Part shown: positions 1-64,000 of the stretch, in pieces
Position numbering within the stretch: the stretch's first letter is position 1
How the letters are laid out: each line of letters begins with the position of its first letter
Sequence record: NC_129898.1
Length of the DNA stretch: 64,000 nt
Direction: 5' to 3' (one strand)
From: a phage
Notes under the pieces: generated by a model
Told to the model about the DNA's origin: nothing
The model's database searches: none
What the model saw: the letters and a program-made list of their open reading frames with translations, nothing else
Position numbers and translations under genes: made by a program

Positions 1-1
1 C

Positions 2-505
2 TTTAGAGGCACCATAGATGCAACCGGAGGTACCTTCCGTGGTCGTGTAGAAGCTTCTGTTATCCGCGCTAACCAGTTCGAAGGTGCAATTGTTGCACAC
101 AGGACTTACGGGGATTGTGCTCCAGTATATAACTCCCAGCAAAGGGTTTGCCGTTGGAGGTGGAGATACGTAGATAACGTTTCAGGTCAGGGTAAGAACG
201 TAACATTCTTCTTTAAACTGAATGGTACTCTTGCCAGCTCCCAACTGAATGCATGGATAGCTGGTCATCAGATCCTTGCTGGCAAGAAGTATTTTAACGC
301 TGGCAAGAAGTATTTTAACGACAACAACGGCATGTGTGCGGTAGGGATAACAGGTCTGGGTGAACAAACTATAGACATTGTTATCGAGATTTACACACCG
401 TGGTCAACGTCGAGCGTGACAGGTGTCACAATCTCCTGTCCTACTGTGATAGTAAGTCGTTCAAACTCTAGCTTCCAGGGACCTTGGAACGAGTCTCACG
501 ACTAA
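2..505 (+). CDS. hypothetical protein, C-terminal fragment (5' end lies outside the window)
   Basis: Frame is open from the window edge to TAA at 503-505 and is not in the ORF track because it has no in-window start; followed directly by a terminator hairpin. Confidence 0.45.
   Translation, partial: FRGTIDATGGTFRGRVEASVIRANQFEGAIVAHRTYGDCAPVYNSQQRVCRWRWRYVDNVSGQGKNVTFFFKLNGTLASSQLNAWIAGHQILAGKKYFNAGKKYFNDNNGMCAVGITGLGEQTIDIVIEIYTPWSTSSVTGVTISCPTVIVSRSNSSFQGPWNESHD
278..319 (+). repeat. perfect 21-bp tandem duplication (gctggcaagaagtattttaac x2), in frame
   Basis: Two identical adjacent 21-nt units inside the partial CDS, encoding AGKKYFN twice. Confidence 0.9.
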
Positions 506-512
506 CCTTTAA

Positions 513-540
513 AGCCCCGCTTCGGCGGGGTTTATTTTTA
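513..540 (+). terminator. rho-independent terminator
   Basis: Hairpin gccccgc-ttcg-gcggggt followed by a T-tract; the same hairpin recurs at 26691. Confidence 0.7.
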
Positions 541-548
541 TGCTCAGA

Positions 549-577
549 TTGACTATTGTTACAAAATTTGGTAAAAT
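549..577 (+). promoter_or_regulatory. sigma70-like promoter (TTGACT-17-TAAAAT)
   Basis: Near-consensus -35 and -10 hexamers with 17-nt spacer, followed by RBS GGAGGA and GTG at 611. Confidence 0.6.
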
Positions 578-610
578 ACCTTGTAGAGATTTTCATACCG
601 GAGGAGTGAC

Positions 611-2101
611 GTGGCTAAGTATGGATTGACAGAGGCTGGTTTCGTTATACCAACCCTAAATGACCTAATCGTTGAAACTAAGCAAAGCCTGATCCGTGCT
701 TTTGGCGAAAACTTCAACGTACAAAGTAACTCCGTTGCAGATAAGCTGACCACTATCTTCAACGAGCGAGAGTATCAACTTATTCTTATGGCAGCATCTG
801 TATACGCATCGCAGACGCTGTATGGGGCAGAAGGTATTTACCTTGATGAACTTCTTGGGAGGCAAGGTATTTACCGGAGAGGCCGTTCTAAATCATCAGG
901 TACTTGCCAGTTGACAATTAACACAACTGTCCCGTACAATATGATTTATGATTCCAAAACCTACACGCTGGATAGTGGCAACTTTGTTCTTAGCAGTGAC
1001 GTGCAGGTGGCTGGAAACCTTATTGCTCACAGAATAAACGCTCCAGATCTAAGAATTGGTAAATACAACTTTCAAATTACCAACCAGACGGATGGAAGTA
1101 TCAAAACAAAAAGTCTGGTTTTAACCGATAAGTCTCTGGACTCTTCTGATTTACCAAGCTTTTACGGCGAGATTAAGCAATTCATTGTAGATAATACAAC
1201 CTTGTTGAACGACGATCTAATTCAGATAGATATGTTGACAGGAACGTTGTGGATAGGATACAATTCGAATCTTGATCAAGTTGGGCTTAATAGCAGAGTA
1301 GATTTCAGAGTATCCCCGATTGTAGGTGAAAGAACTATCACCCTGGATGTTATCGCTAACGAGGCAGGTGAGCTGTCAAGAGAGGCAGAAACTGTAACAA
1401 CAATGTCGCCTACTCCAAGCGGATTTATCAAACTTACCAACCGAGAAAGATTCAATGATGGCAGGGATGTTGAGAAGGACTCAGAGTACCGCCTAAGAGC
1501 TTCCAGCACTAAGCAGTTGACATCTAAAGCTACCCGCCCTGCAATCCTTAGCGCTGTGAGCGAAGTGAAAGGTGTTGAGAAAGTAAGAGTGTTCTCTAAC
1601 AACACCGATAAAACGGATGCGAAAGGTATACCACCTTATAAGTTTCAAGTGGTGGTGTTTGGTGGTGCAACAGAGGATATTTGTCAAGCGCTGTATCAAA
1701 CCATAGCTTGCACAAACAGAACTTATGGGAATATCTTCTACGATATTACCACATCAGACGGTCAGACTGAAAGGATTTATTATTCTAAGGCAAACACTTA
1801 CCGCCTGGATATGAGAATTACTTACTCGGGTGCTGCACTTTCCACTACCGAAAAAGATGCCATTACAGAGGCTCTTTTGCAGGTTGTTAACGGCTTGGAT
1901 GTTGCCGACACGTTGTATAATATCCAATTAGTTGGCGCTGCATCGGCTGCTGTGTCAATAGGCAGATTTAACAGACTTGTAATTCAAGTTAAACCTGTTG
2001 GAGCCTCTGACGAAGCTTACACTACAAACGATATTGTTGCAAACATGACCGAGGTGTTTGACCTCGACGAAAGTAATATAACTTTCCAACAAACTATTTA
2101 A
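611..2101 (+). CDS. hypothetical protein, putative virion structural protein (tail/baseplate module)
   Basis: 496-aa ORF with GTG start and RBS GGAGGA; first gene of the tail-fibre-containing operon; no motif recognised. Confidence 0.6.
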   Translation: MAKYGLTEAGFVIPTLNDLIVETKQSLIRAFGENFNVQSNSVADKLTTIFNEREYQLILMAASVYASQTLYGAEGIYLDELLGRQGIYRRGRSKSSGTCQLTINTTVPYNMIYDSKTYTLDSGNFVLSSDVQVAGNLIAHRINAPDLRIGKYNFQITNQTDGSIKTKSLVLTDKSLDSSDLPSFYGEIKQFIVDNTTLLNDDLIQIDMLTGTLWIGYNSNLDQVGLNSRVDFRVSPIVGERTITLDVIANEAGELSREAETVTTMSPTPSGFIKLTNRERFNDGRDVEKDSEYRLRASSTKQLTSKATRPAILSAVSEVKGVEKVRVFSNNTDKTDAKGIPPYKFQVVVFGGATEDICQALYQTIACTNRTYGNIFYDITTSDGQTERIYYSKANTYRLDMRITYSGAALSTTEKDAITEALLQVVNGLDVADTLYNIQLVGAASAAVSIGRFNRLVIQVKPVGASDEAYTTNDIVANMTEVFDLDESNITFQQTI

Positions 2102-2112
2102 GGCGGCGAGAT

Positions 2113-2799
2113 ATGGCAGAGATTAAGTCGGATGTCAACCACATCCACACTCTGCCAGATTTTGTTCAGGGAGGTCTTGACTACCTACCTGGAGATTTTC
2201 TGGCTGAGAAGGTTAATTTAGTCACATTCTTAACCGTGTACCTTAAAAGGTTGGAGAATGTTGATAAGATGCTGGTAGGTTTGGCTGAAGGAAGACTGCT
2301 TAACAATGCCAGCGGAAGATACCTTGACGAAGTTGGTAATCAACTTGGTATTCTTAGGAATGGGCTTTCAGATGCAGATTTTCGTGCTACCTTGGTTATT
2401 CAGCAAGCAGCAGCATCAAGGGGTGGGACTCGCGAAGATGTCATCTCCACCTTGCGACAATTGTTCGGAAGAGACAATTTCGATACGTGGAAAGGGGACA
2501 ACTTCAGGTTTGACATAAACATTAGAAAAACCTGCTTTGACATACTGCAGTCTATCGACCAGATCTTAGATATGCTGCCATTGCCTTGTCATTTGCGTCT
2601 TACAGAGTCGCAAGGGCAAGCTTTTGGTTTTGAAGGGGACTCTACAGCTCTCGGCTTCGGGTCGGTGTGGGAAGAAAACCAGTTCGGTGTTGGAGGGTTG
2701 GCTACTTTGCTATATGTTCCTGACGTAAGACCTGATTGGGACACCACAACTATTTATTGTGAAAGTATTACAGTAAACGCAACTAGACAGGAGGGTTAA
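2113..2799 (+). CDS. hypothetical protein, putative structural
   Basis: 228-aa ORF tightly packed in the structural operon; stop overlaps the next start (TAATG). Confidence 0.6.
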   Translation: MAEIKSDVNHIHTLPDFVQGGLDYLPGDFLAEKVNLVTFLTVYLKRLENVDKMLVGLAEGRLLNNASGRYLDEVGNQLGILRNGLSDADFRATLVIQQAAASRGGTREDVISTLRQLFGRDNFDTWKGDNFRFDINIRKTCFDILQSIDQILDMLPLPCHLRLTESQGQAFGFEGDSTALGFGSVWEENQFGVGGLATLLYVPDVRPDWDTTTIYCESITVNATRQEG

Positions 2800-4871
2800 T
2801 GGCAACAGCTGTTTTTAAACCTTACCGTGATTACTCTACAATGGCTGCACGGTTTCATTACCGCACAGTTCAGGATACTGCAGTTCCAGGTAGGGATTAT
2901 GATCATGTTGAGGGCGATGTAACTATCCCGGTTGGGGCAACCAGTATTGAGATCCCTGTAGAAATTGTTGACAAATTGCCAAACAGGTTGCCAAGAAGCT
3001 TCTTTATGGAGTTTTCATCAAACTCCCAAGGGGTTATGATTGGAACACAAAGAGCAAAATGTACAATAGTTTCAGATGAGAATCTTGACAGAATATCTTG
3101 GGATACCGTTGAGGAGAGAATGTTTCACCCAAGATATTGGGTTACAACCACACAGCAGACTGAAAGCACCTGTATTGTTGCGGATAATAACTGCTGTATT
3201 AACCGTTTAGTGTCAAGAACATATGGAGGCATGGCTGGGTGCATTTGGGAAACAGTTGACAAGTATGACCATTTCGGCATTGGATTTGATGATCACTATG
3301 AGATGAGAAACACCAAGCTTTGGTTCAGAATGTCAATAACTAATGCCAGCAACTTCTCCACCCCTGAAAAGATGATTATGACTGTAGACCTTGTTGATGG
3401 TACAATCATCTATGTTCCTTTAGCTCAATATGCTGTCAGCATCTCAGAGGATAAGAATGTTGCAGAAATTCATATTGATTTCGAGGACTGCGTCGGGATG
3501 GACCAGAACAACAACATGATGGGTGTTGATCCTCGACAGGTGAGAAGGATTCTAATACCACTTATGCCTAAAGATTGGGTAAGTAATAGCACAGACCCAA
3601 GAACGGAAAATGTAGAGTGTGAGTTGCGTCTAGATCTGCTTCAGCCAGACACAGGCTGGAAAATGATGCAACTTAACAATATCCAGGTGAAAGAGCACGA
3701 CGTTGGGATCTGCACAGCATATGACGATATGTGGAACGTATCTCCTTTAAGGGTGTTGAGCAATATCAAGCGTCTGGGCTATACCGGAACCATAAACCAT
3801 TATGTTGGTATGAGCCATTATTATGATTACACATGGTCCGGAACCCAATGGTCTATAAACAGGACAGGGGCTCTAAACGCTGCAGCTTATAAATGGCACG
3901 ATGACTTTATGTATAATGCCAAGCGACATGACTTCGACGTTATGCAGTCTGTAAGCTTTGAGCTTTATAGCGATGCCTGTCCGTTAGAGTGGACCCAGAG
4001 AGATTGGAACGATAACTATGCTAAAACAGGCTATACGCCTTGTAGTTACCTCTTGTCTCCAACCATTGAAGAGGGTATGAATTTCCTTACTGCAGTATTT
4101 AAGAATTTTGCATCAGCCGCTATGAGAAACAACCTGCCAGTAATTATGCAGATTGGTGAACCGTGGTGGTGGTTCAATACCGATACTCGTAAGCCTTGTA
4201 TTTATGACTACCCTACAAAACAGGCGTTTTATGATGAGACTGGTGAATATGCACTAGACATTGGGACTGTTGACGATCCTAAAACTGGCGGTGTTTATGA
4301 CAAGTATGTAGCATTTTGTCGTGGTAAGCTTGGAGCTCGTATTGCAGCTATTTCAAAGGCAATAAAAGCACACGCTGCATCGGCTCAGATGACAGCTTTG
4401 CTGTTTTTTCCGACCATTATGGAAACCGAGCTTACGCAAAAGCTGAACCTTGCTGACCAATATAAAAAGGAAGCAGGTGCTCTTGATTTCTTCTGCACTG
4501 AGTGCTACGATTGGGTGATGCAGGGTGGTATTGAAAAGGCAAAAGAGTCTGTAAACATACCTATCGTTAAGTTAGGTTGGCAACCGTCTGAAATACAATA
4601 CCTTGCAGGGTTCGTTCCTAGCAAAGAGCTTGCTCCGGTATATGGCTACGACCCAACCAGGAATTACCAAGAATTTTTATGGAGATGCATCTGCGGAAAC
4701 ATGGCAACCATAGAGTATAGATACCCTGAGGTAAAACAGTATGTGTGGGCATACCCGCAAGTAATGTCTGACAGCATCACTGTTACCGCTAGGGATTCTA
4801 CCGTGCTTCATATGGGGCAGGTTGCTCTGAAAGGGTATGTAGAAGATGTTGTCCCGCCAGACTTCTCATAA
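2799..4871 (+). CDS. hypothetical protein, putative tail/baseplate structural protein
   Basis: 690-aa ORF translationally coupled to the upstream gene; lies just upstream of the tail-fibre genes. Confidence 0.6.
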   Translation: MATAVFKPYRDYSTMAARFHYRTVQDTAVPGRDYDHVEGDVTIPVGATSIEIPVEIVDKLPNRLPRSFFMEFSSNSQGVMIGTQRAKCTIVSDENLDRISWDTVEERMFHPRYWVTTTQQTESTCIVADNNCCINRLVSRTYGGMAGCIWETVDKYDHFGIGFDDHYEMRNTKLWFRMSITNASNFSTPEKMIMTVDLVDGTIIYVPLAQYAVSISEDKNVAEIHIDFEDCVGMDQNNNMMGVDPRQVRRILIPLMPKDWVSNSTDPRTENVECELRLDLLQPDTGWKMMQLNNIQVKEHDVGICTAYDDMWNVSPLRVLSNIKRLGYTGTINHYVGMSHYYDYTWSGTQWSINRTGALNAAAYKWHDDFMYNAKRHDFDVMQSVSFELYSDACPLEWTQRDWNDNYAKTGYTPCSYLLSPTIEEGMNFLTAVFKNFASAAMRNNLPVIMQIGEPWWWFNTDTRKPCIYDYPTKQAFYDETGEYALDIGTVDDPKTGGVYDKYVAFCRGKLGARIAAISKAIKAHAASAQMTALLFFPTIMETELTQKLNLADQYKKEAGALDFFCTECYDWVMQGGIEKAKESVNIPIVKLGWQPSEIQYLAGFVPSKELAPVYGYDPTRNYQEFLWRCICGNMATIEYRYPEVKQYVWAYPQVMSDSITVTARDSTVLHMGQVALKGYVEDVVPPDFS

Positions 4872-4883
4872 TCAGGAGATAAA

Positions 4884-5924
4884 ATGTCAAAACCTAGTTT
4901 TCCATTAGAGATTTGGGCAGAGGAGGATCAGGTTCTGCCTAACACCCACAGACAGAACAGGCTACGCCCGATTGATGATTTGTGGAGAAAAGGTTGGGAT
5001 CTTGGTCAAAAGCCATCCTGTGAAGAACTTAACTATATTTTCAATATGCTCGGGACTTGGGCAAAATACATTGCTGACGAGCAGATCCCCGCTCAAGAAG
5101 GCCGTTATCTGGTACGTGATAATAACCTGAGTGATCTTTTGAACATCCCTGTTGCCCGTAGAAACCTTGGGATTATTACTAAGGAAGAGGCAGACGCCAG
5201 GTATGTAAAAGTTACAGGTGATACAATGACAGGCCCATTGGGTTTGCAACGTATCAACTTTAAAGCTGCCGAGACAGATAAGGCTTGGATAGAGACAACT
5301 ATCGGCCCAGATAAGACAACCCTTGACTTTGGGTTAAGTGATAATATTGGGGCGTTCGATGATGGTGGCACATCTACAGTAGATGCGTTCCGTTGGAGAT
5401 TCCAGCCAACTCAGCCGAACATTAACCCAGAGTTCACTCTGATGTACCTGAACGCGATCACGGCTAATCGTGCGTTGTTGAAAGTGGTGGGCAATGTTGA
5501 AGTTGTTGATAACATGCGATGTAATAACCTCACCATTAGCAGCGCAGCAACATTCACCAACTGCAATGTAGCTAGTCAGTTGACGGCTGGGTCAGTATAT
5601 GTCAATGGCGGTGCAAGTTGTGACAGTATGGTTGTAAGAAGCCAGCATTGTGTTGTCGGTAACAGAAATGTGGTGCGCTCTGTGAATGGAGTGACGGCTA
5701 ACGGCAACGGAGATGTAACGATCACCATCCCGCAGACAGGTGTACAGGATATCAGAATCGGCGCAAGACTTGTTGATGGTGTTTCTGAATCTCCAGTTCG
5801 CAACGGCTACGTTGTCACAGGTTGGCATTTTGGTGATAAAAAAGAGATGCGTGGCTCAACCTACTGGGCAGGGCCTTTACAGAAACTTGTAAATGGTCAA
5901 TGGATCACTGTTAATTATGCGTAG
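4884..5924 (+). CDS. tail fibre protein (paralog A)
   Basis: 346 aa; contains the tail-fibre motif ARRNLGI...YVKVTGDTMTGPLGL; followed by a tail fibre assembly gene; N and C termini shared with the ORF at 6940. Confidence 0.75.
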   Translation: MSKPSFPLEIWAEEDQVLPNTHRQNRLRPIDDLWRKGWDLGQKPSCEELNYIFNMLGTWAKYIADEQIPAQEGRYLVRDNNLSDLLNIPVARRNLGIITKEEADARYVKVTGDTMTGPLGLQRINFKAAETDKAWIETTIGPDKTTLDFGLSDNIGAFDDGGTSTVDAFRWRFQPTQPNINPEFTLMYLNAITANRALLKVVGNVEVVDNMRCNNLTISSAATFTNCNVASQLTAGSVYVNGGASCDSMVVRSQHCVVGNRNVVRSVNGVTANGNGDVTITIPQTGVQDIRIGARLVDGVSESPVRNGYVVTGWHFGDKKEMRGSTYWAGPLQKLVNGQWITVNYA

Positions 5925-5938
5925 GTCGGAGGACTAGC

Positions 5939-6523
5939 ATGAAAATACTTCAAGAGTTTAAGCTTTACCAGCCGGGATCTGGCGAATACCACACCAACAA
6001 AGGTACCAAGGAGCTGACTCCTCAGGAGGTTGAGGATTACACGGCATACACTGGATATTTTTTACGTAATGATGATGGCGATTGGTATGTGCAATCACGA
6101 ACACTGCGACAAGAAAATCCAGGCTGTATCTTCCTACTTGTTGACGAGAAGGGTATTCTTAAGACATCTACAGAAGAACCTGATGCCTTGTGGCCTGCTC
6201 CAGGTCTTCGTGTGGTTATCGCCAAAAAAGAAGAGGTACCAGAAAACATTATGCTCCACCACGACGCTTTGCGTTTAGTTGGTGATGAATTTGTCACAGA
6301 CAATGAATTCTTTGTTCAACAGGCAGAGGGTGTCATAGAGACAGAACTTGCTTGGGCTACTGCTAGAATTGGTGCCTATCAAGACATGATTGACCTTGAA
6401 TACGATCTTACTGATGACCAAAAACGCAACATCAGAGATTTGAAAATGTACAGGGTAAAACTTCTTGAAATAGATACATCTAAAGCCCCTGACATTTTCT
6501 TCCCGGAACGACCTACCCTCTAA
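5939..6523 (+). CDS. tail fibre assembly chaperone (Caudo_TAP/Tfa-like)
   Basis: C-terminal motif KMYRVKLLEIDTSKAPDIFFPERP resembles the conserved Tfa C-terminus (WKKYRV..NRVDTS.APDI.WP); sits immediately 3' of a tail-fibre gene. Confidence 0.7.
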   Translation: MKILQEFKLYQPGSGEYHTNKGTKELTPQEVEDYTAYTGYFLRNDDGDWYVQSRTLRQENPGCIFLLVDEKGILKTSTEEPDALWPAPGLRVVIAKKEEVPENIMLHHDALRLVGDEFVTDNEFFVQQAEGVIETELAWATARIGAYQDMIDLEYDLTDDQKRNIRDLKMYRVKLLEIDTSKAPDIFFPERPTL

Positions 6524-6534
6524 GAGGAGGTGTT

Positions 6535-6849
6535 GTGGAGTTGGATTTGGCGGCATTGTACGGTATCTGCATGGGTACCGTTGTCCCGATCTGTGTATGG
6601 GCTTTCAACCAGTGGCACACCAAATGGAAAGGCATTTCCAAGAGGCTGGATGAGCTGGAGAAAGACCTCATTTTAGTGAAAAATAGCATGGTTACAAAAG
6701 ATAGACTTGATTCCATTATTGAGACCCGGTTAAGTAAGCTAGAGGCCGATATTAACGACCTTAAGCAAGATGTCAGGACAGATGTCTCCGGTATCAGAGC
6801 AGATGTGCAAAAGATTTTACACATGCTTGTAGAGCATAGTAAAAGGTAA
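6535..6849 (+). CDS. small membrane-anchored coiled-coil protein
   Basis: 104 aa, GTG start after RBS GAGGAGG; N-terminal hydrophobic segment then heptad-like charged region. Confidence 0.5.
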   Translation: MELDLAALYGICMGTVVPICVWAFNQWHTKWKGISKRLDELEKDLILVKNSMVTKDRLDSIIETRLSKLEADINDLKQDVRTDVSGIRADVQKILHMLVEHSKR

Positions 6850-6859
6850 ACAAAGGTCA

Positions 6860-6892
6860 GAACGGCAAGGATGCCGTTCTTGCATTTTGTTC
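6860..6892 (+). terminator. rho-independent terminator
   Basis: Hairpin gaacggca-agga-tgccgttc followed by a T-rich tail. Confidence 0.6.
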
Positions 6893-6908
6893 TCTAAAGT
6901 GTTAAAAT
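6880..6908 (+). promoter_or_regulatory. sigma70-like promoter (TTGCAT-17-TAAAAT)
   Basis: Hexamers with 17-nt spacer overlapping the terminator tail, upstream of the second tail-fibre gene. Confidence 0.45.
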
Positions 6909-6939
6909 AGTCCTTAAGGAATTTTCTCAGGAGAACGTG

Positions 6940-7983
6940 ATGACTAAACCAGTTATCCCTCTTGATATTTGGGCCAATCAGGATGTTGTGCTTGAAAATA
7001 CAGGAGAGTTGAACAAATCTCAACCGAACAAAGAAGAGAGATTGAAAGGTTGGGATATGACACAAAGGATAGCATGTGAAGTTGTTAACTTTGAACTCCA
7101 CATGCTCTCTGCGTGGCTAAAGCATTTAACAGAAGATGTTGTCCCAGGATGGGATAATAGATTCTTAATGGTCACTAATAATCTGGCAGACGTTCCAGAC
7201 AAAGCTGCTGCACGTCAAGTTCTCAATGTATACTCGCCTGAAGAAATGGATGACCTTTATGTTGACAAGGCTGGAGACACAATGATCCAGACTCAAACTT
7301 TAGGTCTTCAAAGAATCGAGTTTGCATCCGCGTCAACAGACAATGCGGCGATATACACCACCATAACTTCAGACAAGACGATGATGGATTTCTGGATTAT
7401 GGACAACATCGGTGGTGCTGACGGCACAGACCTTGATGATCCCTCTCACCAAATAGACGGTTTCCGTTGGAGATTTCAACCTTCCGGTGGGCAGCCTGTG
7501 TTTTCGGCTATGAAGCTCAATGCTATAACTGCCAACCGTGCAAGACTAGCTATCCAAGGAAATCTTGAATGCAATGATGCAAAAAGTTCCTCTGCAAATG
7601 CTAATGCGGTAACGATACCTAGAGCCACTGTTAATGGACAACAATCCTGCGGCAGCGCTCAAATAGGTGGAAGAGTAGATTGTAACGATAAAACCGCCAG
7701 GGGTCAATATGCAACAGTTGGTGGAAGAAACGTGGTCCGCAGGGTAAATGGCAGTAGCGCAGACAGTAGTGGTAACCTTACTATTCCTATGCCTAGTAGA
7801 GGTGTTGAAGATGTAAGGATAGCAAACCGTTTCAGAACCACCTACAGAGAATCAAGAGTATACCCTGGGCATGTAATGTGCTCCGGCAATTACGCCTATA
7901 AACACCCGTATCAGGGTGACTATTGGACTGGAGCTATTCAAAAATTTGTAAACGGTCAATGGATCACCATATCTTATGCTTAA
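6940..7983 (+). CDS. tail fibre protein (paralog B)
   Basis: ATG at 6940 follows RBS AGGAGA (the track starts at GTG 6937); N-terminus IPLDIWA and C-terminus KFVNGQWITISYA match paralog A; central region divergent. Confidence 0.7.
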   Translation: MTKPVIPLDIWANQDVVLENTGELNKSQPNKEERLKGWDMTQRIACEVVNFELHMLSAWLKHLTEDVVPGWDNRFLMVTNNLADVPDKAAARQVLNVYSPEEMDDLYVDKAGDTMIQTQTLGLQRIEFASASTDNAAIYTTITSDKTMMDFWIMDNIGGADGTDLDDPSHQIDGFRWRFQPSGGQPVFSAMKLNAITANRARLAIQGNLECNDAKSSSANANAVTIPRATVNGQQSCGSAQIGGRVDCNDKTARGQYATVGGRNVVRRVNGSSADSSGNLTIPMPSRGVEDVRIANRFRTTYRESRVYPGHVMCSGNYAYKHPYQGDYWTGAIQKFVNGQWITISYA

Positions 7984-7992
7984 AGAGGGTAA

Positions 7993-8259
7993 ATGAAATT
8001 AACTCAGTTTTTATGGGGACTGGTTGCAGCATCTGATGACCCTACAAAAGTGTCCCAATCTAAGCTATGGTCAAACATAGGCATGGCAGTGATGACTGGG
8101 GTGTTTATTCATATGGGGTACAATGATACGCTTCCTGAATGGTATGCGTGGATATACGCACCTTCGGTAGCCTGCCCCCAGCTTATTAGCAAATTCATCT
8201 CGCTCCGGTGGGGTTGCCAGCACCCTGACCACGTTAAAAACGAAGAGCAAAAAGCTTAA
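7993..8259 (+). CDS. hypothetical protein
   Basis: 88-aa ORF downstream of tail-fibre paralog B; hydrophobic stretch present. Confidence 0.45.
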   Translation: MKLTQFLWGLVAASDDPTKVSQSKLWSNIGMAVMTGVFIHMGYNDTLPEWYAWIYAPSVACPQLISKFISLRWGCQHPDHVKNEEQKA

Positions 8260-8268
8260 GGAGAAATC

Positions 8269-10014
8269 ATGGCGCAAGACATGACAAGCTTTGAGCAGGC
8301 GGTAGATCAAGTAATTGTTGATTCTGAACGTTTGCACCTGATTGTCAACGGTAACGCTGTGGATGAAGTTGTCGTAGAGGATGGTACCACTATCCCTACG
8401 GTACGAAAAGCCATGCTTGACACCCTTTATTTTAAAACGCCACCAATCCCTTGGGCGTATGGTGCATCCACAACAGTTTTTAACCAGCTGTATGAGTTTA
8501 AAGGAGACACAGGTCCCCAATGGTGGTACGCTCCAGCAGCATCAAAATCTAATCCGGTGAGGATGCCAGCAGATCCTTCACAATCTCCGAACTGGAGATT
8601 ATATACCGATTCTGCAGTAATGGCAAAATACTACGCAAAACTTAACAGCCCAAGATTCGAAGGTGACCCGAGAGTACCTACACCTCCAATGGACGATAAG
8701 TCCGAGTCTATAGCAAACACAGAATTTGTTGTTGACTATGTGGACAGCATATTTAAAGCCATGGAGGGGATGAAAGTTACTGTAGGGTCTTTGGTGGTAA
8801 AAGGTCTTACAGAACTTGCTAACACCATAGTTGGTGGCACCCTTACCATACACGGGCCTGTTAATGGAGCGGATTCTACTGCACGCTTCAGGAACCTAAT
8901 CCTTACTGCAAATACTTCTACACTAACTTTTGCGTGGAGCGATCCTAAGCATGCAGACTGGAGAAGCACAGAGCTGCAACCTCATGAAGTGGTCACCCAC
9001 AGAGTTATAGCTGACACTATAACTTCTGGGAAACCAGTGGCTAATAACAACGATGTGCATTTTGATGGTCTAGGTAATAACTTTTTTGACTACGTGTACA
9101 TTCGTGGTAATGCCATGAAGGCAGCAACCGAACCGACATTGCAGGTTGATGGGACCACCAGGGTTAAGAACCTTGAGGTGACAGGTACCGTTACAGGGAT
9201 AACCTACTCTGTAGATGGCACCATGATCTACCCTAGCTATATTGAAAGCACTGGAGATGCACTGATCAATGGAGATTTAGAGGTTGGCGGATCTATAGTC
9301 ATTCGTGGCACAGCATCCGTTCAGAACATATCTTTAAATACTCTGAGGGTGAATGAGCGTGCCACTTTTGAAGGAGAAGGGCTTACAGCCAACAAAGGTG
9401 CAATTACCGAGCTGACAACCACTACTCTAACTGCAACAACTGCAAACTCTGAAAACTGCAACGTTACCCGCAACTTGCAGGTAAATGGAGATGTTAGTTT
9501 AAACGCAGCAGGTACCGGAACCACTTATCTTCACAACCTTGAAATATCCGGCACGGTGACTGGGTGGCTGCCAGACTTCTCTAATGTTAACTTTGTCTGC
9601 AACGGCATTAACTCCAGTGGTAAGATAACCACCTCTCAAGAAATTGAGGCTGGTAAAACTATTACTGCCCCTACTTTCCACGCAGGGAAGGTAGATTTTG
9701 ATTTAGAGGAGGTTGACGCATCTAGTGGGACATGGACACCTAACGGGCAGGCCAGCATGTATGTTGTCCACGCGAAAGGGGATTTTACAATAGGTCAATG
9801 GCCTGGAACATCGGCTGAAGATAAACCTTACCCGTTTACTGCAATCATCTATGTCATTCAAGATGCTGTAGGCCACAACGTGACTTTGCACGATAAATAT
9901 GCCATACTGTCGGCTACCCCTGTCATTAACAACAAAGCCAACAGTGTTACCTTGCTACAATTGACATATTGTGGTGTTGGTGATATTGTGGATGTGGTTA
10001 TTGCACAACGTTAA
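8269..10014 (+). CDS. putative tail fibre / receptor-binding protein
   Basis: 581 aa, rich in Thr/Gly/Asn with repeated VTGTVTG-like segments typical of fibrous beta-structure proteins; in the fibre locus. Confidence 0.55.
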   Translation: MAQDMTSFEQAVDQVIVDSERLHLIVNGNAVDEVVVEDGTTIPTVRKAMLDTLYFKTPPIPWAYGASTTVFNQLYEFKGDTGPQWWYAPAASKSNPVRMPADPSQSPNWRLYTDSAVMAKYYAKLNSPRFEGDPRVPTPPMDDKSESIANTEFVVDYVDSIFKAMEGMKVTVGSLVVKGLTELANTIVGGTLTIHGPVNGADSTARFRNLILTANTSTLTFAWSDPKHADWRSTELQPHEVVTHRVIADTITSGKPVANNNDVHFDGLGNNFFDYVYIRGNAMKAATEPTLQVDGTTRVKNLEVTGTVTGITYSVDGTMIYPSYIESTGDALINGDLEVGGSIVIRGTASVQNISLNTLRVNERATFEGEGLTANKGAITELTTTTLTATTANSENCNVTRNLQVNGDVSLNAAGTGTTYLHNLEISGTVTGWLPDFSNVNFVCNGINSSGKITTSQEIEAGKTITAPTFHAGKVDFDLEEVDASSGTWTPNGQASMYVVHAKGDFTIGQWPGTSAEDKPYPFTAIIYVIQDAVGHNVTLHDKYAILSATPVINNKANSVTLLQLTYCGVGDIVDVVIAQR

Positions 10015-10023
10015 TATATCTGA

Positions 10024-10049
10024 CCGCTCCTGACGGGGCGGTTTTCTTA
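10024..10049 (+). terminator. rho-independent terminator
   Basis: Hairpin ccgctcc-tgac-ggggcgg followed by ttttcttat. Confidence 0.6.
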
Positions 10050-10062
10050 TCTGGAGAACACA

Positions 10063-13000
10063 ATGCTTCCAATCCCTTTGCTAAAACTTGGTCGTCATTT
10101 CCTCGATAAGAGGGGTGGAGTTAAGGAACTTGCTGTTCTGTCATACCCAATAGACAACAGTGACGGTACAAGCACTACAGTAGCCTATGTAAATAGCTTA
10201 GCTATACTTTTTGACAATGGTCAGCTTAATATTACGGGTTATAACAAATTCGGGGAGTGTCGCACTGGGGATAGTGACCCTATAAACTACCCTAGCGAAA
10301 CAGCCTGGAATGTTGATCATGTGTGGAGAGCAGACCGTGCGTTTGTGATCCGGACTTTTGATAACCAGTTTTTCTACATCGGCTGCACTGCAGGCCTTAT
10401 CGGGTCAACTGCGGCAGGTGGTAATGATGTTTGCGTAAACGAGTGGACACCTCTTCCTGAACAGATTGTTAAAGGGTTGCACCTTGATACCCACCCAGAG
10501 CGCCTTGTTGAGGTGATGGGCGGTATTAACAACACTATCTGGGTTATTGCAGAGGCAGAAGGCACTGGAATACTGAACCTGTACGGATCGGGTAACAACA
10601 CCTACGGATCTTTGCATGTAGATAAAAACCAGCATGCAACTCCTGTAAAGATTGGTGAAACATCAGAAAATCCTGAAACAGGTCCTTGGAAAAACCCAAG
10701 CATTAACTGCGAGGTGCATGATAACTCTGTTATTTTCGGTGGCCCTAGAGGTTTCTGGATTGCTGGATATGACTTTCTGAGAAATAATAGCAGAAACACT
10801 CTCGTTTGGCCCCCTGCTCAGATTACCCGTGACGATTTGAGGGGCATTCCTACAGATGAGGAGTGGAAAGGGTTCATGTGCGGTCCGAACGGGGCAGTGG
10901 TTGTAACACAAAGAATGCACAGACCTGATGACCAGCAACTTGTTAACGTATTCTACGGGCAAGATGTTTGGGGAGATGATACGTGGCGTGCCTTGAATAT
11001 CACCTACACCCATGAGGTAATAATGGCTCGTGGGTACGGCACAAGTGGCATTTTCTTCAACAATGGTACTAAGCAGTACCGTGGATTCTCTCGCAACTTG
11101 TGTAATGATATTGGTGCACAATCTGCAAACAATAGCCCTAGGGCTAATTTTATCCACTATCAGGCTCTTGCTACAGCTAAATATGTTGAGCAACGCCTGC
11201 CAGTTAGCTGGACAGAGAGTGTTTATTTCCAAGGCATCCACAGGGAAGGTTTCTTAGGAACCTTTACTGTTGTTAATGGCAAACTTTGGTGGTCAGGCAT
11301 CCCAAGAGGAAGTTTTGCAGGTTCTAACAACCTGTTTGGCGGCAGACTTAACAGTCAGGGGTTCACAGAGGTTCCTGAGAATTGGTATAAAAATGTCCCG
11401 GTAGATAGTTGGGGTGTTGAGGATATTTTCGACGTTAACGGTGTTAGCAGCGTTAGCAATATTTACATTGGTGACACGGTCAAGATGAAATTGAAGCCTC
11501 AGCCAGAGGGGGCTACGTTCATTATTGACAAGGTTGAACTGGTAAATGCTGCAGGCACGGTTGTTACAGATGCAAATTACCAATTCTCCACCAACTGGAA
11601 CCACGGTGGGGCCAACGAAGTTATTGTTACTCAGTATAACAGGAATGTTAACAGGCGTGGCCTGTACTCTGTAAAAATAACCTATCATGACAAACATGGT
11701 ACAGGCAGGACCCACACAACAAGGACTTTGAACTGGAACACTATTGTTCCGGCGTATCCGTCTGATGGTAAATGGCATACTGTCGGTAGAAACAAACAGT
11801 TCCATGTTAATGACACTGTATACTTTGGACTGAATGGGGCTCAGCCTGCAGTAGAAGGGGATACATCGTATATGGTCAGACTCCATAGAATGGATGCTGG
11901 ATCAGTAACTTATGATGTTACCCAAGAGATTTATGATCAGCGACGAAATACCTACAATAACTTGGTGCAGACGCAGGCCTTATGGGAGTTCAACCCCAAC
12001 GGCAGAGGTGGTAAAATGCTGCAGATCAACGAACAAAATGGGACATCGTTGACTGTTCACGAACACTCAGACCCGTGGCCTGATCCCGGAAAACCTCACC
12101 CAGGTGCTCGCACACTAAAAATTGTCAGCCATGACGTAGGATATTTCGGAATACGCTGGGAAGCAACGGTAAGATATGCCGACGGGACGACAAACAATAT
12201 AGGGATCACTCTTGGTGGAACCAGTGAGGATAACTCGCTGAAAATTGCCTACACACCCAGAGGCATCTCTATTGATAGTATGGATGTTGTTCGCAACGGT
12301 TACGGGGATGTGAACATCAAAGTTACTCTTGGTGAACATCTTGGCGGGGAAAGGATCATCATGTATGCCTTTGATCATGACCCTCGCACCAATGGAACAT
12401 ATGCAGACCAGGCGTGGAGCTACCTGATAAGCGCACCTGAGCCAAATACTAAAGAATTCTACTACGGTATGAAGCGAGATGTGTGCAAGAAAACAGGGAC
12501 ACATGACTGGATTGCGATCTGTGTTAAAGATGAACGTACCGCTTGGAACGAGCCTGTTAACAGATGGTTCATAGGTATTCCCACCCGAAGTGATAAATAC
12601 GTTGAAGAATATATTGTGTGCATGGGCGGCACCAACCTTAATATGTGTTGGAACGAGGATGCAAACAACAAATACTCTGATTATGACTATATGCGGGACT
12701 ATTCTTGCAATCAGTGGTTTAACCAACCTGGATATGCTGATCGACAGGCAAGAGTGAATCCTGCAATCTTCACAGATACTCAGGTTTTCTTGACAAAACA
12801 GGCTAACGAGGTTCAGACCTTCAAGAACAAATACGATCCTAACAAGTGGTTTTATAACTGTTATGGCGCATTTTTCTGGGGTCCTGGCGAACTACCTAAT
12901 GGAGGATCTTGCTTCGAGGCTGCAACTTACGCCAGTGACAGGTTTATGGGGCAGGTTAAGAAGTACAAGATAATCCCTGGTCCTGAAACTCTGGGCAATG

Positions 13001-15699
13001 CCGTTGACCCTTATATCGTCATGACCGTGCTGAGATCAAACATGGATGGGACATCCATGTCTATGCAAGTTCCAGTAACAAACGGGTACAAACGTGTTGT
13101 GATGATCATTAAGTGCGACTTAATAGGTAAGCAAGTTCTTGCAGAAAACGGAACCTCAACACATTTATTCGAGACTGCTCTGCATTATCAGTTTGCTGAT
13201 TCACCTTTTGCAGGGGATAAGAGAATATCTGATACAGACAATGCTCGATGCAAGAAATTTATGCTTGGTGGTGGATGGTGGTGGTATGAATTTGATTTAA
13301 CAGACAAATTCACCGACACGTCTAAAGTGGTGACAGGGCTTCGTCTAGATCTTGGCGAAAACATGCACAAAAGTGTTTGTGATGGCACCTACGGTGACCC
13401 AACAATCTACTTAAAGTATGTTTCTTTTGAGCACCCAGAGGATGTCGTTTATGGTCCAAAACTGAGACTGTTTGGCAATTGGATTGCTAAAGACAGGGCA
13501 GGTATGGGTAAAAAGGTGAGAGGGTTCTTAGTTGATGCAGGAACAGAAGACATGTTGGTTAATGCAGTGTGGCCTGAATTACCGGGAACTCAGTGGGACA
13601 ATTCTGCTAAGTCTATAAACTGGTTCAATATCCACAGAGCTATGTGGGCAACTAACTGCTATCTGTGGAAAGAGTTGAATGACGGCGCTTTCGGGTTTAC
13701 TGGTGGCAGAAGAATGGCAATCATTTGCTGGACAACGCTGCAGAGATGTTATGACCATGACTACGAGATTGGAGGCAGGGCATGGAAAAATATAAGGGAT
13801 AGAATCATAACTAACTTTGCAGATCCTAACGGTGGCGGGGCGTATGGTTTCGACTGCAGCAGGCTTATCCATTTGAACGGATCTTCGGCCTATAAGAAAG
13901 AAGGCTACTCTGGGTCCATGATTGAATGGGGCTTGGTAAAAGATTCTCGTGTGTTGATGGGTCAGCAACTTGCTGCTGCAATAGGACCGAACGCAGTACA
14001 ATCTGTTAAACCAGCATGGTTCGATATCCCATTATGGTCCTCTGGAACACCAGGAACTGCTGCAATCAACCCTACCACTGGGGATCTGGAAATCTCCTGG
14101 GAGGACCTGAAGCAGGTCGGTGGCTGGGATAAGACAGGGTACCAGGTGCAATGGTGGAGATCTGACGGATCATTGGCGGCTGATGAGTTTGTTAAGGACA
14201 ATTTCTACACCATGTCCTCTGCAAAAGCACAGCAATTGTTTGGTCAGGCCACTCCGTCAACGATCACCATGTCCATGTGCTGTAAAGACACCAGGACTGG
14301 AGCTCTGGGGCCAAGGGTTGCTAAAGTTTTCTCAGGTATTAAATGGAATCTCCCTGTTCAAAGTGTTTCATGGAAGCAAATAGGTGATAACAAGCTGCTG
14401 GTTACCCCAGCTTGTCAGTTCAACGCAACTCTTAACGTTGATCCTGCTGTTGCGGCAAACTCAGCTAAAGCTTCTGACTTCTCTGTGTCTAACACTGCTA
14501 TGGCAGATGTGAGGAAGATTGACACGCTGAACGCCAGAATTACCTGTAAAAACACTTATGGCACATTCCAGATCATCAACAACTTCACAGATGCTGATTC
14601 TAAGGTAGTGAGGACAGCAAGCCAAACTCTGAGTTTAGGAACTCTGGCCTACGCGGCCCTGATCACTGAACAGTCGGCAACACTCCAAGGAGGCGGTGTA
14701 GGCAAGTCCATTGCAACACCTGTGTGGAAGCCAAATGAGTGGGTTGTGTTTGATTTAACTGTGGACTTCTCCAGCGATAATAACTGGACATGGGTAAGGA
14801 ATTGCTTGTCACAACTGATGGGTGGTCCAAACTCCGTTAGTGATAGCCAAGACTCCACTGACCCGAGTGTGTTTCAGGTGGGTAAAACTCACCCAGAAAC
14901 TGGGGCACCGTTGCCTGACAGGAAGTATGCTTTGGTTTGCATCTCTTACGGAAAAGCAGATGTAACCTTCTCAGGGACACACACATATAACGGCACTTAC
15001 AACTTCTCTAAAAAGTACAGCCTCAAGGCAGGTAACATTGTAGACGAGGTTGGTGCGTTGTATAATCCAGGAAACGGGATAGGGATTGTAGGTGGTAAAC
15101 TGCAGATGCAGGAACCTTCTATTACCCCTTCCAACGTAGCCGGGATTAGAAAGACTTGGGAAAGTAGTAATACCAACATTGCAACAGTGGATGCTACCAC
15201 AGGACTAGTAACATTTAAAGCTCCTGGCAATGTCACTATAACGTTTGTAGCTACTGATGATGCAGGGCGCAAAACGTCTTCAACATCTTTTACTGTCAAA
15301 CAGATGACACCACAGTGGAGAATGTGGATAGGTACAGCAACAAACGGGGCATATCCTAATCCGGCAGGGACTTCTGGTATGAAGACTTTCTCTACAAGCA
15401 AGCCGATGGAGTACGGCAGCGGTCCTAAGGTAGGGCAGATGGTGTACTTTGGTGCGTATATTCCTGAAATTATAGGGCTTCCGAGAAGTCAGCTTCAGTT
15501 GCTGTTTGGGGCTGGTGTTGACGATCTTGCCACTTTCGGGTATAGAGACAACATCGATGCTGCAAGGAGTTCAGGATGGGTAGGGTTCAGAATGGAGTCT
15601 GGAAAGGAAGGCAGGATTCTAGGGACAGCCTCTATAGGTGTTATGTTCCCTGGTGACCAGCAGTATCGTCTAGAAGCCTACGCAACCTTTTCTCGTTAA
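10063..15699 (+). CDS. giant virion protein with Big_2 (bacterial Ig-like) domain, putative tail fibre/adhesin
   Basis: 1878-aa uninterrupted ORF; near the C-terminus the segment ITPSNVAGIRKTWESSNTNIATVDATTGLVTFKAPGNVTITFVATDDAGRKTSSTSFTVK resembles a Big_2 domain. Confidence 0.75.
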   Translation: MLPIPLLKLGRHFLDKRGGVKELAVLSYPIDNSDGTSTTVAYVNSLAILFDNGQLNITGYNKFGECRTGDSDPINYPSETAWNVDHVWRADRAFVIRTFDNQFFYIGCTAGLIGSTAAGGNDVCVNEWTPLPEQIVKGLHLDTHPERLVEVMGGINNTIWVIAEAEGTGILNLYGSGNNTYGSLHVDKNQHATPVKIGETSENPETGPWKNPSINCEVHDNSVIFGGPRGFWIAGYDFLRNNSRNTLVWPPAQITRDDLRGIPTDEEWKGFMCGPNGAVVVTQRMHRPDDQQLVNVFYGQDVWGDDTWRALNITYTHEVIMARGYGTSGIFFNNGTKQYRGFSRNLCNDIGAQSANNSPRANFIHYQALATAKYVEQRLPVSWTESVYFQGIHREGFLGTFTVVNGKLWWSGIPRGSFAGSNNLFGGRLNSQGFTEVPENWYKNVPVDSWGVEDIFDVNGVSSVSNIYIGDTVKMKLKPQPEGATFIIDKVELVNAAGTVVTDANYQFSTNWNHGGANEVIVTQYNRNVNRRGLYSVKITYHDKHGTGRTHTTRTLNWNTIVPAYPSDGKWHTVGRNKQFHVNDTVYFGLNGAQPAVEGDTSYMVRLHRMDAGSVTYDVTQEIYDQRRNTYNNLVQTQALWEFNPNGRGGKMLQINEQNGTSLTVHEHSDPWPDPGKPHPGARTLKIVSHDVGYFGIRWEATVRYADGTTNNIGITLGGTSEDNSLKIAYTPRGISIDSMDVVRNGYGDVNIKVTLGEHLGGERIIMYAFDHDPRTNGTYADQAWSYLISAPEPNTKEFYYGMKRDVCKKTGTHDWIAICVKDERTAWNEPVNRWFIGIPTRSDKYVEEYIVCMGGTNLNMCWNEDANNKYSDYDYMRDYSCNQWFNQPGYADRQARVNPAIFTDTQVFLTKQANEVQTFKNKYDPNKWFYNCYGAFFWGPGELPNGGSCFEAATYASDRFMGQVKKYKIIPGPETLGNAVDPYIVMTVLRSNMDGTSMSMQVPVTNGYKRVVMIIKCDLIGKQVLAENGTSTHLFETALHYQFADSPFAGDKRISDTDNARCKKFMLGGGWWWYEFDLTDKFTDTSKVVTGLRLDLGENMHKSVCDGTYGDPTIYLKYVSFEHPEDVVYGPKLRLFGNWIAKDRAGMGKKVRGFLVDAGTEDMLVNAVWPELPGTQWDNSAKSINWFNIHRAMWATNCYLWKELNDGAFGFTGGRRMAIICWTTLQRCYDHDYEIGGRAWKNIRDRIITNFADPNGGGAYGFDCSRLIHLNGSSAYKKEGYSGSMIEWGLVKDSRVLMGQQLAAAIGPNAVQSVKPAWFDIPLWSSGTPGTAAINPTTGDLEISWEDLKQVGGWDKTGYQVQWWRSDGSLAADEFVKDNFYTMSSAKAQQLFGQATPSTITMSMCCKDTRTGALGPRVAKVFSGIKWNLPVQSVSWKQIGDNKLLVTPACQFNATLNVDPAVAANSAKASDFSVSNTAMADVRKIDTLNARITCKNTYGTFQIINNFTDADSKVVRTASQTLSLGTLAYAALITEQSATLQGGGVGKSIATPVWKPNEWVVFDLTVDFSSDNNWTWVRNCLSQLMGGPNSVSDSQDSTDPSVFQVGKTHPETGAPLPDRKYALVCISYGKADVTFSGTHTYNGTYNFSKKYSLKAGNIVDEVGALYNPGNGIGIVGGKLQMQEPSITPSNVAGIRKTWESSNTNIATVDATTGLVTFKAPGNVTITFVATDDAGRKTSSTSFTVKQMTPQWRMWIGTATNGAYPNPAGTSGMKTFSTSKPMEYGSGPKVGQMVYFGAYIPEIIGLPRSQLQLLFGAGVDDLATFGYRDNIDAARSSGWVGFRMESGKEGRILGTASIGVMFPGDQQYRLEAYATFSR

Positions 15700-15710
15700 C
15701 AAGGGGGTAA

Positions 15711-15745
15711 ATAAAAAAGGGGCCAAACGGCCCCTTTCTTTTTAT
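15711..15745. terminator. bidirectional rho-independent terminator between convergent operons
   Basis: Hairpin aaaaggggcc-aaac-ggcccctttt with A- and T-tracts on both sides. Confidence 0.75.
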
Positions 15746-15747
15746 AG

Positions 15748-15948
15748 TTAGTAATACTCCCAACATGCCCCATCTTCAGACGGCTTGACGCGCTTACCTT
15801 TATGGTCAACATAGGTATAGCCACAACCTTCACAAATAACAGGTGCTGCATAGCCTTCCTTCCACTGATCCTCAGTGATCAGACCTTCCAAATCTTTGCA
15901 GTCAAAGCCAAACAACTCTTCAGAGCAATCTTTACAAAAATCAGCCAT
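15748..15948 (-). CDS. small zinc-ribbon-like protein
   Basis: 66 aa with CxxC pairs (CKDC and CEGC). Confidence 0.5.
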   Translation of the reverse strand: MADFCKDCSEELFGFDCKDLEGLITEDQWKEGYAAPVICEGCGYTYVDHKGKRVKPSEDGACWEYY

Positions 15949-15951
15949 TTC

Positions 15952-16434
15952 TCAGTCCTCGCATTTAACAAATTTTTCTACAGATCCGCCAAGCACAGCT
16001 TGTTGCTTGATGGCACTTCCTTCATCATAGTGGATAGATTTATGCTCCGTTCCACCAAACTTCCCTGTGTGGAAGGTGTGCACCCAAATCTCTTTGGGAA
16101 GGGATTTATTCTCTTCTCCCACCAATTCCCACATACCCCACAAGTGATCTGTGATATCTCTGATGAAATATCCCTCACCGAGGTTTGTATTCACACTATA
16201 GGCCGATTCGTGATCTCCGTGAGTATAACGGAAGGCAGTGTACTCTTTCCCCGGTGTGAAGTGGGTATCCATCAGTATAGCTGTTAGAGAATTAGGGTCT
16301 CGAAAGCCCAAGAACTTTAGTTTAACAATTTCTACGTTTACACTTGCAAGATTATCCATGACAATCTCCTCTGTTGGGTTGGTGAGATAATCATATATAA
16401 ATCTGGTGTTAGTGTCAAGCTTAATTTTAAGCAA
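15952..16434 (-). CDS. hypothetical protein
   Basis: 160-aa ORF; several His/Asp residues but no motif assigned confidently. Confidence 0.5.
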   Translation of the reverse strand: MLKIKLDTNTRFIYDYLTNPTEEIVMDNLASVNVEIVKLKFLGFRDPNSLTAILMDTHFTPGKEYTAFRYTHGDHESAYSVNTNLGEGYFIRDITDHLWGMWELVGEENKSLPKEIWVHTFHTGKFGGTEHKSIHYDEGSAIKQQAVLGGSVEKFVKCED

Positions 16435-16522
16435 TTTGAGAGGGTATTTTATTCAGAAGGGTAATCGCACATAGGTAGGAAGTTTATGAAGGCACAGGCC
16501 TCGTTTGAGGCCTTAAAATCGA

Positions 16523-16975
16523 TTATGACACTTTGACGTAGCGCTCTGACAAAGCTGGAAAGCCAACAGCAGTACCTATGCTGCCGTATGCTATCCACCA
16601 TTGAAGTTCATCGTGACACCATTTTCCGATCAGAAAGGTGCTGGGGTAGCGAGTCAGTATTTTGGCATAAGCTTTAGGGTCTGCATCCTCTGGGATAATG
16701 ATGCTTGGAGCATCTTTGTTATGACCACAGCAGCAGTTTATAGTTTTCAATCCTGCCGCCCATAGACTCATGATAGGCTTAGCCATGCACTTATCAAGGC
16801 ACACACGTTTTTTTGCCGTCACGGAGCTTTTTAGGCACATCAACGATAACATTTGGATGCTTGGCACCTTTAACTTTCCAATTATAGGATTTACACTTGC
16901 ACATTTAATCAGTCTCCATTTAGAAATACACACTATTACGTTTTTGAGGCATACCTTACTTAAAGTCTTTGTCAC
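16523..16975 (-). CDS. hypothetical protein (start uncertain, possibly internal)
   Basis: 150-aa ORF; N-terminal part is low complexity, C-terminal part is protein-like. Confidence 0.35.
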   Translation of the reverse strand: MTKTLSKVCLKNVIVCISKWRLIKCASVNPIIGKLKVPSIQMLSLMCLKSSVTAKKRVCLDKCMAKPIMSLWAAGLKTINCCCGHNKDAPSIIIPEDADPKAYAKILTRYPSTFLIGKWCHDELQWWIAYGSIGTAVGFPALSERYVKVS

Positions 16976-17126
16976 CTATTACGATTGCACGAATCCACTC
17001 ATTGTGATGCTTAATGGCGGTAAGGTGTAACATAATGTAGTGATTGTCATTACCAAACACGGCGCGATAAGCTTTAGCAGCACCATGGTATAACTTCCAC
17101 ATCAAGTAATGGTATCTTCGTTTCAT
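16956..17126 (-). CDS. small hypothetical protein (56 aa)
   Basis: ATG overlaps the upstream stop (ATGA); below the ORF-track size cut-off; found by manual translation. Confidence 0.3.
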   Translation of the reverse strand: MKRRYHYLMWKLYHGAAKAYRAVFGNDNHYIMLHLTAIKHHNEWIRAIVIGDKDFK

Positions 17127-17602
17127 GGCTCTTTCTCCGGTTCAGGGTCTGGGTAATCTTCAATAATAAAGGGCCATCCATTACGCTTAGCGTCAGACTT
17201 ATACTCAATTTCCTTCATTGCAAATTCTAGCTGATTCTTAGCTGGAATGCAAGCTGGAGAATCATCAACCCAGATGTCCGGGTAGATATCAAACTGAGCC
17301 AGATAAGCGGCCTTCTGAACACCTACAGTATAAAACACTCCAACATCAAGCTCCTTGCGCCAGTATTCAATGTCCACATTATCTTGAGTGATGAACCGAA
17401 AAGTCACAAGGTAGACTGTCCACCCTTCCTTCTTCAGGTCCTTAATCAAGCGGGAGAAGATGAAAGGGCTCGCATTAAACGTTCCATCAAAGTCAATGGC
17501 GATGATATGCGTGCCGTGGCGAGTCTCATATGGATTGCTCGTGGTAAGATTGCTGTAGTTAAAAGGCACTTCTTCCCCGCAGTAGCTGTAGTCCATATTC
17601 AC
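17123..17602 (-). CDS. HAD-superfamily phosphatase
   Basis: HAD motif I IIAIDFDGTF (DxDGT) and a downstream WVDD acidic motif. Confidence 0.65.
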   Translation of the reverse strand: MNMDYSYCGEEVPFNYSNLTTSNPYETRHGTHIIAIDFDGTFNASPFIFSRLIKDLKKEGWTVYLVTFRFITQDNVDIEYWRKELDVGVFYTVGVQKAAYLAQFDIYPDIWVDDSPACIPAKNQLEFAMKEIEYKSDAKRNGWPFIIEDYPDPEPEKEP

Positions 17603-17874
17603 ACCTTCTCGTTGATAAATTTACGGGCGGTTTGGTGAGTTGTTTCCGCTGTCTTCAGGATAATATCGATCTTGTTGTCAAGATCCGCCATTTCAGCAGT
17701 AAGCTCAGGAATCTCTCCGGCATGCATGGTGAAATCATACATAGGCATGCCAAGAATCTCATTGATGCGGCGGTTGCATTCTGCAGCACGCTGGTTCATT
17801 TTCCACGCTAACACCAAAGCCTCCTGTGTGGCTTCTAATGCAAAGTCTAATACGTCGGCCTCTTCTTTCGTCAT
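17599..17874 (-). CDS. hypothetical protein
   Basis: 91-aa ORF coupled to neighbours. Confidence 0.5.
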   Translation of the reverse strand: MTKEEADVLDFALEATQEALVLAWKMNQRAAECNRRINEILGMPMYDFTMHAGEIPELTAEMADLDNKIDIILKTAETTHQTARKFINEKV

Positions 17875-17929
17875 CTCAGTCTCTCCTGTTTATTGTTGAT
17901 AGGTGCATGAATACCTTATAACTAACTCT

Positions 17930-18496
17930 TTATTCAAATTGCAATAGCAAGTCCACCACCGCGCTAGGTCTGTCAACAAACTCACCAGGTCCACATGCCC
18001 ACAGAGGGTATCCGTCCACATACCTCCATATCCAACCTGAAGTGTGGAGCTCAAGAAGGGCAGTGCCGTCCTTACTGTCAACCACTCTTTCCCACAGTGT
18101 TGGGCAGCGAAGCTTGAGGATCGGATCCCCGCCCTTATACCCATCCATGTAGATACCCATTGCAAAGTTCAGCATCATCTTTTTGTGCACTGACCTCTTG
18201 CTGAGGGTGCTCATCACTTCCTCTTTGTGGATGTTTGTAAGCTTCTCCTTGGCTACCCGCAGATCGTTGCAGCCATTGCTCAGAAGATCTTCCAGACACT
18301 TGACCCGAAGGTCGTGAATATCTTTGTCGTGCACCGTTGGTACAGGGTCGTAGCGATATAGCACTGTTGATACAAGGTTGCTAGGGTGTGGGTCTGACAG
18401 CAACCCATAACCCCAATACTCTTCTGTATCTGAAAGGACAAGACACCCAATATCTCTATCAAGCTTTCCTGTGTTGTAAGCCACATTGACCGCCAT
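17930..18496 (-). CDS. hypothetical protein
   Basis: 188-aa ORF. Confidence 0.5.
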   Translation of the reverse strand: MAVNVAYNTGKLDRDIGCLVLSDTEEYWGYGLLSDPHPSNLVSTVLYRYDPVPTVHDKDIHDLRVKCLEDLLSNGCNDLRVAKEKLTNIHKEEVMSTLSKRSVHKKMMLNFAMGIYMDGYKGGDPILKLRCPTLWERVVDSKDGTALLELHTSGWIWRYVDGYPLWACGPGEFVDRPSAVVDLLLQFE

Positions 18497-18498
18497 AA

Positions 18499-18744
18499 TT
18501 ATAGCTCCACTAGCAAAGTGCTTTCAAAATGCCTCTCATGCAGACCGCTATAAGGAACCACTTCCACAACACCGTCTCGGATATATGGAGTCATCATGGC
18601 AACATAATCACCGAATGGGTTGGCATTATCACTAACCACAACCACATGCTGCCCCTCCTTGGCAGAGTGCCAGATAGATCTGCATTTCATCATGTGTTCG
18701 AGAGCGCCAGGTAAAATCTTGTTACGTTCTTTACGGGTCTTCAT
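18499..18744 (-). CDS. hypothetical protein
   Basis: 81-aa ORF. Confidence 0.45.
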   Translation of the reverse strand: MKTRKERNKILPGALEHMMKCRSIWHSAKEGQHVVVVSDNANPFGDYVAMMTPYIRDGVVEVVPYSGLHERHFESTLLVEL

Positions 18745-19190
18745 AACAGGTATAGCTCCTTATGAAAGTGGGCTTTCAATTTCTCACCGAGAAACTTCTT
18801 GATACCTTCCTCTAAGGTGTTTTCGATGTAGTCCAGCTTAACTGCTTCGATGGACATATCATAGATCGCCAGCTCTAAGCTGTCAAGTCCCATCATAGCA
18901 TGAACCATAAGATTTTCATCTTCAGATACATTCAGGGGACTGCCTATAACATCCGTGGGCAGAATAGTTTCCCAATTATTCTGGGTGGTAGATCTCTCGC
19001 CATCCACCTTACGTCGCAGCTCGAAGGTGTTTTTAGTGTAAAACACTTCATAAGAAACGATACGACTGTCGCTCTCGTAATAAACGAAGTTCAGGTAGGA
19101 GCCGAGCCGTAGTCGGCAAACTTCTACTCCAAACCATTGTTTCTTATAAGAATTCAGGCTGATGCTTTCGCATTCACGTTTGCTCAACAC
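18741..19190 (-). CDS. hypothetical protein
   Basis: 149-aa ORF; start overlaps the upstream stop. Confidence 0.5.
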   Translation of the reverse strand: MLSKRECESISLNSYKKQWFGVEVCRLRLGSYLNFVYYESDSRIVSYEVFYTKNTFELRRKVDGERSTTQNNWETILPTDVIGSPLNVSEDENLMVHAMMGLDSLELAIYDMSIEAVKLDYIENTLEEGIKKFLGEKLKAHFHKELYLL

Positions 19191-19207
19191 GGCTCTCTCT
19201 CCTTTTG

Positions 19208-19477
19208 TTAATCTTCGTAAATCAGGATCTCTGCTTTAGGTTTTCGTGCTTTCAGGTCCAGCTCTATCCAGTGCACCACAGCTGTTTCAAGAAAAACAGC
19301 CTGTATACATCCGTCTTCAGCGTGTCCTACCAACATAACAAGATCTTCACCTTCGTCATCTTCATCACGAACATACAGAATCTCTCCGGGTTCAAAATCT
19401 TTCACAGTTTGATTGTTGGACAACTTACGAATTCTTGCCATATTAGAAACCCTCCACGAAGCTCTTGTAGAAAACAA
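19208..19477 (-). CDS. hypothetical protein
   Basis: 89-aa ORF. Confidence 0.45.
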   Translation of the reverse strand: MFSTRASWRVSNMARIRKLSNNQTVKDFEPGEILYVRDEDDEGEDLVMLVGHAEDGCIQAVFLETAVVHWIELDLKARKPKAEILIYED

Positions 19478-19706
19478 TCTCAGTATCTACACCAGTCACG
19501 ATCTTGTCGTTCCTGATTTCATCTGTAAGATAGGTGTCAAAACGCAGAACCTGTGTGGTGTTGTCACACATCCACTCGGCTGTGACCATGGCGAAAATCT
19601 TAGCATCCTCATTGTCCGGTGTGAATGTTACCACCTCACCGCATTTAAACTTTTCGATAGGTTGCGTGTTAGCTTTCGGTTCTGCAATGGTGATTTTTGT
19701 GGTCAT
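19443..19706 (-). CDS. hypothetical protein
   Basis: 87-aa ORF. Confidence 0.45.
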   Translation of the reverse strand: MTTKITIAEPKANTQPIEKFKCGEVVTFTPDNEDAKIFAMVTAEWMCDNTTQVLRFDTYLTDEIRNDKIVTGVDTEIVFYKSFVEGF

Positions 19707-19972
19707 TGCTCTTCCTCCATAGTTTCACCAAATACTTCGATACGAGCGTCAAGCTCTGTTGCTTTCAGTTCTCCAACAAAATCTTTCAGTTCTTTCTCGT
19801 CAAGATCATATGCCCACACACAAGATGAGCATGCAGATTTCACGATTAGCAGTGTAGATACACGTCCTGACTCTGTAATCATGCTCACAATGGTTCCTAC
19901 AGGGAACGTGTTGATAGCTTTTTTAACTGGGCGTTCAGCCTTAATTACTACTTCTGTTGCCATAAATAACAT
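19703..19972 (-). CDS. hypothetical protein
   Basis: 89-aa ORF. Confidence 0.45.
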   Translation of the reverse strand: MLFMATEVVIKAERPVKKAINTFPVGTIVSMITESGRVSTLLIVKSACSSCVWAYDLDEKELKDFVGELKATELDARIEVFGETMEEEQ

Positions 19973-19978
19973 CCTCTC

Positions 19979-21460
19979 TTATTTAGCGTACTCGATTAAT
20001 TCTACAGTTTTCCCAAAGCTTGGGATATAATTTTTATTATACCCTTCGGTGAGAACCCATAAAGTATCGTACTTTTTCCACTTGTTGTCAACAGCCTTTT
20101 GTTCAAAGTTATGCTCAAAGTATAGGTCGGTCAGGACGATGACATCTTTTGCATTTGGTATGTTAGCGTCCAGATACTCGAACACGCAAGCGGCTGTTGT
20201 TCCCCATGTTGAGTGGACCTCATAGTTGATCATCTCGTCGATGTTCCCGCGAGTGTATACTTTAACCTCTCCAACCTCAGTTGACCAACAGAACATCGTA
20301 ACCTTGAACTCTTTATACAGATTGCACAACCCAGTGATCTCATTGAACATTTTCTTTAAAGTTCTTTGGGAGATCGATCCAGAAACGTCTAGAGCCACCA
20401 CAATATCTATAGTGTTTTCCGGATTACGACCTGGAACAACAACGTGCTGATTCTTGTTTATAGCCCCAACTTTTCGCATTGTGCTGGTCAAAGACCCAGA
20501 TCGGCGACCGGGTTTTCTATAGGTTAGTTCAGCCTTTCGTTTAGACAGCATACGTTGCTTAATGATGTCTATATAATTGATTACAGGCTTACCTCTGTTC
20601 TTGACAAACTCACGCACAGCCTCAGGGCAACGACCTCCGGAAGCCTGCATTGCTGCTTCCAACATGTCACCAGAGTCCTGCATAGCTTGATCTTTATCAG
20701 ATTGACTGATCACTGGTTGTGGCTGATCATACCCCATCGCCTTTCCAAGATCATCACTAGTGCCACCGTTACCACTCATGTGATCATCGGTTTGTCGTTT
20801 ATCTCCTTGAGAGTTCTCGCCTTTACCGTTCTTACTTTTACCGCTATTCTGATCTCTTTGCTTATCAAGAACCGCATAGACGTTCTCAGCAATCCATCCA
20901 TGGAACCTCATGTCACAGTAGCAACTAGCTAAGAAGCCAAAAGGCTTACCTTTTACAAACGTAGTGCTTTTCCCCTTCGGGAAGAAAACACAAGGTGGCT
21001 TGCTAAAGTCAACCACAAGACCTGTGTTGATAACATGATCACAGGCAATATTGAACAGTTCCGGCTCAAAGCTTTTACCACGGACCAGATGATCACAGAT
21101 AATATGCCCCACCTCATGCGATAGAAGAAATGCCACCTCTTTCACAGATTTGGGGGAATAGAAAACCTCAGCCATCTCAAACTGCTTGTCAGTCAAAGAT
21201 GCCTTAAGAATGGTTTTGCGCTCATCAGCCAATCCCATAACGAACTCAGGACTGTAATAAATGCGTTTATGATCTGTTGCCATGGTGGAGCACCATGTGT
21301 GGTTTTCTACGAACTGCAACCCTGACAACAGTGTGCCATAAAACGGCAGTTTTTCAAGAAGATACATACGTGCTGCCTGCAGCATTCGCAAGGCGTCATC
21401 TTTTTGTGCGGCAATGATTTCTGAACTTCTGCTATCCATTAAAGCTCCAGAAGGGGCCAA
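19979..21460 (-). CDS. vWA-domain protein with N-terminal putative zinc metallopeptidase domain
   Basis: HExxH motif (HEVGHIICDH) in the N-terminal half; C-terminal vWA MIDAS motif DVSGS (IVVALDVSGSIS); Gln/Ser/Gly/Asp-rich linker. Confidence 0.7.
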   Translation of the reverse strand: MAPSGALMDSRSSEIIAAQKDDALRMLQAARMYLLEKLPFYGTLLSGLQFVENHTWCSTMATDHKRIYYSPEFVMGLADERKTILKASLTDKQFEMAEVFYSPKSVKEVAFLLSHEVGHIICDHLVRGKSFEPELFNIACDHVINTGLVVDFSKPPCVFFPKGKSTTFVKGKPFGFLASCYCDMRFHGWIAENVYAVLDKQRDQNSGKSKNGKGENSQGDKRQTDDHMSGNGGTSDDLGKAMGYDQPQPVISQSDKDQAMQDSGDMLEAAMQASGGRCPEAVREFVKNRGKPVINYIDIIKQRMLSKRKAELTYRKPGRRSGSLTSTMRKVGAINKNQHVVVPGRNPENTIDIVVALDVSGSISQRTLKKMFNEITGLCNLYKEFKVTMFCWSTEVGEVKVYTRGNIDEMINYEVHSTWGTTAACVFEYLDANIPNAKDVIVLTDLYFEHNFEQKAVDNKWKKYDTLWVLTEGYNKNYIPSFGKTVELIEYAK

Positions 21461-21472
21461 AGGCCCCTGTCA

Positions 21473-22528
21473 TTATTTAACGTGCTTGAAAATACCAGCC
21501 AACTCGGTCATCGTCATGCGAGTGGTCTTCATAAGGTCTGTCATAGCCTTCTCCATGATTGGAGATACTACCATAAAGTTACCTTTGGTGAAACCTTTAT
21601 TCCAGTCGGTTACTAATAGTGGTTTAAGTCCGGTACCGAGACGCTCACCAGTTAAAGCACAACATTTTCTAATGTACGTGCTCTTAAATTGACTGAATGA
21701 CAGATCAACTTTCATACCTGCATCGTAGAACGTCTGGCAATAGAAAGTGTAAGCTTTGGCAATCTCAACATCGTCAGGCAGTGCAGGAACCTCTTCTGTG
21801 AGCTCTTCTTCGGCCCCTTGAGGCTCTTTTTCCTCTTCGTGATCCTGTTGCATCATTTCTTCAATCTCTTCTGTTACAGGCTCGTTTACAATGTCAGAAA
21901 TGTGCTTGTTGGCTCCACGATTAGCCATGAAGTTTTTAAAATCCTGCATTGGTGACATATCTTCCTCCCATTCTTCGTCAAAGAGTGCTAGTTTATCCTC
22001 TTCAGTTCCATATTGCAAGATGAAATCTTCAAAAGTGTAATCACCTTTCAATTTCTCCATACGCTCTTCGCTCAGGTGGAGCATCATCTGCTGGACAATT
22101 TTTCGATCAGTTTTGTCTTTAATCAAGATTGCGGTCTTTTTATCTACCAGGCAGTCTTTCAGAGAGTTACACCTCAATCCTACCACACAACAGTTATCAA
22201 TTGCGTAAGGACCTTCATCATCTATCCGCTCCAGAGATGGGTAGAAAGGATTCCCCAGCCCGTTTTCATCTGTGTGCATGTCGAAAGGTATAAGGGTATA
22301 GTCGCATACCCCCTCTCCTAAAAGTTTTTTACCAAATAGGAGGTATTCTTCCCATGACAGGTTGAACTCTATATCTCGTTTCCGTGCATTATTTTGTTTG
22401 CGTCTGTATTTTTTGAGCAGGCGCTCTAACTCTTCTGGTGTATAATATTTTTCAAGATTCATGAGTTGTCTCTTGTGCTCTGTAGGTGGAGAAATCTTAT
22501 CAAGCACCTGGGAATATGTCAACCTCAA
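21473..22528 (-). CDS. tandem HNH-like (His-Me finger family) domain protein, putative homing-endonuclease relative
   Basis: Two copies of a motif set (RKRDIEFNLS...C.YT...PSLERIDDEGPYAIDN and KVDLSFSQF...CALTGE...VTDWNKGFTKGNFMVV) flank an acidic linker. Confidence 0.4.
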   Translation of the reverse strand: MRLTYSQVLDKISPPTEHKRQLMNLEKYYTPEELERLLKKYRRKQNNARKRDIEFNLSWEEYLLFGKKLLGEGVCDYTLIPFDMHTDENGLGNPFYPSLERIDDEGPYAIDNCCVVGLRCNSLKDCLVDKKTAILIKDKTDRKIVQQMMLHLSEERMEKLKGDYTFEDFILQYGTEEDKLALFDEEWEEDMSPMQDFKNFMANRGANKHISDIVNEPVTEEIEEMMQQDHEEEKEPQGAEEELTEEVPALPDDVEIAKAYTFYCQTFYDAGMKVDLSFSQFKSTYIRKCCALTGERLGTGLKPLLVTDWNKGFTKGNFMVVSPIMEKAMTDLMKTTRMTMTELAGIFKHVK

Positions 22529-22535
22529 AAACGTG

Positions 22536-22564
22536 TTGACTTTACTCTAAATCCACGATATAGT
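22536..22564 (+). promoter_or_regulatory. sigma70-like promoter (TTGACT-17-TATAGT) in divergent intergenic region
   Basis: Hexamers with 17-nt spacer upstream of RBS AGGAG and ATG 22605. Confidence 0.55.
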
Positions 22565-22604
22565 TCACCCATTCGAAAGAAAACGAACACAGGAGTACTT
22601 AATC

Positions 22605-23504
22605 ATGGCAAATCTTAACAGCTTTAGCACTCGATGGAAACAAGATATCACAACTAATCTCTCTGCAGGCGATATCCTTTCTGCAATTTACGAGGCTTTG
22701 GATGATAAAGCTACTTCAAAATCGGTTTGTACCAACCCGTTAATTCCTATGGTAATGAAGGTGATTGAGCGTAGGTTGGTATCCGGATCTGATAAGTGGA
22801 CATATCTGGATAATGGAGGCCACACTTACTCCAACGGATATGTCGATATAAAAGTAGAATATGCGGTATCATATCGCCGGAGCGGCTCTGTAACTTTCAA
22901 CTTCTCTGGTGGTTTCCGATCTTTGGCAACTTCACCTTTTGTTTCCTCAGAGGAGAGGTTTGAACTTCCGTTCCTTTGGATGATGGCTAACGCGACAGGC
23001 AAAACCCCTGTAAGCATTCGCGTAAAATACAACTACAACGGATCTAGTAAGATCTATGCCGAGAGTGTCTCAGCAAGTTTTTATTTTGTGATGGGGGATG
23101 GAATCCTCAAACATATAAAGATGTGCGATATGCATGATGTTATAAATGAAGTGACTGATAAGAATGTTCTGGTGAAGGATCTCAACAATTTTTATACACC
23201 GGGAGACTATTACGTCAACCGTCCACTGTGCATCTTTAATGCTGTACACCCTTTAGGTGAGTATTTGATCGCCAATAGTGATATTGCCAATAACCGCTTC
23301 GAGGTAGCAAGAGTACAGAATGAGGTATTGACATCTTGCAAGAGTGGTGATAAGTTTACCGAAGAAGAGCTGGGTGTTTTAGAAATGATGGGATATAAGT
23401 GCAGTCTTTGGGTAGATGAGGTGTTTAATGACGGCATCTACGGACAGGATATTTACCCGTTAAAGAAGTATACTGATTCCAGTTTAATTTACGCGGAGAT
23501 TTGA
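22605..23504 (+). CDS. hypothetical protein
   Basis: 299-aa ORF, first gene of the plus-strand early block. Confidence 0.55.
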   Translation: MANLNSFSTRWKQDITTNLSAGDILSAIYEALDDKATSKSVCTNPLIPMVMKVIERRLVSGSDKWTYLDNGGHTYSNGYVDIKVEYAVSYRRSGSVTFNFSGGFRSLATSPFVSSEERFELPFLWMMANATGKTPVSIRVKYNYNGSSKIYAESVSASFYFVMGDGILKHIKMCDMHDVINEVTDKNVLVKDLNNFYTPGDYYVNRPLCIFNAVHPLGEYLIANSDIANNRFEVARVQNEVLTSCKSGDKFTEEELGVLEMMGYKCSLWVDEVFNDGIYGQDIYPLKKYTDSSLIYAEI

Positions 23505-23779
23505 CTATGATGAAGGCATGTGGTAGTGTATACTATGTGGGTGAAAATGTTCAGGCAGACAGTGTGTGGAAATCCATTAAGTCCACCACCGATGATGCCT
23601 TCTTGAGCGGGTTATGTTTCCCCAATCCTGGAGACATTCTCCCTCACCCTGGGGATTTTGTTGTTAACAAGACAGATGGTTATACTGTGTGCCTGATGGT
23701 TGAAAAAATCTTTTTAGACACTAGACACAATCACCGTCTTGTGTTAAGATTTCAAGAATGTAAAATGACAGTTGCCTAA
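23501..23779 (+). CDS. hypothetical protein
   Basis: 92-aa ORF coupled to the upstream gene. Confidence 0.45.
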   Translation: MTMMKACGSVYYVGENVQADSVWKSIKSTTDDAFLSGLCFPNPGDILPHPGDFVVNKTDGYTVCLMVEKIFLDTRHNHRLVLRFQECKMTVA

Positions 23780-23791
23780 GGAGGCCTACCA

Positions 23792-24148
23792 ATGTCTAAA
23801 GTTACTTATCGTGCAGCTATTTACTGCAATGAGCAACCAATCAATAGTGATGGTCACTGCTTTTTTAAAGAAAATCAGTTGGGCTGTATTGCCCTCCTTG
23901 ATGAAGGGGAAGGTTATATGATTGCATTGACAGGGTTTGAGCCTGAAGCCTTGGAAGCCAATCTGGACTACCTGGTAGAGAAGGGTGCTGCAGACTTGGT
24001 TGCCAATGGCCTCTCCATAAGCCTTGAAGAAGTGGAGCGCTTCATGGGCAACTACCGTGTAGTGCGTGAGTTTACTATCGAGGTGGAAACTCCAGAGTGG
24101 GGTAGCACCGAAACTAATGCTGAAGAAAAAGAAGAGGAGACAGAATAA
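23792..24148 (+). CDS. hypothetical protein with acidic C-terminus
   Basis: 118-aa ORF after RBS AAGGAGG. Confidence 0.5.
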   Translation: MSKVTYRAAIYCNEQPINSDGHCFFKENQLGCIALLDEGEGYMIALTGFEPEALEANLDYLVEKGAADLVANGLSISLEEVERFMGNYRVVREFTIEVETPEWGSTETNAEEKEEETE

Positions 24149-24405
24149 TGAAAGTACAGATCTTGACTAATGCCGAGAAGATGTTTATTGAAGATACGCC
24201 TTTTGAAACTGGTGAGCTACAGTTTGTATATTTTGTTGACTTAGATAAGGTTTTTCCTGCGCTTAATCTGGGTTTGGAGAAAGTACCTTATAAAACTCTA
24301 TGCCAGGTTGTCCGTGCCTTAGCAGCAGATGGAGAGTTCCACACCCTTGAAGATATCCAGACCTATGGGTATCTTGAACTGCAACGAGAAGAAGAGGTAG
24401 ACTGA
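24148..24405 (+). CDS. hypothetical protein
   Basis: 85-aa ORF with ATGA overlap. Confidence 0.45.
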   Translation: MKVQILTNAEKMFIEDTPFETGELQFVYFVDLDKVFPALNLGLEKVPYKTLCQVVRALAADGEFHTLEDIQTYGYLELQREEEVD

Positions 24406-24407
24406 TA

Positions 24408-24788
24408 ATGGCCCAGTGGAAGACAACAGTTGACCTTCATGATCAGTGGTTAGGACGCATAACTGAGGACGGGAAACTGGTAGAGTGGGACAACAAGCAT
24501 GTTAGCGAGTTGGCAAGTATTGTGGCTGGCAAGTTACGCTCCAAGTTCCCTGAACAGCTGGATCCTGATAGTTCAAAGTTCGATCCTGAGTTGGAGGATG
24601 TTGTATACTACTTCGATACCGTTGATGACTACGACGCGTGGTTTGCAGCACGAGAGCTTTACCCACAAGGCTCTGCTATGCGCCAGATGGAAGAAGATTA
24701 TCCTCCGTGTGAGCAATTCAATAGTGCAATGACTTGCCTCTATGATTGGGCAGATAAGAACCTTGTCTGGATTCGGACTGCATTTTAG
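24408..24788 (+). CDS. hypothetical protein
   Basis: 126-aa ORF. Confidence 0.5.
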   Translation: MAQWKTTVDLHDQWLGRITEDGKLVEWDNKHVSELASIVAGKLRSKFPEQLDPDSSKFDPELEDVVYYFDTVDDYDAWFAARELYPQGSAMRQMEEDYPPCEQFNSAMTCLYDWADKNLVWIRTAF

Positions 24789-24832
24789 TGGGTAGGGATG
24801 GCGGCAAGGATGCTGCTTAAGGAGTAGTAGAG

Positions 24833-25102
24833 ATGTTATACCAGCAGTACGAACTTCGTGCAGAAAAAGAATTAAATTTTGACAAAGATATTCACAGATA
24901 TTATTATGGGAAAGTTAGAGGGCAAGCAAGAAAGTGTACTCCAACACTTTTTTATGCCAGCAGACGACTAGCGCCAGAAGAGGCAACAGCAGAAAGGGTT
25001 GCATATGGCTGGAGAGTTGCGTATGATATTGACAGATCCGATGTGATGTCTGTTTTGGAAAACTTTGAAAACACTTACACACAAGTAGAGGACTTTTACT
25101 AA
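24833..25102 (+). CDS. hypothetical protein
   Basis: 89-aa ORF; stop overlaps the MoxR start. Confidence 0.45.
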   Translation: MLYQQYELRAEKELNFDKDIHRYYYGKVRGQARKCTPTLFYASRRLAPEEATAERVAYGWRVAYDIDRSDVMSVLENFENTYTQVEDFY

Positions 25103-26286
25103 TGTCAAGAAACGTATTCGAAAGTGGTCAAATCACTGTCCGCGAGTTGCCAGCTATTATTCAATTTGCCCAGCGTCATAACCGATCCGTCCTGATTTTA
25201 GGACCGATGGGTGTGGGGAAGAGTCAGGTGATGAAGCAGATTGCTGATAATATGTTCGGTGAGCGAGATGACAACCTGGTTGACGTGCGGTTGTCAGATA
25301 AAGATCCTGCTGACTTATCTGGACTGCCTATCCCTGTGGAGGCAGATGGAACTACACGTACCGTGTTTGCAATTCCAGAATTTTGGCCTGCGGACTCGGA
25401 CTGGAGCGGAATTATCTTTCTGGATGAGCTTACTCATGCAGATAACTACCTGCAGAAGGTTGCAATGCAAATTATGCTCGACCACAAGTGCGGCACCTAT
25501 GCATTTCCTAAGGGCTCTGTTTTTGTAGCTGCAGGTAACCGTGCTACAGACGGTGCTGTTCTTTCGGCACTCGAAGCTCCTCTAGCTAACCGCTTTATCA
25601 TTGTAGAAGTTACAAGCAATGCAGAGGTGTTTATTGAGGACTATGCATTCCTTAATGGGGTGCACTCCTCGGTAATTGGATATCTGAAAAGAGTCCCATC
25701 AGCCATCGATAATTATGAGGCCATGGCTGAGATTAATTGTCCATCTTTTGCTACACCGCGATCTTGGGTTGCTGCATCTGACATCCTGCACGATTTTGAC
25801 AGCGGTATTATTTCTGACGCTATGGCTCGTGTTCTTCTGCAAGGCGCTATCGGTCACACTGCAGCGGTAGAAATCTGGACCTACCACACCAAGAAACGAA
25901 ACTTGCCAGAAATCGGTCGGATTATGGCAGGGGGTTGCAAAGAGTATGTAGGTCCTAAGCAGCCAGACATCTTGTGGATTCTGGGGTCTGAAGGTTGTAT
26001 CGCTATTCGTAACATGATGGAAAATGCAAGTATCTCCGACGAAGATCTTGTCAGCTGTGTGGCAAACTTCCTTGATTTCCTTTGGGAAAATTTCAAGGAT
26101 GAGAACCGAGACTTTGTATTCTCAGTCTTTATGGCAATGATGAAACCCAACGCCCTAGGAAATGCCTTACTTATTGGTAAAGGTCGGGACAAGATCGTTG
26201 CTCAGCTGATCAAAGCATACCCAAACCTGATGAAGATTGTAAAAGAGTTTGGTGAAGAGTTTAGCGCCATTTTAGCTAAAGCTTGA
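25102..26286 (+). CDS. MoxR-family AAA+ ATPase (CbbQ/NorQ/CobS-like)
   Basis: Walker A LILGPMGVGKSQ and Walker B IIFLDELTHA at spacing typical of AAA_5/MoxR proteins. Confidence 0.75.
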   Translation: MSRNVFESGQITVRELPAIIQFAQRHNRSVLILGPMGVGKSQVMKQIADNMFGERDDNLVDVRLSDKDPADLSGLPIPVEADGTTRTVFAIPEFWPADSDWSGIIFLDELTHADNYLQKVAMQIMLDHKCGTYAFPKGSVFVAAGNRATDGAVLSALEAPLANRFIIVEVTSNAEVFIEDYAFLNGVHSSVIGYLKRVPSAIDNYEAMAEINCPSFATPRSWVAASDILHDFDSGIISDAMARVLLQGAIGHTAAVEIWTYHTKKRNLPEIGRIMAGGCKEYVGPKQPDILWILGSEGCIAIRNMMENASISDEDLVSCVANFLDFLWENFKDENRDFVFSVFMAMMKPNALGNALLIGKGRDKIVAQLIKAYPNLMKIVKEFGEEFSAILAKA

Positions 26287-26295
26287 GGAGGTTGT

Positions 26296-26676
26296 ATGGC
26301 TAAAGTAGGTAAGCGGGGAAACTACCTGGTGGTATTGACCGAGGAGCCGGAAAAGGAGTACGAATGCAGCTCCACTTGCGTGATCGATATCCGAGAAAAA
26401 GATGTAGATGAAATCTGGTTTAAAATATTGGACGCTTGCGACAGCAGTGACTATTTCTTCATCTATGTCAACGATAAAGCGGGGTTCTTCCATGACGATG
26501 GAGAGTTACCGTATGAAATCTATGAACTTGTAGAGGCTTGCCATCGTGGAGATGCGGAGTTGTTTGGTCTACGGCTGAAAAGTGGTAAGTTCTTCTACCA
26601 AGACGAATGCATGAATCTTCACAACTTCGTAGAGGGAACTTGCAACGATGGAGAGATTCTGGCACACTACGACTAA
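26296..26676 (+). CDS. hypothetical protein
   Basis: 126-aa ORF after RBS GAGGAGG. Confidence 0.5.
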   Translation: MAKVGKRGNYLVVLTEEPEKEYECSSTCVIDIREKDVDEIWFKILDACDSSDYFFIYVNDKAGFFHDDGELPYEIYELVEACHRGDAELFGLRLKSGKFFYQDECMNLHNFVEGTCNDGEILAHYD

Positions 26677-26688
26677 TTTCTAAGACCA

Positions 26689-26718
26689 CCCCCGCTTCGG
26701 CGGGGATTTTCTATTTGG
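26689..26718 (+). terminator. rho-independent terminator
   Basis: Hairpin ccccgc-ttcg-gcgggg plus T-tract; same hairpin as at 515-533. Confidence 0.7.
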
Positions 26719-26725
26719 AGTTATT

Positions 26726-27226
26726 GTGAAAATTAAAATCTTTGCTATTATTTTGAGCGCATTTTTATCGCTGCCTGTTGTTGCAGCACCAAAACAAAAA
26801 GTATATCACACCTGCAAGCCATCGGATACTAAGGAGAACATTCTGGCATGCAATATCTACAGGGAAGCCAGAGGAGATGGCACGATGGGTATGTTGGCAT
26901 CTGGGTTTGCCACACTGAACAGGAAATCTCACCCTAAATACCCAGACACTATAAGAAAGATTGTCTACCAACCTAACCAGTTTTCGTGGACAAACCACGG
27001 CAAAACTTTTAAGGTGACAGAAAAAGATTCATGGGATCACGCTAAAAGTCTTGCAAAGATGCTTCTAAAGGTCTATAATAACAACCATGTTGCATACATG
27101 GCTATGGATATAACAGGTGGAGCAACACACTATCATACAACAAAAGTACGACCGGAATGGGCAAAAAAGATGCAGAGGACAGCTCAATTCGGGAGTCATA
27201 TCTACTACAAGGAGCGCAATAAATGA
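26726..27226 (+). CDS. SleB-type cell wall hydrolase (Hydrolase_2 family) with N-terminal signal peptide; candidate secreted endolysin
   Basis: N-terminal MKIKIFAIILSAFLSLPVVAAP signal-like segment; motifs NIYREARGDG and YQPNQFSW match the SleB family signature. Confidence 0.65.
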   Translation: MKIKIFAIILSAFLSLPVVAAPKQKVYHTCKPSDTKENILACNIYREARGDGTMGMLASGFATLNRKSHPKYPDTIRKIVYQPNQFSWTNHGKTFKVTEKDSWDHAKSLAKMLLKVYNNNHVAYMAMDITGGATHYHTTKVRPEWAKKMQRTAQFGSHIYYKERNK

Positions 27227-29205
27227 TTGTAAACAGTAATGAAACTAAAGCAGTGCTAACTGGGAATATGGAGGTCACAAGGGGATCAATTTCTCTGAAT
27301 AAAGAGACTTTTGGGTTAATCATTAAAGGGATTTATGAAGATAAGGTGCTGGCAAGCTGCCGTGAACCAATCTTCAATGCTGTAGACTCCCATGTTGAGT
27401 CTGGACGGAGTGATGTACCGATCATTATTCACTCTCCTACAGATCTTGAACCATACTTCTTTGTGCAGGACGTTGGCCTAGGCATGTCAGAAGAGATGGT
27501 CCGCAACACCTTCATGAACCTCGGTGAGTCAACCAAGCGCAATAGCAACGCTCTGGTTGGTAATAAGGGTGTTGGTTCAAAGGCCCCGTTCAGCATGGTA
27601 GACACTTTCGATGTAATCAGTGTGCACAATGGTGTGGAAAGCACATATCTATTGTTCTTGGATCAGGGCATCCCAAATGTCACCAAGATCCGTGAGCGGA
27701 AGACTGAAGAGCACAACGGGGTAAAAGTTCAGTTTCATGTTAAGAAAGAGCATGTTCTGAAATATCGCACTGCTATTGCATCATGTTTGCGCTATGCAAA
27801 ATTTCCGTTCACTGTCACCGATCCGATGACGAGCAAGATGCTGGAGGGAGACAAAGTAGAGGCGCAGTATTATTATGAAAAAGATGGTTGGAAGATGACC
27901 ATCCTGAAGGGCTATACCAGTTCTGACGAGAGTCGTGTGGTAATGGGTCACCAACCTTACCGTTCTAAGTTCCTGGAAACACTAACAGATTATCCTGCAA
28001 TTTGTGTAGAGATCCCTATCGGAGATTGCAATATTAACCCAGGGCGTGAATGGACCATAGAAGGTCACGATGATGGTGGATTCCAAGAGCGTTTGGAAGC
28101 TTTTGTCAAAGAAGGCATTCGCCTTCGTGGAGCAGAAGTTGTTGCAGAACTAGAGACAGCAAAAACATCCTCAGAAGCACGCGAGATGATGAAGAACAGT
28201 GGAGTGTTCGGGCACATCTTCGGTAAGAATTTTATGTATGACCGCTGGGAAGAAACAGGGCTAGGGAATTTGGGGGACTGCGAGATCTTCGCTGGCGGCT
28301 TAAATAAAGGCCGCATAGGTTACGCCTGCTACGGAAAGGTAGAATTCTTACGGGGAGTTTATTTAGTATTTAACGACGGAGACGGCAAATATAACCGGAA
28401 TAAGTGTAACTACTTAAGCGAGATCACCGGACGCAACGTTTTCTATTGCCGTAACACGGATCTGGTGAAAGAGTTTAAAGAGGCGGCACACCATCCGTTT
28501 TTTGCAGATACGGTCAAATTGTTATCAGAGCTCCCTCGCCGACCTGTGAAGAAAGGTGAAACAAAAACTCGTTATGAGCCCGGTTATTGGGTTAAAAAAC
28601 TTGAGAAGGATGGTTACTTCCGTCGTGAGCGTATTACCAAGGCAGAGTTCAGGAAGATTAAGCACTGCATACCGTATGAGGGGGATATCCAACGCGGAAG
28701 TTGTTGGCTAGGGCAGATGAGTAACATCTACCAGCAAAATTATGACCGTGTGCGTGCGGCACTCCAGATCCCTGAAGGTGAAGATCTGTACCTGGTATCA
28801 GAATCTCGTCTGCTTTGGACTGATCCTAATTGCCAATATGTTACAGAGAAGAATGTGGAACATTTGCTGAAAGAGGATGCTTGGAAATTCTTACTGACTC
28901 GCGCAGCAAATGAAACTTCATATGACAGCCTGTACAGACAGTTAGGTAAAATTATACCCATGCAGGATTTTGGAAATTATCAGCCACATTTCCACAAGTG
29001 GGAAGGTAGCACCACGTGGAAGTATGGTGAGCTGAATCATCGTGCCAAAGTCTTAATCGCCAACCGAGTTAAGTGCGGGAAGGCCTATATTGCAAGATTG
29101 GAAAAGAAATATCCACTTTTAAAGCATGTAGGCTTGAAATATTGGGACACCCCTGCTATGATTGAATACCGTGAACTGATCGATACAAAGAATAACATCA
29201 AATAA
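27223..29205 (+). CDS. GHKL-type ATPase domain protein, possibly rIIA-like
   Basis: N-terminal Bergerat-fold motifs: N-box EPIFNAVDS, G1 box QDVGLGMS, G2 box VGNKGVGSKAPFS; 660 aa; followed by a candidate rIIB-like gene. Confidence 0.55.
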   Translation: MIVNSNETKAVLTGNMEVTRGSISLNKETFGLIIKGIYEDKVLASCREPIFNAVDSHVESGRSDVPIIIHSPTDLEPYFFVQDVGLGMSEEMVRNTFMNLGESTKRNSNALVGNKGVGSKAPFSMVDTFDVISVHNGVESTYLLFLDQGIPNVTKIRERKTEEHNGVKVQFHVKKEHVLKYRTAIASCLRYAKFPFTVTDPMTSKMLEGDKVEAQYYYEKDGWKMTILKGYTSSDESRVVMGHQPYRSKFLETLTDYPAICVEIPIGDCNINPGREWTIEGHDDGGFQERLEAFVKEGIRLRGAEVVAELETAKTSSEAREMMKNSGVFGHIFGKNFMYDRWEETGLGNLGDCEIFAGGLNKGRIGYACYGKVEFLRGVYLVFNDGDGKYNRNKCNYLSEITGRNVFYCRNTDLVKEFKEAAHHPFFADTVKLLSELPRRPVKKGETKTRYEPGYWVKKLEKDGYFRRERITKAEFRKIKHCIPYEGDIQRGSCWLGQMSNIYQQNYDRVRAALQIPEGEDLYLVSESRLLWTDPNCQYVTEKNVEHLLKEDAWKFLLTRAANETSYDSLYRQLGKIIPMQDFGNYQPHFHKWEGSTTWKYGELNHRAKVLIANRVKCGKAYIARLEKKYPLLKHVGLKYWDTPAMIEYRELIDTKNNIK

Positions 29206-29215
29206 GGAGACCAAG

Positions 29216-30421
29216 ATGATTTTCATCTACGAACATTTCAAAACCCGTAAAGAAGCACGAGACCGCCGTGCAGAACTTGAGAAGAAAGGTTTCACATGCG
29301 CTATTGAGAAAGGTGACACAACCTGGACACTGGCAGTGGGTGCCCCAGAGGTGTTCGATCCTGACCGTGACAGCGTCTGCTACACCCGTGAGGATTTTGA
29401 AACCCGTGAAGAGGCCCGTTTATTTCGATATGGGTTGGAAGATAACGGTAAGTACGCCATGATCCTAGACTTAGGCGAAGGTTCCGTTAAACGTTGGGGC
29501 GTGGTATACCCACTGTGTGTTGTTCACGGTGTGGGGTTCACTGGGGTAGCAGTTAAGTCAGAAGAACCTTCGGTAGAAGTCAAAGACCCGGTGCTGGAGG
29601 TGGTGAGCAGTGTGTCTCAGCAACAGACTCGAAGCATCGAGCCTTTGGTAGTTATTTGCGGAGAACTCCTCCAGATCACCTGCAACGAAGGTATTTTTGA
29701 AATTCGCCGTAGCGAAAGTGAGGAAGTTTACCAGAAAGTCTTCGACCATATCTCTGTTCAGGAATATGATGAGGCAATTGGTGAAATCCTTATCTGGCTG
29801 GAACGCAAGAATGAGTTCACTACACTGACAGACAACCTGATTATGAAAGATGGTAAGCTCTACTACTACGGTGTAGAGATGCGATCTACCATTGCAAAGA
29901 AAATTGAGAAAGATTATGCAGATGGAACACTGGATGACCGCTATGTGAAATTCCTAGTTCGCCTGTTACGCAATCCGTCTGCAAAATCTGTAAACATGCT
30001 CTACGATTTTATGCAGGCAAACGACATTCAGATTGCAGAAGATGGTCGAATCATTTGCTACAAAGGGGTTCAGTTTAACGGCGACAAGTGGGTGGATTGG
30101 CACAGTGGTAAAGTCCCACAATACCAGGGTGCTTTTGTATCCATGCCTCGTAACTTTGTAGAGGATGATCCGGAAGCTGCATGCTCTTATGGTCTGCACT
30201 GTGCCAGCAAAGAGTGTGCAAAGAGCTACGGCACTGTGATGACGGTTATGGTTGACCCTGCTGATGTAGTCAGTGTACCTTACCAACACAACAGCGCTAA
30301 GTGCCGTGCATGCCGCTACGAAATCGTAGTAGCTCCAGAATCGCGCAAAGATGGAGACCCAATCGAGTACGTGGTTGACCGCGACGGCAACACTATCGAC
30401 ATTATCTACGAGGAGGCGTAA
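29216..30421 (+). CDS. hypothetical protein, possibly rIIB-like partner
   Basis: 401 aa; C-terminal region SYGLHCASKE...VMVDPADVVSVP...CRACRYEIV resembles what I recall of the rIIB C-terminus; recall-based. Confidence 0.4.
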   Translation: MIFIYEHFKTRKEARDRRAELEKKGFTCAIEKGDTTWTLAVGAPEVFDPDRDSVCYTREDFETREEARLFRYGLEDNGKYAMILDLGEGSVKRWGVVYPLCVVHGVGFTGVAVKSEEPSVEVKDPVLEVVSSVSQQQTRSIEPLVVICGELLQITCNEGIFEIRRSESEEVYQKVFDHISVQEYDEAIGEILIWLERKNEFTTLTDNLIMKDGKLYYYGVEMRSTIAKKIEKDYADGTLDDRYVKFLVRLLRNPSAKSVNMLYDFMQANDIQIAEDGRIICYKGVQFNGDKWVDWHSGKVPQYQGAFVSMPRNFVEDDPEAACSYGLHCASKECAKSYGTVMTVMVDPADVVSVPYQHNSAKCRACRYEIVVAPESRKDGDPIEYVVDRDGNTIDIIYEEA

Positions 30422-31791
30422 TGGAAAAAGGGCAGTACGATGTAGGCACAGATGCTGCCCTTGTTGCAATCATGAGTGGTGAGAATGTCTTCGTAAGTGG
30501 ACCGGGTGGAACCGGGAAGACATATCTTATCAACATGATCCAGTCTATGTATGGAGACTCTTGTATAACGGTTGCCCCGACAGGGGTAGCCGCTTTAAAC
30601 GTTAATGGAGCAACAGCACACCGAACTTTCGATCTTGCCGCAGGTGTGAGCATGGAGTCAGACTGGACAGCAATAAGGGCAAAAACAGCAAAGCCTCTGA
30701 AAAGCAAGGCATTTACCATCCTAATTATCGATGAAATCTCTATGATCCGTGCTGACAAGTTCATAGAGATGGACAGAAAACTCCGCTTTCTTCGGAAAAA
30801 TGACAAACCTTTCGGAGGCATTCAGGTGTTATTGTTTGGAGATTTCTACCAAGCGCCTCCAGTTGTCTCTTCCATGGAGAAAGAAGCCTACTTCAACTTC
30901 TACCACACAGATCTGTGTTGCTATACAGAATCTTGGGAGGATCTTAATCTTCACAATATAGCCTTAGTAGACCAGTTCCGTCAGGAATCTGTTCGCTTCG
31001 CCACAATGTTGAACTGTGTTCGTGAAGGTCGTCGCATAAAAGAGGTTGTAGCAGAGCTTAACACTCGTTGCTATCATGGCGGTGTCCCAACAGATGCCTT
31101 GACCATCTGTGCCACCAATAAGCAAGCAGAGGAGGTGAACAGACGTTTCTATGATGCCATCAAGGCCCCAGAGAAGACCTACATTGGTAAAATGAAGGGT
31201 AAGTTCCCTTCCACACTGCCTGTGGAGCAGGAAATGAGGCTGAAGATAGGGATGAAGGTTATGATAACCTCAAACGATGTTGACCCTACTCACAAAGTTC
31301 CGTATTATGTCAACGGGACACGTGCCACAGTGGTAAAATTCAAGACCAAATCCGTGGTAGTTGAGCTAGAAGATGGGGCACAGGTTGAAATTGAGCCGAG
31401 ATTGTGGGAGAATAACGAGTACAAACCTTCCCAGAGGTACAATATTGCCGAAAGGAAGATGGAGAAGTTCATAGAGAGGGTTGTGATCGGGTCTTATGAG
31501 CAACTCCCTTTGAAATCGTGGTACGCAGTAACATCGCATAAAAGTCAAGGACTTACACTAGATTGTTACAACCTGGACCTCGGAAAGAACGGAGCTTTCT
31601 CTCCCGGAATGACGTATGTTGCCTTGAGTCGGGTTAAGACGATACAAGGAATAAACTTGTTGCGTCCATTAAGAGAGGTGGATATTATTGTTGACCCGCG
31701 AGTCGTAGAGTTTTATAATACAACTTTCCCTGGCTTAGACGAGAAAGTCAGGAAAGATTTTGAAACTAGAGTAGAAAAGGGGGACGTATGA
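30421..31791 (+). CDS. Dda/PIF1/RecD-like superfamily 1 DNA helicase
   Basis: Walker A GPGGTGKT, Walker B LIIDEISM, motif LLFGDFYQAPPV and C-terminal SHKSQGLTLD. Confidence 0.8.
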   Translation: MEKGQYDVGTDAALVAIMSGENVFVSGPGGTGKTYLINMIQSMYGDSCITVAPTGVAALNVNGATAHRTFDLAAGVSMESDWTAIRAKTAKPLKSKAFTILIIDEISMIRADKFIEMDRKLRFLRKNDKPFGGIQVLLFGDFYQAPPVVSSMEKEAYFNFYHTDLCCYTESWEDLNLHNIALVDQFRQESVRFATMLNCVREGRRIKEVVAELNTRCYHGGVPTDALTICATNKQAEEVNRRFYDAIKAPEKTYIGKMKGKFPSTLPVEQEMRLKIGMKVMITSNDVDPTHKVPYYVNGTRATVVKFKTKSVVVELEDGAQVEIEPRLWENNEYKPSQRYNIAERKMEKFIERVVIGSYEQLPLKSWYAVTSHKSQGLTLDCYNLDLGKNGAFSPGMTYVALSRVKTIQGINLLRPLREVDIIVDPRVVEFYNTTFPGLDEKVRKDFETRVEKGDV

Positions 31792-32126
31792 GTTTGTGGA
31801 GAAATATAGTTAACTACGTGTGTGGCAATCCAAATCCTGAAGAGAAGGCTGTTGTGATTCACGATTTTACTAAAAGATCTCGTGAAAAAGACCTCCTGCT
31901 AACAAAGGTGATCGATAAAGACCCTGTAGGGGACTGGGCAGGGTTTGCGTTTACATCTGACAAATACACCTTTAACAAAGGTGACTACCTTGTTGTGGAT
32001 TTTAACGAAGACATCGAGGGTGCTGAACCTTACTATCAGACCCTTATCGTTGCGGAGTGTGTTGAGCTATCTGCAAACATGCACAGTTTGATTCTTTTTG
32101 AGCTTGACTCTGAAGACCTTCAGTAG
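31788..32126 (+). CDS. hypothetical protein
   Basis: 112-aa ORF coupled to the helicase gene. Confidence 0.5.
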   Translation: MSLWRNIVNYVCGNPNPEEKAVVIHDFTKRSREKDLLLTKVIDKDPVGDWAGFAFTSDKYTFNKGDYLVVDFNEDIEGAEPYYQTLIVAECVELSANMHSLILFELDSEDLQ

Positions 32127-32149
32127 TTAGTAAGACGTGAGTATAAAGG

Positions 32150-32167
32150 GGAGGAACTCCTCCCCAC
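32150..32167 (+). promoter_or_regulatory. intergenic hairpin (ggggagg-aact-cctcccc) upstream of the methyltransferase gene
   Basis: Perfect 7-bp stem with no T-tract; function unknown. Confidence 0.35.
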
Positions 32168-32190
32168 AAAACTGGGGAGAGCACCAAACG

Positions 32191-33531
32191 ATGAGCAAAA
32201 CCAAATTAGAGCTTACCTGGACAGGCAAAAACGAGCGAAAAAAGTTAGATCCGTGCATTTTGTTAGAAGATACGAGCAAGTCTTATCACGCCAGTCAAAA
32301 GGTTACCGAAAACGATATTTTTGATAATAAACTGATTTTTGGCGATAACTTACTGGCATTGAAGGCACTAGAGCAAGAGTATGCAGGCAAAGTGAAGTGT
32401 GTTTACATAGACCCACCATTCAATACCGGAAGGGATTTTGAGCACTACGATGATAGCCTGGAGCACTCCATTTGGCTGGGCTTAATGCGGGACAGGTTAG
32501 AAATAATTCGTAATCTGCTAAGCGATGATGGAGTAATATTCGTTCACCTAGATGACTGCGAAATGGCTTATTTAAAAGTTTTGATGGACGAGATTTTTGG
32601 TCGTGCAAATCAGTTAAATACCATATCGATGACCACGAACTGTCCTTCGGGCTTTAAGGCAACAGGAACTACAGTTTTCTCCACAGCAAACTTTTTGCTT
32701 GTATATGCAAAAGATCGTACCAAGAAGCCGCTTAACAAAATCTATATACCTAAAGGATATGATACGGGATATAACAAATATCTATTAAACCCGGATGACC
32801 ATTATAAAAGTTGGACGTGGTGCGGTATTGCCGATGCGTTTGCAAAGGCCAATGGCTATAAAGATACAAAAGAGGCCAAGAAAAAACTGCCTGATACATT
32901 TGATGATGAATTAGCACAATTTGCAATTGATAATGCAGAACGTGTATTTCAATCCGTTGCAATTGGCGGCGGTGCTAAGATAAAGAGAAAAGAAACTATC
33001 GAGAAGTCAAAGAAAGACAGGGATAAGGTTTATGTACATCCAAATGAGGATGTCGAAGGCTTTTATATCGTAAATGGTAGGCAAATGGTATTTTACTCTA
33101 ATAGGCTTTTGGAAATTGACGGTGAGATGCAGCCTGCTGAACTAATAACTGATGTTTGGACTGACATTAGTTGGAATGGAATAGCAAATGAAGGAGGCGT
33201 TAGTTTCAAAAATGGGAAAAAACCTGAAGCGCTTTTAAAGCGGATTTTCGAAATGTGTACGCGAGAAGGGGATTTAGTCTTGGATTCGTTCGGCGGTTCA
33301 GGAACTACTGCTGCTGTAGCTCACAAGATGAAAAGACGTTGGATCTCGGTCGAGCTAGGTGATCATTGTCATACCCATATCATCCCGCGCTTGCAAAAAG
33401 TGATCGATGGCGAAGATCAAAGTGGTATTTCTAAATCTGTAAACTGGCAAGGTGGCGGCGGCTTTCGCTATTACAAACTTACCCCGAACTTAGTTGTGAA
33501 AGATAGGTTTGACTCAGAAGAAGATTTATAG
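32191..33531 (+). CDS. beta-class N6-adenine or N4-cytosine DNA methyltransferase (N6_N4_Mtase family)
   Basis: Motif IV DPPF (VYIDPPFNTG) N-terminal and AdoMet motif I LDSFGGSGTT C-terminal; ATG 32191 chosen after RBS GGGGAGAG (track begins upstream at 32137). Confidence 0.75.
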   Translation: MSKTKLELTWTGKNERKKLDPCILLEDTSKSYHASQKVTENDIFDNKLIFGDNLLALKALEQEYAGKVKCVYIDPPFNTGRDFEHYDDSLEHSIWLGLMRDRLEIIRNLLSDDGVIFVHLDDCEMAYLKVLMDEIFGRANQLNTISMTTNCPSGFKATGTTVFSTANFLLVYAKDRTKKPLNKIYIPKGYDTGYNKYLLNPDDHYKSWTWCGIADAFAKANGYKDTKEAKKKLPDTFDDELAQFAIDNAERVFQSVAIGGGAKIKRKETIEKSKKDRDKVYVHPNEDVEGFYIVNGRQMVFYSNRLLEIDGEMQPAELITDVWTDISWNGIANEGGVSFKNGKKPEALLKRIFEMCTREGDLVLDSFGGSGTTAAVAHKMKRRWISVELGDHCHTHIIPRLQKVIDGEDQSGISKSVNWQGGGGFRYYKLTPNLVVKDRFDSEEDL

Positions 33532-33590
33532 TAATATTTAAAACATCGAAGGGGAGGTCTACTCTCAGCCCGAGATAAGGAGAACACCGA

Positions 33591-33896
33591 ATGATGAAGC
33601 GTTATAAACCCTACACTTTTGAAATCGATTTCGAACTTGACGATATGCTCACTGTAGAGGCTCAGGCAGTTGTCCAGCTGCCAGATCAGGAGTGCTGTGA
33701 TTCTGATGTTGATTATTATGGATTTAGACAAATTACTGATGTGCATGTTTACCACAACGGAGAAGAGGTGGATTTTCACCAGCTGCCAAACGATCTGCGC
33801 CACTCGATTTACAAACGTGCAGCACGTGAACTAGAGTCCTATTTGGATGCAGCAACAACAGCAGCAGCATTTGCTGAAGAAGTAGGAGGCTTCTAA
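33591..33896 (+). CDS. hypothetical protein
   Basis: 101-aa ORF after RBS AAGGAGA. Confidence 0.5.
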   Translation: MMKRYKPYTFEIDFELDDMLTVEAQAVVQLPDQECCDSDVDYYGFRQITDVHVYHNGEEVDFHQLPNDLRHSIYKRAARELESYLDAATTAAAFAEEVGGF

Positions 33897-34294
33897 TGAT
33901 TACAGATGTGAAGATTATTCAATACCACTTAACCAAATTGGAAGATGCTGAAAAAGAGCTTGCAGAAGTTCTGAATAGTGGGTATACTTTACTTACATGC
34001 TCCTGTTCAGACACATACATTGTGTGGACACTTGCTAAGAAGGAAGAACCAGCAGGAATCTTGGTGCCAAACCCTAAGATTATTAGTGAGGTGGACGACT
34101 ACTCTCAGGATGGCCTGCCAGAAGGCTGGGAAGCATGGGAAGGTGGTGAAAACCCTGCACCAGGTAAGTGGGTAAAATACAAGCTGCGGAGTGGTACACA
34201 ACATGCTTACTACTCTGATGATCTGGACTGGGGTCACTCTTCACCAGATTCGTTTGAAAGTCAATATGATATCGTTGCTTATCAGGAAGAATAA
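33896..34294 (+). CDS. hypothetical protein
   Basis: 132-aa ORF with ATGA overlap. Confidence 0.5.
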   Translation: MITDVKIIQYHLTKLEDAEKELAEVLNSGYTLLTCSCSDTYIVWTLAKKEEPAGILVPNPKIISEVDDYSQDGLPEGWEAWEGGENPAPGKWVKYKLRSGTQHAYYSDDLDWGHSSPDSFESQYDIVAYQEE

Positions 34295-34306
34295 GGAGAT
34301 AGTGTT

Positions 34307-34789
34307 ATGTCAGATTTCATGTGGAAGGTAGGCTATGCTTCTCCTGAAATGTGCGAGGCCTGCTTTGTGAAAATAGGTCGAGAGGATATCGATAAAGTGA
34401 TCCTTAAGTTTCGTGATGTGGCTGTAATCGGCAACCGAGTGCTTAAGCACTTAAAGAATCTGAAGCTCACCAAAAAGAAGTTCTTTGGGCTTTTCGAAGA
34501 GAAAGTTGATGCTTGGACCCATTGCATTCAGGAAGCTAAATCTCACTACAGTGCTATCGTTACCCCAGAACGGGTAGCTAAGATGGAAGGATTCATCAAC
34601 AGCACAGAGTTTGAGTGCCTAAAGGCTGCCCTTGATAGCTATCCAAAGTGCCTCAAACACCTTGACAAGTATGTGGAAAAAGATGGGGAAATGTATCTCA
34701 CCCTGGATGCATACTATGAGATGCAAGAAATTTTAAATTTAGATTTGACATTGGTATCCACCGAGTATACAATAGGTATCCGGGTTTAA
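34307..34789 (+). CDS. hypothetical protein
   Basis: 160-aa ORF after RBS AAGGAGA. Confidence 0.5.
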   Translation: MSDFMWKVGYASPEMCEACFVKIGREDIDKVILKFRDVAVIGNRVLKHLKNLKLTKKKFFGLFEEKVDAWTHCIQEAKSHYSAIVTPERVAKMEGFINSTEFECLKAALDSYPKCLKHLDKYVEKDGEMYLTLDAYYEMQEILNLDLTLVSTEYTIGIRV

Positions 34790-34793
34790 CACT

Positions 34794-34823
34794 AGGCCCT
34801 GCCCGAAAGGGTGGGGCTTTTTG
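34794..34823 (+). terminator. rho-independent terminator
   Basis: Hairpin gccctgccc-gaaa-gggtggggc plus T-tract; near-identical copy at 45915. Confidence 0.65.
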
Positions 34824-34840
34824 CATTAGGAGACAGCAAA

Positions 34841-35605
34841 TTGAAATTTATCTACAAAGAACACTACCACAAAGGTGTTGTGTGGAGTCTATTTGACGGG
34901 TCTGGTGGTGCAGTTATTGACTGGGCAAAAGCTGGATATCTGTGCCTGTGCTTTAACGCAGAAGGCGCTGACCATGGCAGTTATGCAGAGGTGATAACCG
35001 ATCATCCAAACATTCACTACGTGGATTATTGGATTGACCCGTGGTTTCCTCAAGAAACTTTTTGCATGTACCCAGCTCCAGACTTTATTCTTGCATTTCC
35101 TCCGTGCACGCATTTAGCAGTATCAGGTGCTGCACATTTTAAGAAAAAGCTGGCTAAGGATCCTCTGATTCAAATTAATGCTGTAAAAGATGCTCGGGTT
35201 GCAGAAGAGTTAGGAGAGATTTACGATTGCCCGTGGCATGTGGAGAATCCTGTGGGAGTTATGTCCACACTGTGGCGAAAACCTGATTACCGTTTTCATC
35301 CTTCAGATTATGGCGGGTATTTACCGGAGGATGATGTAAACCCGTGGTTTCCTGAATTTATAGCTCCACGTGATGCCTACCCAAAAATAACTTGCGGTTG
35401 GATAGGCAATGGATTTATAATCCCAGCCACAAAACCTGTTCCGCAAATAGTAGATGCGGTTAGTGGTTATTCTATGCAACACGCTAAGCTAGGTGGAAAG
35501 AGTGCAAGGACGAAGATGATTCGAAGCCTTACACCACGTGGCTGGGCTAAAGCTGTATTCTTAGCAAACGAGCCTGCAGTAAGGAGCAGAATTAATGGGC
35601 AGTAA
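34841..35605 (+). CDS. compact cytosine-5 DNA methyltransferase-like protein
   Basis: Motif I SLFDGSGG, motif IV-like FPPCTHLAVSGA, motif VI HVENPVG; TTG 34841 chosen after RBS AGGAGA (track starts at GTG 34811 inside the terminator); no obvious target-recognition domain. Confidence 0.55.
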   Translation: MKFIYKEHYHKGVVWSLFDGSGGAVIDWAKAGYLCLCFNAEGADHGSYAEVITDHPNIHYVDYWIDPWFPQETFCMYPAPDFILAFPPCTHLAVSGAAHFKKKLAKDPLIQINAVKDARVAEELGEIYDCPWHVENPVGVMSTLWRKPDYRFHPSDYGGYLPEDDVNPWFPEFIAPRDAYPKITCGWIGNGFIIPATKPVPQIVDAVSGYSMQHAKLGGKSARTKMIRSLTPRGWAKAVFLANEPAVRSRINGQ

Positions 35606-37673
35606 ATTCATGGCATCTGCATACAACCGTTTCGGTGAGCCAAACCCGAAAGCAACCAAATATAAAAGTGGGGGGAGTGTGAAACGAGACTATCGTGATG
35701 AAAAAGAGGTCGAAACTGTAGAGACTGTTTTAGAAAATACTAAAATTGTCCCTGTCCCACAACAAAATATCGGACTAATGGCTGCACAATACTTTGGTGT
35801 GCGATCAGCATTGTCTCAAGAAGATGGGGTAACGGTCACTGCAACATATTTCCCATATTACGACCGCTACGGTAATCTATCTGGCTTTAAAAAGCGCGAC
35901 TGGACAATCCCTAAAGAGCAAAGAGGCCATTTCTCAGTTGTTGGCATAGTAAAGGCCAACTCTCAGATGTTTGGTCAAAAGCTGTGTGCATCCTCCAACA
36001 ACCGCAAGCAGATTAACGTTTGTGAGGGGGAAGGGGATGTTATTGCAGCATGGCAAGCTGCATATCAGATACAAGTGAAAGGTATTCTCACCAATGCTAA
36101 AGCCCCCGCGAAGGTGAAGCAGTGGGCTAAAGAAGTTCAGGATGGGATCGATGCAGTTATCAACGGCGGCGATCTGGCAGGAAAACCCTGCCTGCCTTTT
36201 GTTGGAATTAACTGCGGGTGTGCAAACGCCGTAGATACTTTTGCTAACAATGAGAAATTTATCCGTAGCTACGGAACAGTGGTCCTTGCAATGGACAACG
36301 ATGCAGCTAACGAGGTAGAGAAGCAAAAACACGTTATCAAAGGTGTTGAGGCCACACATAATATCGCAGCATTTTTGATGGCTGATAACGTTTACCACGT
36401 GGAATACCCAGGTGAGGTAAACGACCCTGATGGTGTAAAAGATATTCGTGACATGCTGAAGGCTAAAAAGCTGGAAGATATTGTCAACATGTTCCGTCAC
36501 CCAGTTAAATATGTGCCCGATGCTGTATCTGATTTAGAAGACTTCTCCATTGAGTCTCTTCGTAAGAAGACTTCCAATGGCGTGGATATCAGTGCGGAGT
36601 TCCCTAAATTGCAGAAGATGCTGAAAGGGCTCCACAAAGGCACCTTGATGATGCTGACAGGTCCATCTGGCGGTGGTAAAACAACTGTAGCCAAGAAGCT
36701 GGAACACTGCATCGCAAGATACTTGATGGATCCAACATGCCCTAAAGCTGATGATTATGAAGAGGATGATCGCCTGTGTCTGATTCACCTTGAAGAGGAT
36801 CCTGAGGAAGCAATCAACTCTCTGTACGCTAACCAGTTGGGGTTTGATGTTAAAGAGTTTGTTGAAGACCCTAGTCAGTTCCTGACCGACCAGGAGCACG
36901 CTGAGATTCATCAATCTTGGGCCAAGGCCGGAAAAATCAAAGTGTTCAAGCATTTCGGCTCCATCCCTGTGGATGAGCTGATCACTAAGCTTAAACAAAT
37001 GGTGTGCCTGTATCACTGCCGTTACATTGTGCTGGATCACTTGTCTATGGTGATTTCAGGGCTTAATGTTAAGGATGAGCGCAAAGAACTTGACATGGCT
37101 ATGACCCAACTAGCTGCGTTCTGTAAGCAGTTTAATGTGTTTATCCTGGTGATTGCTCACCTGAAACGTACAGAGATTGTACCTCCTAAGGATAAGGATG
37201 GGAATCCGTTGCCTTTCTGGTACCCTGTACGAAAAGAGAACCTTCGTGGTAGTGCCGGATTGGAGCAACTCAGCTGGGTAGTTGTTGGGGTAGAAGCAGA
37301 AGAGATGGTGGATCGTTCTCGTGGGCGTGTCCGTCTAGTAGGTCTTAAAAACCGTCCAGCAAAAACGTTAGGTATTGCGGACACTTTAGTTATGGATCCG
37401 CACACAGGCAAGTTCCACGATGCCAGCAATTGGTACTGGGATAAAGAAATGCAAATGTTTACAGACGGAGAAGGTGGGGAGGTTGTTTGGAGACCTCAGG
37501 CTATGTTTGAGGATCAGGATCATGCAGTTGTGGAAACACCTATGGGCAAGGTTGTGGCTGATAAGGTTGTAACTCCTACTGTTACCCCAGTTGACACACA
37601 GGAAGACCTTCAGTATGATGATCCGTCCTCTAACCACGTTCCTGGTTTTGAAGACGACGAAACACCTTTTTAA
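35595..37673 (+). CDS. bifunctional primase-helicase (Toprim primase plus DnaB-like helicase, T7 gp4-like)
   Basis: Toprim acidic motif VVLAMDNDAANE, Walker A MLTGPSGGGKTT, Walker B-like YIVLDHLSMV. Confidence 0.75.
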   Translation: MGSKFMASAYNRFGEPNPKATKYKSGGSVKRDYRDEKEVETVETVLENTKIVPVPQQNIGLMAAQYFGVRSALSQEDGVTVTATYFPYYDRYGNLSGFKKRDWTIPKEQRGHFSVVGIVKANSQMFGQKLCASSNNRKQINVCEGEGDVIAAWQAAYQIQVKGILTNAKAPAKVKQWAKEVQDGIDAVINGGDLAGKPCLPFVGINCGCANAVDTFANNEKFIRSYGTVVLAMDNDAANEVEKQKHVIKGVEATHNIAAFLMADNVYHVEYPGEVNDPDGVKDIRDMLKAKKLEDIVNMFRHPVKYVPDAVSDLEDFSIESLRKKTSNGVDISAEFPKLQKMLKGLHKGTLMMLTGPSGGGKTTVAKKLEHCIARYLMDPTCPKADDYEEDDRLCLIHLEEDPEEAINSLYANQLGFDVKEFVEDPSQFLTDQEHAEIHQSWAKAGKIKVFKHFGSIPVDELITKLKQMVCLYHCRYIVLDHLSMVISGLNVKDERKELDMAMTQLAAFCKQFNVFILVIAHLKRTEIVPPKDKDGNPLPFWYPVRKENLRGSAGLEQLSWVVVGVEAEEMVDRSRGRVRLVGLKNRPAKTLGIADTLVMDPHTGKFHDASNWYWDKEMQMFTDGEGGEVVWRPQAMFEDQDHAVVETPMGKVVADKVVTPTVTPVDTQEDLQYDDPSSNHVPGFEDDETPF

Positions 37674-37731
37674 TGTTTAACCAAGAGTGGGAGGGGTAGT
37701 ACAACCGCCTCCCCTTTAAGGAGAACTGTAT

Positions 37732-40155
37732 ATGAGTATGTGGTCTTTCGATCTGGAGGCCTCTGGCTTGCTGGAAGATCCAGATCTTTATTATCACTGC
37801 GGTTTGTTTAAAGAGCTGAATAAGAACCGTTTTATGCTGTTCCTTCCTCTAAATGACCGCACACACTACTCGGAAGAGGATGTAGAGAAGGCTAAGAACT
37901 TTATTCTGGCAAAGAGAACTCTTTATAAAGATTTTGAGGTTCGCATAGCAGATTTTTCAGAGTTGGAAGGTTGGCTTACAGGCAACTCAGACTGGTCACC
38001 TACGGCTTTGAACTGTCATAACTGCTACAGCTATGACTTTATGCTGATGGAAAGATTATCCGGTGTTCATTTTGATATGTTCCGTGATCCTAAATGTATG
38101 GGGACTATTAACGACCACCAGGTTAATCTGTTTGATACGTTGGCGATGAGTCGAATCTTGTGGCCTGACCGCCCTTTGCCAAAAGGTTGTCCGGACGCAG
38201 TATTCAATCCAGTTACCAAGAAAATGCAGCCTGTTGGGCCTCATGGCCTTATGGCATGGGGCTATGCCCTTGGTAACCAGAAAGTTCAAATCGATGACTG
38301 GCGTGAGCTTCCGCTGTGGAAGTATGTGGATCGTGTGTTCGAGGACGTTATCATCCAGGAGTTGCTCTGGAAAGAGTTGGTAGCGGAATCAAAAGGTGTA
38401 TTCTACGGCAAATCTGACATGCAGAACTTTATGTATGACCCTGCCAAAGAGAAGCCTAAAGGATTCAAGAAGATTACCTGGAAGAATGCATTACGCCGAG
38501 GCATGCTGCAGCATTTCCTGATGGAGCTGCAGGCTCGACAGGGTGTGTATTTCGACATAGATGGGGCTATTGCTTTACGTGACCGCTGCGATGCGTGGAT
38601 GAAAGAGATCGCTGATCGTGTTGAACCACAACTTCCTTTAAAAGAGTTATCAATGTCTCAGCGGCCTAAGTTCCCTGAAAAGCCGTTTAACCAGGATGGG
38701 ACAATCTCCAATAATGGTTGGAAATGGTTAAAAGACAAGCTTGGCTATCCTGTGGATATGAGCGCTTTAGAGTTCAAAGCTCCTCCTAAGCGAGCATTTA
38801 CCTCCACAGGGGATGTCAGTAAAATGGGGATAAAATGGTGTGAAGAGATGGGCTGTAAAGACCCAGATAAGATGGCTGATTTCTTGAGAGGGTATATCAA
38901 AGGAACTTCTACACCACACCCTTTACCTAAAGAGCTAATGGATCAGGCAATAAGTGACCTACAGCAGAAGCGAATGCCTGACTGCAAGATACCTATGAAA
39001 ATCAGCAATCAGGACGACATCAAGCGATACCTGATCAGTGCTGGTTGGCTCCCAACAATGTGGAGAACTAAGGATGTAACTAAAGACAGCAAGAAGAAAG
39101 CTCTGCCTGATGCTGATGTTGATGCACGAGTATATGCATATATGGACGAGCTTTTAGAGTCAGAGTATTGTGACCTAATTATCAACTTCTGGAACAAAAC
39201 TGATGCTAAGTTTCAGACAACCGTGCACAAGTTCCGAAGCTTCCCTAACTCAGAAAGGATTAAAAAGGAAGTGTTTGGGAAGATACGTAGAAAAGCCAGA
39301 GCGCTTATTACTTCTCCGCAACTGAAAGATACGTTTGGACACCTATGTCCGAATCTTGAAAAGTTGAACGGAGAGATGGCTAAAGATATCGTCTTGTGGT
39401 TATCCTTGCGAAACCGTAGATCGGTCCTTGATCCAATCAAGGAGGATAAGGTTGATACTGGTCTTCTTAATCATCCACGTTTGAAGATTGACCATAAGCT
39501 TCCTGCTAAAAGTTCTGGATTAACAAACACTTCCAGACAGAAACACAGCATTTGTGCAAACATGCCTAAACCATCTCCTAAAGTGGTTATGGGTAAAGAG
39601 ATGCGTAGTCTGTGGGGTGTTCCTCCAGGATACTTTGAGATCGGTATTGACGGGTCCAACTTAGAGCAGCTTATCGGGGCTTGGGGTGCCTTTGAGTTCG
39701 ACAACGGCCTGTACTATGATGTTGTAAGTAACGGGGACGCGCACCAAAACAATGCTGAGGCATATACAAAGGTAGCAGGTAGGGAGGTGTCTCGTAACGA
39801 TGGTAAACCTATCACGTATGGGGTTATGTATGGGGCACAAAAAGATAAAGTTGCAGATATGCTGGATATCTCTCCAGAGCTGGGGCAGAGAGTAATCGAT
39901 GCTCTCTGGGATGCCAACCCAGGCCTTAAGGGGCGTAAAGAGGATCTGGAGAAATTCTGGGAAGCAACAGGTAAGAAATTTATCTACTCTTTTGACGGTC
40001 ATGCCATTTGGACCCGCTCTAAACACTCTTTGCTTAATGCATATCAGCAAAATGGCGGTGCATCGTTGTGCGACTTGGTCGGAATCCTCATGCACCACCA
40101 AATGGTGAAGCGTGGATGGTATGATGAGGGTGTTCGTCGTATTATTTATTACCAT
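37732..40155 (+). CDS. family A DNA polymerase, exon 1 (3'-5' exonuclease and most of polymerase domain)
   Basis: Exo I motif FDLEASGL; motif A-like IGIDGSNLEQL; motif B RNDGKPITYGVMYG; frame as annotated stops 1 codon after the proposed splice site, before motif C. Confidence 0.8.
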
Positions 40156-40483
40156 AAATAACATTGTGGCTTCGTGCAGTGATGCACGTCGAAAACCTCT
40201 TTAATTGACGGGAAGGCTAAGTTGACTTTTACACCTAAACATGGTAAAAGCTCAATATGCTAATCCGCAGCGAAGCATCCGAGAGGATGAACGTTCAGAG
40301 ACTATCGAAAGCATAGCTCCAACACAGTTTGGGGTGAAGAAGCGAGTAGAGTAGGCCAGCAAGTGCGGTCGAAATGAGAGGTGCCTTGGTAACAAGGCAG
40401 TGAGATAGTCCGATCCATACGGGAAACTGTATGGCTATGCACGTAATGGTGCGGGGTAGCTTAACGACCTACCTGAACTATTG
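40156..40483 (+). ncRNA. group I self-splicing intron in the DNA polymerase gene, no internal ORF
   Basis: Conserved core elements P (aattgacgggaagg 40203), Q (aatccgcagc 40262), R (gttcagagactatc 40303), S (gagatagtccg 40402); 5' exon ends in U, intron ends in G; guide-like gtgg at 40167 pairs with exon end ccau. Confidence 0.7.
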
Positions 40484-40837
40484 GATGAGTACCAACTTCA
40501 AGTCCCTGACACACCTAAGTATAAAACTGTATACACCTTCGACACAATTGAAGAGCTGGAAACATTTAAGTCCCAGCAGGAGGCTAAACTTCATGTGTTC
40601 GACGGTCATAAGTACAAAAAGGCACGCAAGGATGAAGAAGGAAACGAAGTAGTTGACAGTGATGGAAATACGGTATACGATCCTATCTTGAACGATGACG
40701 GAAAGCTTGAACTTATCTGGAGCCCTGTGGGCGAAATGGTGGTACATTGCTTCTGGCAAGCTTCTAAAATGATGGGCGTTCCGTTCCAGATCACAGGTGA
40801 ATACTTGTGTGGACGTAACTGGGGCGATTGTCACTAA
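40484..40837 (+). CDS. family A DNA polymerase, exon 2 (motif C and C-terminus)
   Basis: Joining to exon 1 gives IIYYHDEYQLQV (motif C HDE); C-terminus GRNWGDCH matches the NWxxxH end of Pol I-type enzymes; frame open from 40460. Confidence 0.7.
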   Translation, partial: DEYQLQVPDTPKYKTVYTFDTIEELETFKSQQEAKLHVFDGHKYKKARKDEEGNEVVDSDGNTVYDPILNDDGKLELIWSPVGEMVVHCFWQASKMMGVPFQITGEYLCGRNWGDCH

Positions 40838-40886
40838 TGTAAACTATCAACACACGGAAGTGTTGTTAGACAGAGAGGAGACTTTT

Positions 40887-41171
40887 ATGGTAGTAGAACC
40901 GACAAAAACATTCACCTCCATGACTATTCCTGTTATTATGCAGGTAGAGTGCGTTCAGGTGTCCCAAGTGTGGCCAGGTACTAAAATTCCAACAGGGCCT
41001 GATTTCTTCCAGGTTGGAAAGGTGTACAATGTATGGAAGGCACCGGATTGTTACCCTTTCATTAAAGATGACCGTGGAATGTTATGGTATCTAGGAAATG
41101 ATTTGACACTGCATCTTGGAAATGCTATTATTGCAGTGTTCCGGCTCAACAAGAAGGAGACAGATCAATGA
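40887..41171 (+). CDS. small protein, paralog family member 1
   Basis: ATG 40887 after RBS GAGGAG; shares pattern FxxGxxY...KDDxGxxW with the next two ORFs. Confidence 0.5.
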   Translation: MVVEPTKTFTSMTIPVIMQVECVQVSQVWPGTKIPTGPDFFQVGKVYNVWKAPDCYPFIKDDRGMLWYLGNDLTLHLGNAIIAVFRLNKKETDQ

Positions 41172-41395
41172 CAACTTTGGTTAAAGCTACGTTTGTAGAA
41201 GAAAAGATGACAGGCTTGTCATTCTTTAAAGAAGGAAAGACCTACAAGGTTTATTACGATAAGGATCGCGGAAACAATATGATCGAAGACGAGGAAGGTA
41301 TTTCCTGGTATATCTCTCACCTGGCAAATGGTGAGTATCATATCTATGGAACCACCCTACTTGCCAAGTTTGTAGCTGTTGAAGAGGATCTATGA
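41168..41395 (+). CDS. small protein, paralog family member 2
   Basis: 75 aa; FKEGKTYKVY...IEDEEGISWYI. Confidence 0.5.
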   Translation: MTTLVKATFVEEKMTGLSFFKEGKTYKVYYDKDRGNNMIEDEEGISWYISHLANGEYHIYGTTLLAKFVAVEEDL

Positions 41396-41586
41396 AAGTA
41401 AAGTATCTGGCTGAAGGTATGAGTAGGTATTTTACCCTTGGAGAAGAGTATTGGCCCTTTACGGAAAATGGAGATGTATACGTGAAGGATGACCAAGGTG
41501 TGCCGTGGTTTCTGCACCATAATGGGTTGGGGTATTCCATCTACTGCGGTGCAGTGAACAACACAACCCTTGCAGAGTTTGTCTAG
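41392..41586 (+). CDS. small protein, paralog family member 3
   Basis: 64 aa; FTLGEEYWPF...VKDDQGVPWFL. Confidence 0.5.
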   Translation: MKVKYLAEGMSRYFTLGEEYWPFTENGDVYVKDDQGVPWFLHHNGLGYSIYCGAVNNTTLAEFV

Positions 41587-41596
41587 AGGAGGCAGA

Positions 41597-41968
41597 ATGT
41601 TAGTAAAAGGTACCCACACAGTCAAGCAACGTATTGAAGTTGAGATCGATGATTGTGAGCTGAAGCATATTTTACGGTCATGCTCCAACGTTTTGCTCCT
41701 TAGTATTCTCCAGGAGCGAGCGGAGAGCGAGTTCCTAAATGCACTAGCAGGCCGTCCTGGGGACTTCTGTGTGCGTAAGCGTGAAGATCATAAGTCATGG
41801 TTGTGGGAAATCGATGCCGACTGGGATTACCACAAAAATGAGGGCATAGATGAGCCTATTCGTGAATTGACAGATAAAGAGATTCAGATGTACAATGAAG
41901 TTTGTCATTGGGCAAAACGCCAACAAATTTACCTCGACCCTGTGTGGATGATTGAAAATAGCCATTGA
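41597..41968 (+). CDS. hypothetical protein
   Basis: ATG 41597 after RBS GAGGAGG (track begins at 41570). Confidence 0.5.
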   Translation: MLVKGTHTVKQRIEVEIDDCELKHILRSCSNVLLLSILQERAESEFLNALAGRPGDFCVRKREDHKSWLWEIDADWDYHKNEGIDEPIRELTDKEIQMYNEVCHWAKRQQIYLDPVWMIENSH

Positions 41969-42044
41969 CAAGAAGTAAGATTGGATATAAGATGCTTCAC
42001 ACAAACAGAGAGTTGATTTTTAAATAATTGAGGAGACTGCTAAG

Positions 42045-42299
42045 ATGCAAATCACTTTGAAGCCAGAATGCGTTGCAAATGACCGAGCTTTTAAAGATTG
42101 CACAATCGGTGCAATTTATGAAGCAGAGTTTTGTGAGAACCCTCTGGTAAAAGCTCTTCTGGAAGAAGGGACCTATTTATCACAAGAAGAACTTGATGAG
42201 TTGGAAAACTCAGCCCAGTGCCTTACCTTTAAAGATGATGAAGGAGATTCTGTCTGGTGCACCGTTAACGAAGTAGTTTTTGTAAAACCTGAGCATTAA
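42045..42299 (+). CDS. small protein, paralog family member 4
   Basis: 84 aa; DRAFKDCT...KDDEGDSVWCT shared with the ORF at 42363. Confidence 0.5.
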   Translation: MQITLKPECVANDRAFKDCTIGAIYEAEFCENPLVKALLEEGTYLSQEELDELENSAQCLTFKDDEGDSVWCTVNEVVFVKPEH

Positions 42300-42362
42300 T
42301 ACTTGACAACAGCGATAGGGCCTAATATAATGGTCCTATCAAAACGAAAGGAGACCACAACA

Positions 42363-42635
42363 ATGACCAAACAGTATCAACGAATTAAAGCCAAGGTTAA
42401 GCCAGACTACTTGGAGAAGGACTCTGCTTTTCGAGACTGCACCGCAGACAAAGTTTACACAGGTGCCGTTCTGTTAAACGACGAATTTGAAGTGGATGTG
42501 CTGGGTAAAGAGGCTACTATCAAGGACGACCAGGGAGATTATGTTTGTTGCACCACCAGAGAGCTGGAGGTATTAGAATACTTCGGTGAAATCTTCACCT
42601 CTCTTGATGATTACTTAGATGACGAGGAAGAGTGA
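42363..42635 (+). CDS. small protein, paralog family member 5
   Basis: ATG 42363 after RBS AAGGAGA; DSAFRDCT...KDDQGDYVCCT; acidic C-terminus. Confidence 0.5.
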   Translation: MTKQYQRIKAKVKPDYLEKDSAFRDCTADKVYTGAVLLNDEFEVDVLGKEATIKDDQGDYVCCTTRELEVLEYFGEIFTSLDDYLDDEEE

Positions 42636-43036
42636 TGAAAAACATTTGGGATATTAATATCTTTGAAGCCTCTGAGCTTGACGGTGCCGATGGTGTTATT
42701 ATAGTTTCTGATGGAAAGGTAACATTGACCTCTGGACTGACCTACTATGACACTACCTACGTATTGGGCGATCTTGCCTTGTTGAAATCAACAGGCGACT
42801 CTCTGGAAGAACGTCTGCAAGGATTTGCCTTTAAAGAAGGCACAAACACCACACTGATGTGCACTACACGCACTGTTCAGTTGGGCAACGGGGTATATAT
42901 GGTCATTGCAGTGTGCCCCAAATTCAGCAACATTAATAAAGATGATGCTGACGCTGTCAACGACGTGGTTGTCCTCTTCGTGGGTGACGCTATGGCAGAT
43001 CTGATGAATGCAGGAGAAGCAGCAAATGAAGACTGA
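42632..43036 (+). CDS. hypothetical protein
   Basis: 134-aa ORF with ATGA overlap. Confidence 0.5.
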   Translation: MMKNIWDINIFEASELDGADGVIIVSDGKVTLTSGLTYYDTTYVLGDLALLKSTGDSLEERLQGFAFKEGTNTTLMCTTRTVQLGNGVYMVIAVCPKFSNINKDDADAVNDVVVLFVGDAMADLMNAGEAANED

Positions 43037-43328
43037 AAACATTACACCAGAAGGATTCCTGAAAGTATACCGTGAACTATTGTATACCACAGAGGATAGT
43101 GTTCTAGAGTACCCAGAATATCTTTTGCTGTATAAGTATCTGCAGGAAGCTGGTGAAAATCTTCCAATTAGCGCAGAAGGTGGTCCAAACTGGGTCTACA
43201 GTGCATGGAGAAAGGTTGACATTCTCCCAGATCCCGGTAAAGATATGGTAGTTTGGCAGCTTATCAACAACATCGGGATTCCAATCTTTGATGAAGCTGT
43301 TAAAATCTATTTTGAACTTGACGATTAA
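43026..43328 (+). CDS. hypothetical protein
   Basis: ATG 43026 after RBS AGGAGA (track begins at 43008). Confidence 0.5.
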   Translation: MKTENITPEGFLKVYRELLYTTEDSVLEYPEYLLLYKYLQEAGENLPISAEGGPNWVYSAWRKVDILPDPGKDMVVWQLINNIGIPIFDEAVKIYFELDD

Positions 43329-43344
43329 TATCAGGAGACTTAAG

Positions 43345-43590
43345 ATGGCTGAAGTAGTTGCTCGTGCAGGACAGAAAGTGCGTTGTGTTGAAGTGGGTTT
43401 TGGTGGCAAAGGGTGTCAAAACTTGACTCAAGGTAAGGAATACACTGTTATTTCTGGCGGTGGTGACGAAAGTATTGTGTTCGATGATCATATTCTGGAT
43501 GCTGAAAACTTTGAAATAATTGACGATGATGGTGATCCGATCACCTGCCTGCTGAACGGGAGTTGGGGAACTTTCGAAGTAATTGGCTAA
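43345..43590 (+). CDS. small protein, possible distant member of the paralog family
   Basis: ATG 43345 after RBS AGGAGA; GKEYTVISGGGDESIVFDD pattern. Confidence 0.45.
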   Translation: MAEVVARAGQKVRCVEVGFGGKGCQNLTQGKEYTVISGGGDESIVFDDHILDAENFEIIDDDGDPITCLLNGSWGTFEVIG

Positions 43591-43627
43591 CAAATACCTG
43601 TTGTAATTTACAGAAGGAGATGCTAAA

Positions 43628-44038
43628 ATGGTGTCTCCTTTATGTTGTTCAAATAAAATCGGAGATTCCACAATGGAACAAATGAACGATCAAGCGTCGG
43701 TTGCGATGAACGAGCAAGAACAACCTCAAGACTTTTTCTTAGGGTTAAGCAAAGATCAAGTGTCTCTTCTGTTGGTACTTTCTTCTTTCATGGGGAGACT
43801 TCAGGAGCTTACACAACAACCGGAGGCTGAACAGTTATTTCAGGCCCTGCGTGAAGAAGAAAAATATCGTCGTTTGGATTATGCCTTAGGTTGGGTAGCT
43901 CAACAACGAGATATGCTAATGGCCCTTTCTGGGACAACAAGTTTTGCAATGGGACTGTTGGCTCAAGTCCAGGACAAATTAATTCAGGCAGGGTTTGCAA
44001 ACACAGCGACCACTAACGAAGAACAAGGAGACAAATAA
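43628..44038 (+). CDS. hypothetical protein
   Basis: 136-aa ORF after RBS AGGAGA. Confidence 0.5.
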   Translation: MVSPLCCSNKIGDSTMEQMNDQASVAMNEQEQPQDFFLGLSKDQVSLLLVLSSFMGRLQELTQQPEAEQLFQALREEEKYRRLDYALGWVAQQRDMLMALSGTTSFAMGLLAQVQDKLIQAGFANTATTNEEQGDK

Positions 44039-45309
44039 TGAGCGTTATTCAACAATTCACCAACCCGATGAATCCGCGTGAAACTGTTTTACTGGCTCAC
44101 GGTATGATTAAACGTGTCAGCATCAAGCCTATCAAAGGTGCTGATCCTACAACAGGTATTAAAACCACTGTGTGGCAAGGTAAGAAAATCGAGTCCAGTC
44201 ACACCATCTCTTTACTGATTTCTGAACTGGATTCTTCTGATAACCTACTTCAAGGTGGTGAAGAAGTTTGGATCAGCATGGGTGATAAATTGCTCAAACC
44301 CGGTCATCAAGATTCCGTCTCTGTTAAAATTGATGACAAGTGGGAAACAGTAACGCCAGGATGGATCGTAAATATCCCTTTAAAGGCAAATGAGCATAAC
44401 GGTAAGACCTACTACAAAGGCTCATTGGCTAAAATGGTTAAGCTGGGGGCAGGAGATGCTCCAGCAGCCCCACAGCAACAAAAACAGCAACAAGGCACAC
44501 AATCACAAGGCCAGAAGCAGAAACCTCAGCAGAATGCCAATCAGGACGTTTTACGCATCTATGGTGATGTGACTCAGATTGTTGGTAACGTGGTTACTGT
44601 CAATGACCACAAGATTGGCGAAGGTGCTATGGTTGTCTCCGATGAGCAGCTTAAAGACCTGGTGGTTGGCGGTCGTGTTGCAGCTATTGTTGACAAAGAC
44701 ACCGGGAATATTATCAGCGGCTTCAAGGCCTACCCGCCTAAAGCAGAGAACGGTACACAAGGTTCTGGTGGTAAGCGTAAATCCTCTTACGACCCCATCG
44801 GTGTAGAGACAGGGCACAGTATCAATGCGTTGCAGATCATTCTGGATCGCGGGTTTAAGATTGACAGTCCTTTAGATGTGGCTAAAACACTGCACGTGGT
44901 CACCATCGAGCTTAAGAAAGAGTACGCTCAAGCCACCAACCGAACTGAAGATGAAGTAGGTGCCAGTGTTGGTAATGCGGTATTGAACGCTTGTCGCCGT
45001 ATTGACAAGAAGACGAAAGTTGATGATTTTGCAGTAGCAATTACTGCAGAGGCAAAAGATGTCTTGACTAATCTTGCTGAACCGTTGTATGATTGGATCA
45101 AGAACGGTGCTGGAGCCACTGACCATCAAGAGCCTCAAGCTGCCAAACAGGAAGCCTCCCCACAGCAAAACACTGTAGACGCCCCTCCTGTAGATGATGC
45201 GGAAGATGACCCAATGGATCAGAATCCAGCACAGTATGACTTCTGTGATGACATACCTTTCGCTCCGGTGGGTTTGCAATATGGCAAAAGTAGAATCCAC
45301 GCATTGTAA
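44038..45309 (+). CDS. putative DNA-binding protein with Gln-rich linker and SSB-type acidic tip motif (DDIPF)
   Basis: 423 aa; low-complexity [25 protein letters not shown] linker; DFCDDIPF at 45247-45261 resembles the SSB C-terminal tip but is followed by 15 more codons. Confidence 0.35.
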
Positions 45310-45904
45310 GAGGTGCATCAAGTGCGGAGAGGTGAAAAACCTCTCCGAGTTCTACAAACACCCAAAGATGTCTGACGGTCATCTTAATAAGTGCAAAGAG
45401 TGTTGTAAGAAGGCCAGTAGGGAGGCTGACCAGTTTTCCCACGACTCTTCAGAAAAAGGTGTAATACGCGTGTTGTACAAGGCTCAAAAGTGCAACAGCA
45501 AGCAAAGAGGTCACCCTCCTCCGACTTACACCAAAAAAGAGTTTAAGGAGTGGCTATACCTGAACGGTTACAAAGAGTTGTATGACCAGTGGGTAGCCAG
45601 CGGATACGACAAAAGGAAAAAGCCCTCTTGTGACAGGATAGATGATTTCAAAGGGTACTCTTTTGATAATATCCGTTTAACGACCTGGGGAGAAAATAAA
45701 GACAAGCAGACGGAGGATATTCTGTTGCATAGAAGCACCAGCGGTAGACGGTGTAAAAATGTAAGGAGGTTGGACATGAATGGCAACGTTCTTAAAGAAT
45801 GGGTATCCCACAATTCTTGTAGAAGAGAAACCGGAATATGTGTTGATTACTACATTCATGAAAAAATTCCAGCTCCCGATGGATACCTCTATGAATACTT
45901 TTAG
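45281..45904 (+). CDS. HNH-family homing endonuclease-like protein
   Basis: ATG 45281 (track begins at 45194); N-terminal CxxC...CxxC cluster; motif [25 protein letters not shown]; overlaps the 3' end of the upstream gene. Confidence 0.55.
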
Positions 45905-45914
45905 CACCTAACTG

Positions 45915-45945
45915 ACATAGCCCTGCCCGAAAGGGTGGGGCATTT
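45915..45945 (+). terminator. rho-independent terminator
   Basis: Hairpin gccctgccc-gaaa-gggtggggc plus T-tract; duplicate of the element at 34794. Confidence 0.65.
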
Positions 45946-45966
45946 TTGTATAAGGAGATCTGAAAA

Positions 45967-46383
45967 ATGACATTAGAAGATATCATTGTTAAACCTGAGA
46001 ACTATGACCAATACAATCTATCAACTCAATCTGTGGACCTTGGATGCGCTACGGTCAGTGCGTGGCTGGTTAACGGAAAAGAGCTGGATAAATGCTTAGA
46101 AGCTCACATGACTGTGAACAAGTTCCTTGATGAAAATACTCACTGGCTTGAGGGTGCAGGCGTATATGCTTCATGGTTGGAGAGTATGGGATTCGACTAC
46201 CAATCTGAAGAGGGGTGGTGGAGCTATTTAGCTATCTGTCCAGAGACGCTACAATGCTTCATGAAATATTCTGAAGATTTGGAGTACCGGGCGAGGGTTG
46301 ATAGTGCTATTGCCCGTTATAGCCGTAAACCTTTTTCCCACGACATTAAAACTGTGGAAGAATTTGTTGAAGTTTTCTGTTGA
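45967..46383 (+). CDS. hypothetical protein
   Basis: 138-aa ORF. Confidence 0.5.
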   Translation: MTLEDIIVKPENYDQYNLSTQSVDLGCATVSAWLVNGKELDKCLEAHMTVNKFLDENTHWLEGAGVYASWLESMGFDYQSEEGWWSYLAICPETLQCFMKYSEDLEYRARVDSAIARYSRKPFSHDIKTVEEFVEVFC

Positions 46384-46479
46384 CACAGATTGAAAGGTGT
46401 GCAATTATAACTTCATAGAACGGGAGGACGTGATGAACGAAGAAAACTGGGATGTATAACTAACAGGAGGCCACTGCCC

Positions 46480-46677
46480 ATGATTTATCGAATCCGTGTA
46501 AGAGAAGATGCACCAGGCTGTTACTTTGACTGGCGTGGGTGGTGGTTTCTCCACCCGATGGATGGACTCACAGATAGAATGCTGGATGCTGCCCTTTATA
46601 CAGATACCGACATAGAATATAATCTCTATCTGAAGGACGGTATAGATAACGGTCTATTTGAAGCAATTCCTGTGTAA
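46480..46677 (+). CDS. hypothetical protein
   Basis: 65-aa ORF. Confidence 0.4.
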   Translation: MIYRIRVREDAPGCYFDWRGWWFLHPMDGLTDRMLDAALYTDTDIEYNLYLKDGIDNGLFEAIPV

Positions 46678-46745
46678 GAGGATGTGATAGCCATGTTTTA
46701 TGATCTTCCTATAGCGCCACCACCTGTTGAACACGGAGAACTAAG

Positions 46746-47171
46746 ATGACCTATGAAATGCCAAAACTGATTCGTGATGATGCCCAAAACGCTCACACCA
46801 TTATTATGGGCAAACGCATGGATATTATTTGTCATAAAGATTTCTGGGAAGGAAGTTACTTCACAGAGTATTTTGGTAAACTGGACAATGGTCTGCTGAT
46901 CCAGTTCTACACCGATGCGGAAAACAACATTCACTGGGAGTTCGAAACTGAAGATATCCATAAACTTTTCACCTTCCTCGGTATCAAGGTTGAGGCCAAG
47001 TTTGAAGAAGGTGAGTGCGACGATTGTGGATTCTACGAGGTAACAGATTTCTATCTTCCGAGTGGTGAGAACCTTTACTATGAAAGCCACTTCGGTAACT
47101 CTAATATGCCACAGAGCTGGACTGAGTTTTTTGAAATTGTGGAAGAGGAGCTGGCATATCGTGATTATTGA
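46746..47171 (+). CDS. hypothetical protein
   Basis: 141-aa ORF; stop overlaps the macro-domain gene start. Confidence 0.5.
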   Translation: MTYEMPKLIRDDAQNAHTIIMGKRMDIICHKDFWEGSYFTEYFGKLDNGLLIQFYTDAENNIHWEFETEDIHKLFTFLGIKVEAKFEEGECDDCGFYEVTDFYLPSGENLYYESHFGNSNMPQSWTEFFEIVEEELAYRDY

Positions 47172-47619
47172 TACTGTAGAGGGAGATTTAATCTCCCTTT
47201 TTAAGAGCGGCACTGGTCACCTGATCCACGGTTGTAACTGCTTCCACACAATGGGTAAGGGTGTAGCAAAACAGATTGCCCGTGAGTTCCCTCAAGCATT
47301 GGAAGCTGATAAAACGACTACCTACGGTTGCCTAAGTAAGCTAGGTGCGTTCTCTCGGTGGGAGCACTTATCTCCGAAAGGTATTGTATACGGAATCAAT
47401 CTGTACACTCAGTTCTACCCAGGGCCTAATGCTGAATATTTCTCAATTCTGAAAGGCTTTGAGCGAGTCAATGAGATATTTAAGGGATCGACTTTACCAT
47501 TCTACATCCCTAAGATTGGGTGCGGCATAGGCGGCTTGAAGTGGGGACACGTGGAGGACGTTATTAACCTTGCCACTTTTGATATAGATATTATCGTGGT
47601 GGAGTACAAAGAGTGTTGA
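47161..47619 (+). CDS. macro-domain protein (ADP-ribose binding / ADP-ribosyl hydrolase fold)
   Basis: GTG 47161; EGDLISL...LIHGCNCFHTMGKGVAKQI aligns with macro-domain N-terminal motifs (GD..., AAN...GGGV); IPKIGCGIGGL matches the phosphate-binding loop. Confidence 0.6.
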   Translation: MIIDTVEGDLISLFKSGTGHLIHGCNCFHTMGKGVAKQIAREFPQALEADKTTTYGCLSKLGAFSRWEHLSPKGIVYGINLYTQFYPGPNAEYFSILKGFERVNEIFKGSTLPFYIPKIGCGIGGLKWGHVEDVINLATFDIDIIVVEYKEC

Positions 47620-47673
47620 CAGCAGGATTTTGAGGTGGTATAGTCACCACAACGACTAAGACAGGGGAACACT

Positions 47674-47868
47674 ATGGAGACTAAAATCTTAATTCTAGCT
47701 GTGATAGATACAACAGAAGGAGCCATGTTTGAATCTGCAGGAGGGTATTTCTACCTGCCCTCTGGAAAAAGAACTTCCGAGCCGAGTAAAGATTCAATCC
47801 TTAAAGTGTTCCCGTGTGCTTTCTGGCTGGAGATTCTGATAGAGGATTGCAGAGGATTGGGGAGATAA
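47674..47868 (+). CDS. hypothetical protein
   Basis: 64-aa ORF. Confidence 0.4.
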   Translation: METKILILAVIDTTEGAMFESAGGYFYLPSGKRTSEPSKDSILKVFPCAFWLEILIEDCRGLGR

Positions 47869-47870
47869 TT

Positions 47871-48065
47871 ATGAGAAACAAGAAAGAGCTTTACTCTGGA
47901 GAGTGGATCAACGATCAACAGGTCGGAGAGGTAACCTGCTTCCGGTGCTTTACTCGGTACAATCTTAAAACTGCACCAAAAAGTGTTCCAAAGACTGATG
48001 GTTATTACATAAAAGAACCTCATTGCCCAAAATGCAAATGCCGATTATACTGGAGTAACCTGTAA
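47871..48065 (+). CDS. small zinc-ribbon protein
   Basis: ATG 47871 after RBS GGGGAGA; CxxC...CPKC motifs. Confidence 0.5.
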   Translation: MRNKKELYSGEWINDQQVGEVTCFRCFTRYNLKTAPKSVPKTDGYYIKEPHCPKCKCRLYWSNL

Positions 48066-48128
48066 AAGGTTGACATCTGAAAACTGCAGTATATAATACA
48101 AACATAGACTAGCAGAGAGGAACAAATT

Positions 48129-48320
48129 ATGGTAATTTTTAATCGAGACGGTATCATAGTTAGACAGCACCCATTCCTTGAATACTATCAAATTGAGCAA
48201 TGGTGTTACGGAGATTGCAGTCACTCCTATGGGCAAAGTTGGGGATATCGCACAGTTTTTGAATCAACAGATCTTGATAAAGTAAAACAGAAAGTTTTAG
48301 AACTTCTTAACAACAAGTGA
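48129..48320 (+). CDS. hypothetical protein
   Basis: 63-aa ORF. Confidence 0.4.
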   Translation: MVIFNRDGIIVRQHPFLEYYQIEQWCYGDCSHSYGQSWGYRTVFESTDLDKVKQKVLELLNNK

Positions 48321-48330
48321 GTATTATACT

Positions 48331-48663
48331 ATGGTAACATTAGAAAGACGTAAAGCTATCGCCGCCACACTGGCAGACATCTTTTGGGATTGTAATTTAA
48401 AAGATACCCGATATTGCGGCGCATCTATAGATGTATTATTCCCACGGCCCACCATTGTTGCAATGGGTAGCCTACTGGGCGTAGTTGCAGGTGCATGGGA
48501 TAAGGAAGGCGGTTTCTATATCTGGCAGCCTGACTACGGGACCTGGAAAGAAGTAAGAGGTGCTGAGGACTTTGGACCTGCAGCTGCTAAGATGGATGGC
48601 TGGGAAATTTATGTTGGAAACGACATGAAGCTGAAAGGCGAGATTGTTTACTGGTTACCTTAA
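48331..48663 (+). CDS. hypothetical protein
   Basis: 110-aa ORF. Confidence 0.5.
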   Translation: MVTLERRKAIAATLADIFWDCNLKDTRYCGASIDVLFPRPTIVAMGSLLGVVAGAWDKEGGFYIWQPDYGTWKEVRGAEDFGPAAAKMDGWEIYVGNDMKLKGEIVYWLP

Positions 48664-48683
48664 GAAAGTGCAGGAGATAAAGT

Positions 48684-48929
48684 ATGAACAAAGGGTGGAC
48701 ATTCGTAGACGGCGTTGAAAACATGCCTCTTGGAAAGTATATCGTAGCCATGGCTGACGAGAATGGCAATGTAGATTTCGGAGCTTGCGAGGTTGTTCTT
48801 GCAGGATCTGGTGACTATGTGCACAAAACTGGGGTAATTAATGGTCAGTTCTACTTTGATCACAACCCTGTTGTAGCGTATACGGCTATGCCAGAGTTCA
48901 AGTTCCCAAAGGAGGGTGCCGATGTTTAA
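48684..48929 (+). CDS. hypothetical protein
   Basis: 81-aa ORF after RBS AGGAGA. Confidence 0.45.
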   Translation: MNKGWTFVDGVENMPLGKYIVAMADENGNVDFGACEVVLAGSGDYVHKTGVINGQFYFDHNPVVAYTAMPEFKFPKEGADV

Positions 48930-49116
48930 GCTTAAATCTGCATGGAACATTGCTGTAGGTGATGAGATCCGCATTCCGGGTGGGAAGACCGTTATGAAGA
49001 TATCTCGTATTGAATACGAAGGTGACCGTGTATTCCACATTTTTGCAAAAGATGGTCGAGAAATTTATATACAGGCAGGCTCACACATCTATATTCGTAA
49101 AGGGGATGACAAATGA
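48916..49116 (+). CDS. hypothetical protein
   Basis: 66-aa ORF. Confidence 0.45.
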   Translation: MPMFKLKSAWNIAVGDEIRIPGGKTVMKISRIEYEGDRVFHIFAKDGREIYIQAGSHIYIRKGDDK

Positions 49117-49454
49117 CAGAGATCATCATTTCAACTGCAGGGTATGTATTCCTGACAATCATTGCGCTGATCATCTTGGTGGTGGTGTATGGATTTGTTA
49201 TCCTGCCTATTCTTGAGACATTTAGTTTGTGTCGGTGTTGGAGAAAGGCTTACGGACCACAGCCGTGGAAAGACTGGCCTCATCTGTTACGCATAGCGTT
49301 CTCCTATGCCTATGATCACTCCAGCAGTGCATGCATAACTGGGTACCACGCCCACAATTGGAACTGGGAAGGGTTGGGGAGATGGAATGTTACAAAGACT
49401 ATACCTCTACGCATGTACAAAGGAAAAGGTGGGATTGATGGGAATACCTGTTAA
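49113..49454 (+). CDS. membrane protein
   Basis: 113 aa with N-terminal transmembrane-like segment YVFLTIIALIILVVVYGFVILPIL. Confidence 0.45.
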   Translation: MTEIIISTAGYVFLTIIALIILVVVYGFVILPILETFSLCRCWRKAYGPQPWKDWPHLLRIAFSYAYDHSSSACITGYHAHNWNWEGLGRWNVTKTIPLRMYKGKGGIDGNTC

Positions 49455-50082
49455 AGACAGAAAAGTATGTGGTCGTGGAGTAAACGATTTAAAAGACAAA
49501 GTCCCAATGTACCAATCTGTTAATGGTAAGAGAGTACCAGAACCCCACTATGCTACATGGAAAGCATTATTCCAGAGGTGCTACGGCGATAACTCAAAGT
49601 ACCATACAGGTTGTGAAGTTGTAGAAGATTGGTGGTTGTTCTCAGAATTCTGGAAATGGATGGATACACAAGAGTGGAAAAGAGACGCTAAGAAGTTCAC
49701 TCTTGACAAAGATCTGAAAATCCCTGGAAACAGAATATACTCCCCAGAAACATGCATGTTTGTTCCACCACAAATAAACACCCTATTTGGCATAAGACAG
49801 GCAGCACGAGGGGATTTACCTTTGGGTGTGACACTTAGAAAAGATGTAAACAAGTATCTCGTGCATTGTCATCGAGATGGAAAAATTGTTCATGGCGGTC
49901 ATTTCGATGATCCACAGACAGCACACAAGGTGTGGCAAGAAATGAAACTTGAGGAGATGAAACTTCAGGCTATTAAAAACAAAGATGAGATTTGGCTGTT
50001 CGCCATTAAACGTGCAATAACTATCCTTGAGAATGATTTGAAAAATAATAAGGAGACTATAACATTGGTGAAATTTATTTAA
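49438..50082 (+). CDS. AP2-domain protein, putative HNH-AP2 homing endonuclease
   Basis: ATG 49438; C-terminal GVTLRKDVNKYLVHCHRDGKIVHGGHFDDPQTAHKVW resembles the AP2 DNA-binding domain; N-terminal W..F..RCY...GC.V...W.FSEFWKWM motif. Confidence 0.5.
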   Translation: MGIPVKDRKVCGRGVNDLKDKVPMYQSVNGKRVPEPHYATWKALFQRCYGDNSKYHTGCEVVEDWWLFSEFWKWMDTQEWKRDAKKFTLDKDLKIPGNRIYSPETCMFVPPQINTLFGIRQAARGDLPLGVTLRKDVNKYLVHCHRDGKIVHGGHFDDPQTAHKVWQEMKLEEMKLQAIKNKDEIWLFAIKRAITILENDLKNNKETITLVKFI

Positions 50083-50411
50083 GATATTTATGGTAGTATT
50101 TATTTTAAAATTATAAAAATTTTAGGCGATGAGGGAAAATATGTAATGGATTTTCCCTTATTTATCAGATATTTGCAGATATTTGGAAATCCTTAGAAAA
50201 TCAGAAAATGGATCGAAAACTAAAATGGATTTTTTCAAGACAGGCACGATAAGCTGCGCTGCTCATTCTATCGTTCGCACCGTACTTCAAATCACCATTC
50301 CAGATTTTCCGCACATACTCTCACCCCTCTGCCAGAACTTTCCCAACTTACCTTCAGCCTTTTATGACAATAAGTTAATTATTATCAGTAAGTTTTGATA
50401 CATCTCTCTCA

Positions 50412-50495
50412 GTACTCGATCTGTTTTTCATTTCAAAGATTGGATTTTCTGAAAATTTTTCTCGATAAATTTTTCGGTACTCGATCTGTTTTTCG
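50412..50495. repeat. 18-bp perfect direct repeat pair (gtactcgatctgtttttc) in an AT-rich non-coding block
   Basis: Copies at 50412-50429 and 50478-50495; further short repeats (aaatggatttt, ttttcgttttc) nearby. Confidence 0.85.
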
Positions 50496-50730
50496 TTTTC
50501 TGAATCGGATTTTCTTGAAATTGGTCCAGCACCAGATCTAAAATTTTTGGGAACGAAAGCGATTTTTCGTTTTCAGAAATGGATTTTTAAAATTTCTATA
50601 TGGGAATATTTTATGAGGTATTATTTTATATAGAATTGTCACGGTAGGTAATTAGCATGCTAACTAAATTTATGAAATGCGAAAAGTTCTCATTTAGAAT
50701 TTTGAATGATAATCATTCTCGTTTGCAGAA

Positions 50731-50906
50731 TAACGGGCACCCCCGGTGATTGTCTCCCGGCCCCTACTGCCCCGGCTTGTTATTATAGTATCACACAGGA
50801 CAAAGAAAGCAAGAAGTTTTTGCATAAATTTTTAGACGATAATGATAATCGTTCTCATTTCATGCAGCGCCCATCCCCGGTGGTTGTCTCCCCCGTCACC
50901 GGTGCC
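50731..50906. repeat. two direct copies of a roughly 45-70 bp dyad-containing repeat unit
   Basis: acgggcacccccggtgattgtctcccggcc at 50731 and cccatccccggtggttgtctcccccgtcaccggtgcc at 50870; inverted copy at 59118-59160. Confidence 0.85.
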
Positions 50907-51064
50907 TGCCGTCCTTTCGATATGTATATTGTGCCACCTGGCGGGGCCGCTGTCAACACTTTTCAAAAAAATTCTAACCTGATGCGCTAACCGTTGCAAC
51001 CTGGCGGGGCCAGCCTGGTGGGCCTATGCTATAGGATAGTAACAATTGAAGAGGAGGTACAAAA

Positions 51065-51181
51065 ATGGAAGGTAATATGATCCCCCTGGAAAATGTAGCT
51101 ATTAATGACGCTGAGGCTATCGCCCTGGTTGAAAAGGCTATGGCGGGAGCGTTGGAACATAAAGAAGAGTACGAAAAATGA
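51065..51181 (+). CDS. small hypothetical protein (38 aa)
   Basis: ATG after RBS GAGGAGG; below the track size cut-off. Confidence 0.35.
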   Translation: MEGNMIPLENVAINDAEAIALVEKAMAGALEHKEEYEK

Positions 51182-51243
51182 CGGTTAACCTGGCAGGGGC
51201 GGCGGCTGGGGAATTTTGCCCAAAAAATAATTTTAACTAGTGG

Positions 51244-51272
51244 TTGACAGCTCGGACAGTTTTTGTTATTCT
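51244..51272 (+). promoter_or_regulatory. sigma70-like promoter (TTGACA-17-TATTCT)
   Basis: Consensus -35 with 17-nt spacer. Confidence 0.5.
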
Positions 51273-51325
51273 TATCCTCGCAAGGTGAACAACACCACAC
51301 TAATTAACAGAGAGGATAAAAAATC

Positions 51326-51523
51326 ATGAACGCCTACGGAATCAAAGTACGTCGCAGCACTCGCCAGGTGGTCACCGATCAAATGATTTGCCAGGTGGAT
51401 GTGACCATCAACAACGGGCAAGGCCTTTATAAATTCCGTCGCGGTCAGAGCTATACCCGGCAACAGCTTAATCGTTGCGCCCTGACAAAAGGCCAGATCA
51501 ACCACTGGTTTAATAAAAAATAA
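51326..51523 (+). CDS. hypothetical small basic protein
   Basis: 65 aa after RBS GAGAGGA. Confidence 0.5.
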   Translation: MNAYGIKVRRSTRQVVTDQMICQVDVTINNGQGLYKFRRGQSYTRQQLNRCALTKGQINHWFNKK

Positions 51524-51526
51524 GTA

Positions 51527-51555
51527 TTGACATATAGGCCGACACCAAATACACT
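51527..51555 (+). promoter_or_regulatory. sigma70-like promoter (TTGACA-17-TACACT)
   Basis: Hexamers with 17-nt spacer upstream of the ORF at 51588. Confidence 0.5.
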
Positions 51556-51587
51556 AAAAGCACAAAAGACACTGAGAGGATAAAATC

Positions 51588-51986
51588 ATGAAAACCACCA
51601 CCTTTAATTTTGATAATGCGGACTTTTCTTTTTCTGATGTCAAAAACTGCCGCCGTGATCGTGGATTTTACAAGGCCTATAATCTGGTGGGCCTGGACGA
51701 TGACAATAATTTGCACGAAGTAGCTGAGATCCGGTATTATGCCGCCGCCAGCGGGAACACTTACTACTGCGTTTTTTGGATACACGACAACAAGAACAAT
51801 AAGTACGGCTATACTGGCGGCAAGGCGAGCGGTCACGGTTACGATAAAGCTAACGCAGCACTTGAGAGCGCATTAAATGCTATGGGGATCACTGCCGACG
51901 GCTGGATCTACGAAGAAGAGTTTTTGTCGGCACTTGCTGCCCATCTAGGGTATAAAAAGCACATTGTGACATGTGCCCACGAATAA
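51588..51986 (+). CDS. hypothetical protein
   Basis: 132 aa after RBS GAGAGGA. Confidence 0.55.
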   Translation: MKTTTFNFDNADFSFSDVKNCRRDRGFYKAYNLVGLDDDNNLHEVAEIRYYAAASGNTYYCVFWIHDNKNNKYGYTGGKASGHGYDKANAALESALNAMGITADGWIYEEEFLSALAAHLGYKKHIVTCAHE

Positions 51987-51991
51987 AAATC

Positions 51992-52048
51992 ATTGACACG
52001 CTGCAAAATTCAAGTAAACTAGACACAAAAGGCGGGAATGTTTCCCGC
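51992..52048 (+). promoter_or_regulatory. promoter plus 5'UTR stem-loop cassette (TTGACA ... ggcggg-aatgtt-tcccgcc)
   Basis: -35 TTGACA at 51992, -10-like aaacta, perfect stem-loop at 52030-52048, then aacacaaa and RBS. Confidence 0.5.
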
Positions 52049-52068
52049 CAACACAAAGGAAAAAGATC

Positions 52069-52473
52069 ATGAATAAGAACGTACGCCGCATCATGAACGA
52101 GTTGGCAAACGATGAAAAAATTATTGACATGCATTTGATCAACATTTGCCGCCGTTGTGTAACATATAACAACCGCGCCGCAAAAGCGCGTGAGATGAAC
52201 GCAAAAGGCACCTTAAAGCCATTCCAGGTGGTGGTAAAGGCCATTAAAAATGTAACTAATACGGCAAACCAGGTACAGGGGAACACCAACGAGAGTACCA
52301 ATATTGATCCGGCTTACATCATGAAACGGATCCGGACCTATAAGAACAAAGAGCAAGTGTATAATGTTATAGACTGGTTGGATTCTATGGGCGACGTGGT
52401 GTACAATAGATTCTCGGCAGCTATTGAGATCCAGCTTGACAGGTTGGACGGTAAAGTACTGAAAACTTATTAA
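52069..52473 (+). CDS. hypothetical protein
   Basis: 134-aa ORF. Confidence 0.55.
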   Translation: MNKNVRRIMNELANDEKIIDMHLINICRRCVTYNNRAAKAREMNAKGTLKPFQVVVKAIKNVTNTANQVQGNTNESTNIDPAYIMKRIRTYKNKEQVYNVIDWLDSMGDVVYNRFSAAIEIQLDRLDGKVLKTY

Positions 52474-52484
52474 GTTTATTTTTA

Positions 52485-52508
52485 GATGGCCTTGACTCTA
52501 GGGCCATC
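52485..52508 (+). repeat. conserved hairpin element gatggccttgactctagggccatc (copy 1 of 4)
   Basis: 7-bp stem with TTGACT in the loop; preceded by tttatttttag and followed by aataaagtaaac; copies at 53107, 53437 (variant), 56829. Confidence 0.8.
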
Positions 52509-52553
52509 AATAAAGTAAACTAGTCTCAACTAAGCGAAAAAGGGGGCTTTAAG

Positions 52554-52673
52554 ATGAGCACTACACGCCAATACACAAAGGTAACTATTATCGTTTGCGT
52601 TGTCGGTTACATCCTGGCGCAAATGTTAATGAGTAGCGCCAACAGTTTTGCAAAATTTTTCTTAAATTTTTAA
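52554..52673 (+). CDS. small hydrophobic peptide (39 aa)
   Basis: ATG after RBS AAGGGGG; central hydrophobic segment. Confidence 0.4.
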   Translation: MSTTRQYTKVTIIVCVVGYILAQMLMSSANSFAKFFLNF

Positions 52674-52730
52674 TTGACAAGTAAATCTCAATAAGTATAC
52701 TTAAACACGTAAACGGGAAAACTTCCCAGA
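52674..52730 (+). promoter_or_regulatory. promoter plus stem-loop cassette, copy A (TTGACA-16-TATACT, degenerate stem-loop)
   Basis: Nearly identical over about 55 nt to the cassette at 54512-54568. Confidence 0.55.
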
Positions 52731-52752
52731 ACACACAAAAGGAGAAAACACC

Positions 52753-53094
52753 ATGACTACTATGACCGCCGCAGAAAAAGCTATGCAGATCGCCGCGCTG
52801 AAAAAACAGATCGCAGACCTTGAGAACAAGATCGATAACTTTGAAATCGACGAGGACAAGTACGACGAAAACTATAATGAATGGCTAGACGAGATCCACG
52901 GCGAAATTATGATCGGTAACATTTCTTTTCTTCCGTCGCGTATCCTCAAAGAGTTAGATCCTATTGCTTACCGCTGCGGATTTAGCGATTACATCGATAG
53001 CCTGGATATTGAGGACGATGAAGAGTACCAAGAATTGCAGATAGAGCTGGGAGAAGTGAAAGAGGAGCTTTCAAAGCTGGAAGAGAACGAGTAA
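52753..53094 (+). CDS. hypothetical acidic protein
   Basis: 113 aa after RBS AAGGAGA. Confidence 0.55.
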   Translation: MTTMTAAEKAMQIAALKKQIADLENKIDNFEIDEDKYDENYNEWLDEIHGEIMIGNISFLPSRILKELDPIAYRCGFSDYIDSLDIEDDEEYQELQIELGEVKEELSKLEENE

Positions 53095-53106
53095 AATTTA
53101 TTTTTA

Positions 53107-53130
53107 GATGGCCTTGACTCCAGGGCCATC
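53107..53130 (+). repeat. conserved hairpin element (copy 2)
   Basis: gatggccttgactccagggccatc with the same flanks. Confidence 0.8.
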
Positions 53131-53181
53131 AATAAAGTAAACTTTACACTGTTAACACTGAACTAATGAGGAGTTAAAACT

Positions 53182-53427
53182 ATGGCAGCACTAATCACCA
53201 AATATTATGCGCCTACCAACACAAAAAGCGCCCGTATCATGGTAAAAGGCTTCGGACGTAAAAAGGTTTACGCCTGGGACTATTCCCTAGATATGGAAGA
53301 CAATTATACCAACGTAATGACCGATTTTATTAATGATCTGAATAAACAGATCTTAACCGACTACAAAGTGACCGATATTGCTTACATAGGTGAAGGCGGG
53401 ATCTGTTTTGTAGGCATTGTGAAATAG
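53182..53427 (+). CDS. hypothetical protein
   Basis: 81 aa after RBS GAGGAG. Confidence 0.5.
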   Translation: MAALITKYYAPTNTKSARIMVKGFGRKKVYAWDYSLDMEDNYTNVMTDFINDLNKQILTDYKVTDIAYIGEGGICFVGIVK

Positions 53428-53436
53428 TTATTTTTC

Positions 53437-53460
53437 GGTGGTCCTGGTTGCAGGGCCATC
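53437..53460 (+). repeat. conserved hairpin element (copy 3, variant)
   Basis: ggtggtcctggttgcagggccatc with a similar 5' flank. Confidence 0.6.
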
Positions 53461-53502
53461 TATAAAGATAATTTATTAACACCATGAAAGGAGAAAGTAC
53501 AC

Positions 53503-53856
53503 ATGATCAGCGGGGCTAGTTTTATTATTGGCGCTATTGCTACGGCTTTAATTGTAAACAAGATCCAGGATAAAAAGGAAAGAGGAAGTACCGCCCTTGC
53601 AGAATATCCATTTTGGACATTTAACGATAACGAAGATTATATTATAAAGTATAAAAATAAAGAAGGCGACCAAGTAACACCGCGACCGATCCCGGCTTAC
53701 AAAATGCAGGAAACACTATACCGCTTGGAGGCGGGGGGCGCAAAAATTGTTGACTTTTGGGGATACGACCACACAGATCAGGAAGTTATAAAGCGCCGTA
53801 TCCGGGCTATTCAGGCCAATATTGAGGTTAACAAGGGGGGAATATATGAAAATTAA
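53503..53856 (+). CDS. hypothetical protein with N-terminal hydrophobic segment
   Basis: 117 aa after RBS AAGGAGA. Confidence 0.5.
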   Translation: MISGASFIIGAIATALIVNKIQDKKERGSTALAEYPFWTFNDNEDYIIKYKNKEGDQVTPRPIPAYKMQETLYRLEAGGAKIVDFWGYDHTDQEVIKRRIRAIQANIEVNKGGIYEN

Positions 53857-54043
53857 TTTCGAGAAAATTGTAAAGCGCCCTCATGATTCCGAAGAGTTGC
53901 CAGAACGCCGACAGCGCAACAATAAACTGAATAAGCCAAAAAGGTTTGGGAAGATCTGGCGGAATCATTATGATCGTAAATTGCCCGGCCTACTTTTGGA
54001 ACGTGAACGACAGGCAGAACGATACCGCCATAAAGACAAATAA
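53846..54043 (+). CDS. small basic protein
   Basis: ATG 53846 after RBS AAGGGGGG (track begins at 53822). Confidence 0.45.
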   Translation: MKINFEKIVKRPHDSEELPERRQRNNKLNKPKRFGKIWRNHYDRKLPGLLLERERQAERYRHKDK

Positions 54044-54049
54044 CAACCA

Positions 54050-54080
54050 ACGCCCCGCCATTGTGCGGGGCTTTTTATTT
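54050..54080 (+). terminator. rho-independent terminator
   Basis: Hairpin ccccgc-cattgt-gcgggg followed by ctttttattt. Confidence 0.65.
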
Positions 54081-54201
54081 CTATCCTACGAATAGCGCCC
54101 CTGGTTGGCCCTGTAAGCGCCAAAAAGGCCCCCACCTATGCAATCGCCCCCTTTAACCTGAAAACATCGCTCAGGGCCGTTTTATAGCGTTAAAAATATC
54201 A

Positions 54202-54229
54202 TTGACATCGTCAACAGGTTAGCTATACT
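54202..54229 (+). promoter_or_regulatory. sigma70-like promoter (TTGACA-16-TATACT)
   Basis: Upstream of RBS AAAGGAG and the ORF at 54262. Confidence 0.5.
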
Positions 54230-54261
54230 AACCACATCAAAGAGAGAAAGGAGTAAACGCC

Positions 54262-54522
54262 ATGCGTAAATTAAAAAATTTTGATAAAGTTGATGTTATC
54301 CTGAATAATTTTTACTACTGCAACAACAAGGCTATTTGGTGGCGGGATAGTTCCACCGATAAAGTCAAGGCGCGCTTTCTTCAGGGGCACTGGCAAGGCC
54401 GCCCAGTGATTAAAATCATGGGGCAATTGGTAGCGTTTAAAAATTGCCGCCGTGTTGATGACGTTGAGGAGATTTTAAACATTTTGCGCCACAATAATTT
54501 AAAAAATAGTGTTGACAAGTAA
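54262..54522 (+). CDS. hypothetical protein
   Basis: 86-aa ORF. Confidence 0.5.
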   Translation: MRKLKNFDKVDVILNNFYYCNNKAIWWRDSSTDKVKARFLQGHWQGRPVIKIMGQLVAFKNCRRVDDVEEILNILRHNNLKNSVDK

Positions 54523-54568
54523 ATCTCAATAAGTATAATTAAACACACAGGCGGGAAAACTTCCCGCC
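54512..54568 (+). promoter_or_regulatory. promoter plus stem-loop cassette, copy B (TTGACA-16-TATAAT, ggcggg-aaaact-tcccgcc)
   Basis: Consensus promoter then perfect stem-loop at 54550-54568; duplicate of the cassette at 52674. Confidence 0.6.
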
Positions 54569-54596
54569 ACTAACAAAGAAAACAGGAGAAAATATC

Positions 54597-55220
54597 ATGA
54601 CCACCGTTAACATTACCACAGGTTACAATTTATCTTTCGACGTGCTGACCGACGAACAAAAAGAAAAAGCCATTGAAATGGTCCGCGAAAGAGAAGAACG
54701 CAGCGGGGATGATTTTTTCGCAGAAAATGTAATTGATTACTACAAAGAATATATCTTTCCAGAGTACGGCCTTGAGGATACCGAAGTACATTGGTCCGGC
54801 TTTTGGTGTCAAGGCGATGGCGCATCGATTAGTGCTGAAAATGTAGACTTAGAAAAATTCTTGCGTAAAGTCAAGGCCCTGACCAAGTTCAGATCAATTC
54901 GTCACTTGTTCGGCACAATGCACGATGGCGAACTATCCGCCAGTGTTGAACGCGACAAGTACAGCCATTACAGCCATGAAAACACTGTAAGCGGGTACAT
55001 TGATACCACTTGGATAGATCTGACCGCCAAACAAGAAAACAAAGTGGAAGATCTGGAAGAATTGATCACCGAGACGGTACGGGAGCTATCCCGCAAGGTT
55101 TACGTAGACCTTGAGGAGGCCTATCTAGAACAGTTCACCGCAGAAAACCTGATCGGCCTTATTCAGGCCAATGATTGGCGGTTTGATGTCGATGAATATG
55201 GTGAGATGACTTTTTCATAA
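54597..55220 (+). CDS. hypothetical protein
   Basis: 207 aa after RBS AGGAGA. Confidence 0.55.
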   Translation: MTTVNITTGYNLSFDVLTDEQKEKAIEMVREREERSGDDFFAENVIDYYKEYIFPEYGLEDTEVHWSGFWCQGDGASISAENVDLEKFLRKVKALTKFRSIRHLFGTMHDGELSASVERDKYSHYSHENTVSGYIDTTWIDLTAKQENKVEDLEELITETVRELSRKVYVDLEEAYLEQFTAENLIGLIQANDWRFDVDEYGEMTFS

Positions 55221-55228
55221 ATAAAGTG

Positions 55229-55289
55229 TTGCAATAACCTAAAAACCTGCTATATTAAAACTCAAGGCGGGCGAGACGTTTGCCCGCCA
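55229..55289 (+). promoter_or_regulatory. promoter plus stem-loop cassette (TTGCAA-16-TATATT, ggcgggcgagacgtttgcccgcc)
   Basis: Stem-loop at 55267-55289 followed by aacacaaa and RBS AGAGGA. Confidence 0.5.
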
Positions 55290-55313
55290 ACACAAAACAA
55301 AGAGGATAACATC

Positions 55314-55694
55314 ATGAAAAATACTACCAAGGCTATTGACACCGTTATGTTTAACCTGGTTACATTCCGTGAAGATATGAAAGATCTTCCGCGTGAAACA
55401 GTGTGCGACCATATCGAAAACTATCGCAAACTAATCAAAGAGTTGCCTTTAAAACGTGATCAATATGCGGCTAACGCCATGCTTAATGCCATGATCAAAA
55501 AGATGATCCAGTGTGATTTAACCCTGGCCTATGATTATGCAGGCGGTCGTTTTGCAGTATACAATCAGCCCGTGCCCGGTATGAGTACCACCGAAGAATT
55601 GCACGCGCTCAATCTAAAACAGGACGTGTGGGATAGTATGCCTCGCGTGGTGGTATGGGTAGAAAGCGGAAAGATTTACGGCGATAATTTTTAA
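55314..55694 (+). CDS. hypothetical protein
   Basis: 126-aa ORF. Confidence 0.55.
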   Translation: MKNTTKAIDTVMFNLVTFREDMKDLPRETVCDHIENYRKLIKELPLKRDQYAANAMLNAMIKKMIQCDLTLAYDYAGGRFAVYNQPVPGMSTTEELHALNLKQDVWDSMPRVVVWVESGKIYGDNF

Positions 55695-55758
55695 TCAGGT
55701 AGCAGGCGGCATATTTGCCGCCTTATTGTTGATCAGAACTGCAAAAGAGGTACATAGA

Positions 55759-56130
55759 ATGGAATTTATTATTTTGGCTGTATTGGTTGCCTTATTTAAC
55801 GCCTGGATCGCTGGCAAGATGGGAAGATCCGCCTTTTTATGGTTTATTATATCTATTTTCCTGGGGGTGGTTGCAACTATTGTATTGGTTATCCTTGCAA
55901 TTGTTGACAAGGGGAATAATAGAAAGGGTAAAGTATTTTCAGACCTGTACGACGCTCAAACTTTTGTTAACGCCTATTATAGTGATCTCCCAGTCTCCCT
56001 ACGTTGCAGCCTTGCACAACAGGTTTTCGATGAAGCTAAAACCAGAGACCACGCCCATGAGATTTGTTTAACTGAGGCGGATCGCTTATTTGAGAGGAAT
56101 AGAAAATATGTGGGCCAGCCGTTTAAATAA
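55759..56130 (+). CDS. membrane protein (two predicted TM segments)
   Basis: ATG 55759 after RBS AAGAGG (track begins at 55726); hydrophobic helices. Confidence 0.5.
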   Translation: MEFIILAVLVALFNAWIAGKMGRSAFLWFIISIFLGVVATIVLVILAIVDKGNNRKGKVFSDLYDAQTFVNAYYSDLPVSLRCSLAQQVFDEAKTRDHAHEICLTEADRLFERNRKYVGQPFK

Positions 56131-56329
56131 TACCACGTTAATTAATCCATTTAGTGAAGATTTGAGGCCAGCCGCCTGGCGGGATGGATTCAATAACGAA
56201 AAATTTACTTTTAGGCCTGATCTTGAGGAATTTTATAACAATGGATCGAACAACGACAGAGATAATTTTTCTTGCGGTGTGTGTCGTGATCGGACTACTG
56301 GGAGCCATTGCAAACCACGTAACCGCTAA
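56108..56329 (+). CDS. hypothetical protein (alternative frame 56241-56366 also possible)
   Basis: ATG 56108 after RBS GAGAGGA; overlaps a second plausible small TM ORF in another frame. Confidence 0.3.
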   Translation: MWASRLNNTTLINPFSEDLRPAAWRDGFNNEKFTFRPDLEEFYNNGSNNDRDNFSCGVCRDRTTGSHCKPRNR

Positions 56330-56349
56330 CAGAAGGAAAGGGGGAGACG

Positions 56350-56469
56350 ATGACACCCAAGGATAAGCCCCGCACCGATAAGGCGCGCCGTGTTATGGTA
56401 TGGCTGGAGATCATCGCCCTTGAAATATTGTTAGGCGTAGGGATGTATTTTATCGCCGTACGTACCTGA
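56350..56469 (+). CDS. small membrane peptide (39 aa)
   Basis: ATG after RBS AAGGGGGAG; hydrophobic C-terminal half; terminator follows. Confidence 0.45.
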   Translation: MTPKDKPRTDKARRVMVWLEIIALEILLGVGMYFIAVRT

Positions 56470-56473
56470 TAAC

Positions 56474-56506
56474 GGCCCCCGATCCCTGGGGGCCTGACTT
56501 TTTTCA
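56474..56506 (+). terminator. rho-independent terminator
   Basis: Hairpin ggccccc-gatccct-gggggcc followed by tgacttttttc. Confidence 0.65.
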
Positions 56507-56528
56507 AAAAAATTTTTCTTCCGGGGTG

Positions 56529-56582
56529 TTGCAATCCGGTCCGGGATATGGATAATAACAATCAACGGGGAGACACTCCCCA
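56529..56582 (+). promoter_or_regulatory. promoter plus stem-loop cassette (TTGCAA-16-GATAAT, ggggag-acac-tcccc)
   Basis: Shares the spacer core atatggataataa with the cassette at 57347. Confidence 0.5.
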
Positions 56583-56615
56583 CCACACAGACAAAGTTCC
56601 AAAAGGAGAAACAAA

Positions 56616-56816
56616 ATGAGCAACAATATCCGCGTTATTAATTTCAAAAAAGAAGAAAAAATCGCTGTGCTGGTTGATGGTCAAGAAATATTCAAGGGGT
56701 ATTATGAAGATCATCAGGCGGCGATCAGTATTACCCGCGTAATTGGTTACCATAATTTTTACCCTCAAGGCGCTGAGGCAGCAGTAAAACGAATTAAAGA
56801 GATCGTAGGCCTGTAA
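56616..56816 (+). CDS. hypothetical protein
   Basis: 66 aa after RBS AAGGAGA. Confidence 0.5.
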   Translation: MSNNIRVINFKKEEKIAVLVDGQEIFKGYYEDHQAAISITRVIGYHNFYPQGAEAAVKRIKEIVGL

Positions 56817-56828
56817 AATTTATTTTTA

Positions 56829-56852
56829 GATGGCCTTGACCCCAGGGCCATC
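56829..56852 (+). repeat. conserved hairpin element (copy 4)
   Basis: gatggccttgaccccagggccatc with the same flanks. Confidence 0.8.
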
Positions 56853-56902
56853 AAATAAAGTAAATTTAAACCCTGCTAAAATAATCAGTGCAAAAAGGAG
56901 CA

Positions 56903-57208
56903 ATGATCATGTTTATACCCGCCAATAATCTTTATTTCTTTGATGGTCAGATCGTAGACGGCGTGGAAGTTGAGATCACTGGATGTCAAGGCGGCCAGGT
57001 AATGATCTTCCGCAATAGTGCCTTTAACGATCATTTTATTACAATGACTGTGGAAGTTAAAAAGCTGGATGATAAGAAAACACTCATTGACTATTCCGTG
57101 AAAGATCATCCAGACTACCACATGATCTATGGTGATTTGTGCATTGTTGACCGTGACAAGGTGGGCGGCATTGTGATCGCTATTGTGAACGATGTTTTCT
57201 CTGAATAA
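56903..57208 (+). CDS. hypothetical protein
   Basis: ATG 56903 (or 56909) after RBS AAAGGAG (track begins at 56888). Confidence 0.5.
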   Translation: MIMFIPANNLYFFDGQIVDGVEVEITGCQGGQVMIFRNSAFNDHFITMTVEVKKLDDKKTLIDYSVKDHPDYHMIYGDLCIVDRDKVGGIVIAIVNDVFSE

Positions 57209-57346
57209 TTCCGGCAAATGATGCAAAATAAGGCCCATGGCAGGGCCTGCAGCGATATAATCACACAAAGGCTATGCGGTTGCATGGCCTTTTTTATTTT
57301 AGCGCTACAGCGGCCCCCAAGGCGTTTAAAAAATTTTTAAAAGTAC

Positions 57347-57398
57347 TTGCATCAAGTCCGACAATATGGATAATAAGACTTATCAGGGGGCGGCCCCC
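57347..57398 (+). promoter_or_regulatory. promoter plus stem-loop cassette (TTGCAT-16-GATAAT, gggggcggccccc)
   Basis: Hexamers with 16-nt spacer, stem-loop at 57384-57398, then RBS and ATG 57431. Confidence 0.5.
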
Positions 57399-57430
57399 AA
57401 TCATTAACCGGATAGATAGGAGTTAAAATC

Positions 57431-57715
57431 ATGGCTATTGTTACTGTTGGCGATGTAGTAGAAATGGAAGCAAAATACTTAAAAGCGGGTATGCATATCC
57501 TACGCAACGATCTTGAACTAGTCCTGACAATGGTCGACTATAATCCCGGTCAGGATTATCCAAGCATCGACTACTTTTTCCAGTATGTTGATGAAGAATT
57601 AAAAGAGGATGAGGCTTATCAGGGTGAATTTTGTAATTTCTTTTGCCCTGACGAGATTGTAAAAGTTATCTATCAACCTGGCGTACCTTTCCCGTTGCAC
57701 GCCATCAATAAATAA
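57431..57715 (+). CDS. hypothetical protein
   Basis: 94 aa after RBS TAGGAG. Confidence 0.55.
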   Translation: MAIVTVGDVVEMEAKYLKAGMHILRNDLELVLTMVDYNPGQDYPSIDYFFQYVDEELKEDEAYQGEFCNFFCPDEIVKVIYQPGVPFPLHAINK

Positions 57716-57778
57716 GCCTGGCGGGGCCGAAAAAGGCCCCTCCTGAAAATATGAAAAAATAAAGATAGGTGAATCATC

Positions 57779-58012
57779 ATGATGGAACAAATTAAACGCG
57801 CTGAGGCTATTAATGGTAATGTGATCTATTTTGTCAGCAAAAACGAAAAAGGCGTACCCTATGCGGCGGTAATAGTACAGCCTGACGGCGATTATTGGTG
57901 CACTGTGTACGGCGCTTATTCTTTTGGGCGTCCAGTGCATGATAAAATTTTGAAAGTAGCGAACCCTACCGGGAAAAATATCACAGCAGAAAAATTTTTT
58001 GAAAATAGTTGA
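57779..58012 (+). CDS. hypothetical protein
   Basis: 77-aa ORF. Confidence 0.5.
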   Translation: MMEQIKRAEAINGNVIYFVSKNEKGVPYAAVIVQPDGDYWCTVYGAYSFGRPVHDKILKVANPTGKNITAEKFFENS

Positions 58013-58076
58013 CAACAAACAACAATCTAACAAAGCATAATACATAAGGCGGCAATGATGCCGCCAACATGACAGA

Positions 58077-58340
58077 ATGAGAAACATCATTTACAGACTG
58101 ACAAAACGCAACATTATGATCGCCACCGTGATCGCTTGCCTTTTCGCTTTCGTGAGTAACGCAACGTTTAACGCCGTGGGCGGGGCGATGTTTAATGCTG
58201 GCAGCGTTTCAACAGCTAACACAATGATCGATTGTTTGCAACTTTTCTTTTATGTTGCCTTTCGTTTAAAAATAGCTTGCAAGGTAGACCGTTTTGATTT
58301 ACCTTTCATTTGTGGCGGCGTGATCGCTATCGTATGTTAA
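58077..58340 (+). CDS. hypothetical hydrophobic protein (start uncertain)
   Basis: 87 aa; preceded by a TTGACA promoter-like site and stem-loop ggcggcaatgatgccgcc; weak RBS. Confidence 0.35.
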   Translation: MRNIIYRLTKRNIMIATVIACLFAFVSNATFNAVGGAMFNAGSVSTANTMIDCLQLFFYVAFRLKIACKVDRFDLPFICGGVIAIVC

Positions 58341-58507
58341 GGATCAGAAGATGGGAAAACTCTCAATTCTGTTGTTTTATCAAAAACCTTGACAATATCA
58401 GAATGTACAGACGGTTAAAAATAATTGTTGACACCAGGCGCGGATCTGGTAAAGTGTACGACATAGGGCGGGGCAATAAGGCAACGCCCATTAATGATGG
58501 TGGAATC

Positions 58508-58612
58508 ATGTTAGAAAAAATTTTCACGGTTGTAGTAGTTGGCATGGCATTATCGGTTGGAGTGGTTGCAACTATGGCTAACATGATCCTATCTTCCCAC
58601 GGTATCGGGTAA
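58508..58612 (+). CDS. small membrane peptide (34 aa)
   Basis: Internal ATG of track ORF 58310-58612; the region upstream of it carries promoter-like sequence, so the longer ORF is unlikely. Confidence 0.3.
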   Translation: MLEKIFTVVVVGMALSVGVVATMANMILSSHGIG

Positions 58613-58613
58613 G

Positions 58614-58838
58614 GTGAAACAAATGATCACGAACAAAACAGGGAAAACGGAATTTTTACGCGGCTTGCAAATAGGCAAGCCTGAGATCTGGCATTGCACT
58701 AAAACACCACGTGACGAAATGAAAGACTTTACCGCCACGCTGAAGCGGGTAAAAATATCCATTACGCAGAAAAAAGCCTTGATAGTGGTGGAAGGTGAGA
58801 TCCCTCAAACCGTTGTTATTGTTGAGCGTACAGCATAG
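58614..58838 (+). CDS. hypothetical protein
   Basis: 74-aa ORF. Confidence 0.45.
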   Translation: MKQMITNKTGKTEFLRGLQIGKPEIWHCTKTPRDEMKDFTATLKRVKISITQKKALIVVEGEIPQTVVIVERTA

Positions 58839-58927
58839 TTTAATCTATACCGTACGCCCCATTGACTAACAAAGCATAAGCAGGCGGCGGTGACCGCCTT
58901 GAACGCAACAGAAAGAGAATAGAAAAC

Positions 58928-59062
58928 ATGAGAAAGATAATTATTACCATGGGGATCGTGGCGGCAATGTTGGCGATCTTTCCCTTTATGGTTAGGTATG
59001 TGCTGATCAGTGTTGTCCTGATAGGCAGTGATCTATTGGAAACGGTTGGCAACTGGTTTTAA
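58928..59062 (+). CDS. small membrane peptide (44 aa)
   Basis: Manual ORF, strongly hydrophobic; preceded by a promoter-like site and stem-loop ggcggcggtgaccgcc. Confidence 0.35.
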   Translation: MRKIIITMGIVAAMLAIFPFMVRYVLISVVLIGSDLLETVGNWF

Positions 59063-59117
59063 GATAATAAACAGGGCTTGAAATGGTCCTGTTTTTTGTT
59101 ATACTTATCTCACGGGT

Positions 59118-59160
59118 GGCACCTGGCGACGGGGGGAGACAATCACCGGGGGTGCCCGTT
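59118..59160. repeat. inverted copy of the 50731/50870 dyad repeat unit
   Basis: gggagacaatcaccgggggtgcccgtt is the exact reverse complement of 27 nt at 50731-50757; the extended match resembles the 50870 copy. Confidence 0.85.
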
Positions 59161-59182
59161 ATATAAAAAACTATAAAAACAG

Positions 59183-59211
59183 TTGACATCTGCCAGGTGG
59201 TTAGGTAACAT
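59183..59211 (+). promoter_or_regulatory. sigma70-like promoter (TTGACA-17-TAACAT)
   Basis: Followed by short stem-loop ggggcaaaagtgccc and RBS GAGAGGA before ATG 59266. Confidence 0.5.
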
Positions 59212-59265
59212 TTATCTTGAAGGGGCAAAAGTGCCCACACAACAACCGGAAGAGAGGAAAACATT

Positions 59266-59538
59266 ATGTCAAGCTGGATTAATCAAGAAATCGAATCACG
59301 TTTTAATGCTATTTGGGATCTCATCGAAAAAGAGGACGGAACATCAAGCCCTTATCTCAATAACCTGGAATTTCATTTTGTGGAAGCGATGAACGCAGAA
59401 CATGATCACGAAGGTGGCGCGGATGAGTTCGCTCAAGGGTATGGCTTCAACAATGCCAACGAAATGATTGAGGCGGTTGTACTTCAGGCTGAGGAAGATT
59501 ATCAATTAAAAACACTTGAATTTTGCCGCCGTAAGTAA
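59266..59538 (+). CDS. hypothetical acidic protein
   Basis: 90-aa ORF. Confidence 0.55.
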   Translation: MSSWINQEIESRFNAIWDLIEKEDGTSSPYLNNLEFHFVEAMNAEHDHEGGADEFAQGYGFNNANEMIEAVVLQAEEDYQLKTLEFCRRK

Positions 59539-59599
59539 TAAGATAATGACACTGGCCAAAAGGCCCACCAAACCAGAACCCCATAAAGAGGAAAACATC

Positions 59600-59863
59600 A
59601 TGAAACGCCTTGATCAGCTCAAACTAGTTCAGTACATGGCCTACAAAGTTATTGAAGTCCAAAAAGGTAGTAAAAAGGAGGTTTGCGAGAAAGCGTACAA
59701 GATCTTTACTCGTAAAAAAGATGATTGGATGTTGCGCCAGACCAAAAAGGCTGATATCCTGGGGTACCTGGAAGAAGAGATCCGGCTTGAAGAGCAAGAA
59801 GAGATCCGCCGAAGTGAGGCAGATTATCAGGCAGCTTGGGAAAGCTGGATGAGCAACAAATAG
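59600..59863 (+). CDS. hypothetical protein
   Basis: ATG 59600 after RBS AAAGAGGA (track begins at 59516). Confidence 0.5.
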   Translation: MKRLDQLKLVQYMAYKVIEVQKGSKKEVCEKAYKIFTRKKDDWMLRQTKKADILGYLEEEIRLEEQEEIRRSEADYQAAWESWMSNK

Positions 59864-59875
59864 TACAACATTATC

Positions 59876-59910
59876 AAGGGGCCTTAAGGCCCCTTTCTTT
59901 TTTGTTTTCT
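59876..59910. terminator. rho-independent terminator ending the plus-strand early block
   Basis: Hairpin aaggggcc-ttaa-ggcccctt followed by tcttttttgtttt. Confidence 0.7.
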
Positions 59911-60510
59911 CTTTTCCTACCATAAACGGCCCCGCCTGGCAAGTGGAATAATTAACGAGCCATCAATCCCGCACACTGTACAAATATACATGTAAAATAG
60001 TTATTGCATAACCTTTCATTGTGTGGTAGCGGTGCTATTTTTACCTGTTTTCTCTCCCAAAATTGCACGTAATGCAGCTATTGCACAAAATTTAACCTGA
60101 TGCACATCTTCAGTATACTGTCAACAATTAAAAACCCTTATAAGTCATACACTTACACAAACCAAAAAGCGCGTCCTACGTGAAAAATCGGGTGTAACTA
60201 TAGCCGACAGATCTCAGAATCCACGTACGATCACCATTCTATAGCCTGCAAAGTATTTATTCCAACCACAGAATAACGGAATAGTCAATACCTGTACAAA
60301 ATAATTATTCGTACAAACTGCATAACATAAACCTGCCCAGGTGTCAACATTTTTCGTAAACAGTTAGAAATTGTCACGATAGGTTACTATAATCAGAGAA
60401 ATATTTAGTCGTCTAATGTTTACTGTACATAACTATACTGACTGGAATCATTAGATGACTAAGAGAAAGATAAGAAATAGTTAACAATGTAATTGTTTTA
60501 CCTGTAACAA

Positions 60511-60707
60511 TAAGGCAACTATGCAAACGAATGGCATGGCGCGACGGAGTCGCGACATAATATAAAAGCAGTAACAATCACCCCCGTGATAGTTTGTCTG
60601 CAATCTATTAATCAGATCATAGTTGCCTTGTATTTAGTTAATCATGACATAACAAGCAAGGCAACTATAGATCTTCTAATAGTTGCCCTGCTTTTATATT
60701 ATGTCAT
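60511..60707. repeat. nested inverted repeats (18-bp gacataatataaaagcag pair; 12-bp atagttgccttg pair) in the non-coding region
   Basis: Perfect 18-bp inverted repeat at 60555-60572 and 60690-60707 encloses a 12-bp inverted repeat pair (60620 and 60656); related copies at 60513 and 60678. Confidence 0.8.
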
Positions 60708-60761
60708 AGAAACGCCCGAAGGGGTGACCTAGTCACCTGGCATAGCCAGCGAAATATTATT

Positions 60762-60824
60762 AACTTGTTAATTGTCAGCTTGTTGGCTGTTAGCTTGTCA
60801 ATTGTTAACTTGCTAATTGTTAAA
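60762..60824. repeat. four tandem copies of a 15-bp unit (agcttgtYaattgtt)
   Basis: acttgttaattgtc agcttgttggctgtt agcttgtcaattgtt aacttgctaattgtt read directly. Confidence 0.8.
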
Positions 60825-62459
60825 CTCGGGAGCATAGCCCTCGTCTCAAGGGTGTTATCATGCAAACGAATGTCATGGCTTATCATCTATGCGTAAACTG
60901 TCAGGGTGTAGACTATTCAGGCGTAAACAGTCTATGCGGGAACAATCTATACGTGAACAGTGAAATATGAAATAATAACAGTCGTTATTGTATCGAAAGT
61001 GTATAAGGTGTCAGATTATGGCATATTGTGTGACATTGTGTCAGACAAGTTTTTCTCCTCTTTGTCAAGTGCTGCATGGAAAATTTACAATCTGGTATGG
61101 TAGCATTTTTGCGGCCCTGTTTACATTCAGGAGTGTATGTATAACCCTTGTTGTGTGGGCGTTTAGACGTCTGGACGGTCAGAAGTCTGCAGGTTAATAT
61201 CTAATCTATTGGTCGCTAACTATATCCCCCACAAATAATAAGAAATGCAATTGTTATATGCGTAAACAGTAACTCATGTTATCAATCCCTGTATGTATCG
61301 CCAGTGGTGCGCATAATGGGTATTATGTTAAATTGCCCGTAATGATAACAGTTCTCACAATGATAGGTATTCTCATTCACCCCCACAAAATAGATTGCAA
61401 ATGTTGTGCCACTGTGTGAACGGCCTCGCCTATTAATTTGCCTCACTGCTCCGATATTTGAGAATTGTTATAAGAATGAGAAGTATTCCCATTTCGTCCG
61501 CCTGGCAGCGCTCCTGTAGGTCAGGTCAAAATCGTGGTAGAACTGGACCCCTTCAGATATTTCTAGCTGACTCTTCAGGCCTGTGTGGGAAAAGCCAACC
61601 TCTCCGGCGGGGCAGGGGGGTCAATTAAAAAATTTACGTAGGGTACGAAGCGCTCTTCAGGTAAGGCATGTATTAGAGGATGAAACCCTCTTCAGGTGAT
61701 GATATTTGTGGGTGTGATATTTGCTGGAAAGCCAGATATGACGGGACTACCGGCGGGGATGGGGTAGTATAGGCAGGGAAAATGTGGAGAATGTGGTTGG
61801 TAAATTTATCAGGCAGGTAGAGTATGGGATATGTTACAGGTATGTTAAATATGGAGGTAGGATATTTGTAAGATTTGTGTGTAAAATCAAAGACTTAAGT
61901 GGTGTTGTGGTATTTTCTATAAATAATTCAAGTTTAATAGGTAATATTTGTCTCTATCCACTTTGTGGGGTAAACAGATTCTAATTGAATTGGTTTACAA
62001 GTGTATATAAAGTATACAAATTAAAGATATAAGAAACCCCCCTCCCCCTTCGGCTACCATTCACCTTTTCCTCTGACTGGTACTTAAACACTTATTCAGA
62101 CTCTTCAGGTTATCACCCATATACTATATGGCAGTGACTGGTGTCCTCTGGCCCCTCTTTCGTCACCCGTCCGCTTCGCCATGCTAATGCCATAGCTAAA
62201 GGTTCGGTTGTTCACCCTGTTCACTCAGGTGTATCTCCATACCCCTTCAAACCGAAGAGAACAGAAAACCCGAATTACTCGGTAAAAGAAAAGAGAAGAA
62301 CTTAATTTTATCAGGATAGGCAAGAATGTCAAGGCATGACTGCTCACTAAACAAGCAAACAGTCATGTGTGGGAGGTAAGTGATTGTGGTGGTAGGAAAT
62401 TTAGTTGAAAGATGTGTTATAGGTGCTTCCAGCACTTTAGCCGGGCAGCTAATTGTGTG

Positions 62460-62675
62460 TCAGTCCAGCGGTTCATCCTCTACTTCACTGAAATCGATGT
62501 TCAGGGTCTCTTCCCAACCATCGATCTCAGCACAAGAGTGGAGTTCTTTAGGGTTTACTCCCAAAGCCTCAGCAACAGCGTCTATATTTAACACCTCTGG
62601 CAGGTATGATTCATCAAATTCAAGGTAAATCAGGCCACGAGTGTTGTCAGCTCCACCAAATATTTCTATCTTCAT
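62460..62675 (-). CDS. hypothetical acidic protein
   Basis: 71-aa ORF, first gene of a minus-strand block. Confidence 0.5.
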   Translation of the reverse strand: MKIEIFGGADNTRGLIYLEFDESYLPEVLNIDAVAEALGVNPKELHSCAEIDGWEETLNIDFSEVEDEPLD

Positions 62676-62795
62676 AAAATCTCCTCTGGAAATGAGAGTG
62701 TGAACAGGGTTATACGTTCCAATGCGCAGGAATTTATATACGTTTGCCTCTTCAGGCCATGCTTTAGCATGATAAACTTATGTGGGCTCGGTGCT

Positions 62796-63185
62796 TCATA
62801 GTCTGCCACCTCTGAACTCTTCGTGCTCAGGCAGGATAGATAACCAGATGTCTAAGATGTCTTCCCACGTCAGGTCATCAGCCTCAGGATCCACCTGAGA
62901 CGGAGATAAAGAATCCTCAGAATTGAAGTTTTCCTCTGTAGTCACTTCTTCAGATGACTCTTTAGGTGCATGTGTGTTGGTCATGTTCCACCCGTTAGTA
63001 TTCCGGCAACAGCTGCTATGGACGTAATGATCATCAGGATCACCACCAAAACCTCGGACAATGTTTTCATTGCGTATTCCATATTCTCCAAACGATGTGT
63101 GGATACTATCACAGGAGCTGTAATGTGTCAACAGAAACACCGCGAGGGTTTGGTTAAAATCCGAGCGTATGGTGATTTGGGTCAA
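62796..63185 (-). CDS. hypothetical protein
   Basis: 129-aa ORF. Confidence 0.5.
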   Translation of the reverse strand: MTQITIRSDFNQTLAVFLLTHYSSCDSIHTSFGEYGIRNENIVRGFGGDPDDHYVHSSCCRNTNGWNMTNTHAPKESSEEVTTEENFNSEDSLSPSQVDPEADDLTWEDILDIWLSILPEHEEFRGGRL

Positions 63186-63344
63186 AACGGACGTGCGTTC
63201 TCGCCACGCTCGAAATAGAGAGTTGTTTGCAGACCGCTCTTAAACGCTCTGTAGCGAGATTATTCATCTAAGGTATGCAATCGTGCACCAGATAAAGAAA
63301 AGGACGCCACAGAGCGTCCTAGGTGTCTTAAATTTGATATTTTG

Positions 63345-63656
63345 CTATACCCATGAGGGCTTATCAAGGTTGGAGTAGCTAAAAGGTGTCAAAAGGTGAC
63401 TGTCAAAATCTTTCAAACTATCCAAATCTTTTTCCTCGTCCTGACACCATCTGTGCCTACATTTATTGTTGTAGTGCATGGAATGCATAGCGTTCTGCAA
63501 TTTAACAGGCACAAGTGATTCAGGAGTAGATAGTATTGTAGGGTATGCCAGAACCACCTCAAACAGTGGAAACACATCGAAACTAAAGTCTACCTCTGCA
63601 GAGGTTGATGGCATATAGGAGTATTTAGCCGCCTTTGTAGACATAATCCACCTCAC
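63345..63656 (-). CDS. hypothetical protein
   Basis: 103-aa ORF. Confidence 0.5.
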   Translation of the reverse strand: MRWIMSTKAAKYSYMPSTSAEVDFSFDVFPLFEVVLAYPTILSTPESLVPVKLQNAMHSMHYNNKCRHRWCQDEEKDLDSLKDFDSHLLTPFSYSNLDKPSWV

Positions 63657-63979
63657 ACAGGTTTGATAATACCTTTACCGAATAACTCTTCGTATCTAAT
63701 CTTATCCGGATCCCACTCCTGGATAATTTCGAAGACAATATCTAACCCAGGGATAATCACTTCTCCAGTGTCAAGTTTGGCAAGAACAAAACCAGAAGGC
63801 TGAATGGTTTCCCAGTTGCGACGATTGGAATAGAAGACCTCAAAAATATCACCGACCTCGATCTGTTGATCAAGATGTTCAAGATTCTCTTTCATACGGA
63901 CGCAGCGGATTTTTCGTGCAGGCCATAGACCACCTGCATCACGTTCATTCAACTCTTTTACAGTGATCGGTATACCCAT
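63653..63979 (-). CDS. hypothetical protein
   Basis: 108 aa; RBS AAGGAGA upstream on the minus strand; ATGA overlap with the downstream ORF. Confidence 0.55.
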   Translation of the reverse strand: MGIPITVKELNERDAGGLWPARKIRCVRMKENLEHLDQQIEVGDIFEVFYSNRRNWETIQPSGFVLAKLDTGEVIIPGLDIVFEIIQEWDPDKIRYEELFGKGIIKPV

Positions 63980-64000
63980 CTCAAATCTCCTTCATAGATA

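Follow-up and report, generated by a model that had tools for sequence, protein, structure and literature searches.

The stretch of DNA analysed here, 64,000 nucleotides in length and called the window below, is a piece of a Vequintavirus (rV5/FV3-like) genome, belonging to an rV5-like phage of E. coli. A 12-mer, CCTGGCGGGGCC, occurs in a non-coding control region of this genome and again further downstream, among the small early genes. The features to which we refer are as follows.

50083..51064, no strand assigned: non-coding control region of ~1 kb with copies 1 and 2 of the 12-mer; flanked by the replication-gene arm on one side and by the small early genes on the other
50928..50956, - strand: leftward sigma-70-type promoter-like site TTGACA(50956-50951)-17-CACAAT(50933-50928), from a consensus scan (10/12)
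50937..50948, + strand: copy 1 of CCTGGCGGGGCC, exact match, non-coding
51000..51011, + strand: copy 2, exact match, directly after (T/C)TGCAA; mini-palindrome CTGGC-GGG-GCCAG
51014..51024, + strand: direct repeat of degenerate sequence (CCTGGTGGGCC), seen in alignments 14 bp beyond copy 2
51189..51200, + strand: two-mismatch look-alike CCTGGCAGGGGC, coding in relatives (..VNLAGAAAG..) and not counted as a member
56474..56560, + strand: similar terminator-promoter cassette GGCCCCCgatCCCTGGGGGCC tgac TTTTTTCAAAAAAATT ... TTGCAA tccggtccgggatatg GATAAT, aligning with the copy 1-copy 2 segment
57236..57247, + strand: two-mismatch variant CATGGCAGGGCC; in hairpin AGGCCC..GGGCCT it makes up the loop and the 3' arm
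57717..57728, + strand: copy 4, exact match, 1 nt after the TAA of ORF 57431-57715; 5' arm of a stem-loop
57723..57740, + strand: stem-loop GGGGCC-gaaaaa-GGCCCC, fold z = -2.5
59928..59939, - strand: one-mismatch reverse copy CCAGGCGGGGCC, 35 nt past the arm-end terminator (59876-59895)

A gap equivalent to the control region is present in Seunavirus, Certrevirus, Mydovirus and Phapecoctavirus. The 94-codon ORF at 50706-50990 is broken in relatives by 1-nt indels, changes in A/T-run length and a 134-nt deletion, and is therefore not a gene. The region also contains direct repeats of 65-74 nt, as well as Fur-box-like palindromes. Searches against Rfam 15, run on 49900-51500 and on the corresponding regions of GAP31, CR8 and Mydo, gave no meaningful match, and no similarity of the control-region segment to E. 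coli chromosomes was found. Pfam searches with 20 ORFs of the arm returned no informative domain, and no DNA-binding domain in any early ORF. The reverse complement (GGCCCC-G-CCA) was also considered as a tRNA or tRNA-like sequence; this idea was discarded, as ARAGORN found no tRNA in the window and the strand in question is antisense at copy 4. Comparisons by eye with sigma-54 and sigma-32 promoters, ops/RfaH, KOPS, boxA/boxB and Chi gave no fit.

Exact matches to the 12-mer number three in the window, all on the + strand. When one mismatch is allowed there are four, whereas 100 dinucleotide shuffles gave 0.10 on average and never reached four; the recurrence noticed in the original prediction is thus above chance expectation. 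Its positions 50937 and 51000 are exact, while 57718 and 59927 should read 57717 and 59928, and its description of the sites as the 12-mer or a one-mismatch variant is right for 59928 and wrong for 51189, which has two mismatches; the site at 57236 was missing from its list. In FV3, the closest relative, the remaining 76 kb hold no exact copy and a single one-mismatch match, located inside a CDS. The degenerate pattern CCTGG[CT][AG]GG occurs six times in the window, always on the + (sense) strand and within 50.9-57.8 kb, and twice in the other 76 kb of FV3. The 12-mer is restricted to one genome arm, that of the early genes. A scan of IMG/VR with AACCTGGCGGGGCC returned mostly single unrelated matches and was left unused, a 14-mer being too short for that collection.

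Chance best explains the sites at 59928 and 51189 and the look-alike in coding sequence of PVP-SE1. The reverse copy at 59928 is not conserved, not even in FV3, and is probably fortuitous. The 51189 site lies inside an annotated CDS in FV3 and rV5_ev156, the A-run of the window being 1 nt shorter, which leads to an early stop. Judged by sequence comparison, neither of the two is a conserved element. For the three exact copies chance is extremely improbable: the shuffling result and their orthologous conservation in nine genomes effectively refute it.

Copies 2 and 4 are identical in all nine Vequintavirus genomes compared; copy 1 is exact in seven, with CCCGG.. in Gotham and CCTGTC.. in CarlMeissner. 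Copies 1 and 2 belong to the most conserved non-coding block of the arm, and the block tgcaaCCTGGCGGGGCCagcctggt (50995-51019), which spans copy 2, is invariant in 9/9 genomes; beyond 51064, just 46% of non-coding positions are invariant in the nine-genome alignment. The remaining long runs without variation mostly coincide with what we read from the sequence as promoters, 5' hairpins, ribosome-binding sites and terminators.

The reverse complement of copy 1 fills the 17-nt spacer of the leftward promoter-like site, in which a TG precedes the -10; both hexamers lie within blocks invariant in the nine genomes. All promoter calls are consensus matches, that is, predictions. Operators placed in or next to the spacers of sigma-70 promoters are known from divergent control regions, e.g. 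tetO/TetR and the MerR type. The arrangement in the window resembles them in that the -35 and -10 of a promoter-like site, which stands back to back with the first early promoter, enclose a short box that is GC-rich and near-palindromic, and in that this box is conserved, unlike normal spacers. It differs in that the Vequintavirus box is hardly palindromic (the 12-mer has the weak symmetry GGC-GGG-GCC) and in that the extra copies at 51000 and 57717 lie outside any promoter.

A homologous box is found at the same kind of place in two other genera. In Certrevirus a leftward promoter-like site TTGACG-17-CATAAT (scan, 10/12), with a divergent partner 25 nt away, carries in its spacer the near-palindrome G(G)CCCG[G/C]CGGGC(C) in four phages (GCCCG-S-CGGGC). 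The boxes of PcCB7V and F4M1E differ solely in a central C<->G, which swaps the strand giving the same reading; since the core is palindromic and this central change swaps strands, no inversion has to be assumed for the opposite orientation of the box in the window and in Certrevirus. The centre of the box is shifted within the spacer by ~4 bp between the two. In Seunavirus (PVP-SE1, GAP31, 4MG) the arrangement TTGCAT-CC[C/T]GGCGGGGAT-cgtg-TACTAT stands upstream of a leftward 60-aa gene, of which no homologue was found in the window; this TTGCAT-16-TACTAT promoter is a reading by eye that the scan does not call. In GAP31 and 4MG the box has the symmetry ATCCC-N4-GGGAT. A pairing of promoter copy and downstream hairpin copy in Seunavirus was considered and dismissed as coincidence, the second CCTGGCGGGGAT of PVP-SE1 being in a real CDS and lost in GAP31.

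These observations lead us to a candidate reading, to which we would assign a probability of about 0.4, namely that the 12-mer is an operator-like box of duplex DNA, tied to promoters and reused as the arm of a stem-loop. On this reading a short GC-rich box with the core CCYG-G-CGGG adjoins, in the subfamily, the -35 of a leftward promoter-like site on its spacer side, within the conserved non-coding control region, and the 12-mer would be its Vequintavirus version. A sequence-specific protein of the phage or the host would bind between -35 and -10 and so set the firing of the control-region promoters. Points against it are the absence of DNA-binding domains among the early ORFs in Pfam, the weak symmetry of the 12-mer, the shifted box centre in Certrevirus, the variable distance between copies 1 and 2, and the placing of copies 2 and 4 outside promoters.

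The original prediction favoured a processing, termination or protein-binding signal at gene ends. As a signal in + strand RNA, the 12-mer would be recognised by an RNA-binding protein or endonuclease through which early transcripts are processed, given their 3' ends or terminated in a factor-dependent way. The exact copies and the six degenerate sites are indeed all on the sense strand, and stop codons precede copy 4 and the 57236 variant, both of which sit in hairpins beside A/U-rich sequence. The box of Seunavirus and Certrevirus, however, would enter rightward RNA only as its complement; lying in leftward spacers, opposite to the early-gene strand, it fits DNA recognition better than an RNA 3'-end or processing signal. 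Moreover, there are only 3 to 5 sites for ~25 early genes, and no copy of the 12-mer has a U-tract. The location mostly just after stop codons holds for 57717 and loosely for 57236 (28 nt; this variant reads CCTGGCAGGGCC in four relatives), and does not hold for 50937 and 51000, which are non-coding, or for 51189, within a CDS in relatives. Clear hairpins are formed just at 57717 and 57236, in keeping with the statement that the motif is only sometimes part of one; for copies 1 and 2 the folding of either strand is not superior to that of shuffled sequence (z = -0.04 to -0.8). As only one of the three exact copies lies outside the non-coding promoter region and the other two are devoid of stable RNA fold, a role at gene or transcript ends or as terminator was not supported, and we consider the RNA signal improbable, although processing may still occur at the 57717 copy.

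At copy 2 a -10 is missing at a distance of 16-19 nt, and the TTGCAA preceding the copy is CTGCAA in six of the nine genomes, which places copy 2 outside any working sigma-70 promoter. Its distance from copy 1 varies between 63 and 69 bp. To its right relatives have two degenerate repeats, CCTGGCAGGACC and TTGCAAaCCTGGTGGGCC, ~36 bp apart; in the window and FV3 the alignment indicates a deletion with both ends within these repeats. Relatives carry 3-4 same-orientation repeats in ~150 bp, on both sides of a variable A/T run. Such clustering in a non-coding region beside an A/T-rich tract recalls the iterons of phage and plasmid origins, and the 12-mer could be a replication or DNA-metabolism signal, either as iteron-like origin repeats by the A/T tract and G-rich units or, close to the end of the genome, as strand-specific sites for nicking or of the Chi type. 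The confinement of all copies to one strand, the long direct repeats of the region and the leftward promoter-like site, which would transcribe non-coding G-rich units only, agree with this. The spacing is nevertheless irregular (63-69, 14 and ~48 bp), no initiator gene was identified adjacent to the repeats, and one copy lies 6.7 kb away. Canonical Chi (GCTGGTGG) is absent from the window; the 12-mer matches it at 6/8 positions and CCTGGTGG at 51014 at 7/8. Nicks are unreported for these phages, and the rV5 genome paper (PMC3606486) found no origin. We therefore regard this explanation as quite unlikely, more so than the RNA signal. By eye, the changes in unit A (CC>GG, AC>GT) gave no consistent pairing on either strand and were rejected as compensatory.

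Copy 4 is far from any promoter, within an operon, with none before the next gene, and its flanks are unrelated to those of the other copies, only the 12 nt being common. The invariant run in the nine-genome alignment is exactly 57717-57728, while the loop (GAAAA, TTTTC or AAAAA) and the 3' arm (GGCCCCC, GGCCCCGCCA or GGCCT) drift, the stem in V18 being down to 4 bp; the CCTGGC extension is conserved though usually unpaired. Conservation here goes beyond the needs of pairing and is, as had been proposed, specific to sequence and not to generic structure. The hairpin resembles boxB of the lambda nut site (GCCCU-GAAAA-AGGGC) as a GC stem closed by GAAAA in 5/9 genomes; it differs in that the loop is GAAAAA, TTTTC or AAAAA elsewhere and in that conservation falls on the 5' arm rather than on the loop. 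Inspection by eye of the sequence upstream of copy 4 showed no boxA. Intrinsic terminators t026, t027 and t164 of rV5 have GGGGCC/GGCCCC stems (PMC3606486 Table S4), and copy 4 shares such a stem just after a gene; unlike them it lies inside an operon, keeps the unpaired 5' extension and is followed not by a U-tract but by tcctgaaaat or caattatg, the terminator scan making no call. Such GC-rich arms are frequent in terminators of the window's phage, so that part of the similarity of copy 4 could be shared hairpin vocabulary.

A further explanation, in line with the stems of the rV5 terminators, is that the 12-mer has no dedicated reader; the early arm would be a patchwork of recombining terminator/promoter cassettes in which duplication or gene conversion has spread one GC-rich segment of a hairpin arm or spacer. 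In that case 57717 would be only an RNA stem-loop guarding the upstream mRNA from 3' decay, and 50937 and 51000 relics. The terminator-promoter cassette at 56474-56560, where CCCTGGGGGCC is the terminator 3' arm and a GC-rich stretch follows TTGCAA, aligns with the segment from copy 1 to copy 2, TTGCAC-GCCATCAATAAA-TAAGCC upstream of copy 4 resembles a decayed promoter cassette, and the arm has several other repeat families, with long (~70 bp), near-identical units of promoter plus stem-loop at 52470, 53092 and 56814. A deletion in AlexBoehm joins units A and B, and together with the CCTGG-repeat-ended deletion in the window and FV3 it suggests that such repeats recombine. PeSL (promoter-early stem-loop) elements of T4-type phages are reportedly mobile regulatory cassettes of ~70-bp near-identical units; the modules between many small early genes here, and their repeat-ended deletions, are similar, with the difference that copies of our motif have just 12 nt in common. 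Against this explanation, drift would be expected of relics, whereas no non-coding block of the arm is more conserved than the one with copies 1 and 2; at 57717 just the 5' arm is invariant, including its usually unpaired part; and other genera have retained the box in promoter-like spacers. Both this explanation and its account of the individual copies appear to us doubtful, although less so than the other alternatives.

In terms of the operator-like box, multiplication in Vequintavirus would have left copy 1 in the spacer and copy 2 with one or two degenerate repeats to its right, and the distal copy, 6.7 kb downstream, would double as the 5' arm of a stem-loop lacking a U-tract. It might serve as a second binding site (roadblock or looping partner), as an RNA-stabilising hairpin, or as both. 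A bolder version, which we hold to be rather unlikely, is that a DNA-binding factor of the Vequintavirinae or the host switches a conserved non-coding hub on or off via the iteron-like array and that the distal early-operon site couples early-gene read-through to this switch. The hub, maybe the replication origin or a switch from early to middle expression, would include the long direct repeats, the Fur-box-like palindromes and G-rich non-coding transcripts that run leftward.

The rV5 genome paper (PMC3606486) lists only sigma-70 promoters and terminators, the motif not being mentioned, and our literature search found no transcriptome for Vequintavirinae. A strictly conserved 12-bp box would be a concrete handle on a regulator and on mapping of the early switch, linking the non-coding control region with a site inside the early operon; that two other genera carry a related box in spacers of promoter-like sites lends it support. 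The rV5-like phages are widely used candidates for therapy and biocontrol. Even if the box were only cassette vocabulary, it would still mark apparent recombination points of their mosaic early regions.

The GC-rich 12-mer CCTGGCGGGGCC, here called the box, was found in exact form at three positions of the window, and a further copy carried one mismatch. The copies and a promoter-like site that overlaps the first of them are as follows:

50937-50948, + strand: copy 1, exact
51000-51011, + strand: copy 2, exact
57717-57728, + strand: copy 4, exact
59928, - strand: copy with one mismatch
50956-50928, - strand: leftward promoter-like site predicted by scan, TTGACA (50956-50951), spacer of 17, CACAAT (50933-50928), with an upstream TG

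The proposed recurrence of the motif holds, as four matches with at most one mismatch compare with 0.10 expected and none of 100 shuffles gave four. The site at 51189, previously counted as an exact or one-mismatch copy, has two mismatches. The 50-60 kb part of the window matches Vequintavirus (rV5-like) coliphages, FV3 being the best (96%), and matches to this region came from about 200 records; in the other 76 kb of FV3 the exact 12-mer is absent and a single one-mismatch match lies within a CDS. A looser pattern, CCTGG[CT][AG]GG, occurs at six sites of the window, all on the + strand from 50.9 to 57.8 kb; the remaining 54 kb have none, and the same part of FV3 (76 kb) has two. Judged by these counts against the shuffles, the rest of FV3 and the rest of the window, the motif is real, non-random and limited to the early arm.

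This arm is a series of small ORFan early genes, in each of which a promoter of the TTGACA type, a GC hairpin within the 5' leader and a strong ribosome-binding site were read by eye. The + strand stretch corresponds to the end of the rV5 transcription unit 10-1-238-164 (PMC3606486). In the leaders the hairpin starts about 10 nt past the -10 (e.g. GGCGGGAA..TTCCCGCC) and is followed by AACACAAA and the ribosome-binding site, a uniform design seen at almost every early promoter. The elements are:

52031-52049: leader GC hairpin
54550-54568: leader GC hairpin
55267-55287: leader GC hairpin
56563-56585: leader GC hairpin
58048-58065: leader GC hairpin
58882-58899: leader GC hairpin
59876-59895: terminator closing the early-gene series

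A long ORF-poor stretch (about 59900-61500) separates the arm from converging - strand genes. The Gotham record has an annotated 459-bp terminal repeat about 1 kb past the terminator matching that of the window, and the physical end of the genome is probably to be placed near 60.9-61.4 kb. Elsewhere, a group I intron was detected at 40146-40433 on the + strand (Rfam RF00028, 75.6 bits, E = 2e-17); at the matching position relatives have DNA polymerase annotated in two pieces and an HNH homing endonuclease.

Copies 1 and 2 are located in the control region, a non-coding stretch of about 1 kb (50083-51064) that separates the replication-gene arm from the early genes; its part 50650-51011 is nearly invariant across the compared genomes. 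The reverse complement of copy 1 lies inside the spacer of the predicted leftward site, both hexamers of which are invariant. Copy 2 directly follows (T/C)TGCAA, with no -10 at a workable distance, and a degenerate repeat comes 14 bp after it; relatives have two such repeats, CCTGGCAGGACC and TTGCAAaCCTGGTGGGCC, inside which the deletion in the window and FV3 ends. On neither strand did copies 1 and 2 fold as RNA better than shuffled sequence.

An ORF annotated here in some relatives (50706-50990) was rejected as a gene in view of 1-nt indels and changes in A/T-run length; it gave no Pfam match, and in AlexBoehm a 134-nt deletion in it fuses two internal repeats. Immediately upstream of the non-coding region, a 231-aa ORF (49387-50176) without Pfam match is probably an accessory insertion; its 3' end is unmatched in most relatives, whose alignments begin at about 50177. 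The small ORF 51065-51181 has 38 aa against 56-58 aa annotated in FV3 and rV5_ev156 because its A-run is one base shorter, which reflects a genuine frameshift or else a sequencing error in the homopolymer.

The same region holds other repeats. Two palindromes, TTGAATGATAATCATTCTC (50702-50720) and GATAATGATAATCGTTCTC (50838-50856), agree with the Fur-box consensus of E. coli, GATAATGATAATCATTATC, at 15 and 17 of 19 positions, respectively, and could form an iron-responsive or phage-repressor operator over TTGAAT-18-CAGAAT. In distant genera AAATGAGAATCATTCTCATTT is retained there in 2-4 copies, and phages infecting Klebsiella, Cronobacter, Salmonella, Pectobacterium and Proteus show 80-89% identity over 50676-50751. 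G-rich units A and B (50730-50758 and 50866-50925), present in AlexBoehm as one fused unit, have CACCCCCGGTG[A/G]TTGTCTCCC in common, gave no Rfam match and may represent non-coding RNAs transcribed leftward; 29 nt of unit A recur in inverted orientation 8.4 kb off (59134-59162), just downstream of a + strand promoter-like TTGAAA-16-TATACT. At 50402-50590, also non-coding, a unit of 65-74 nt (TACTCGATCTGTTTTTC..GGATTTT) is present in three direct copies. The related Certrevirus PhiTE has an expandable intergenic repeat mimicking the ToxI antitoxin RNA (PMC3475682), with no obvious sequence similarity to these repeats.

Conservation was compared in nine Vequintavirus genomes (the window, FV3, rV5_ev156, ime, Gotham, CarlMeissner, 203, V18 and AlexBoehm). 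All nine have copies 2 and 4 in exact form, and seven have an exact copy 1. Past 51064 just 46% of non-coding positions in the arm alignment are invariant, and most long invariant runs coincide with promoters, leader hairpins, ribosome-binding sites and terminators read from the sequence; one of them is exactly 57717-57728, the 12-mer of copy 4. This copy is the 5' arm of a stem-loop whose loop (GAAAAA, GAAAA, TTTTC or AAAAA) and 3' arm (GGCCCC, GGCCCCC, GGCCCCGCCA or GGCCT) differ among genomes, with indels downstream. The constraint therefore acts on the 5'-arm sequence beyond pairing alone, and the sequence-specific signal of the original prediction is upheld. The reverse copy at 59928 is unconserved, FV3 having GGCCCTACCTGAC and rV5_ev156 and ime unrelated sequence. 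The look-alike at 51189 was rejected as a post-stop copy: it is within an annotated CDS in relatives, and in the window alone it follows a stop, owing to an A-run shorter by 1 nt.

The box might instead belong to the vocabulary of cassettes, i.e. terminator/promoter modules dispersed through the arm by recombination. This is supported by the segment from copy 1 to copy 2, which aligns with the terminator-promoter cassette 56474-56560, by several further repeat families within the arm, by CCWGG or GC-rich sequence seen by eye right after the -35 of several early promoters, and by sequence resembling a decayed promoter cassette upstream of copy 4; it leaves unexplained, however, why the 12-mer alone remains invariant. 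Early promoter cassettes of the form AAATTTATTTTTAGATGGCCTTGAC[TC]C[CT]AGGGCCATCAATAAAGTAAAC also occur in three to four nearly identical copies (52470-52525, 53092-53146, 56814-56875 and the variant 53431-53470), with an inverted repeat ATGGCC/GGCCAT flanking the -35.

An equivalent non-coding gap is present in Seunavirus (PVP-SE1, GAP31, 4MG), Certrevirus (CR8, PcCB7V, F4M1E, POP17), Mydovirus and Phapecoctavirus. In Certrevirus the scan predicted divergent back-to-back sites, leftward TTGACG-17-CATAAT and rightward TTGACC-17-CACAAT, and the leftward spacer contains G(G)CCCG[G/C]CGGGC(C). PcCB7V and F4M1E differ solely in the central base of this box, which swaps the strand on which it reads the same. 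In Seunavirus, TTGCAT-CC[C/T]GGCGGGGAT-cgtg-TACTAT stands upstream of a leftward 60-aa gene with no homologue in the window; it was read as a promoter by eye and is not called by the promoter scan. A second PVP-SE1 copy was discarded, being in coding sequence and not kept in GAP31. Read in the direction of its promoter-like site, copy 1 is CCCG-C-CAGG; it differs from the Certrevirus near-palindrome by one transition and a transversion at the central base, and its midpoint is offset by about 4 bp within the spacer. Since related near-palindromes occur in the spacers of Seunavirus, Certrevirus and the window, the box in the leftward promoter-like spacer appears to be older than the split of these genera.

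The promoter-associated copy is the only one common to several genera, and the suggested role as a marker of gene or transcript ends is probably wrong. Pfam revealed no DNA-binding domain in the early ORFs, Rfam no matching family, the search of E. coli host chromosomes no similarity to the control-region segment and the literature no transcriptome for Vequintavirinae. Our preferred reading, to which we give a probability of roughly 0.4, is that the box is a putative operator-like DNA site of the control-region promoters, which would have been multiplied in Vequintavirus and reused as an arm of an intergenic stem-loop.

Follow-up and report, generated by a model that had tools for sequence, protein, structure and literature searches.

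Promoter and hairpin cassettes in front of small genes of an rV5-like phage: a possible role in mRNA stability and in modular shuffling

Introduction

Why should a phage place a GC-rich hairpin between promoter and start codon in front of one small gene after another? The question is raised by positions 51,244 to 59,265 of a stretch of phage DNA of 64,000 nucleotides (record NC_129898.1), which as a whole is called the window here. The source is a Vequintavirus, rV5-like, and, as a preliminary description had said, not T4-like; the nearest relatives are HMD-6 and FV3, to which the window is 96-98% identical. Between 51.2 and 59.3 kb there are 22 genes of 34-207 aa with a coding fraction of 74%. 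No function is known for any protein tested from this region, and the genes behind the cassettes are ORFans. The model which we prefer, and to which we give slightly better than even chances, places the early genes of this rV5-like E. coli phage here, as a set of self-contained expression modules, and states that a 5'-proximal hairpin stabilises the mRNA of each module, and that the repeats drive modular shuffling. The comparison set was 13 relatives, which together with this phage makes 14 genomes. All features described below are on the + strand.

Promoters of the region

Most of the small genes are preceded by a near-consensus sigma70 promoter with an AT-rich upstream element; the AT content of the 25 nt upstream of the promoters is 74%, that of the whole window 56%. 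The -35 is invariant across the 14 genomes, and the diversity is 0.041 in the -10 and 0.104 in the spacer. Five of these promoters are annotated as sigma70 in the rV5 record, and the early promoter AAAA-N3-TGTTGAC, as found here, has been described for Certrevirus (PMC7344957). We infer that the promoters of the region fire early.

Three strong promoters, among them the first two in 51244-59265, have no GC hairpin, which counts against a stabilising role of the hairpin. They are TTGACA-17-TATTCT at 51244..51272 (P195B in rV5), where a 5' UAUCCUC of the leader pairs with the SD GAGGAUA (folding z -4.02), TTGACA-17-TACACT at 51527..51555 (P195A), which has an unstructured leader, and TTGACA-16-TATACT at 54202..54229 (P186), located 3' of a terminator at 54052.

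Type A cassettes

In the main class, type A, the promoter is followed after 9-13 nt by a GC hairpin, an A/C-rich leader, an SD and the ATG. At least ten such spacers had been claimed; promoter and downstream hairpin are found together in nine, robustly in six of these, while the tenth (A9) has a truncated promoter.

A1 (51993..52068; ATG 52069) has its -35 TTGACA at 51993-51998 and its -10 TAAACT at 52015-52020, followed after 10 nt by the hairpin GGCGGGAA-TGT-TTCCCGCC (52031-52049) and the leader AACACAAAGGAAAAAGATC. The leader folds with -14.6 kcal/mol (z -3.86). A1 is conserved in 13 relatives; slur16 and DrSchubert carry an inverted loop. A2 (52674..52752; TTGACA-16-TATACT; ATG 52753), a paralogue of A3, has the promoter called P192 in the rV5 annotation and a weak hairpin, GGGAA-AAC-TTCCC, of -5.5 kcal/mol at 52715-52727, 13 nt after the -10 (leader z -1.39). 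The promoter of A3 (54512..54596; ATG 54597), TTGACA-16-TATAAT, matches the consensus at 12/12 positions, and its hairpin GGCGGGAA-AAC-TTCCCGCC (54550-54568) starts 10 nt after the -10 (z -6.16). A4 (55229..55313; TTGCAA-16-TATATT; ATG 55314) has the hairpin GGCGGGCGA-GACGT-TTGCCCGCC at 55266-55288, 9 nt after the -10 (z -4.52). Its arms co-vary in the relatives (GGGGC..GCCCC, GGGGGC..GCCCCC, and in ECP32 a version with one G.U pair), and its loop is inverted in FV3/A140.

A5 (56529..56615; TTGCAA-16-GATAAT; ATG 56616), located after the terminator at 56474, and A6 (57347..57430; TTGCAT-16-GATAAT; ATG 57431) form repeat family D8. Their hairpins are GGGGAG-ACA-CTCCCC (56567-56581, 10 nt after the -10, z -3.39) and GGGGG-CGG-CCCCC (57386-57398, 11 nt after the -10, shuffle z only -0.83). 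A6 occurs in 12 variants in the 14 genomes, several of them with G.U pairs on the + strand, and a stem is predicted in 12/12, some weak or shifted. A7 (58009..58076; ATG 58077, SD not clear) has TTGACA with a poor -10 at the canonical spacing and the hairpin GGCGGCA-ATGA-TGCCGCC at 58048-58065 (z -4.76); in FV3 the same hairpin is combined with another promoter module, TTGACA-16-TAGAAT, at 10 nt. A8 (58428..58507; TTGACA-16-TAAAGT; ATG 58508) carries GGGCG and CGCCC around a 14-nt loop at 58466-58489, 10 nt after the -10 (z -2.51). In FV3 about 100 bp with the A8 promoter are missing and the hairpin is retained. In the truncated A9 (58862..58927; ATG 58928) a TTGACT lies only 8 nt from a -10-like box, and the spacing is therefore not functional; the loop of its hairpin AGGCGG-CGGTGA-CCGCCT (58882-58899) reads CGGTAA in one group of strains and, inverted, TTACCG in another. 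A10 (59183..59265; TTGACA-17-TAACAT; ATG 59266; promoter P168 in the rV5 annotation) has GGGCA-AAAG-TGCCC at 59223-59236, 11 nt after the -10 (z -1.80).

The stem thought to be typical, GGCGGG-N4-6-CCCGCC, is found only in A1, A3 and A4, with the arms 7-11 nt apart; the remaining stems have different G-run/C-run sequences. By z-score, the leaders of A1, A3, A4, A5 and A7 fold strongly (-3.4 to -6.2) and that of A8 moderately (-2.5); those of A10 (-1.8), A2 (-1.4) and A6 (-0.8) fold weakly, a point against a stabilising hairpin.

The architecture noted at the outset is real and far beyond chance. Perfect GC hairpins cluster at 52-59 kb. On the + strand of the window a promoter-like site with a GC hairpin 8-12 nt after the -10 occurs 6 times (including a weak match at 53070 before the B2 hairpin described below, which is not type A) against 0.63 expected, and on the - strand of the window it occurs 0 times. 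The stem-loops are conserved in 13/13 relatives. A7_1, a distant relative from another genus, has 16 such sites at 8-12 nt against 0.45 expected, with different stem sequences; in PVP-SE1 (Seunavirus) the type A layout was not found, which is a point against the stabiliser model. Three unrelated promoter modules sharing one hairpin all have exactly 10 nt between -10 and hairpin. It should be noted that the cassettes are paralogues; their constant spacing could therefore in part be inherited and not the result of selection.

The diversity is 0.061 in the stems, 0.174 in the loops, which in some strains are even inverted, and 0.019 in the SD. Conserved stems with unconserved loops fit the view that the structure matters and the sequence does not. 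G.U-pair variants favour the + strand RNA in 22 cases versus 6. The argument from covariation is weakened, since the arms also stay complementary without selection, through gene conversion and template switching. In the linker downstream of the hairpin A makes up 55% and C 21%, G and U being scarce. Most leaders leave the SD unpaired in their MFE folds, and between hairpin and ATG there are 5 to 34 nt, depending on the cassette.

Type B hairpins and terminators

A second repeat family (D1), type B, has four copies, hairpins of about 50 nt which lie directly after a stop codon; in three of the four a weaker promoter has its -35 at the hairpin tip. B1 (52472..52523) is an interrupted hairpin of about 50 nt with the upper stem GATGGCCTTG-ACTC-TAGGGCCATC and a lower stem of A-U pairs; a -35-like TTGACT (52492-52497) forms the tip and a -10-like TAAACT follows at 52516-52521. 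B2 (53094..53145), of the B1 family, and B4 (56816..56868) are further copies. In B3 (53424..53475) the TTGAC is lost and the stem is GGTGGTCCTG-GTTG-CAGGGCCATC with G.U pairs; one compensatory change from T-A to C-G is found in its lower stem in rV5, PMBT16, navn and MaxTheCat. The + strand RNA folds better than the - strand RNA in B1 (-22.9 vs -14.5 kcal/mol) and in B3 (-22.4 vs -8.1 kcal/mol); for the family as a whole the opposite strand is 5-14 kcal/mol less stable, and 31/31 G.U-pair variants favour the + strand RNA. These hairpins probably serve to mark or process the upstream message at its 3' end.

The region also holds six intrinsic terminators with a U tract, one consisting of a hairpin followed by TTTTTATTT at 54052..54071 and the others located at 55704-55723, 56474-56494, 57267-57292, 59069-59094 and 59876-59895. 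A U tract is thus present wherever termination is wanted. Neither the four type B copies nor these terminators had been mentioned in the preliminary description.

Recombination at the cassettes

The pair A2 and A3 (family D3; other cassette families are D4 and D8) had been described as a near-exact duplicate between unrelated genes. The flanking proteins are indeed unrelated and the repeat is real, with an identical run of 26 nt, but 52674-52730 and 54512-54568 are identical at only 49 of 57 positions (85% over 66 nt). Only in this phage is the 16-nt spacer of A2 that of A3; all of the 12 relatives holding A2 have a different, A2-type spacer. The near-duplicate is the product of a gene conversion in this lineage, in which A3 converted A2.

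Promoters and genes have been exchanged among related phages at the cassettes, and the junctions of a deletion and of chimeric cassettes lie inside them; a test for such junctions had been suggested in the preliminary description. ECP32 has one B1/B2 hybrid and lacks 52474-53094, the DNA between the copies. A 13-nt repeat of UP element and -35 stands on both sides of a cassette-plus-gene which is absent from the window. In nimi the g64 cassette combines the promoter and hairpin of FV3 g87 with the g64 leader, and the crossover lies within the hairpin. Finally, 58013..58622, between the genes for 77 aa and 71 aa, is a hot spot of gene content, where a pool of about 6 small genes gives at least 7 arrangements across the 14 genomes; most of these genes are seen with a type A cassette in front.

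Repeated cassettes of promoter and G-run/C-run stem-loop, a plastic region and junctions within the cassettes are also what characterise the PeSL cassettes of T4-like phages (PMC2839356). To this extent the resemblance suggested earlier holds; the position of the hairpin does not agree. In Phi1, the phage for which PeSLs were defined, our scan puts it inside the promoter, either between -35 and -10 or around the -10, with only 1/15 downstream, and in PST and nt-1 it is described just upstream of the promoter (PMC4122927). In the main class here it belongs to the 5' UTR and begins 9-13 nt 3' of the -10. Type B, with the hairpin around the -35, is closer to one described PeSL subclass than type A is.

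Models for the function of the hairpin

The stabiliser model proposes that unmodified host RNA polymerase would read the UP-like element and the near-consensus sigma70 promoter and begin transcription some 7 nt beyond the -10, so that the hairpin would lie 2-5 nt from the 5' end. It would act as a 5'-terminal stem-loop shielding this end against RppH and against 5'-end-dependent attack by RNase E, and the early mRNA would thereby be stabilised whichever gene follows; 3' of it would come the A/C-rich, mostly unstructured leader with the SD and then the small gene. The 5' hairpins of ompA and papA are known to stabilise mRNA by shielding the 5' end. Cleavage of RNA by RNase E is more than tenfold faster if the 5' monophosphate is accessible than if the 5' end is base-paired (PMC3997798, a review citing Emory 1992, Bouvet and Belasco 1992 and Bricker and Belasco 1999). 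The overhang of 2-5 nt is a prediction derived from the promoter geometry. Emory et al. in 1992 reportedly gave 2-4 nt as the limit on the 5' overhang for protection, and at 5 nt protection would be weak. The model also has against it that the literature on Vequintavirus contains no mapped transcription start that we could find for any member, and that hairpins outlast degenerate or absent promoters (A7, A9, A8 in FV3), which implies that proximity to a 5' end is not always maintained.

The persistence of the hairpin where the adjacent promoter is lost (A9, A8 in FV3) could also be taken to mean that it is a terminator or attenuator, as proposed for PeSL, which limits read-through from the upstream promoter and leaves the expression of each gene mainly to its own promoter. 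For one PeSL stem-loop the reported drop in lacZ expression was about as large as that caused by the rrnB T1 terminator (PMC2839356), and the EdH4 record, which labels the A1 hairpin "terminator", marks it and one hot-spot hairpin as putative terminators. We regard this as unlikely. The type A hairpin lies within the transcript of its own promoter, 3' of the predicted start, and would stop its own transcripts equally, some 25 nt in; the PeSL role is therefore not directly transferable, the Phi1 hairpins being within the promoter instead. The type A stems are not followed by a U tract (the next 8 nt contain 0-3 T), no type A hairpin was called as a + strand terminator, and the region already has its six canonical ones.

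About as low are the chances that the hairpin is a GC-rich DNA palindrome without RNA function, retained because it favours recombination, template switching or cruciforms, or simply carried along with recombination, its position being that in one ancestral cassette. Such an origin would suit the sequence families (D3, D4, D8), the conversion of one cassette by another, the crossover within a hairpin, and the loop inversions in A1, A4 and A9, which are a sign of hairpin formation in DNA. It does not predict that the distance to the -10 stays at 9-12 nt in two genera despite diverged stems, loops and pre-hairpin sequences, and with unrelated promoter modules too, nor that the hairpins are confined to the coding-strand side of promoters instead of being scattered; the preference of G.U pairs for the + strand RNA is not expected of a DNA cruciform.

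Less probable again is a translation device, in which hairpin and A/C-rich leader would be an insulator or a ribosome standby platform keeping the SD open. The leader composition, the unpaired SD in most predicted folds, the very low SD diversity and the recurrence of SD-ATG segments as repeat families D6, D9, D14 and D20 are in line with this, but the leaders of the hairpin-less promoters in the region are equally open, nothing in the sequence indicates that the SD needs the hairpin to be accessible, and the hairpin is tightly coupled to the -10 and not to the SD. A binding site for a phage or host protein, for example an antitermination site of the nut/boxB kind or an operator through which early genes are shut off, we consider very improbable: the hairpins are promoter-proximal in the transcript, as lambda nut sites are, GGCGGG is common to several stems (family D4) and the type B inverted repeats over the -35 could be operators, yet stems and loops vary freely among cassettes with loops inverted among strains, no motif common to the cassettes, boxA-like or other, was seen apart from the promoter, the hairpins match no Rfam family, and the type B arms, pairing via G.U and weaker on the other strand, argue for RNA and not for a symmetric DNA operator.

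Returning to the model of stabilised early modules, its second half concerns the evolution of the region. Promoter, hairpin and leader with SD are repeated every few hundred bases and are thereby substrates for recombination. Through gene conversion, homologous recombination and template switching driven by the hairpins, promoters and genes may be lost, gained and newly combined, in the same way as modules are re-paired at the PeSL cassettes of T4-like phages.

Phage Identity and Gene Content

Nucleotide matches to the region 51244-59265 were found in 244 phage records. The best are two Escherichia phages, FV3 with 96.4% identity to the region and HMD-6 with 97.9% over 51.9-55.3 kb; the identity to rV5 is about 90%. 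The phage is therefore a Vequintavirus, an rV5-like myovirus, and the preliminary description was right that it is not T4-like. The region is the counterpart of rV5 ORFs 196-168, every one of which is annotated as hypothetical, and the rV5 record has five sigma70 promoters annotated there. It contains 22 genes coding for proteins of 34-207 aa, all on the + strand, and the coding fraction is only 74%. For the ten largest proteins the only matches are to PHROG families of unknown function; no Pfam match is significant. An apparent insertion of about 1.5 kb in FV3 and rV5 relative to the window, suggested by a blast table with three pieces spanning about 5 kb, proved on proper chaining to be an artefact caused by the repetition of the type B elements (interrupted hairpins, see below).

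Promoters Followed by a GC Hairpin

Three kinds of element were found by reading the spacers, by a consensus promoter scan and by a hairpin census. The type A cassette has an AT-rich stretch (74% AT versus 56% overall), a TTGACA-like -35, 16-17 nt, a -10, another 9-13 nt and then a GC hairpin, which is followed by an A/C-rich leader, a Shine-Dalgarno (SD) site and ATG. Such cassettes start at 51993 (A1), 52674 (A2), 54512 (A3), 55229 (A4), 56529 (A5), 57347 (A6), 58009 (A7), 58428 (A8) and 59183 (A10); at 58862 (A9) the hairpin is present and the promoter is truncated. The "at least ten" cassettes first proposed thus become nine or ten, of which six are robust. The promoter hexamers score 9-12 out of 12 in the consensus scan. 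The stems consist of a G run and then a C run (for example GGCGGG, GGGGAG or GGGGG) with stabilities of -8 to -17 kcal/mol, except for the weak A2 at -4. The GGCGGG...CCCGCC stem thought to be typical is found in three cassettes, and its arms are 7-11 nt apart and not separated by a loop of 4-6 nt.

The leaders, from the -10 to the ATG, were folded and compared with dinucleotide shuffles. The z-scores are -6.2 for A3, -4.8 for A7, -4.5 for A4, -3.9 for A1, -3.4 for A5, -2.5 for A8, -1.8 for A10, -1.4 for A2 and -0.8 for A6. Three promoters, at 51244, 51527 and 54202, have no hairpin, and by the same test the leaders of the latter two are unstructured. The leader after the 51244 promoter (51273-51325) also lacks a GC hairpin; its 5' UAUCCUC pairs with the SD sequence GAGGAUA (-10.7 kcal/mol, z -4.0), which may occlude translation of the 65-aa gene.

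For a non-circular count we required a promoter score of at least 9/12 and, 8-12 nt beyond the -10, the start of a perfect GC stem. On the + strand of the window there are six such pairs where 0.63 are expected from the hairpin density, and on the - strand there is none. All six fall in 51.9-59.3 kb; five are type A cassettes and one is a weak promoter-like match before B2, a type B element. The combination of promoter and hairpin is a real, conserved and non-random feature.

Two details of single cassettes may be mentioned. The 87-aa gene behind A7 (58077-58340) has no recognisable SD and its ATG lies 11 nt after the hairpin, likewise in FV3 and HMD-6. The stretch of about 100 bp at 58351-58451, which contains two promoter-like sites (58388 and A8 at 58428), is missing in FV3 and HMD-6, where the A8 hairpin is kept directly 3' of the preceding gene.

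Conservation among Vequintavirus Relatives

The homologous 14-16 kb were taken from 13 Vequintavirus genomes, the cassettes were aligned one by one, and the mean pairwise diversity was calculated for each class of element. The -35 is invariant in the 14 genomes (0.000), followed by the SD (0.019), the -10 (0.041), the stems (0.061), the pre-hairpin segment (0.091), the spacer (0.104) and the linker (0.108); the loops are the most variable part (0.174). Nearly every type A site of the relatives has a predicted stem; in a few variants, A5 of A140 for one, it is weaker or displaced. The arms of A4 vary jointly (GGCGGGC/GCCCGCC, GGGGC/GCCCC, GGGGGC/GCCCCC, and one G.U variant). Of A6 the 14 genomes have 12 variants, all with a predicted stem, which in some of them is weak or shifted.

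In A1 (52031-52049), A4 (55266-55288) and A9 (58882-58899) the loop is reverse-complemented in some strains, for example CGGTAA versus TTACCG, and neither the sequence nor the orientation of the loop can thus be under selection. To judge from the alignments such inversions are the signature of hairpin-mediated template switching, palindromes folding in DNA too. Classical covariation statistics on orthologues were dropped, because the relatives are only about 10% diverged and because arm conversions, changes in homopolymer length and loop inversions can arise by conversion or template switching. In their place we used position, diversity between paralogues and across genera, nucleotide diversity per class, and strand asymmetry.

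Distant Relatives and Other Phages

A7_1, an unclassified Vequintavirinae phage without nucleotide matches to 51244-59265, came to light by way of a protein with 50% identity. It has at least 13 spacers with the type A layout and other stems (GCGGGAA, GGGGGAA, GGGGCG, GGCGGGG). Promoter-hairpin pairs at 8-12 nt number 16 versus 0.45 expected, with one on the other strand; the 16 represent about 13 distinct hairpins, a few being alternative promoter calls for the same hairpin. Two further hairpins in A7_1 have the -35 at the tip and are type B-like with different arm sequences. In the Seunavirus PVP-SE1 hairpins linked to a promoter are few, and type A is absent. The layout is thus common to at least two genera and not universal in the subfamily.

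When cassette A3 was compared with all phage records by blastn it was found only in Vequintavirus. Matches to Phi1 (Krischvirus) were considered as shared cassettes and rejected, as they cover the promoter part only at chance level (E 0.9). Homologues of the 90-aa protein behind A10 occur in T1-like and other phages; in tblastn no Krischvirus was among the matches listed (40 of 147 records, a spread sample). One gene outside the array is shared. The ORFan at 48129-48320 (63 aa) has 87-89% protein identity to Phi1 ORF260 and RB49-like phages, and 48117-48337 has 83% DNA identity over 221 nt to the ORF260 region. The homology runs from the SD to the SD/ATG of the next gene and the promoters differ, a pattern that points to recent gene exchange between Vequintavirus and RB49-like phages. 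Upstream of ORF260, at Phi1 1420-1500, the promoter region consists of three tandem copies of the 26-nt unit AAGTACAACCGAAAATAAGTTGTTGAC. The 207-aa gene (54597-55220) is another small early gene common to unrelated phage groups; 54647-55168 within it has about 65% nucleotide identity in PBECO4/G17-type jumbo coliphages and in a 54-kb phage.

Recombination in and around the Cassettes

The window was chained against the relatives and the junctions were then read. The proposal that recombination junctions of related genomes fall in the cassettes holds, not for all indels. ECP32 lacks 52474-53094 and has a single hybrid element with the left flank of B1 and the right flank of B2. Most relatives have an extra type A cassette with a 59-aa gene which is absent from the window, and a repeat of 13 nt (GAAAATAGTTGAC) in the UP/-35 region forms the junction. 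Two further indels are flanked by a 19-nt leader/SD repeat and by a 26-nt terminator-hairpin repeat. At 58924-58941, 57222 and 59062 there is no more than homology of gene starts or a few bases of microhomology; these three junctions lie outside cassettes, so not every event uses one.

The cassettes at 52674 (A2) and 54512 (A3) had been called a near-exact duplicate. They are identical at 49 of 57 positions, including an identical run of 26 nt, and the adjoining proteins are, as claimed, unrelated when compared. Only in this phage do A2 and A3 have the same 16-nt spacer, and all 12 relatives holding A2, including HMD-6, have a distinct A2-type spacer. The A2 spacer is a short gene-conversion patch from A3, and it is this conversion that gave the pair its look of a duplicate.

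The hot spot is at 58013-58622, between the 77-aa and the 71-aa genes, where the 14 genomes show at least seven arrangements drawn from about six small genes, most of them with a type A cassette in front. The nimi g64 cassette consists of the promoter and hairpin which precede FV3 g87, joined to the g64 leader, and the crossover lies inside the hairpin (GGGCGGCAAT..TGCCGC). The gene g87 itself has one promoter module in FV3 and a different one in HMD-6 and the window, and the same hairpin is the joint in both cases. Three promoter modules (FV3, Mangalyan and nimi) stand before the shared hairpin with g64, all with exactly 10 nt from the -10 to the stem.

These arrangements suggest a further hypothesis, to which we give a low probability: the GC hairpin would also be the crossover point of an integrase-free gene-cassette system, between a "promoter module" and a "leader plus gene module", with RB49-like phages as possible partners. 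Extrusion of the hairpin or stalled replication at this point would allow phages in co-infection to combine promoters and ORFans anew; the RB49-like T4-type phages, which could be among the exchange partners, share an ORFan at 87-89% aa identity. The chimeras joined in the hairpin, the loop inversions and the gene conversions are compatible with such crossovers, the effect of the hairpin on the recombination rate being hypothetical.

Type B Elements and the Strand Bias of Folding

The four type B elements (B1-B4) at 52472, 53094, 53424 and 56816 are copies of a 50-60-nt repeat (family D1). Their predicted fold (-21 to -27 kcal/mol) has an upper stem of 10 bp and, beyond an internal loop, a lower A-U stem of 10-12 bp. 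Among the relatives the lower stem of B3 shows one compensatory change from T-A to C-G, and B3 has lost the TTGAC and kept the fold. In B1, B2 and B4 the TTGAC is unchanged while the next loop bases vary, so these three may be both hairpin and promoter.

Both strands were folded as RNA. Owing to their G.U pairs, the 31 distinct type B variants without exception fold more stably on the + strand, by 5-14 kcal/mol. Of the type A variants, 22 have the more stable fold on the + strand and 6 on the - strand. The terminators at 57267 and 59069 share the + strand bias and the other four of the region are about equal on both strands. The folding points to the type A and type B hairpins being sense-strand RNA structures. 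Among the rival explanations for the type A hairpin are a DNA-only recombination element and a protein-binding site. The template switching suggested by the inverted loops is an event in DNA; the predicted strand bias argues against pure cruciforms and against symmetric DNA operators, most clearly for type B.

The T7 early-gene RNase III processing sites are intercistronic, with about two turns of double-stranded RNA and often an internal loop. Type B is predicted to form a helix of about 20 bp between cistrons, directly 3' of a stop codon and broken by an internal loop, which is stable only as sense RNA; cleavage is hypothetical. Type B differs in having no sequence similarity to the T7 sites and in that three of the four copies have promoter-like -35/-10 boxes, which the T7 sites lack.

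A Stabilizing Hairpin or a Terminator?

The type A promoters are very probably host sigma70 early promoters, since they are near-consensus, have UP-like flanks (74% AT) and hold the most conserved bases of the spacers. Sigma70 early promoters have already been proposed for rV5 (PMC3606486) and for Certrevirus (PMC7344957). A literature search for a transcription-start map of a Vequintavirinae phage found none. Transcription by E. coli RNA polymerase as a rule begins 6-8 nt beyond the -10. With starts predicted in this way and a gap of 9-12 nt from the -10 to the stem, the type A hairpin would lie 2-5 nt from the 5' end, where it would act as an mRNA-stabilizing stem-loop. Stabilizers of this kind give a longer mRNA half-life by keeping off RppH and the 5'-end-dependent attack of RNase E, and the type A hairpin would do the same. 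The stem must reportedly be within 2-4 nt of the 5' end, its sequence being unimportant (Emory et al. 1992), and among phages a 5' stem-loop stabilizer is known from the T7 gene 10 leader. Base pairing of the 5' end slows RNase E more than tenfold relative to an accessible 5' monophosphate end (PMC3997798), and the work on the ompA and papA 5' hairpins is among that cited by the same paper.

Like these stabilizers, type A is a simple hairpin a few nucleotides from the predicted 5' end, with variable sequence, no U tract and an open leader with an SD after it. It is the structure and not the sequence that is kept: stems differ between cassettes and between genera and are conserved or co-varying, and loops vary. 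Type A is unlike ompA, papA and T7 gene 10 in being a serial device, repeated before about ten adjacent small early genes within a recombining cassette, and its stabilizing function is a deduction. We consider it moderately probable that the whole forms an early module with early promoters, the predicted starts, a stabilizing 5' hairpin and shuffling; the weakest link is the start sites, which are predicted only.

A translation insulator is a further rival; the distance from hairpin to ATG varies from 5 to 34 nt and that from the -10 to the stem is tight. The same tight coupling and variable ATG distance, the free stem and loop sequence, the lack of a U tract, the open A/C-rich leader and the proper terminators nearby make stabilization fit better than termination. 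A terminator or attenuator is another rival, and one public record labels two of these hairpins terminators. An intrinsic terminator has a hairpin and a U tract, and type A stems have 0-3 T in the next 8 nt; the six canonical U-tract terminators of the region are elsewhere, at 54052, 55704, 56474, 57267, 59069 and 59876. A terminator about 25 nt into its own transcript would also be self-defeating. In the terminator scan the type A hairpins appear only as weak minus-strand candidates, which prompted the idea of antisense terminators; it was rejected because on the opposite strand the A7_1 pre-hairpin motif (e.g., GTATCACATA) does not yield a U tract. A lambda-type nut site would have a conserved boxA and boxB loop, and here loops and stems vary freely and there is no Rfam match, an Rfam scan of 50-61 kb at E<=1 having given only a chance sRNA match at the 59876 terminator.

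Comparison with Known Cassette Systems

The closest described system is the promoter-early stem-loop (PeSL) cassettes of RB49/Phi1, PST/T4 and nt-1/KVP40 (Arbiol et al. 2010, PMC2839356; Comeau et al. 2014, PMC4122927), and the analogy drawn in the preliminary description is broadly right, except for the placement of the hairpin. Both systems have a near-consensus sigma70 promoter with an AT-rich upstream stretch (UP element), even with the same AAAA..GTTGTTGACA look, a G-run/C-run stem-loop, and an A/C-rich leader before SD and ATG. Both are intergenic, stand before ORFans and are clustered in a plastic region, and in both close relatives differ by indels, replacements and chimeras with junctions in the cassettes. 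Vequintavirus and the PeSL phages also share the one ORFan at 87-89% aa identity.

The PeSL stem-loops occupy positions from upstream of the -35 to just before the start, including those over the -35, within the spacer and over the -10 (PMC2839356, PMC4122927). In Phi1 our hairpin scan placed 13 of 15 in the -35/-10 spacer or around the -10, starting right after the -35 or enclosing the -10, and 1 of 15 downstream; in PST and nt-1 they are upstream of the promoter (PMC4122927). The type A hairpin is instead 9-13 nt after the -10, past the predicted start and in its own 5' UTR, and only the four type B elements, with the hairpin over the -35, match a described PeSL subclass. The role proposed for the PeSL stem-loop, to terminate or attenuate transcription from upstream, would fit type A poorly, where the missing U tract argues against it. 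Another feature of PeSL cassettes is that they form mini-circles during infection. Moreover, the host phage is a Vequintavirus and not T4-like, and there is no cassette sequence homology with Krischvirus beyond the chance-level promoter match (E 0.9). Since the position of the stem-loop differs, we regard the array as a PeSL-like system and not as a member of PeSL.

Certrevirus phages CB7, CR3, CR8 and CR9, of the same subfamily, have the early promoter AAAA-N3-TGTTGAC-N17-19-TATAAT (PMC7344957), with the same consensus and UP-like element in a region of short hypothetical genes. That paper and the rV5 paper (PMC3606486) describe promoters only, with no linked downstream hairpin or recombination role. 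We found no earlier account of these hairpins in rV5-like phages in the literature. Promoter cassettes and 5' hairpin stabilizers are known ideas; the new details are their combination, its lineage, and the crossovers inside hairpins.

Other Features around the Early Region

The segment 49421-50178 (about 750 bp), with a 231-aa ORF at 49387-50082, is absent from all 13 relatives, which have about 100 bp there instead, and may be a mobile insertion. Its neighbours are in some relatives annotated as homing endonuclease or endonuclease VII. An AP2/HNH homing endonuclease was the first guess for the ORF and was given up for want of Pfam support; the protein has no Pfam match at E<=0.01. The next 1 kb or so, 50100-51040, has no convincing ORF and is probably the "non-coding" box of the rV5 map. 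It has a 47-nt repeat in three copies at 50402-50587, spaced 65-74 nt (families D2/D5), and several short repeats (families D17 and D19), and is possibly an origin or another cis-acting site.

The 13-nt motif ACCTGGCGGGGCC, which includes a CCWGG site, has five copies with at most 2 mismatches versus 0.4 expected, at 50936, 50999, 51188 and 57716 on the + strand and at 59928 on the - strand, all in spacers around the early region. One motif-like copy is overlapped by a hairpin at 57716-57745 (GGGGCC-GAAAAA-GGCCCC), directly 3' of a stop codon and with neither promoter nor U tract. At 47616-47660 the promoter TTGACA-17-TATAGT has its -10 within the short inverted repeat GGTG-GTATAGT-CACC; this resembles the PeSL subclass with the hairpin over the -10, and with a 4-bp stem the likeness may be due to chance.

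Implications

The Vequintavirinae are much used in phage therapy and in biocontrol of E. coli O157. The cassettes could guide annotation, because public records call some of these hairpins terminators, and they could help to predict where engineered insertions are tolerated and expressed and provide parts for synthetic biology. The turnover of the ORFan region is directly testable, since the sequenced relatives offer alternative combinations of cassette and gene. The position of the hairpin, at the predicted 5' end of the mRNA, hints at a natural and portable unit of promoter, stabilizer and open leader, which would make any captured gene expressible early in infection. If the reading of the array as a set of early modules holds, the PeSL principle, in which regulatory cassettes are also the recombination handles for shuffling ORFans, would not be peculiar to T4-like phages and within the Vequintavirinae would extend to two genera at least, Vequintavirus and the A7_1 group.

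What the first reader, a model, noticed from the sequence alone, without database searches (positions are those of the whole stretch)
52470..56860. Four copies of a conserved hairpin whose loop carries a TTGAC(T/C) -35-like hexamer
The element aaatttatttttag-GATGGCC-TTGACTCTA-GGGCCATC-aataaagtaaac recurs at 52485, 53107, 56829 and as a variant at 53437, each directly after a stop codon. The T-rich tract precedes rather than follows the stem, so it is not a canonical intrinsic terminator on either strand, and a -35-like hexamer sits in the loop. It may be a structure-gated promoter, an RNA processing site or a protein recognition site.
Basis: seen in the sequence. Interest (0 to 1): 0.5.

Follow-up and report, generated by a model that had tools for sequence, protein, structure and literature searches.

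The report
RNase III-type hairpin between phage genes
A 50-base RNA stem-loop found four times between early genes of an rV5-like coliphage is built like the RNase III cutting sites of phage T7, so it most likely trims and stabilises messenger RNAs rather than starting transcription, and it also serves as a crossover point where gene modules are gained or lost.

Summary
There are four copies (52473-52521, 53091-53147, 53426-53473, 56816-56867), all on the + strand, and each starts at a stop codon. The window is a Vequintavirus (rV5/FV3-like). A complete relative has exactly these four copies, and about 120 sequenced relatives carry the element.

It is a sense-strand RNA structure: a 10-bp upper stem, a tetraloop, a 2x3 internal loop and an 8-13-bp A-U lower stem. 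Across 48 distinct copies, 96% of positions pair. Four pairs show compensatory changes, and every upper-stem change is Watson-Crick<->G-U, so only the sense strand stays paired.

The geometry matches mapped T7 RNase III signals. A covariance model built only from seven T7 sites ranks the four copies as its top four hits in the window, in register. I infer single-strand RNase III cleavage after CAUC(A/U)AU, which would leave a protective 3' hairpin on the upstream cistron (confidence about 0.5; untested).

The copies also recombine. One deletion joins copies 1 and 2, and a promoter-gene-hairpin module is shared with a phi92-like phage.

The TTGAC "-35" is mostly stem, is absent from copy 3, and has an 18-bp spacer. 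A weak sigma-70 promoter in copies 1, 2 and 4 is not excluded. This is a new member of a known kind, of moderate interest.

The parts
52473..52521 (+). Copy 1. Lower stem 52473-82/52512-21, internal loop 52483-84 (UA) and 52509-11 (AAU), upper stem 52485-94/52499-508, tetraloop 52495-98 (ACUC). Predicted cleavage 52511|52512.
   Evidence: RNA fold -22.9 kcal/mol, z -5.6. Element model 79.7 bits. T7-site model 23.8 bits, E 0.0015, the top hit in the window.
53091..53147 (+). Copy 2. Lower stem 53097-104/53134-41, extended by 53091-95/53143-47. Internal loop 53105-06 and 53131-33 (AAU), upper stem 53107-16/53121-30, loop 53117-20 (ACUC). Predicted cleavage 53133|53134.
   Evidence: Fold -23.8 kcal/mol, z -7.5. 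84.6 bits. T7-site model 18.9 bits. Right-hand end of the module shared with KKE7M.
53426..53473 (+). Copy 3, the divergent paralogue. Lower stem 53426-35/53464-73, internal loop C53436 and 53461-63 (UAU), upper stem 53437-46/53451-60 (GGUGGUCCUG/CAGGGCCAUC, with two G-U pairs), loop 53447-50 (GUUG). No -35-like hexamer. Predicted cleavage 53463|53464.
   Evidence: Sense fold -22.4 versus antisense -8.6 kcal/mol. Its orthologues carry compensatory changes. T7-site model 16.6 bits.
56816..56867 (+). Copy 4. Lower stem 56816-26/56857-67, internal loop 56827-28 and 56853-56 (AAAU, one extra A), upper stem 56829-38/56843-52, loop 56839-42 (ACCC). Predicted cleavage 56856|56857.
   Evidence: Fold -23.3 kcal/mol, z -6.0. 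78.8 bits. T7-site model 13.5 bits; the FV3 orthologue scores 25.2 bits.
52069..52473 (+). Gene A (134 aa), the cistron upstream of copy 1. It is preceded by a sigma-70-like promoter at 51993-52020.
   Evidence: ORF list, promoter scan, FV3_00178 annotation.
52554..52673 (+). Gene B (39 aa), downstream of copy 1. No separate consensus promoter lies between the element and its start codon.
   Evidence: FV3_00177.
52674..53094 (+). Promoter cassette (TTGACA-16-TATACT plus the 5' hairpin GGGAAAACUUCCC) and gene C (113 aa, 52753-53094). Together with copy 2 this forms the module 52673-53141 that is shared with the phi92-like phage KKE7M.
53182..53427 (+). Gene D (81 aa), flanked by copy 2 and copy 3.
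   Evidence: FV3_00175.
53503..54071 (+). Genes E (53503-53856) and F (53846-54043), followed by the intrinsic terminator 54052-54071. This is the end of the inferred unit P52674-C-c2-D-c3-E-F-T.
56529..56816 (+). Promoter-like site 56529-56556, a 5' hairpin and gene M (66 aa, 56616-56816), upstream of copy 4.
56909..57292 (+). Gene N (start 56909, or the in-frame 56888/56903, to 57208) and the terminator 57267-57292, downstream of copy 4.

Best explanation
Each copy is a cis-acting RNA element in the polycistronic early transcripts of the + strand. Once the upstream cistron has been transcribed, the RNA folds into about 21-24 bp of quasi-continuous helix: a 10-bp G+C-rich upper stem with a tetraloop, a 2x3 asymmetric internal loop, and an 8-13-bp A-U lower stem. 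This is the architecture of the phage T7 RNase III processing signals. I infer that host RNase III cuts one strand only, at the 3' end of the internal loop (after CAUC-AAU/UAU: 52511|52512, 53133|53134, 53463|53464, 56856|56857). The upstream message (genes A, C, D, M) would then end in a stable 10-bp hairpin that blocks 3'-exonucleases. The downstream message (genes B, D, E/F, N) would begin with a 5'-monophosphate about 40-55 nt before its start codon. The two cistrons would thereby be uncoupled in stability and yield. Because the 50-nt sequence is repeated, it is also a substrate for homologous recombination, and gene modules are lost, gained and exchanged at it. What is shown: the copies exist, the structure is strand-specific and covaries, it lies between cistrons, it matches the T7-site profile, and recombination breakpoints fall on it. 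What is inferred: cleavage by RNase III, the exact cleavage position, and the effect on mRNA stability.
For: (1) Sense-strand RNA folds are -22 to -24 kcal/mol (z -5.6 to -7.5). Antisense folds are weaker in all 37 copies examined, and for copy-3 orthologues the gap is -24 to -32 versus -10 to -18. (2) In 61 copies (48 distinct) from 17 genomes, 96.2% of cells pair, against 32-58% for slid controls. The covariation score is 0.177, against 0.115 +/- 0.007 for shuffles (0/500 reach it) and <=0.068 for slid controls. Four lower-stem pairs change on both sides (AU/GU/GC, UA/CG, UA/GU/GC, AU/UA). The roughly 40 upper-stem changes are all WC<->G-U. (3) T7 sites R1.1, R18.5 and R4.7, folded with the same software, show a 10-bp upper stem, a 3-4-nt loop and a 2-3 x 3 internal loop, with cleavage after the 3-nt 3' strand (UAU^G). 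Copy 3 has the identical UC/UAU internal loop. (4) A covariance model built only from seven T7 signals, run without filters on 128 kb, ranks the four copies 1-4, on the sense strand, full length and in register (23.8, 18.9, 16.6, 13.5 bits; best unrelated hit 12.8). FV3 copies score 25.5, 25.2, 22.5 and 18.9 and the KKE7M copy 22.5, against a background of <=12. (5) RNase III determinants from PMC1540722 and PMC3867540: about two helical turns; an 11-bp distance from loop to cleavage site, where the element has 10 bp plus a mismatch; the U-A/U.G distal box next to the loop-closing pair in copies 1, 2 and 4; A-U at proximal-box position 2; and no G-C at the catalytic antideterminant position. 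(6) Each copy lies inside a promoter-to-terminator unit, directly after a stop codon and 40-57 nt before the next start codon. (7) The element is 93.5-95.7% conserved, against 88-91% for flanking genes and 79-93% for the adjacent spacers. (8) Length changes fall only in the loop or internal loop. (9) Recombination: a hybrid c1/c2 copy in phiWec189 and in an IMG/VR contig, and the module 52673-53141 in KKE7M, which ends at the last base of the lower stem. Loop variants are shared between copies 1 and 2 within genomes.
Against: There are no RNA-end or rnc-mutant data for any rV5-like phage; none was found. The T7-profile scores are modest and their E-values are rough by design. Proximal-box positions 1 and 3 (U-A, G-C) are not the optimal G-C and A-U. 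Copy 3 lacks the U.G of the distal box and has G.U at proximal-box position 2. The lower stem is almost pure A-U, and its 5' strand starts at the stop codon, so terminating ribosomes would melt it. The model does not explain why TTGAC and TAAA(C/T)T at an 18-bp spacing are kept in copies 1, 2 and 4, nor why distant relatives have a plain sigma-70 promoter at the same position. The T7 cleavage coordinates were recalled from memory, although they are consistent with the annotation gaps and with the 28-nt product described in PMC1540722.
Confidence: 0.5

Rival explanations
1. Copies 1, 2 and 4 are sigma-70 promoters for the downstream genes B, D and N. The T-rich tract would act as an UP-like element, TTGAC(N) as the -35, an 18-bp spacer would follow, and TAAA(C/T)T would be the -10. 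The inverted repeat would be either an operator flanking the -35 or the remnant of a 'promoter-coupled terminator'. This could coexist with the RNA function: a hairpin in read-through RNA and a promoter in the DNA.
For: The consensus scan lists TTGACT-18-TAAACT at 52492 and 53114 with 9/12 matches. PhagePromoter annotated the orthologous sites in phage Gotham. The hexamers and the 18-bp spacing are kept in 40 of 42 copies of types 1, 2 and 4, and 11 of them have a perfect TTGACA. Genes B, D and N have no other consensus promoter in front of them. In Citrobacter, Klebsiella and Acinetobacter relatives, the homologue of gene C is followed by an ordinary sigma-70 promoter cassette. There is a published precedent for stem-loop DNA supplying a -35 element (bioRxiv 10.64898/2026.08.19.745784). 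From my own knowledge, AAATTTATTTT matches the UP-element distal consensus AAAWWTWTTTT; I did not test this with a tool.
Against: Copy 3 and all of its orthologues keep the structure through compensatory changes but have no -35. A promoter does not explain covariation between the T-rich and A-rich flanks, or the preference for G-U pairs on the sense strand only. An 18-bp spacer with a 4/6 match at the -10 is weak, and 9/12 matches are at chance level in this region (68 found, 40 expected). Insertions that give 19- and 20-bp spacers are tolerated. The authors of the rV5 record, who searched stringently for sigma-70 promoters, did not call these sites. Gotham's copy 1 has lost 5 nt, which destroys the spacing, yet gene B is retained.
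Confidence: 0.2
2. The hairpin is an intercistronic mRNA stabiliser or decay barrier that works without RNase III. It would stall 3'-exonucleases (PNPase, RNase II) after cleavage or termination downstream. After RNase E cuts the A/U-rich flanks, it could also protect the downstream RNA as a 5' hairpin.
For: The same structural, strand and positional evidence applies. The flanks are A/U-rich, as RNase E sites are. The upper stem alone is very stable. Other intergenic regions here also carry stabiliser-like 5' hairpins directly after promoters.
Against: A simple barrier needs neither a lower stem that covaries, nor a fixed 10-bp upper stem with a constant 2x3 internal loop, nor would it be expected to match the T7 RNase III profile in register.
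Confidence: 0.15
3. The hairpin is the binding site of a dedicated phage or host protein other than RNase III. Candidates include an antitermination factor (nut/put-like), a translational regulator, or a DNA-binding dimer that recognises GATGGCC-N10-GGCCATC.
For: Loop positions 1-2 are conserved within each paralogue class (AC or GU) while position 3 is free. The stem sequence is almost invariant. The position just after a stop codon is where lambda nutR lies (my own knowledge). The same 10-bp stem occurs in a cassette element of temperate Pseudomonas phages that sits in a leader carrying a boxA motif.
Against: No boxA lies near the copies. The two paralogue classes have different loops. G-U pairs argue against a double-stranded DNA operator. 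The shared stem may be coincidence: about 24 unrelated matches occur in 596 Gb. No candidate protein was identified.
Confidence: 0.08
4. The repeat has no function of its own. It is a duplicated intergenic fragment kept homogeneous by gene conversion, and the hairpin is incidental.
For: There are only four copies, all within 4.4 kb. There are signs of concerted evolution and of recombination between copies. Gotham tolerates the loss of copy 1's stem.
Against: Compensatory changes in the divergent copy 3 preserve pairing. The element is more conserved than the flanking coding sequence. It is maintained at the same four sites in about 120 genomes and in a different subfamily.
Confidence: 0.05

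Closest known systems
Phage T7 RNase III processing signals (R0.3, R0.5, R1, R1.1, R1.3, R4.7, R18.5)
   Same: Both are intercistronic and lie on the sense strand of polycistronic phage mRNA. Both have a 9-10-bp upper stem with a small loop, a small asymmetric internal loop with 3 nt on the 3' side (UAU in T7; UAU or AAU here) and an irregular lower stem, giving about two helical turns in total. The U-A/U.G pairs lie under the loop-closing pair. The T7-derived covariance model picks the four copies as its best hits, in register.
   Different: There is no sequence homology: the element's own model finds nothing in T7. The host phage is a large myovirus that uses host RNA polymerase. The lower stem is pure A-U and begins at the stop codon. 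Proximal-box positions 1 and 3 differ from the optimum. Cleavage has not been demonstrated.
PeSL cassettes (promoter-early stem-loops) of T4-like phages (PMC2839356, PMC4122927)
   Same: Both are short repeated intergenic motifs in a hyperplastic region of small ORFan genes. Both combine a stem-loop with sigma-70-like hexamers. Insertions, deletions and module swaps have their breakpoints in the motif.
   Different: A PeSL is ordered stem-loop, then AT-rich tract, then a strong consensus promoter, and its stem-loop terminates transcription. Here the -35-like hexamer lies inside the hairpin, there is no U-tract, one paralogue has no promoter-like hexamers, and there are only four copies. Ordinary PeSL-like cassettes also occur in this window (for example 56474-56585).
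Promoter-coupled terminators (Fletcher et al. 2026, bioRxiv 10.64898/2026.08.19.745784)
   Same: Stem-loop-encoding DNA overlaps the -35 hexamer, and the -10 follows one spacer length downstream.
   Different: Their spacer is the terminator T-tract. Here it is A-rich (AAUAAAG), so no intrinsic termination is expected, and the structure extends through a lower stem that includes the putative -10.
Intrinsic (rho-independent) terminators
   Same: A G+C-rich hairpin directly after a gene.
   Different: There is no U-tract after the stem on either strand. The T-rich tract is upstream and pairs with the A-rich tract downstream.

Membership tests
T7-type RNase III processing signal | Located between cistrons on the sense strand of a polycistronic transcript | tested here: met
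   All four copies are on the + strand, between + strand ORFs and inside promoter-to-terminator units. The promoters and terminators are consensus predictions only.
T7-type RNase III processing signal | About two helical turns of dsRNA: upper stem of about 10 bp, small asymmetric internal loop, lower stem | tested here: met
   10 bp + tetraloop + 2x3 internal loop + 8-13 bp. T7 R1.1, R18.5 and R4.7 folded the same way give the same layout.
T7-type RNase III processing signal | Match to a sequence and structure profile of the T7 sites | tested here: met
   Model R2, built from seven T7 sites, places the four copies as the top four hits in the window (13.5-23.8 bits; best other hit 12.8). FV3 and KKE7M copies score 18.9-25.5 bits against a background of <=12. 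The E-values are rough.
T7-type RNase III processing signal | Base-pair determinants of E. coli RNase III: distal box U-A/U.G; proximal box G-C, A-U/U-A, A-U, A-U/mismatch; no G-C at positions 2 or 4 | tested here: inconclusive
   Copies 1, 2 and 4: the distal box is exact, position 2 is A-U, position 4 is an A.A mismatch, but position 1 is U-A and position 3 is G-C. Copy 3: the distal box is U-A/C-G and position 2 is G.U. The reviews state that natural proximal boxes are degenerate.
T7-type RNase III processing signal | Cleaved by RNase III in vivo and in vitro | not testable with these tools
   No transcript-end data for rV5-like phages were found.
T7-type RNase III processing signal | Sequence homology to the T7 family | tested here: not met
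   The element model R1 finds no hit in the T7 genome at E<=10 with filters off. The relation is architectural, not ancestral.
Structured cis-regulatory RNA (general) | Pairing conserved through compensatory and wobble changes, specific to one strand | tested here: met
   96.2% paired, four pairs with double changes, covariation above all 500 shuffles and above all slid controls. Sense folds are more stable than antisense folds in all copies. Caveat: the alignment was fitted to the model, and the copies are related.
Sigma-70 promoter | -35 and -10 hexamers at 16-18 bp spacing, conserved in all members | tested here: inconclusive
   TTGAC(N)-18-TAAA(C/T)T is present in copies 1, 2 and 4 of nearly all genomes, with a 9/12 match. 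It is absent from copy 3. Spacers of 19 and 20 bp occur in two copies. Activity cannot be tested here.
Intrinsic terminator | Run of U directly after a G+C-rich hairpin | tested here: not met
   The sequence after the stem is CAAUAAAGUAAA on the + strand and CUAAAAAUAAA on the - strand. None of the copies appears in the terminator scan.
PeSL cassette | Repeated intergenic stem-loop/promoter motif in a hyperplastic region, with indel breakpoints in the motif | tested here: met
   phiWec189 and IMG/VR contig L011 carry a single hybrid c1/c2 copy where the intervening 620 bp is missing. The KKE7M module ends at the element.
PeSL cassette | Order stem-loop, then AT-rich tract, then a strong consensus promoter, with the stem-loop acting as a terminator; T4-like genome | tested here: not met
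   The hexamer lies inside the hairpin, there is no U-tract, the promoter-like match is weak, and the genome is a Vequintavirus.
Known RNA families (Rfam 15) | Match to any curated covariance model | tested here: not met
   Only an unrelated sub-threshold hit elsewhere (BjrC68 at 59854, E 0.19).

The most novel reading that the evidence does not exclude
The stem GAUGGCCUUG/CAGGGCCAUC, with its U.G wobble, may be a sequence-specific recognition hairpin that unrelated phages use at the junctions of accessory-gene cassettes. It would be read by a dedicated, still unknown factor that regulates or mobilises the cassettes. In Vequintavirus it follows stop codons. In temperate Pseudomonas siphoviruses and their prophages the identical stem, with a GNRA loop and its own lower stem, sits 10-25 nt upstream of the ribosome-binding site of many unrelated genes.
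Probability: 0.07. Interest if true: 0.8.

Novelty: new member of a known kind. Interest (0 to 1): 0.45.

Why it matters
rV5-like phages (Vequintavirus) are widely isolated and are used in phage-therapy and biocontrol work, yet their gene regulation is almost unstudied. Their published annotation knows only sigma-70 promoters and rho-independent terminators. If these hairpins are RNase III sites, they would be the first post-transcriptional control elements defined in this group. They would also show that the T7 strategy, cutting polycistronic early RNA so that each upstream message ends in a protective hairpin, arose independently in a large myovirus that uses the host polymerase. There is a practical consequence too: promoter-prediction software already annotates these sites as promoters in public records, which is probably wrong or at best incomplete. 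The element also marks natural module boundaries (promoter-gene-hairpin), which is useful to know when engineering or minimising these genomes.

Tried and rejected
1. Intrinsic terminator on either strand: rejected, because there is no U-tract and the copies are not in the terminator scan.
2. Known RNA family: Rfam at permissive thresholds finds nothing at the copies.
3. More copies elsewhere: none in the window with filters off and none in the rest of the FV3 genome.
4. Sequence homology to T7 sites: the element's own model finds nothing in T7.
5. Host mimicry: there is no similar sequence in 5,426 E. coli genomes. The bacterial-genome pattern scan gave only Pseudomonas-group prophage cassettes and about 24 unrelated matches.
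6. Conservation in distant relatives: homologues of gene C in Citrobacter Tr1, Klebsiella FKP3 and Acinetobacter ABPH49 are followed by plain promoter cassettes, not by the hairpin.
7. IMG/VR sampling by protein homology gave only two extra loci.
8. Literature: the rV5 genome paper does not mention the element. No transcriptome or RNA-end data were found for Vequintavirus. A search for the stem sequence returned only coincidences such as the Tetrahymena P4-P6 domain. I could not find a held paper listing the T7 RNase III coordinates.
9. Stop-codon readthrough stimulator: rejected by inspection, because the read-through frames differ between copies and copy 1 hits a second stop after three codons.
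10. lambda-type nut site: there is no boxA near the copies, and the stem is 10 bp rather than 5 bp.
11. The Pseudomonas-phage hairpin family as a second T7-like set: rejected, because it scores at background with the T7 model (10.9 bits).

Full report
WHAT IS THERE. The window is a Vequintavirus, an rV5/FV3-like coliphage. The 8 kb around the finding is 97% identical to phages HMD-6 and FV3 and 88-95% identical to more than 100 other records. The variant at 53437 is recovered through its flanks. A covariance model built from the four copies and run without filters on both strands finds these four and nothing else in the window. It also finds exactly the same four orthologous sites in the complete 137-kb FV3 genome. 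BLAST finds the element in about 120 phage records. All are rV5-like except one phi92-like phage. All four copies are on the + strand, begin at or within 3 nt of the stop codon of a + strand ORF, and end 40-57 nt before the next start codon.

ANATOMY. As RNA, the + strand of every copy folds into the same two-tier hairpin. There is a 10-bp upper stem (GAUGGCCUUG/CAGGGCCAUC, including one U.G pair) closed by a tetraloop. Next comes an asymmetric internal loop with 1-2 nt on the 5' side and 3-4 nt on the 3' side. Below it is a lower stem of 8-13 A-U/G-U pairs, formed by the upstream T-rich tract and the downstream A-rich tract. Fold energies are -22.4 to -23.8 kcal/mol, with z-scores of -5.6 to -7.5 against shuffles. 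Most of the 'TTGAC' hexamer is therefore not loop. TTG forms the top three pairs of the stem, and only AC(N)(C/U) is unpaired. There is no run of U after the stem on either strand, and the terminator scan does not list the copies.

IT IS AN RNA STRUCTURE OF THE SENSE STRAND. In 37 copies from 11 genomes, the sense fold is always more stable than the antisense fold. For orthologues of the 53437 copy the difference is -24 to -32 versus -10 to -18 kcal/mol. I then aligned 61 copies (48 distinct) from 17 genomes. In that alignment 96.2% of cells form standard pairs, against 32-58% when the 3' partners are slid by 1-3 columns. The covariation score is 0.177, against 0.115 +/- 0.007 in shuffles (0 of 500 reach it) and at most 0.068 in slid controls. 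Four lower-stem pairs change on both sides: AU/GU/GC, UA/CG, UA/GU/GC and AU/UA. All of the roughly 40 one-sided changes in the upper stem interconvert Watson-Crick and G-U pairs. G-U pairs become A-C mismatches on the other strand, so selection acts on the + strand as a single strand. The simplest reading is the mRNA. Two caveats apply: the alignment was fitted to the model, and the copies are related, so the number of independent events is small. The element is also slightly more conserved across 13 genomes (93.5-95.7% identity to the window) than the flanking coding sequence (88-91%) and the downstream spacers (79-93%).

CONTEXT. The region is a run of small genes of unknown function. Most are preceded by a near-consensus sigma-70 promoter followed by a short 5' hairpin, and some are followed by canonical terminators. 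From those consensus matches, which are an inference and not a measurement, the copies lie inside three units: P51993-geneA-c1-geneB, P52674-geneC-c2-geneD-c3-geneE-geneF-T54052, and P56529-geneM-c4-geneN-T57267. The rV5 genome paper and GenBank record list sigma-70 promoters and terminators but nothing at these sites. Rfam has no matching family. I found no transcriptome study of this genus.

COMPARISON WITH RNase III SITES. Reviews and primary work on E. coli RNase III (PMC3867540, PMC1540722) define its substrates by several features:
- About two helical turns of dsRNA.
- A distal box (U-A, U.G) beside the loop.
- A proximal box (G-C, A-U/U-A, A-U, A-U/U-A), in which G-C at position 2 blocks binding and G-C at position 4 blocks catalysis.
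- Internal loops that restrict cleavage to one strand, so that the product carries a protective 3' hairpin.

I folded the T7 sites with the same software. The coordinates were recalled from Dunn and Studier 1983. All of them fall in intergenic gaps of the T7 record, and R1.1 agrees with the GCAA loop and 28-nt product described. R1.1, R18.5 and R4.7 show a 10-bp upper stem, a 3-4-nt loop and a 2-3 x 3 internal loop, with cleavage at the end of the 3-nt 3' strand (CCUU-UAU^G). R0.5 and R1 are close variants. The element has the same layout. Copy 3 even has the same internal loop (UC opposite UAU), and the others have UA opposite AAU. Counting from the loop, copies 1, 2 and 4 have the closing pair, then U-A and U.G (the canonical distal box), an A-U pair at proximal-box position 2, and a mismatch at position 4, where native R1.1 also has a mismatch. 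Positions 1 and 3 are not optimal, and copy 3 departs at the distal box and at position 2.

The reciprocal profile test is the strongest single result. A covariance model built only from seven T7 signals was run without filters over both strands of the window. Its four best hits are exactly the four copies. They are on the sense strand, full length, and have stems and internal loop in register (23.8, 18.9, 16.6 and 13.5 bits; best unrelated hit 12.8). In FV3 the four copies score 25.5, 25.2, 22.5 and 18.9 bits and the KKE7M copy 22.5, against a background of 12 or less. The converse search, the element model against T7, finds nothing. The likeness is therefore architectural and not homology.

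MECHANISM PROPOSED. The following is inferred. In read-through early transcripts the element folds, and host RNase III binds the roughly 22-bp helix. Because of the internal loop, it cuts only the 3' strand, after CAUC-AAU (or UAU). The predicted sites are 52511|52512, 53133|53134, 53463|53464 and 56856|56857. The upstream cistron would keep a 10-bp G+C-rich 3' hairpin and be protected from 3'-exonucleases. The downstream cistron would start with a 5'-monophosphate and no hairpin. The two would then differ in stability and yield, as in the T7 early region. I put this at about 0.5. That the element acts as a structured RNA of some kind I put at about 0.85.

SECOND ROLE: RECOMBINATION POINT. In phiWec189 and in an IMG/VR contig, homology to the window runs 51718-52521 and 53094-57222, and the two blocks overlap on a single hybrid c1/c2 copy. 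The 620 bp between copies 1 and 2 (gene B, a promoter and gene C) has therefore been lost or gained by exchange between copies. KKE7M is a phi92-like phage of another subfamily. It shares only window 52673-53141, which runs from the first base of the promoter cassette to the last base of copy 2's lower stem. That span is a promoter-gene-hairpin module. Within genomes, copies 1 and 2 often carry the same loop variant: ACAC/ACAC in three phages, ACUU/ACUU in another, and ACUC/ACUC in FV3. This suggests gene conversion. The behaviour parallels the PeSL cassettes of T4-like phages, although the anatomy differs. Not every rearrangement uses the element: the deletions in rV5_ev146 end elsewhere, and in Gotham copy 1 has lost 5 nt of its 3' arm.

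THE PROMOTER QUESTION. TTGAC(N)-18-TAAA(C/T)T is kept in copies 1, 2 and 4 of nearly all genomes. It scores 9/12 in the consensus scan and was annotated by PhagePromoter in Gotham. Genes B, D and N have no other consensus promoter. In distant relatives, the homologue of gene C is followed by an ordinary promoter cassette. A recent preprint shows that stem-loop DNA can supply a -35 element in 'promoter-coupled terminators'. Several points weigh against a promoter being the element's main purpose:
- Copy 3 has the structure but no -35.
- The flanks covary.
- The pairing is strand-specific.
- The spacer is long.
- The two length variants (19 and 20 bp) fall in unpaired RNA positions.
- 9/12 matches are at chance level in this region (68 found against 40 expected).

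A dual element, a hairpin in read-through RNA and a weak promoter in DNA, is possible. In T7, several RNase III sites also share their intergenic spacer with promoters. I give the promoter reading 0.2 as the primary function.

SIDE OBSERVATION. A degenerate pattern for the upper stem, scanned through IMG/VR, found the two Vequintavirus contigs and also 22 contigs of 35-64 kb that carry the identical stem in a different conserved setting: gatttcctc-GATGGCCTTG-GNRA-CAGGGCCATC-cgggaaa. These contigs are related to temperate Pseudomonas siphoviruses (phiPSA1, psageK9, Medea1) and to prophages of Pseudomonas-group genomes. In those phages the hairpin lies 10-25 nt upstream of the ribosome-binding site of many unrelated accessory genes. 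In psageK9 it sits in an early leader that carries a promoter and a boxA motif, and it shows a compensatory G-C to C-G flip. It does not fit the T7 profile (10.9 bits). The pattern also has about 24 unrelated matches in 596 Gb of bacterial genomes, so the shared stem may be coincidence. I record it without building on it.

VERDICT. The element is an undescribed, conserved, sense-strand RNA structure with the architecture of T7-type RNase III signals, and it doubles as a recombination point. I classify it as a new member of a known kind, of moderate interest (0.45). The cleavage itself remains to be shown.

Noticed in passing
L017-L041 (IMG/VR), L042:3005-3051 (psageK9), L043:3001-3048 (phiPSA1), and L044, L051, L052, L057, L058, L060, L064, L066, L076 (Pseudomonas-group genomes): A separate conserved hairpin family has the identical 10-bp stem (GAUGGCCUUG/CAGGGCCAUC, with the same U.G wobble) but a GNRA tetraloop and its own lower stem (UUUCC/GGGAA). 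It sits 10-25 nt upstream of the RBS of many unrelated accessory genes in temperate Pseudomonas phages and prophages, including a CsrA-like protein, a LuxR-type HTH protein, HNH-like proteins and small membrane proteins. In psageK9 it lies in a leader that has a sigma-70 promoter and a boxA motif (CGCTCTTTAACA). It has no Rfam match and does not fit the T7 RNase III profile.
   Followed up: partly
window 52674-52760 and 54512-54600; also 51993-52049, 55229-55290, 56474-56585: Repeated early-promoter cassettes: a near-consensus TTGACA-16/17-TATA(A/C)T followed within about 15 nt by a G+C hairpin (GGGAAAACUUCCC, GGCGGGAAAACUUCCCGCC). The first two are about 79% identical over 90 nt. At 56474-56585 the order is terminator-like stem-loop, then AT-rich tract, then promoter, then 5' hairpin, as in the PeSL cassettes of RB49/phi1. 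The left boundary of the module shared with KKE7M is the first base of one such cassette.
   Followed up: partly
L008 (rV5_ev146) versus window 52062-52566 and 53991-59141: This rV5 derivative lacks gene A with copy 1, and a further 5 kb after gene F. Neither deletion ends in a copy of the element, so the whole block of small genes, including three of the four copies, appears to be dispensable for growth.
   Followed up: no
L001:2796-2852 (phage Gotham, orthologue of copy 1): A 5-nt deletion (GGGCC) has removed most of the 3' arm of the upper stem. The fold collapses from about -25 to -8.9 kcal/mol, while the flanks and the downstream 39-aa ORF are retained. This is a natural knock-out of one copy.
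   Followed up: partly
search results (MG0656xx records): About 20 records named 'Campylobacter phage' with host Campylobacter jejuni are 90-93% identical to this coliphage over 8 kb and carry the same element. The host assignment of those records looks doubtful.
   Followed up: no
window 52753-53094 (gene C): In most relatives the protein match stops at residue 96 of 113 at 95-98% identity, whereas the closest relatives match full length. The last 17 codons next to copy 2 are therefore a replaced segment, perhaps another recombination footprint. Distant homologues (35-46% identity) occur in Vibrio, Citrobacter, Klebsiella, Acinetobacter and Pseudomonas phages.
   Followed up: no
window 57267-57302: The canonical terminator after gene N (AAAGGCTATGCGGTTGCATGGCCTTT) is followed by TTTATTTTAG, nearly the same string as the TTTATTTTTAG that precedes the upper stem of the element.
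   Followed up: no
L015:2838-2900 (Acinetobacter phage ABPH49): After the gene C homologue, a sigma-70 promoter (TTGACT-15-CTATAAT) has an inverted repeat (GGTGCCGCC...GGTGGCATC) that spans its -10 element. This is another case of a hairpin superimposed on a promoter in this phage group.
   Followed up: no
window about 59900-62300 (FV3 104329-106593): In FV3 a 2.2-kb stretch between the two converging or diverging gene blocks has no annotated gene (the rV5 paper marks a 'non-coding' box). In the window, the promoter-like hits switch strand in this area.
   Followed up: no
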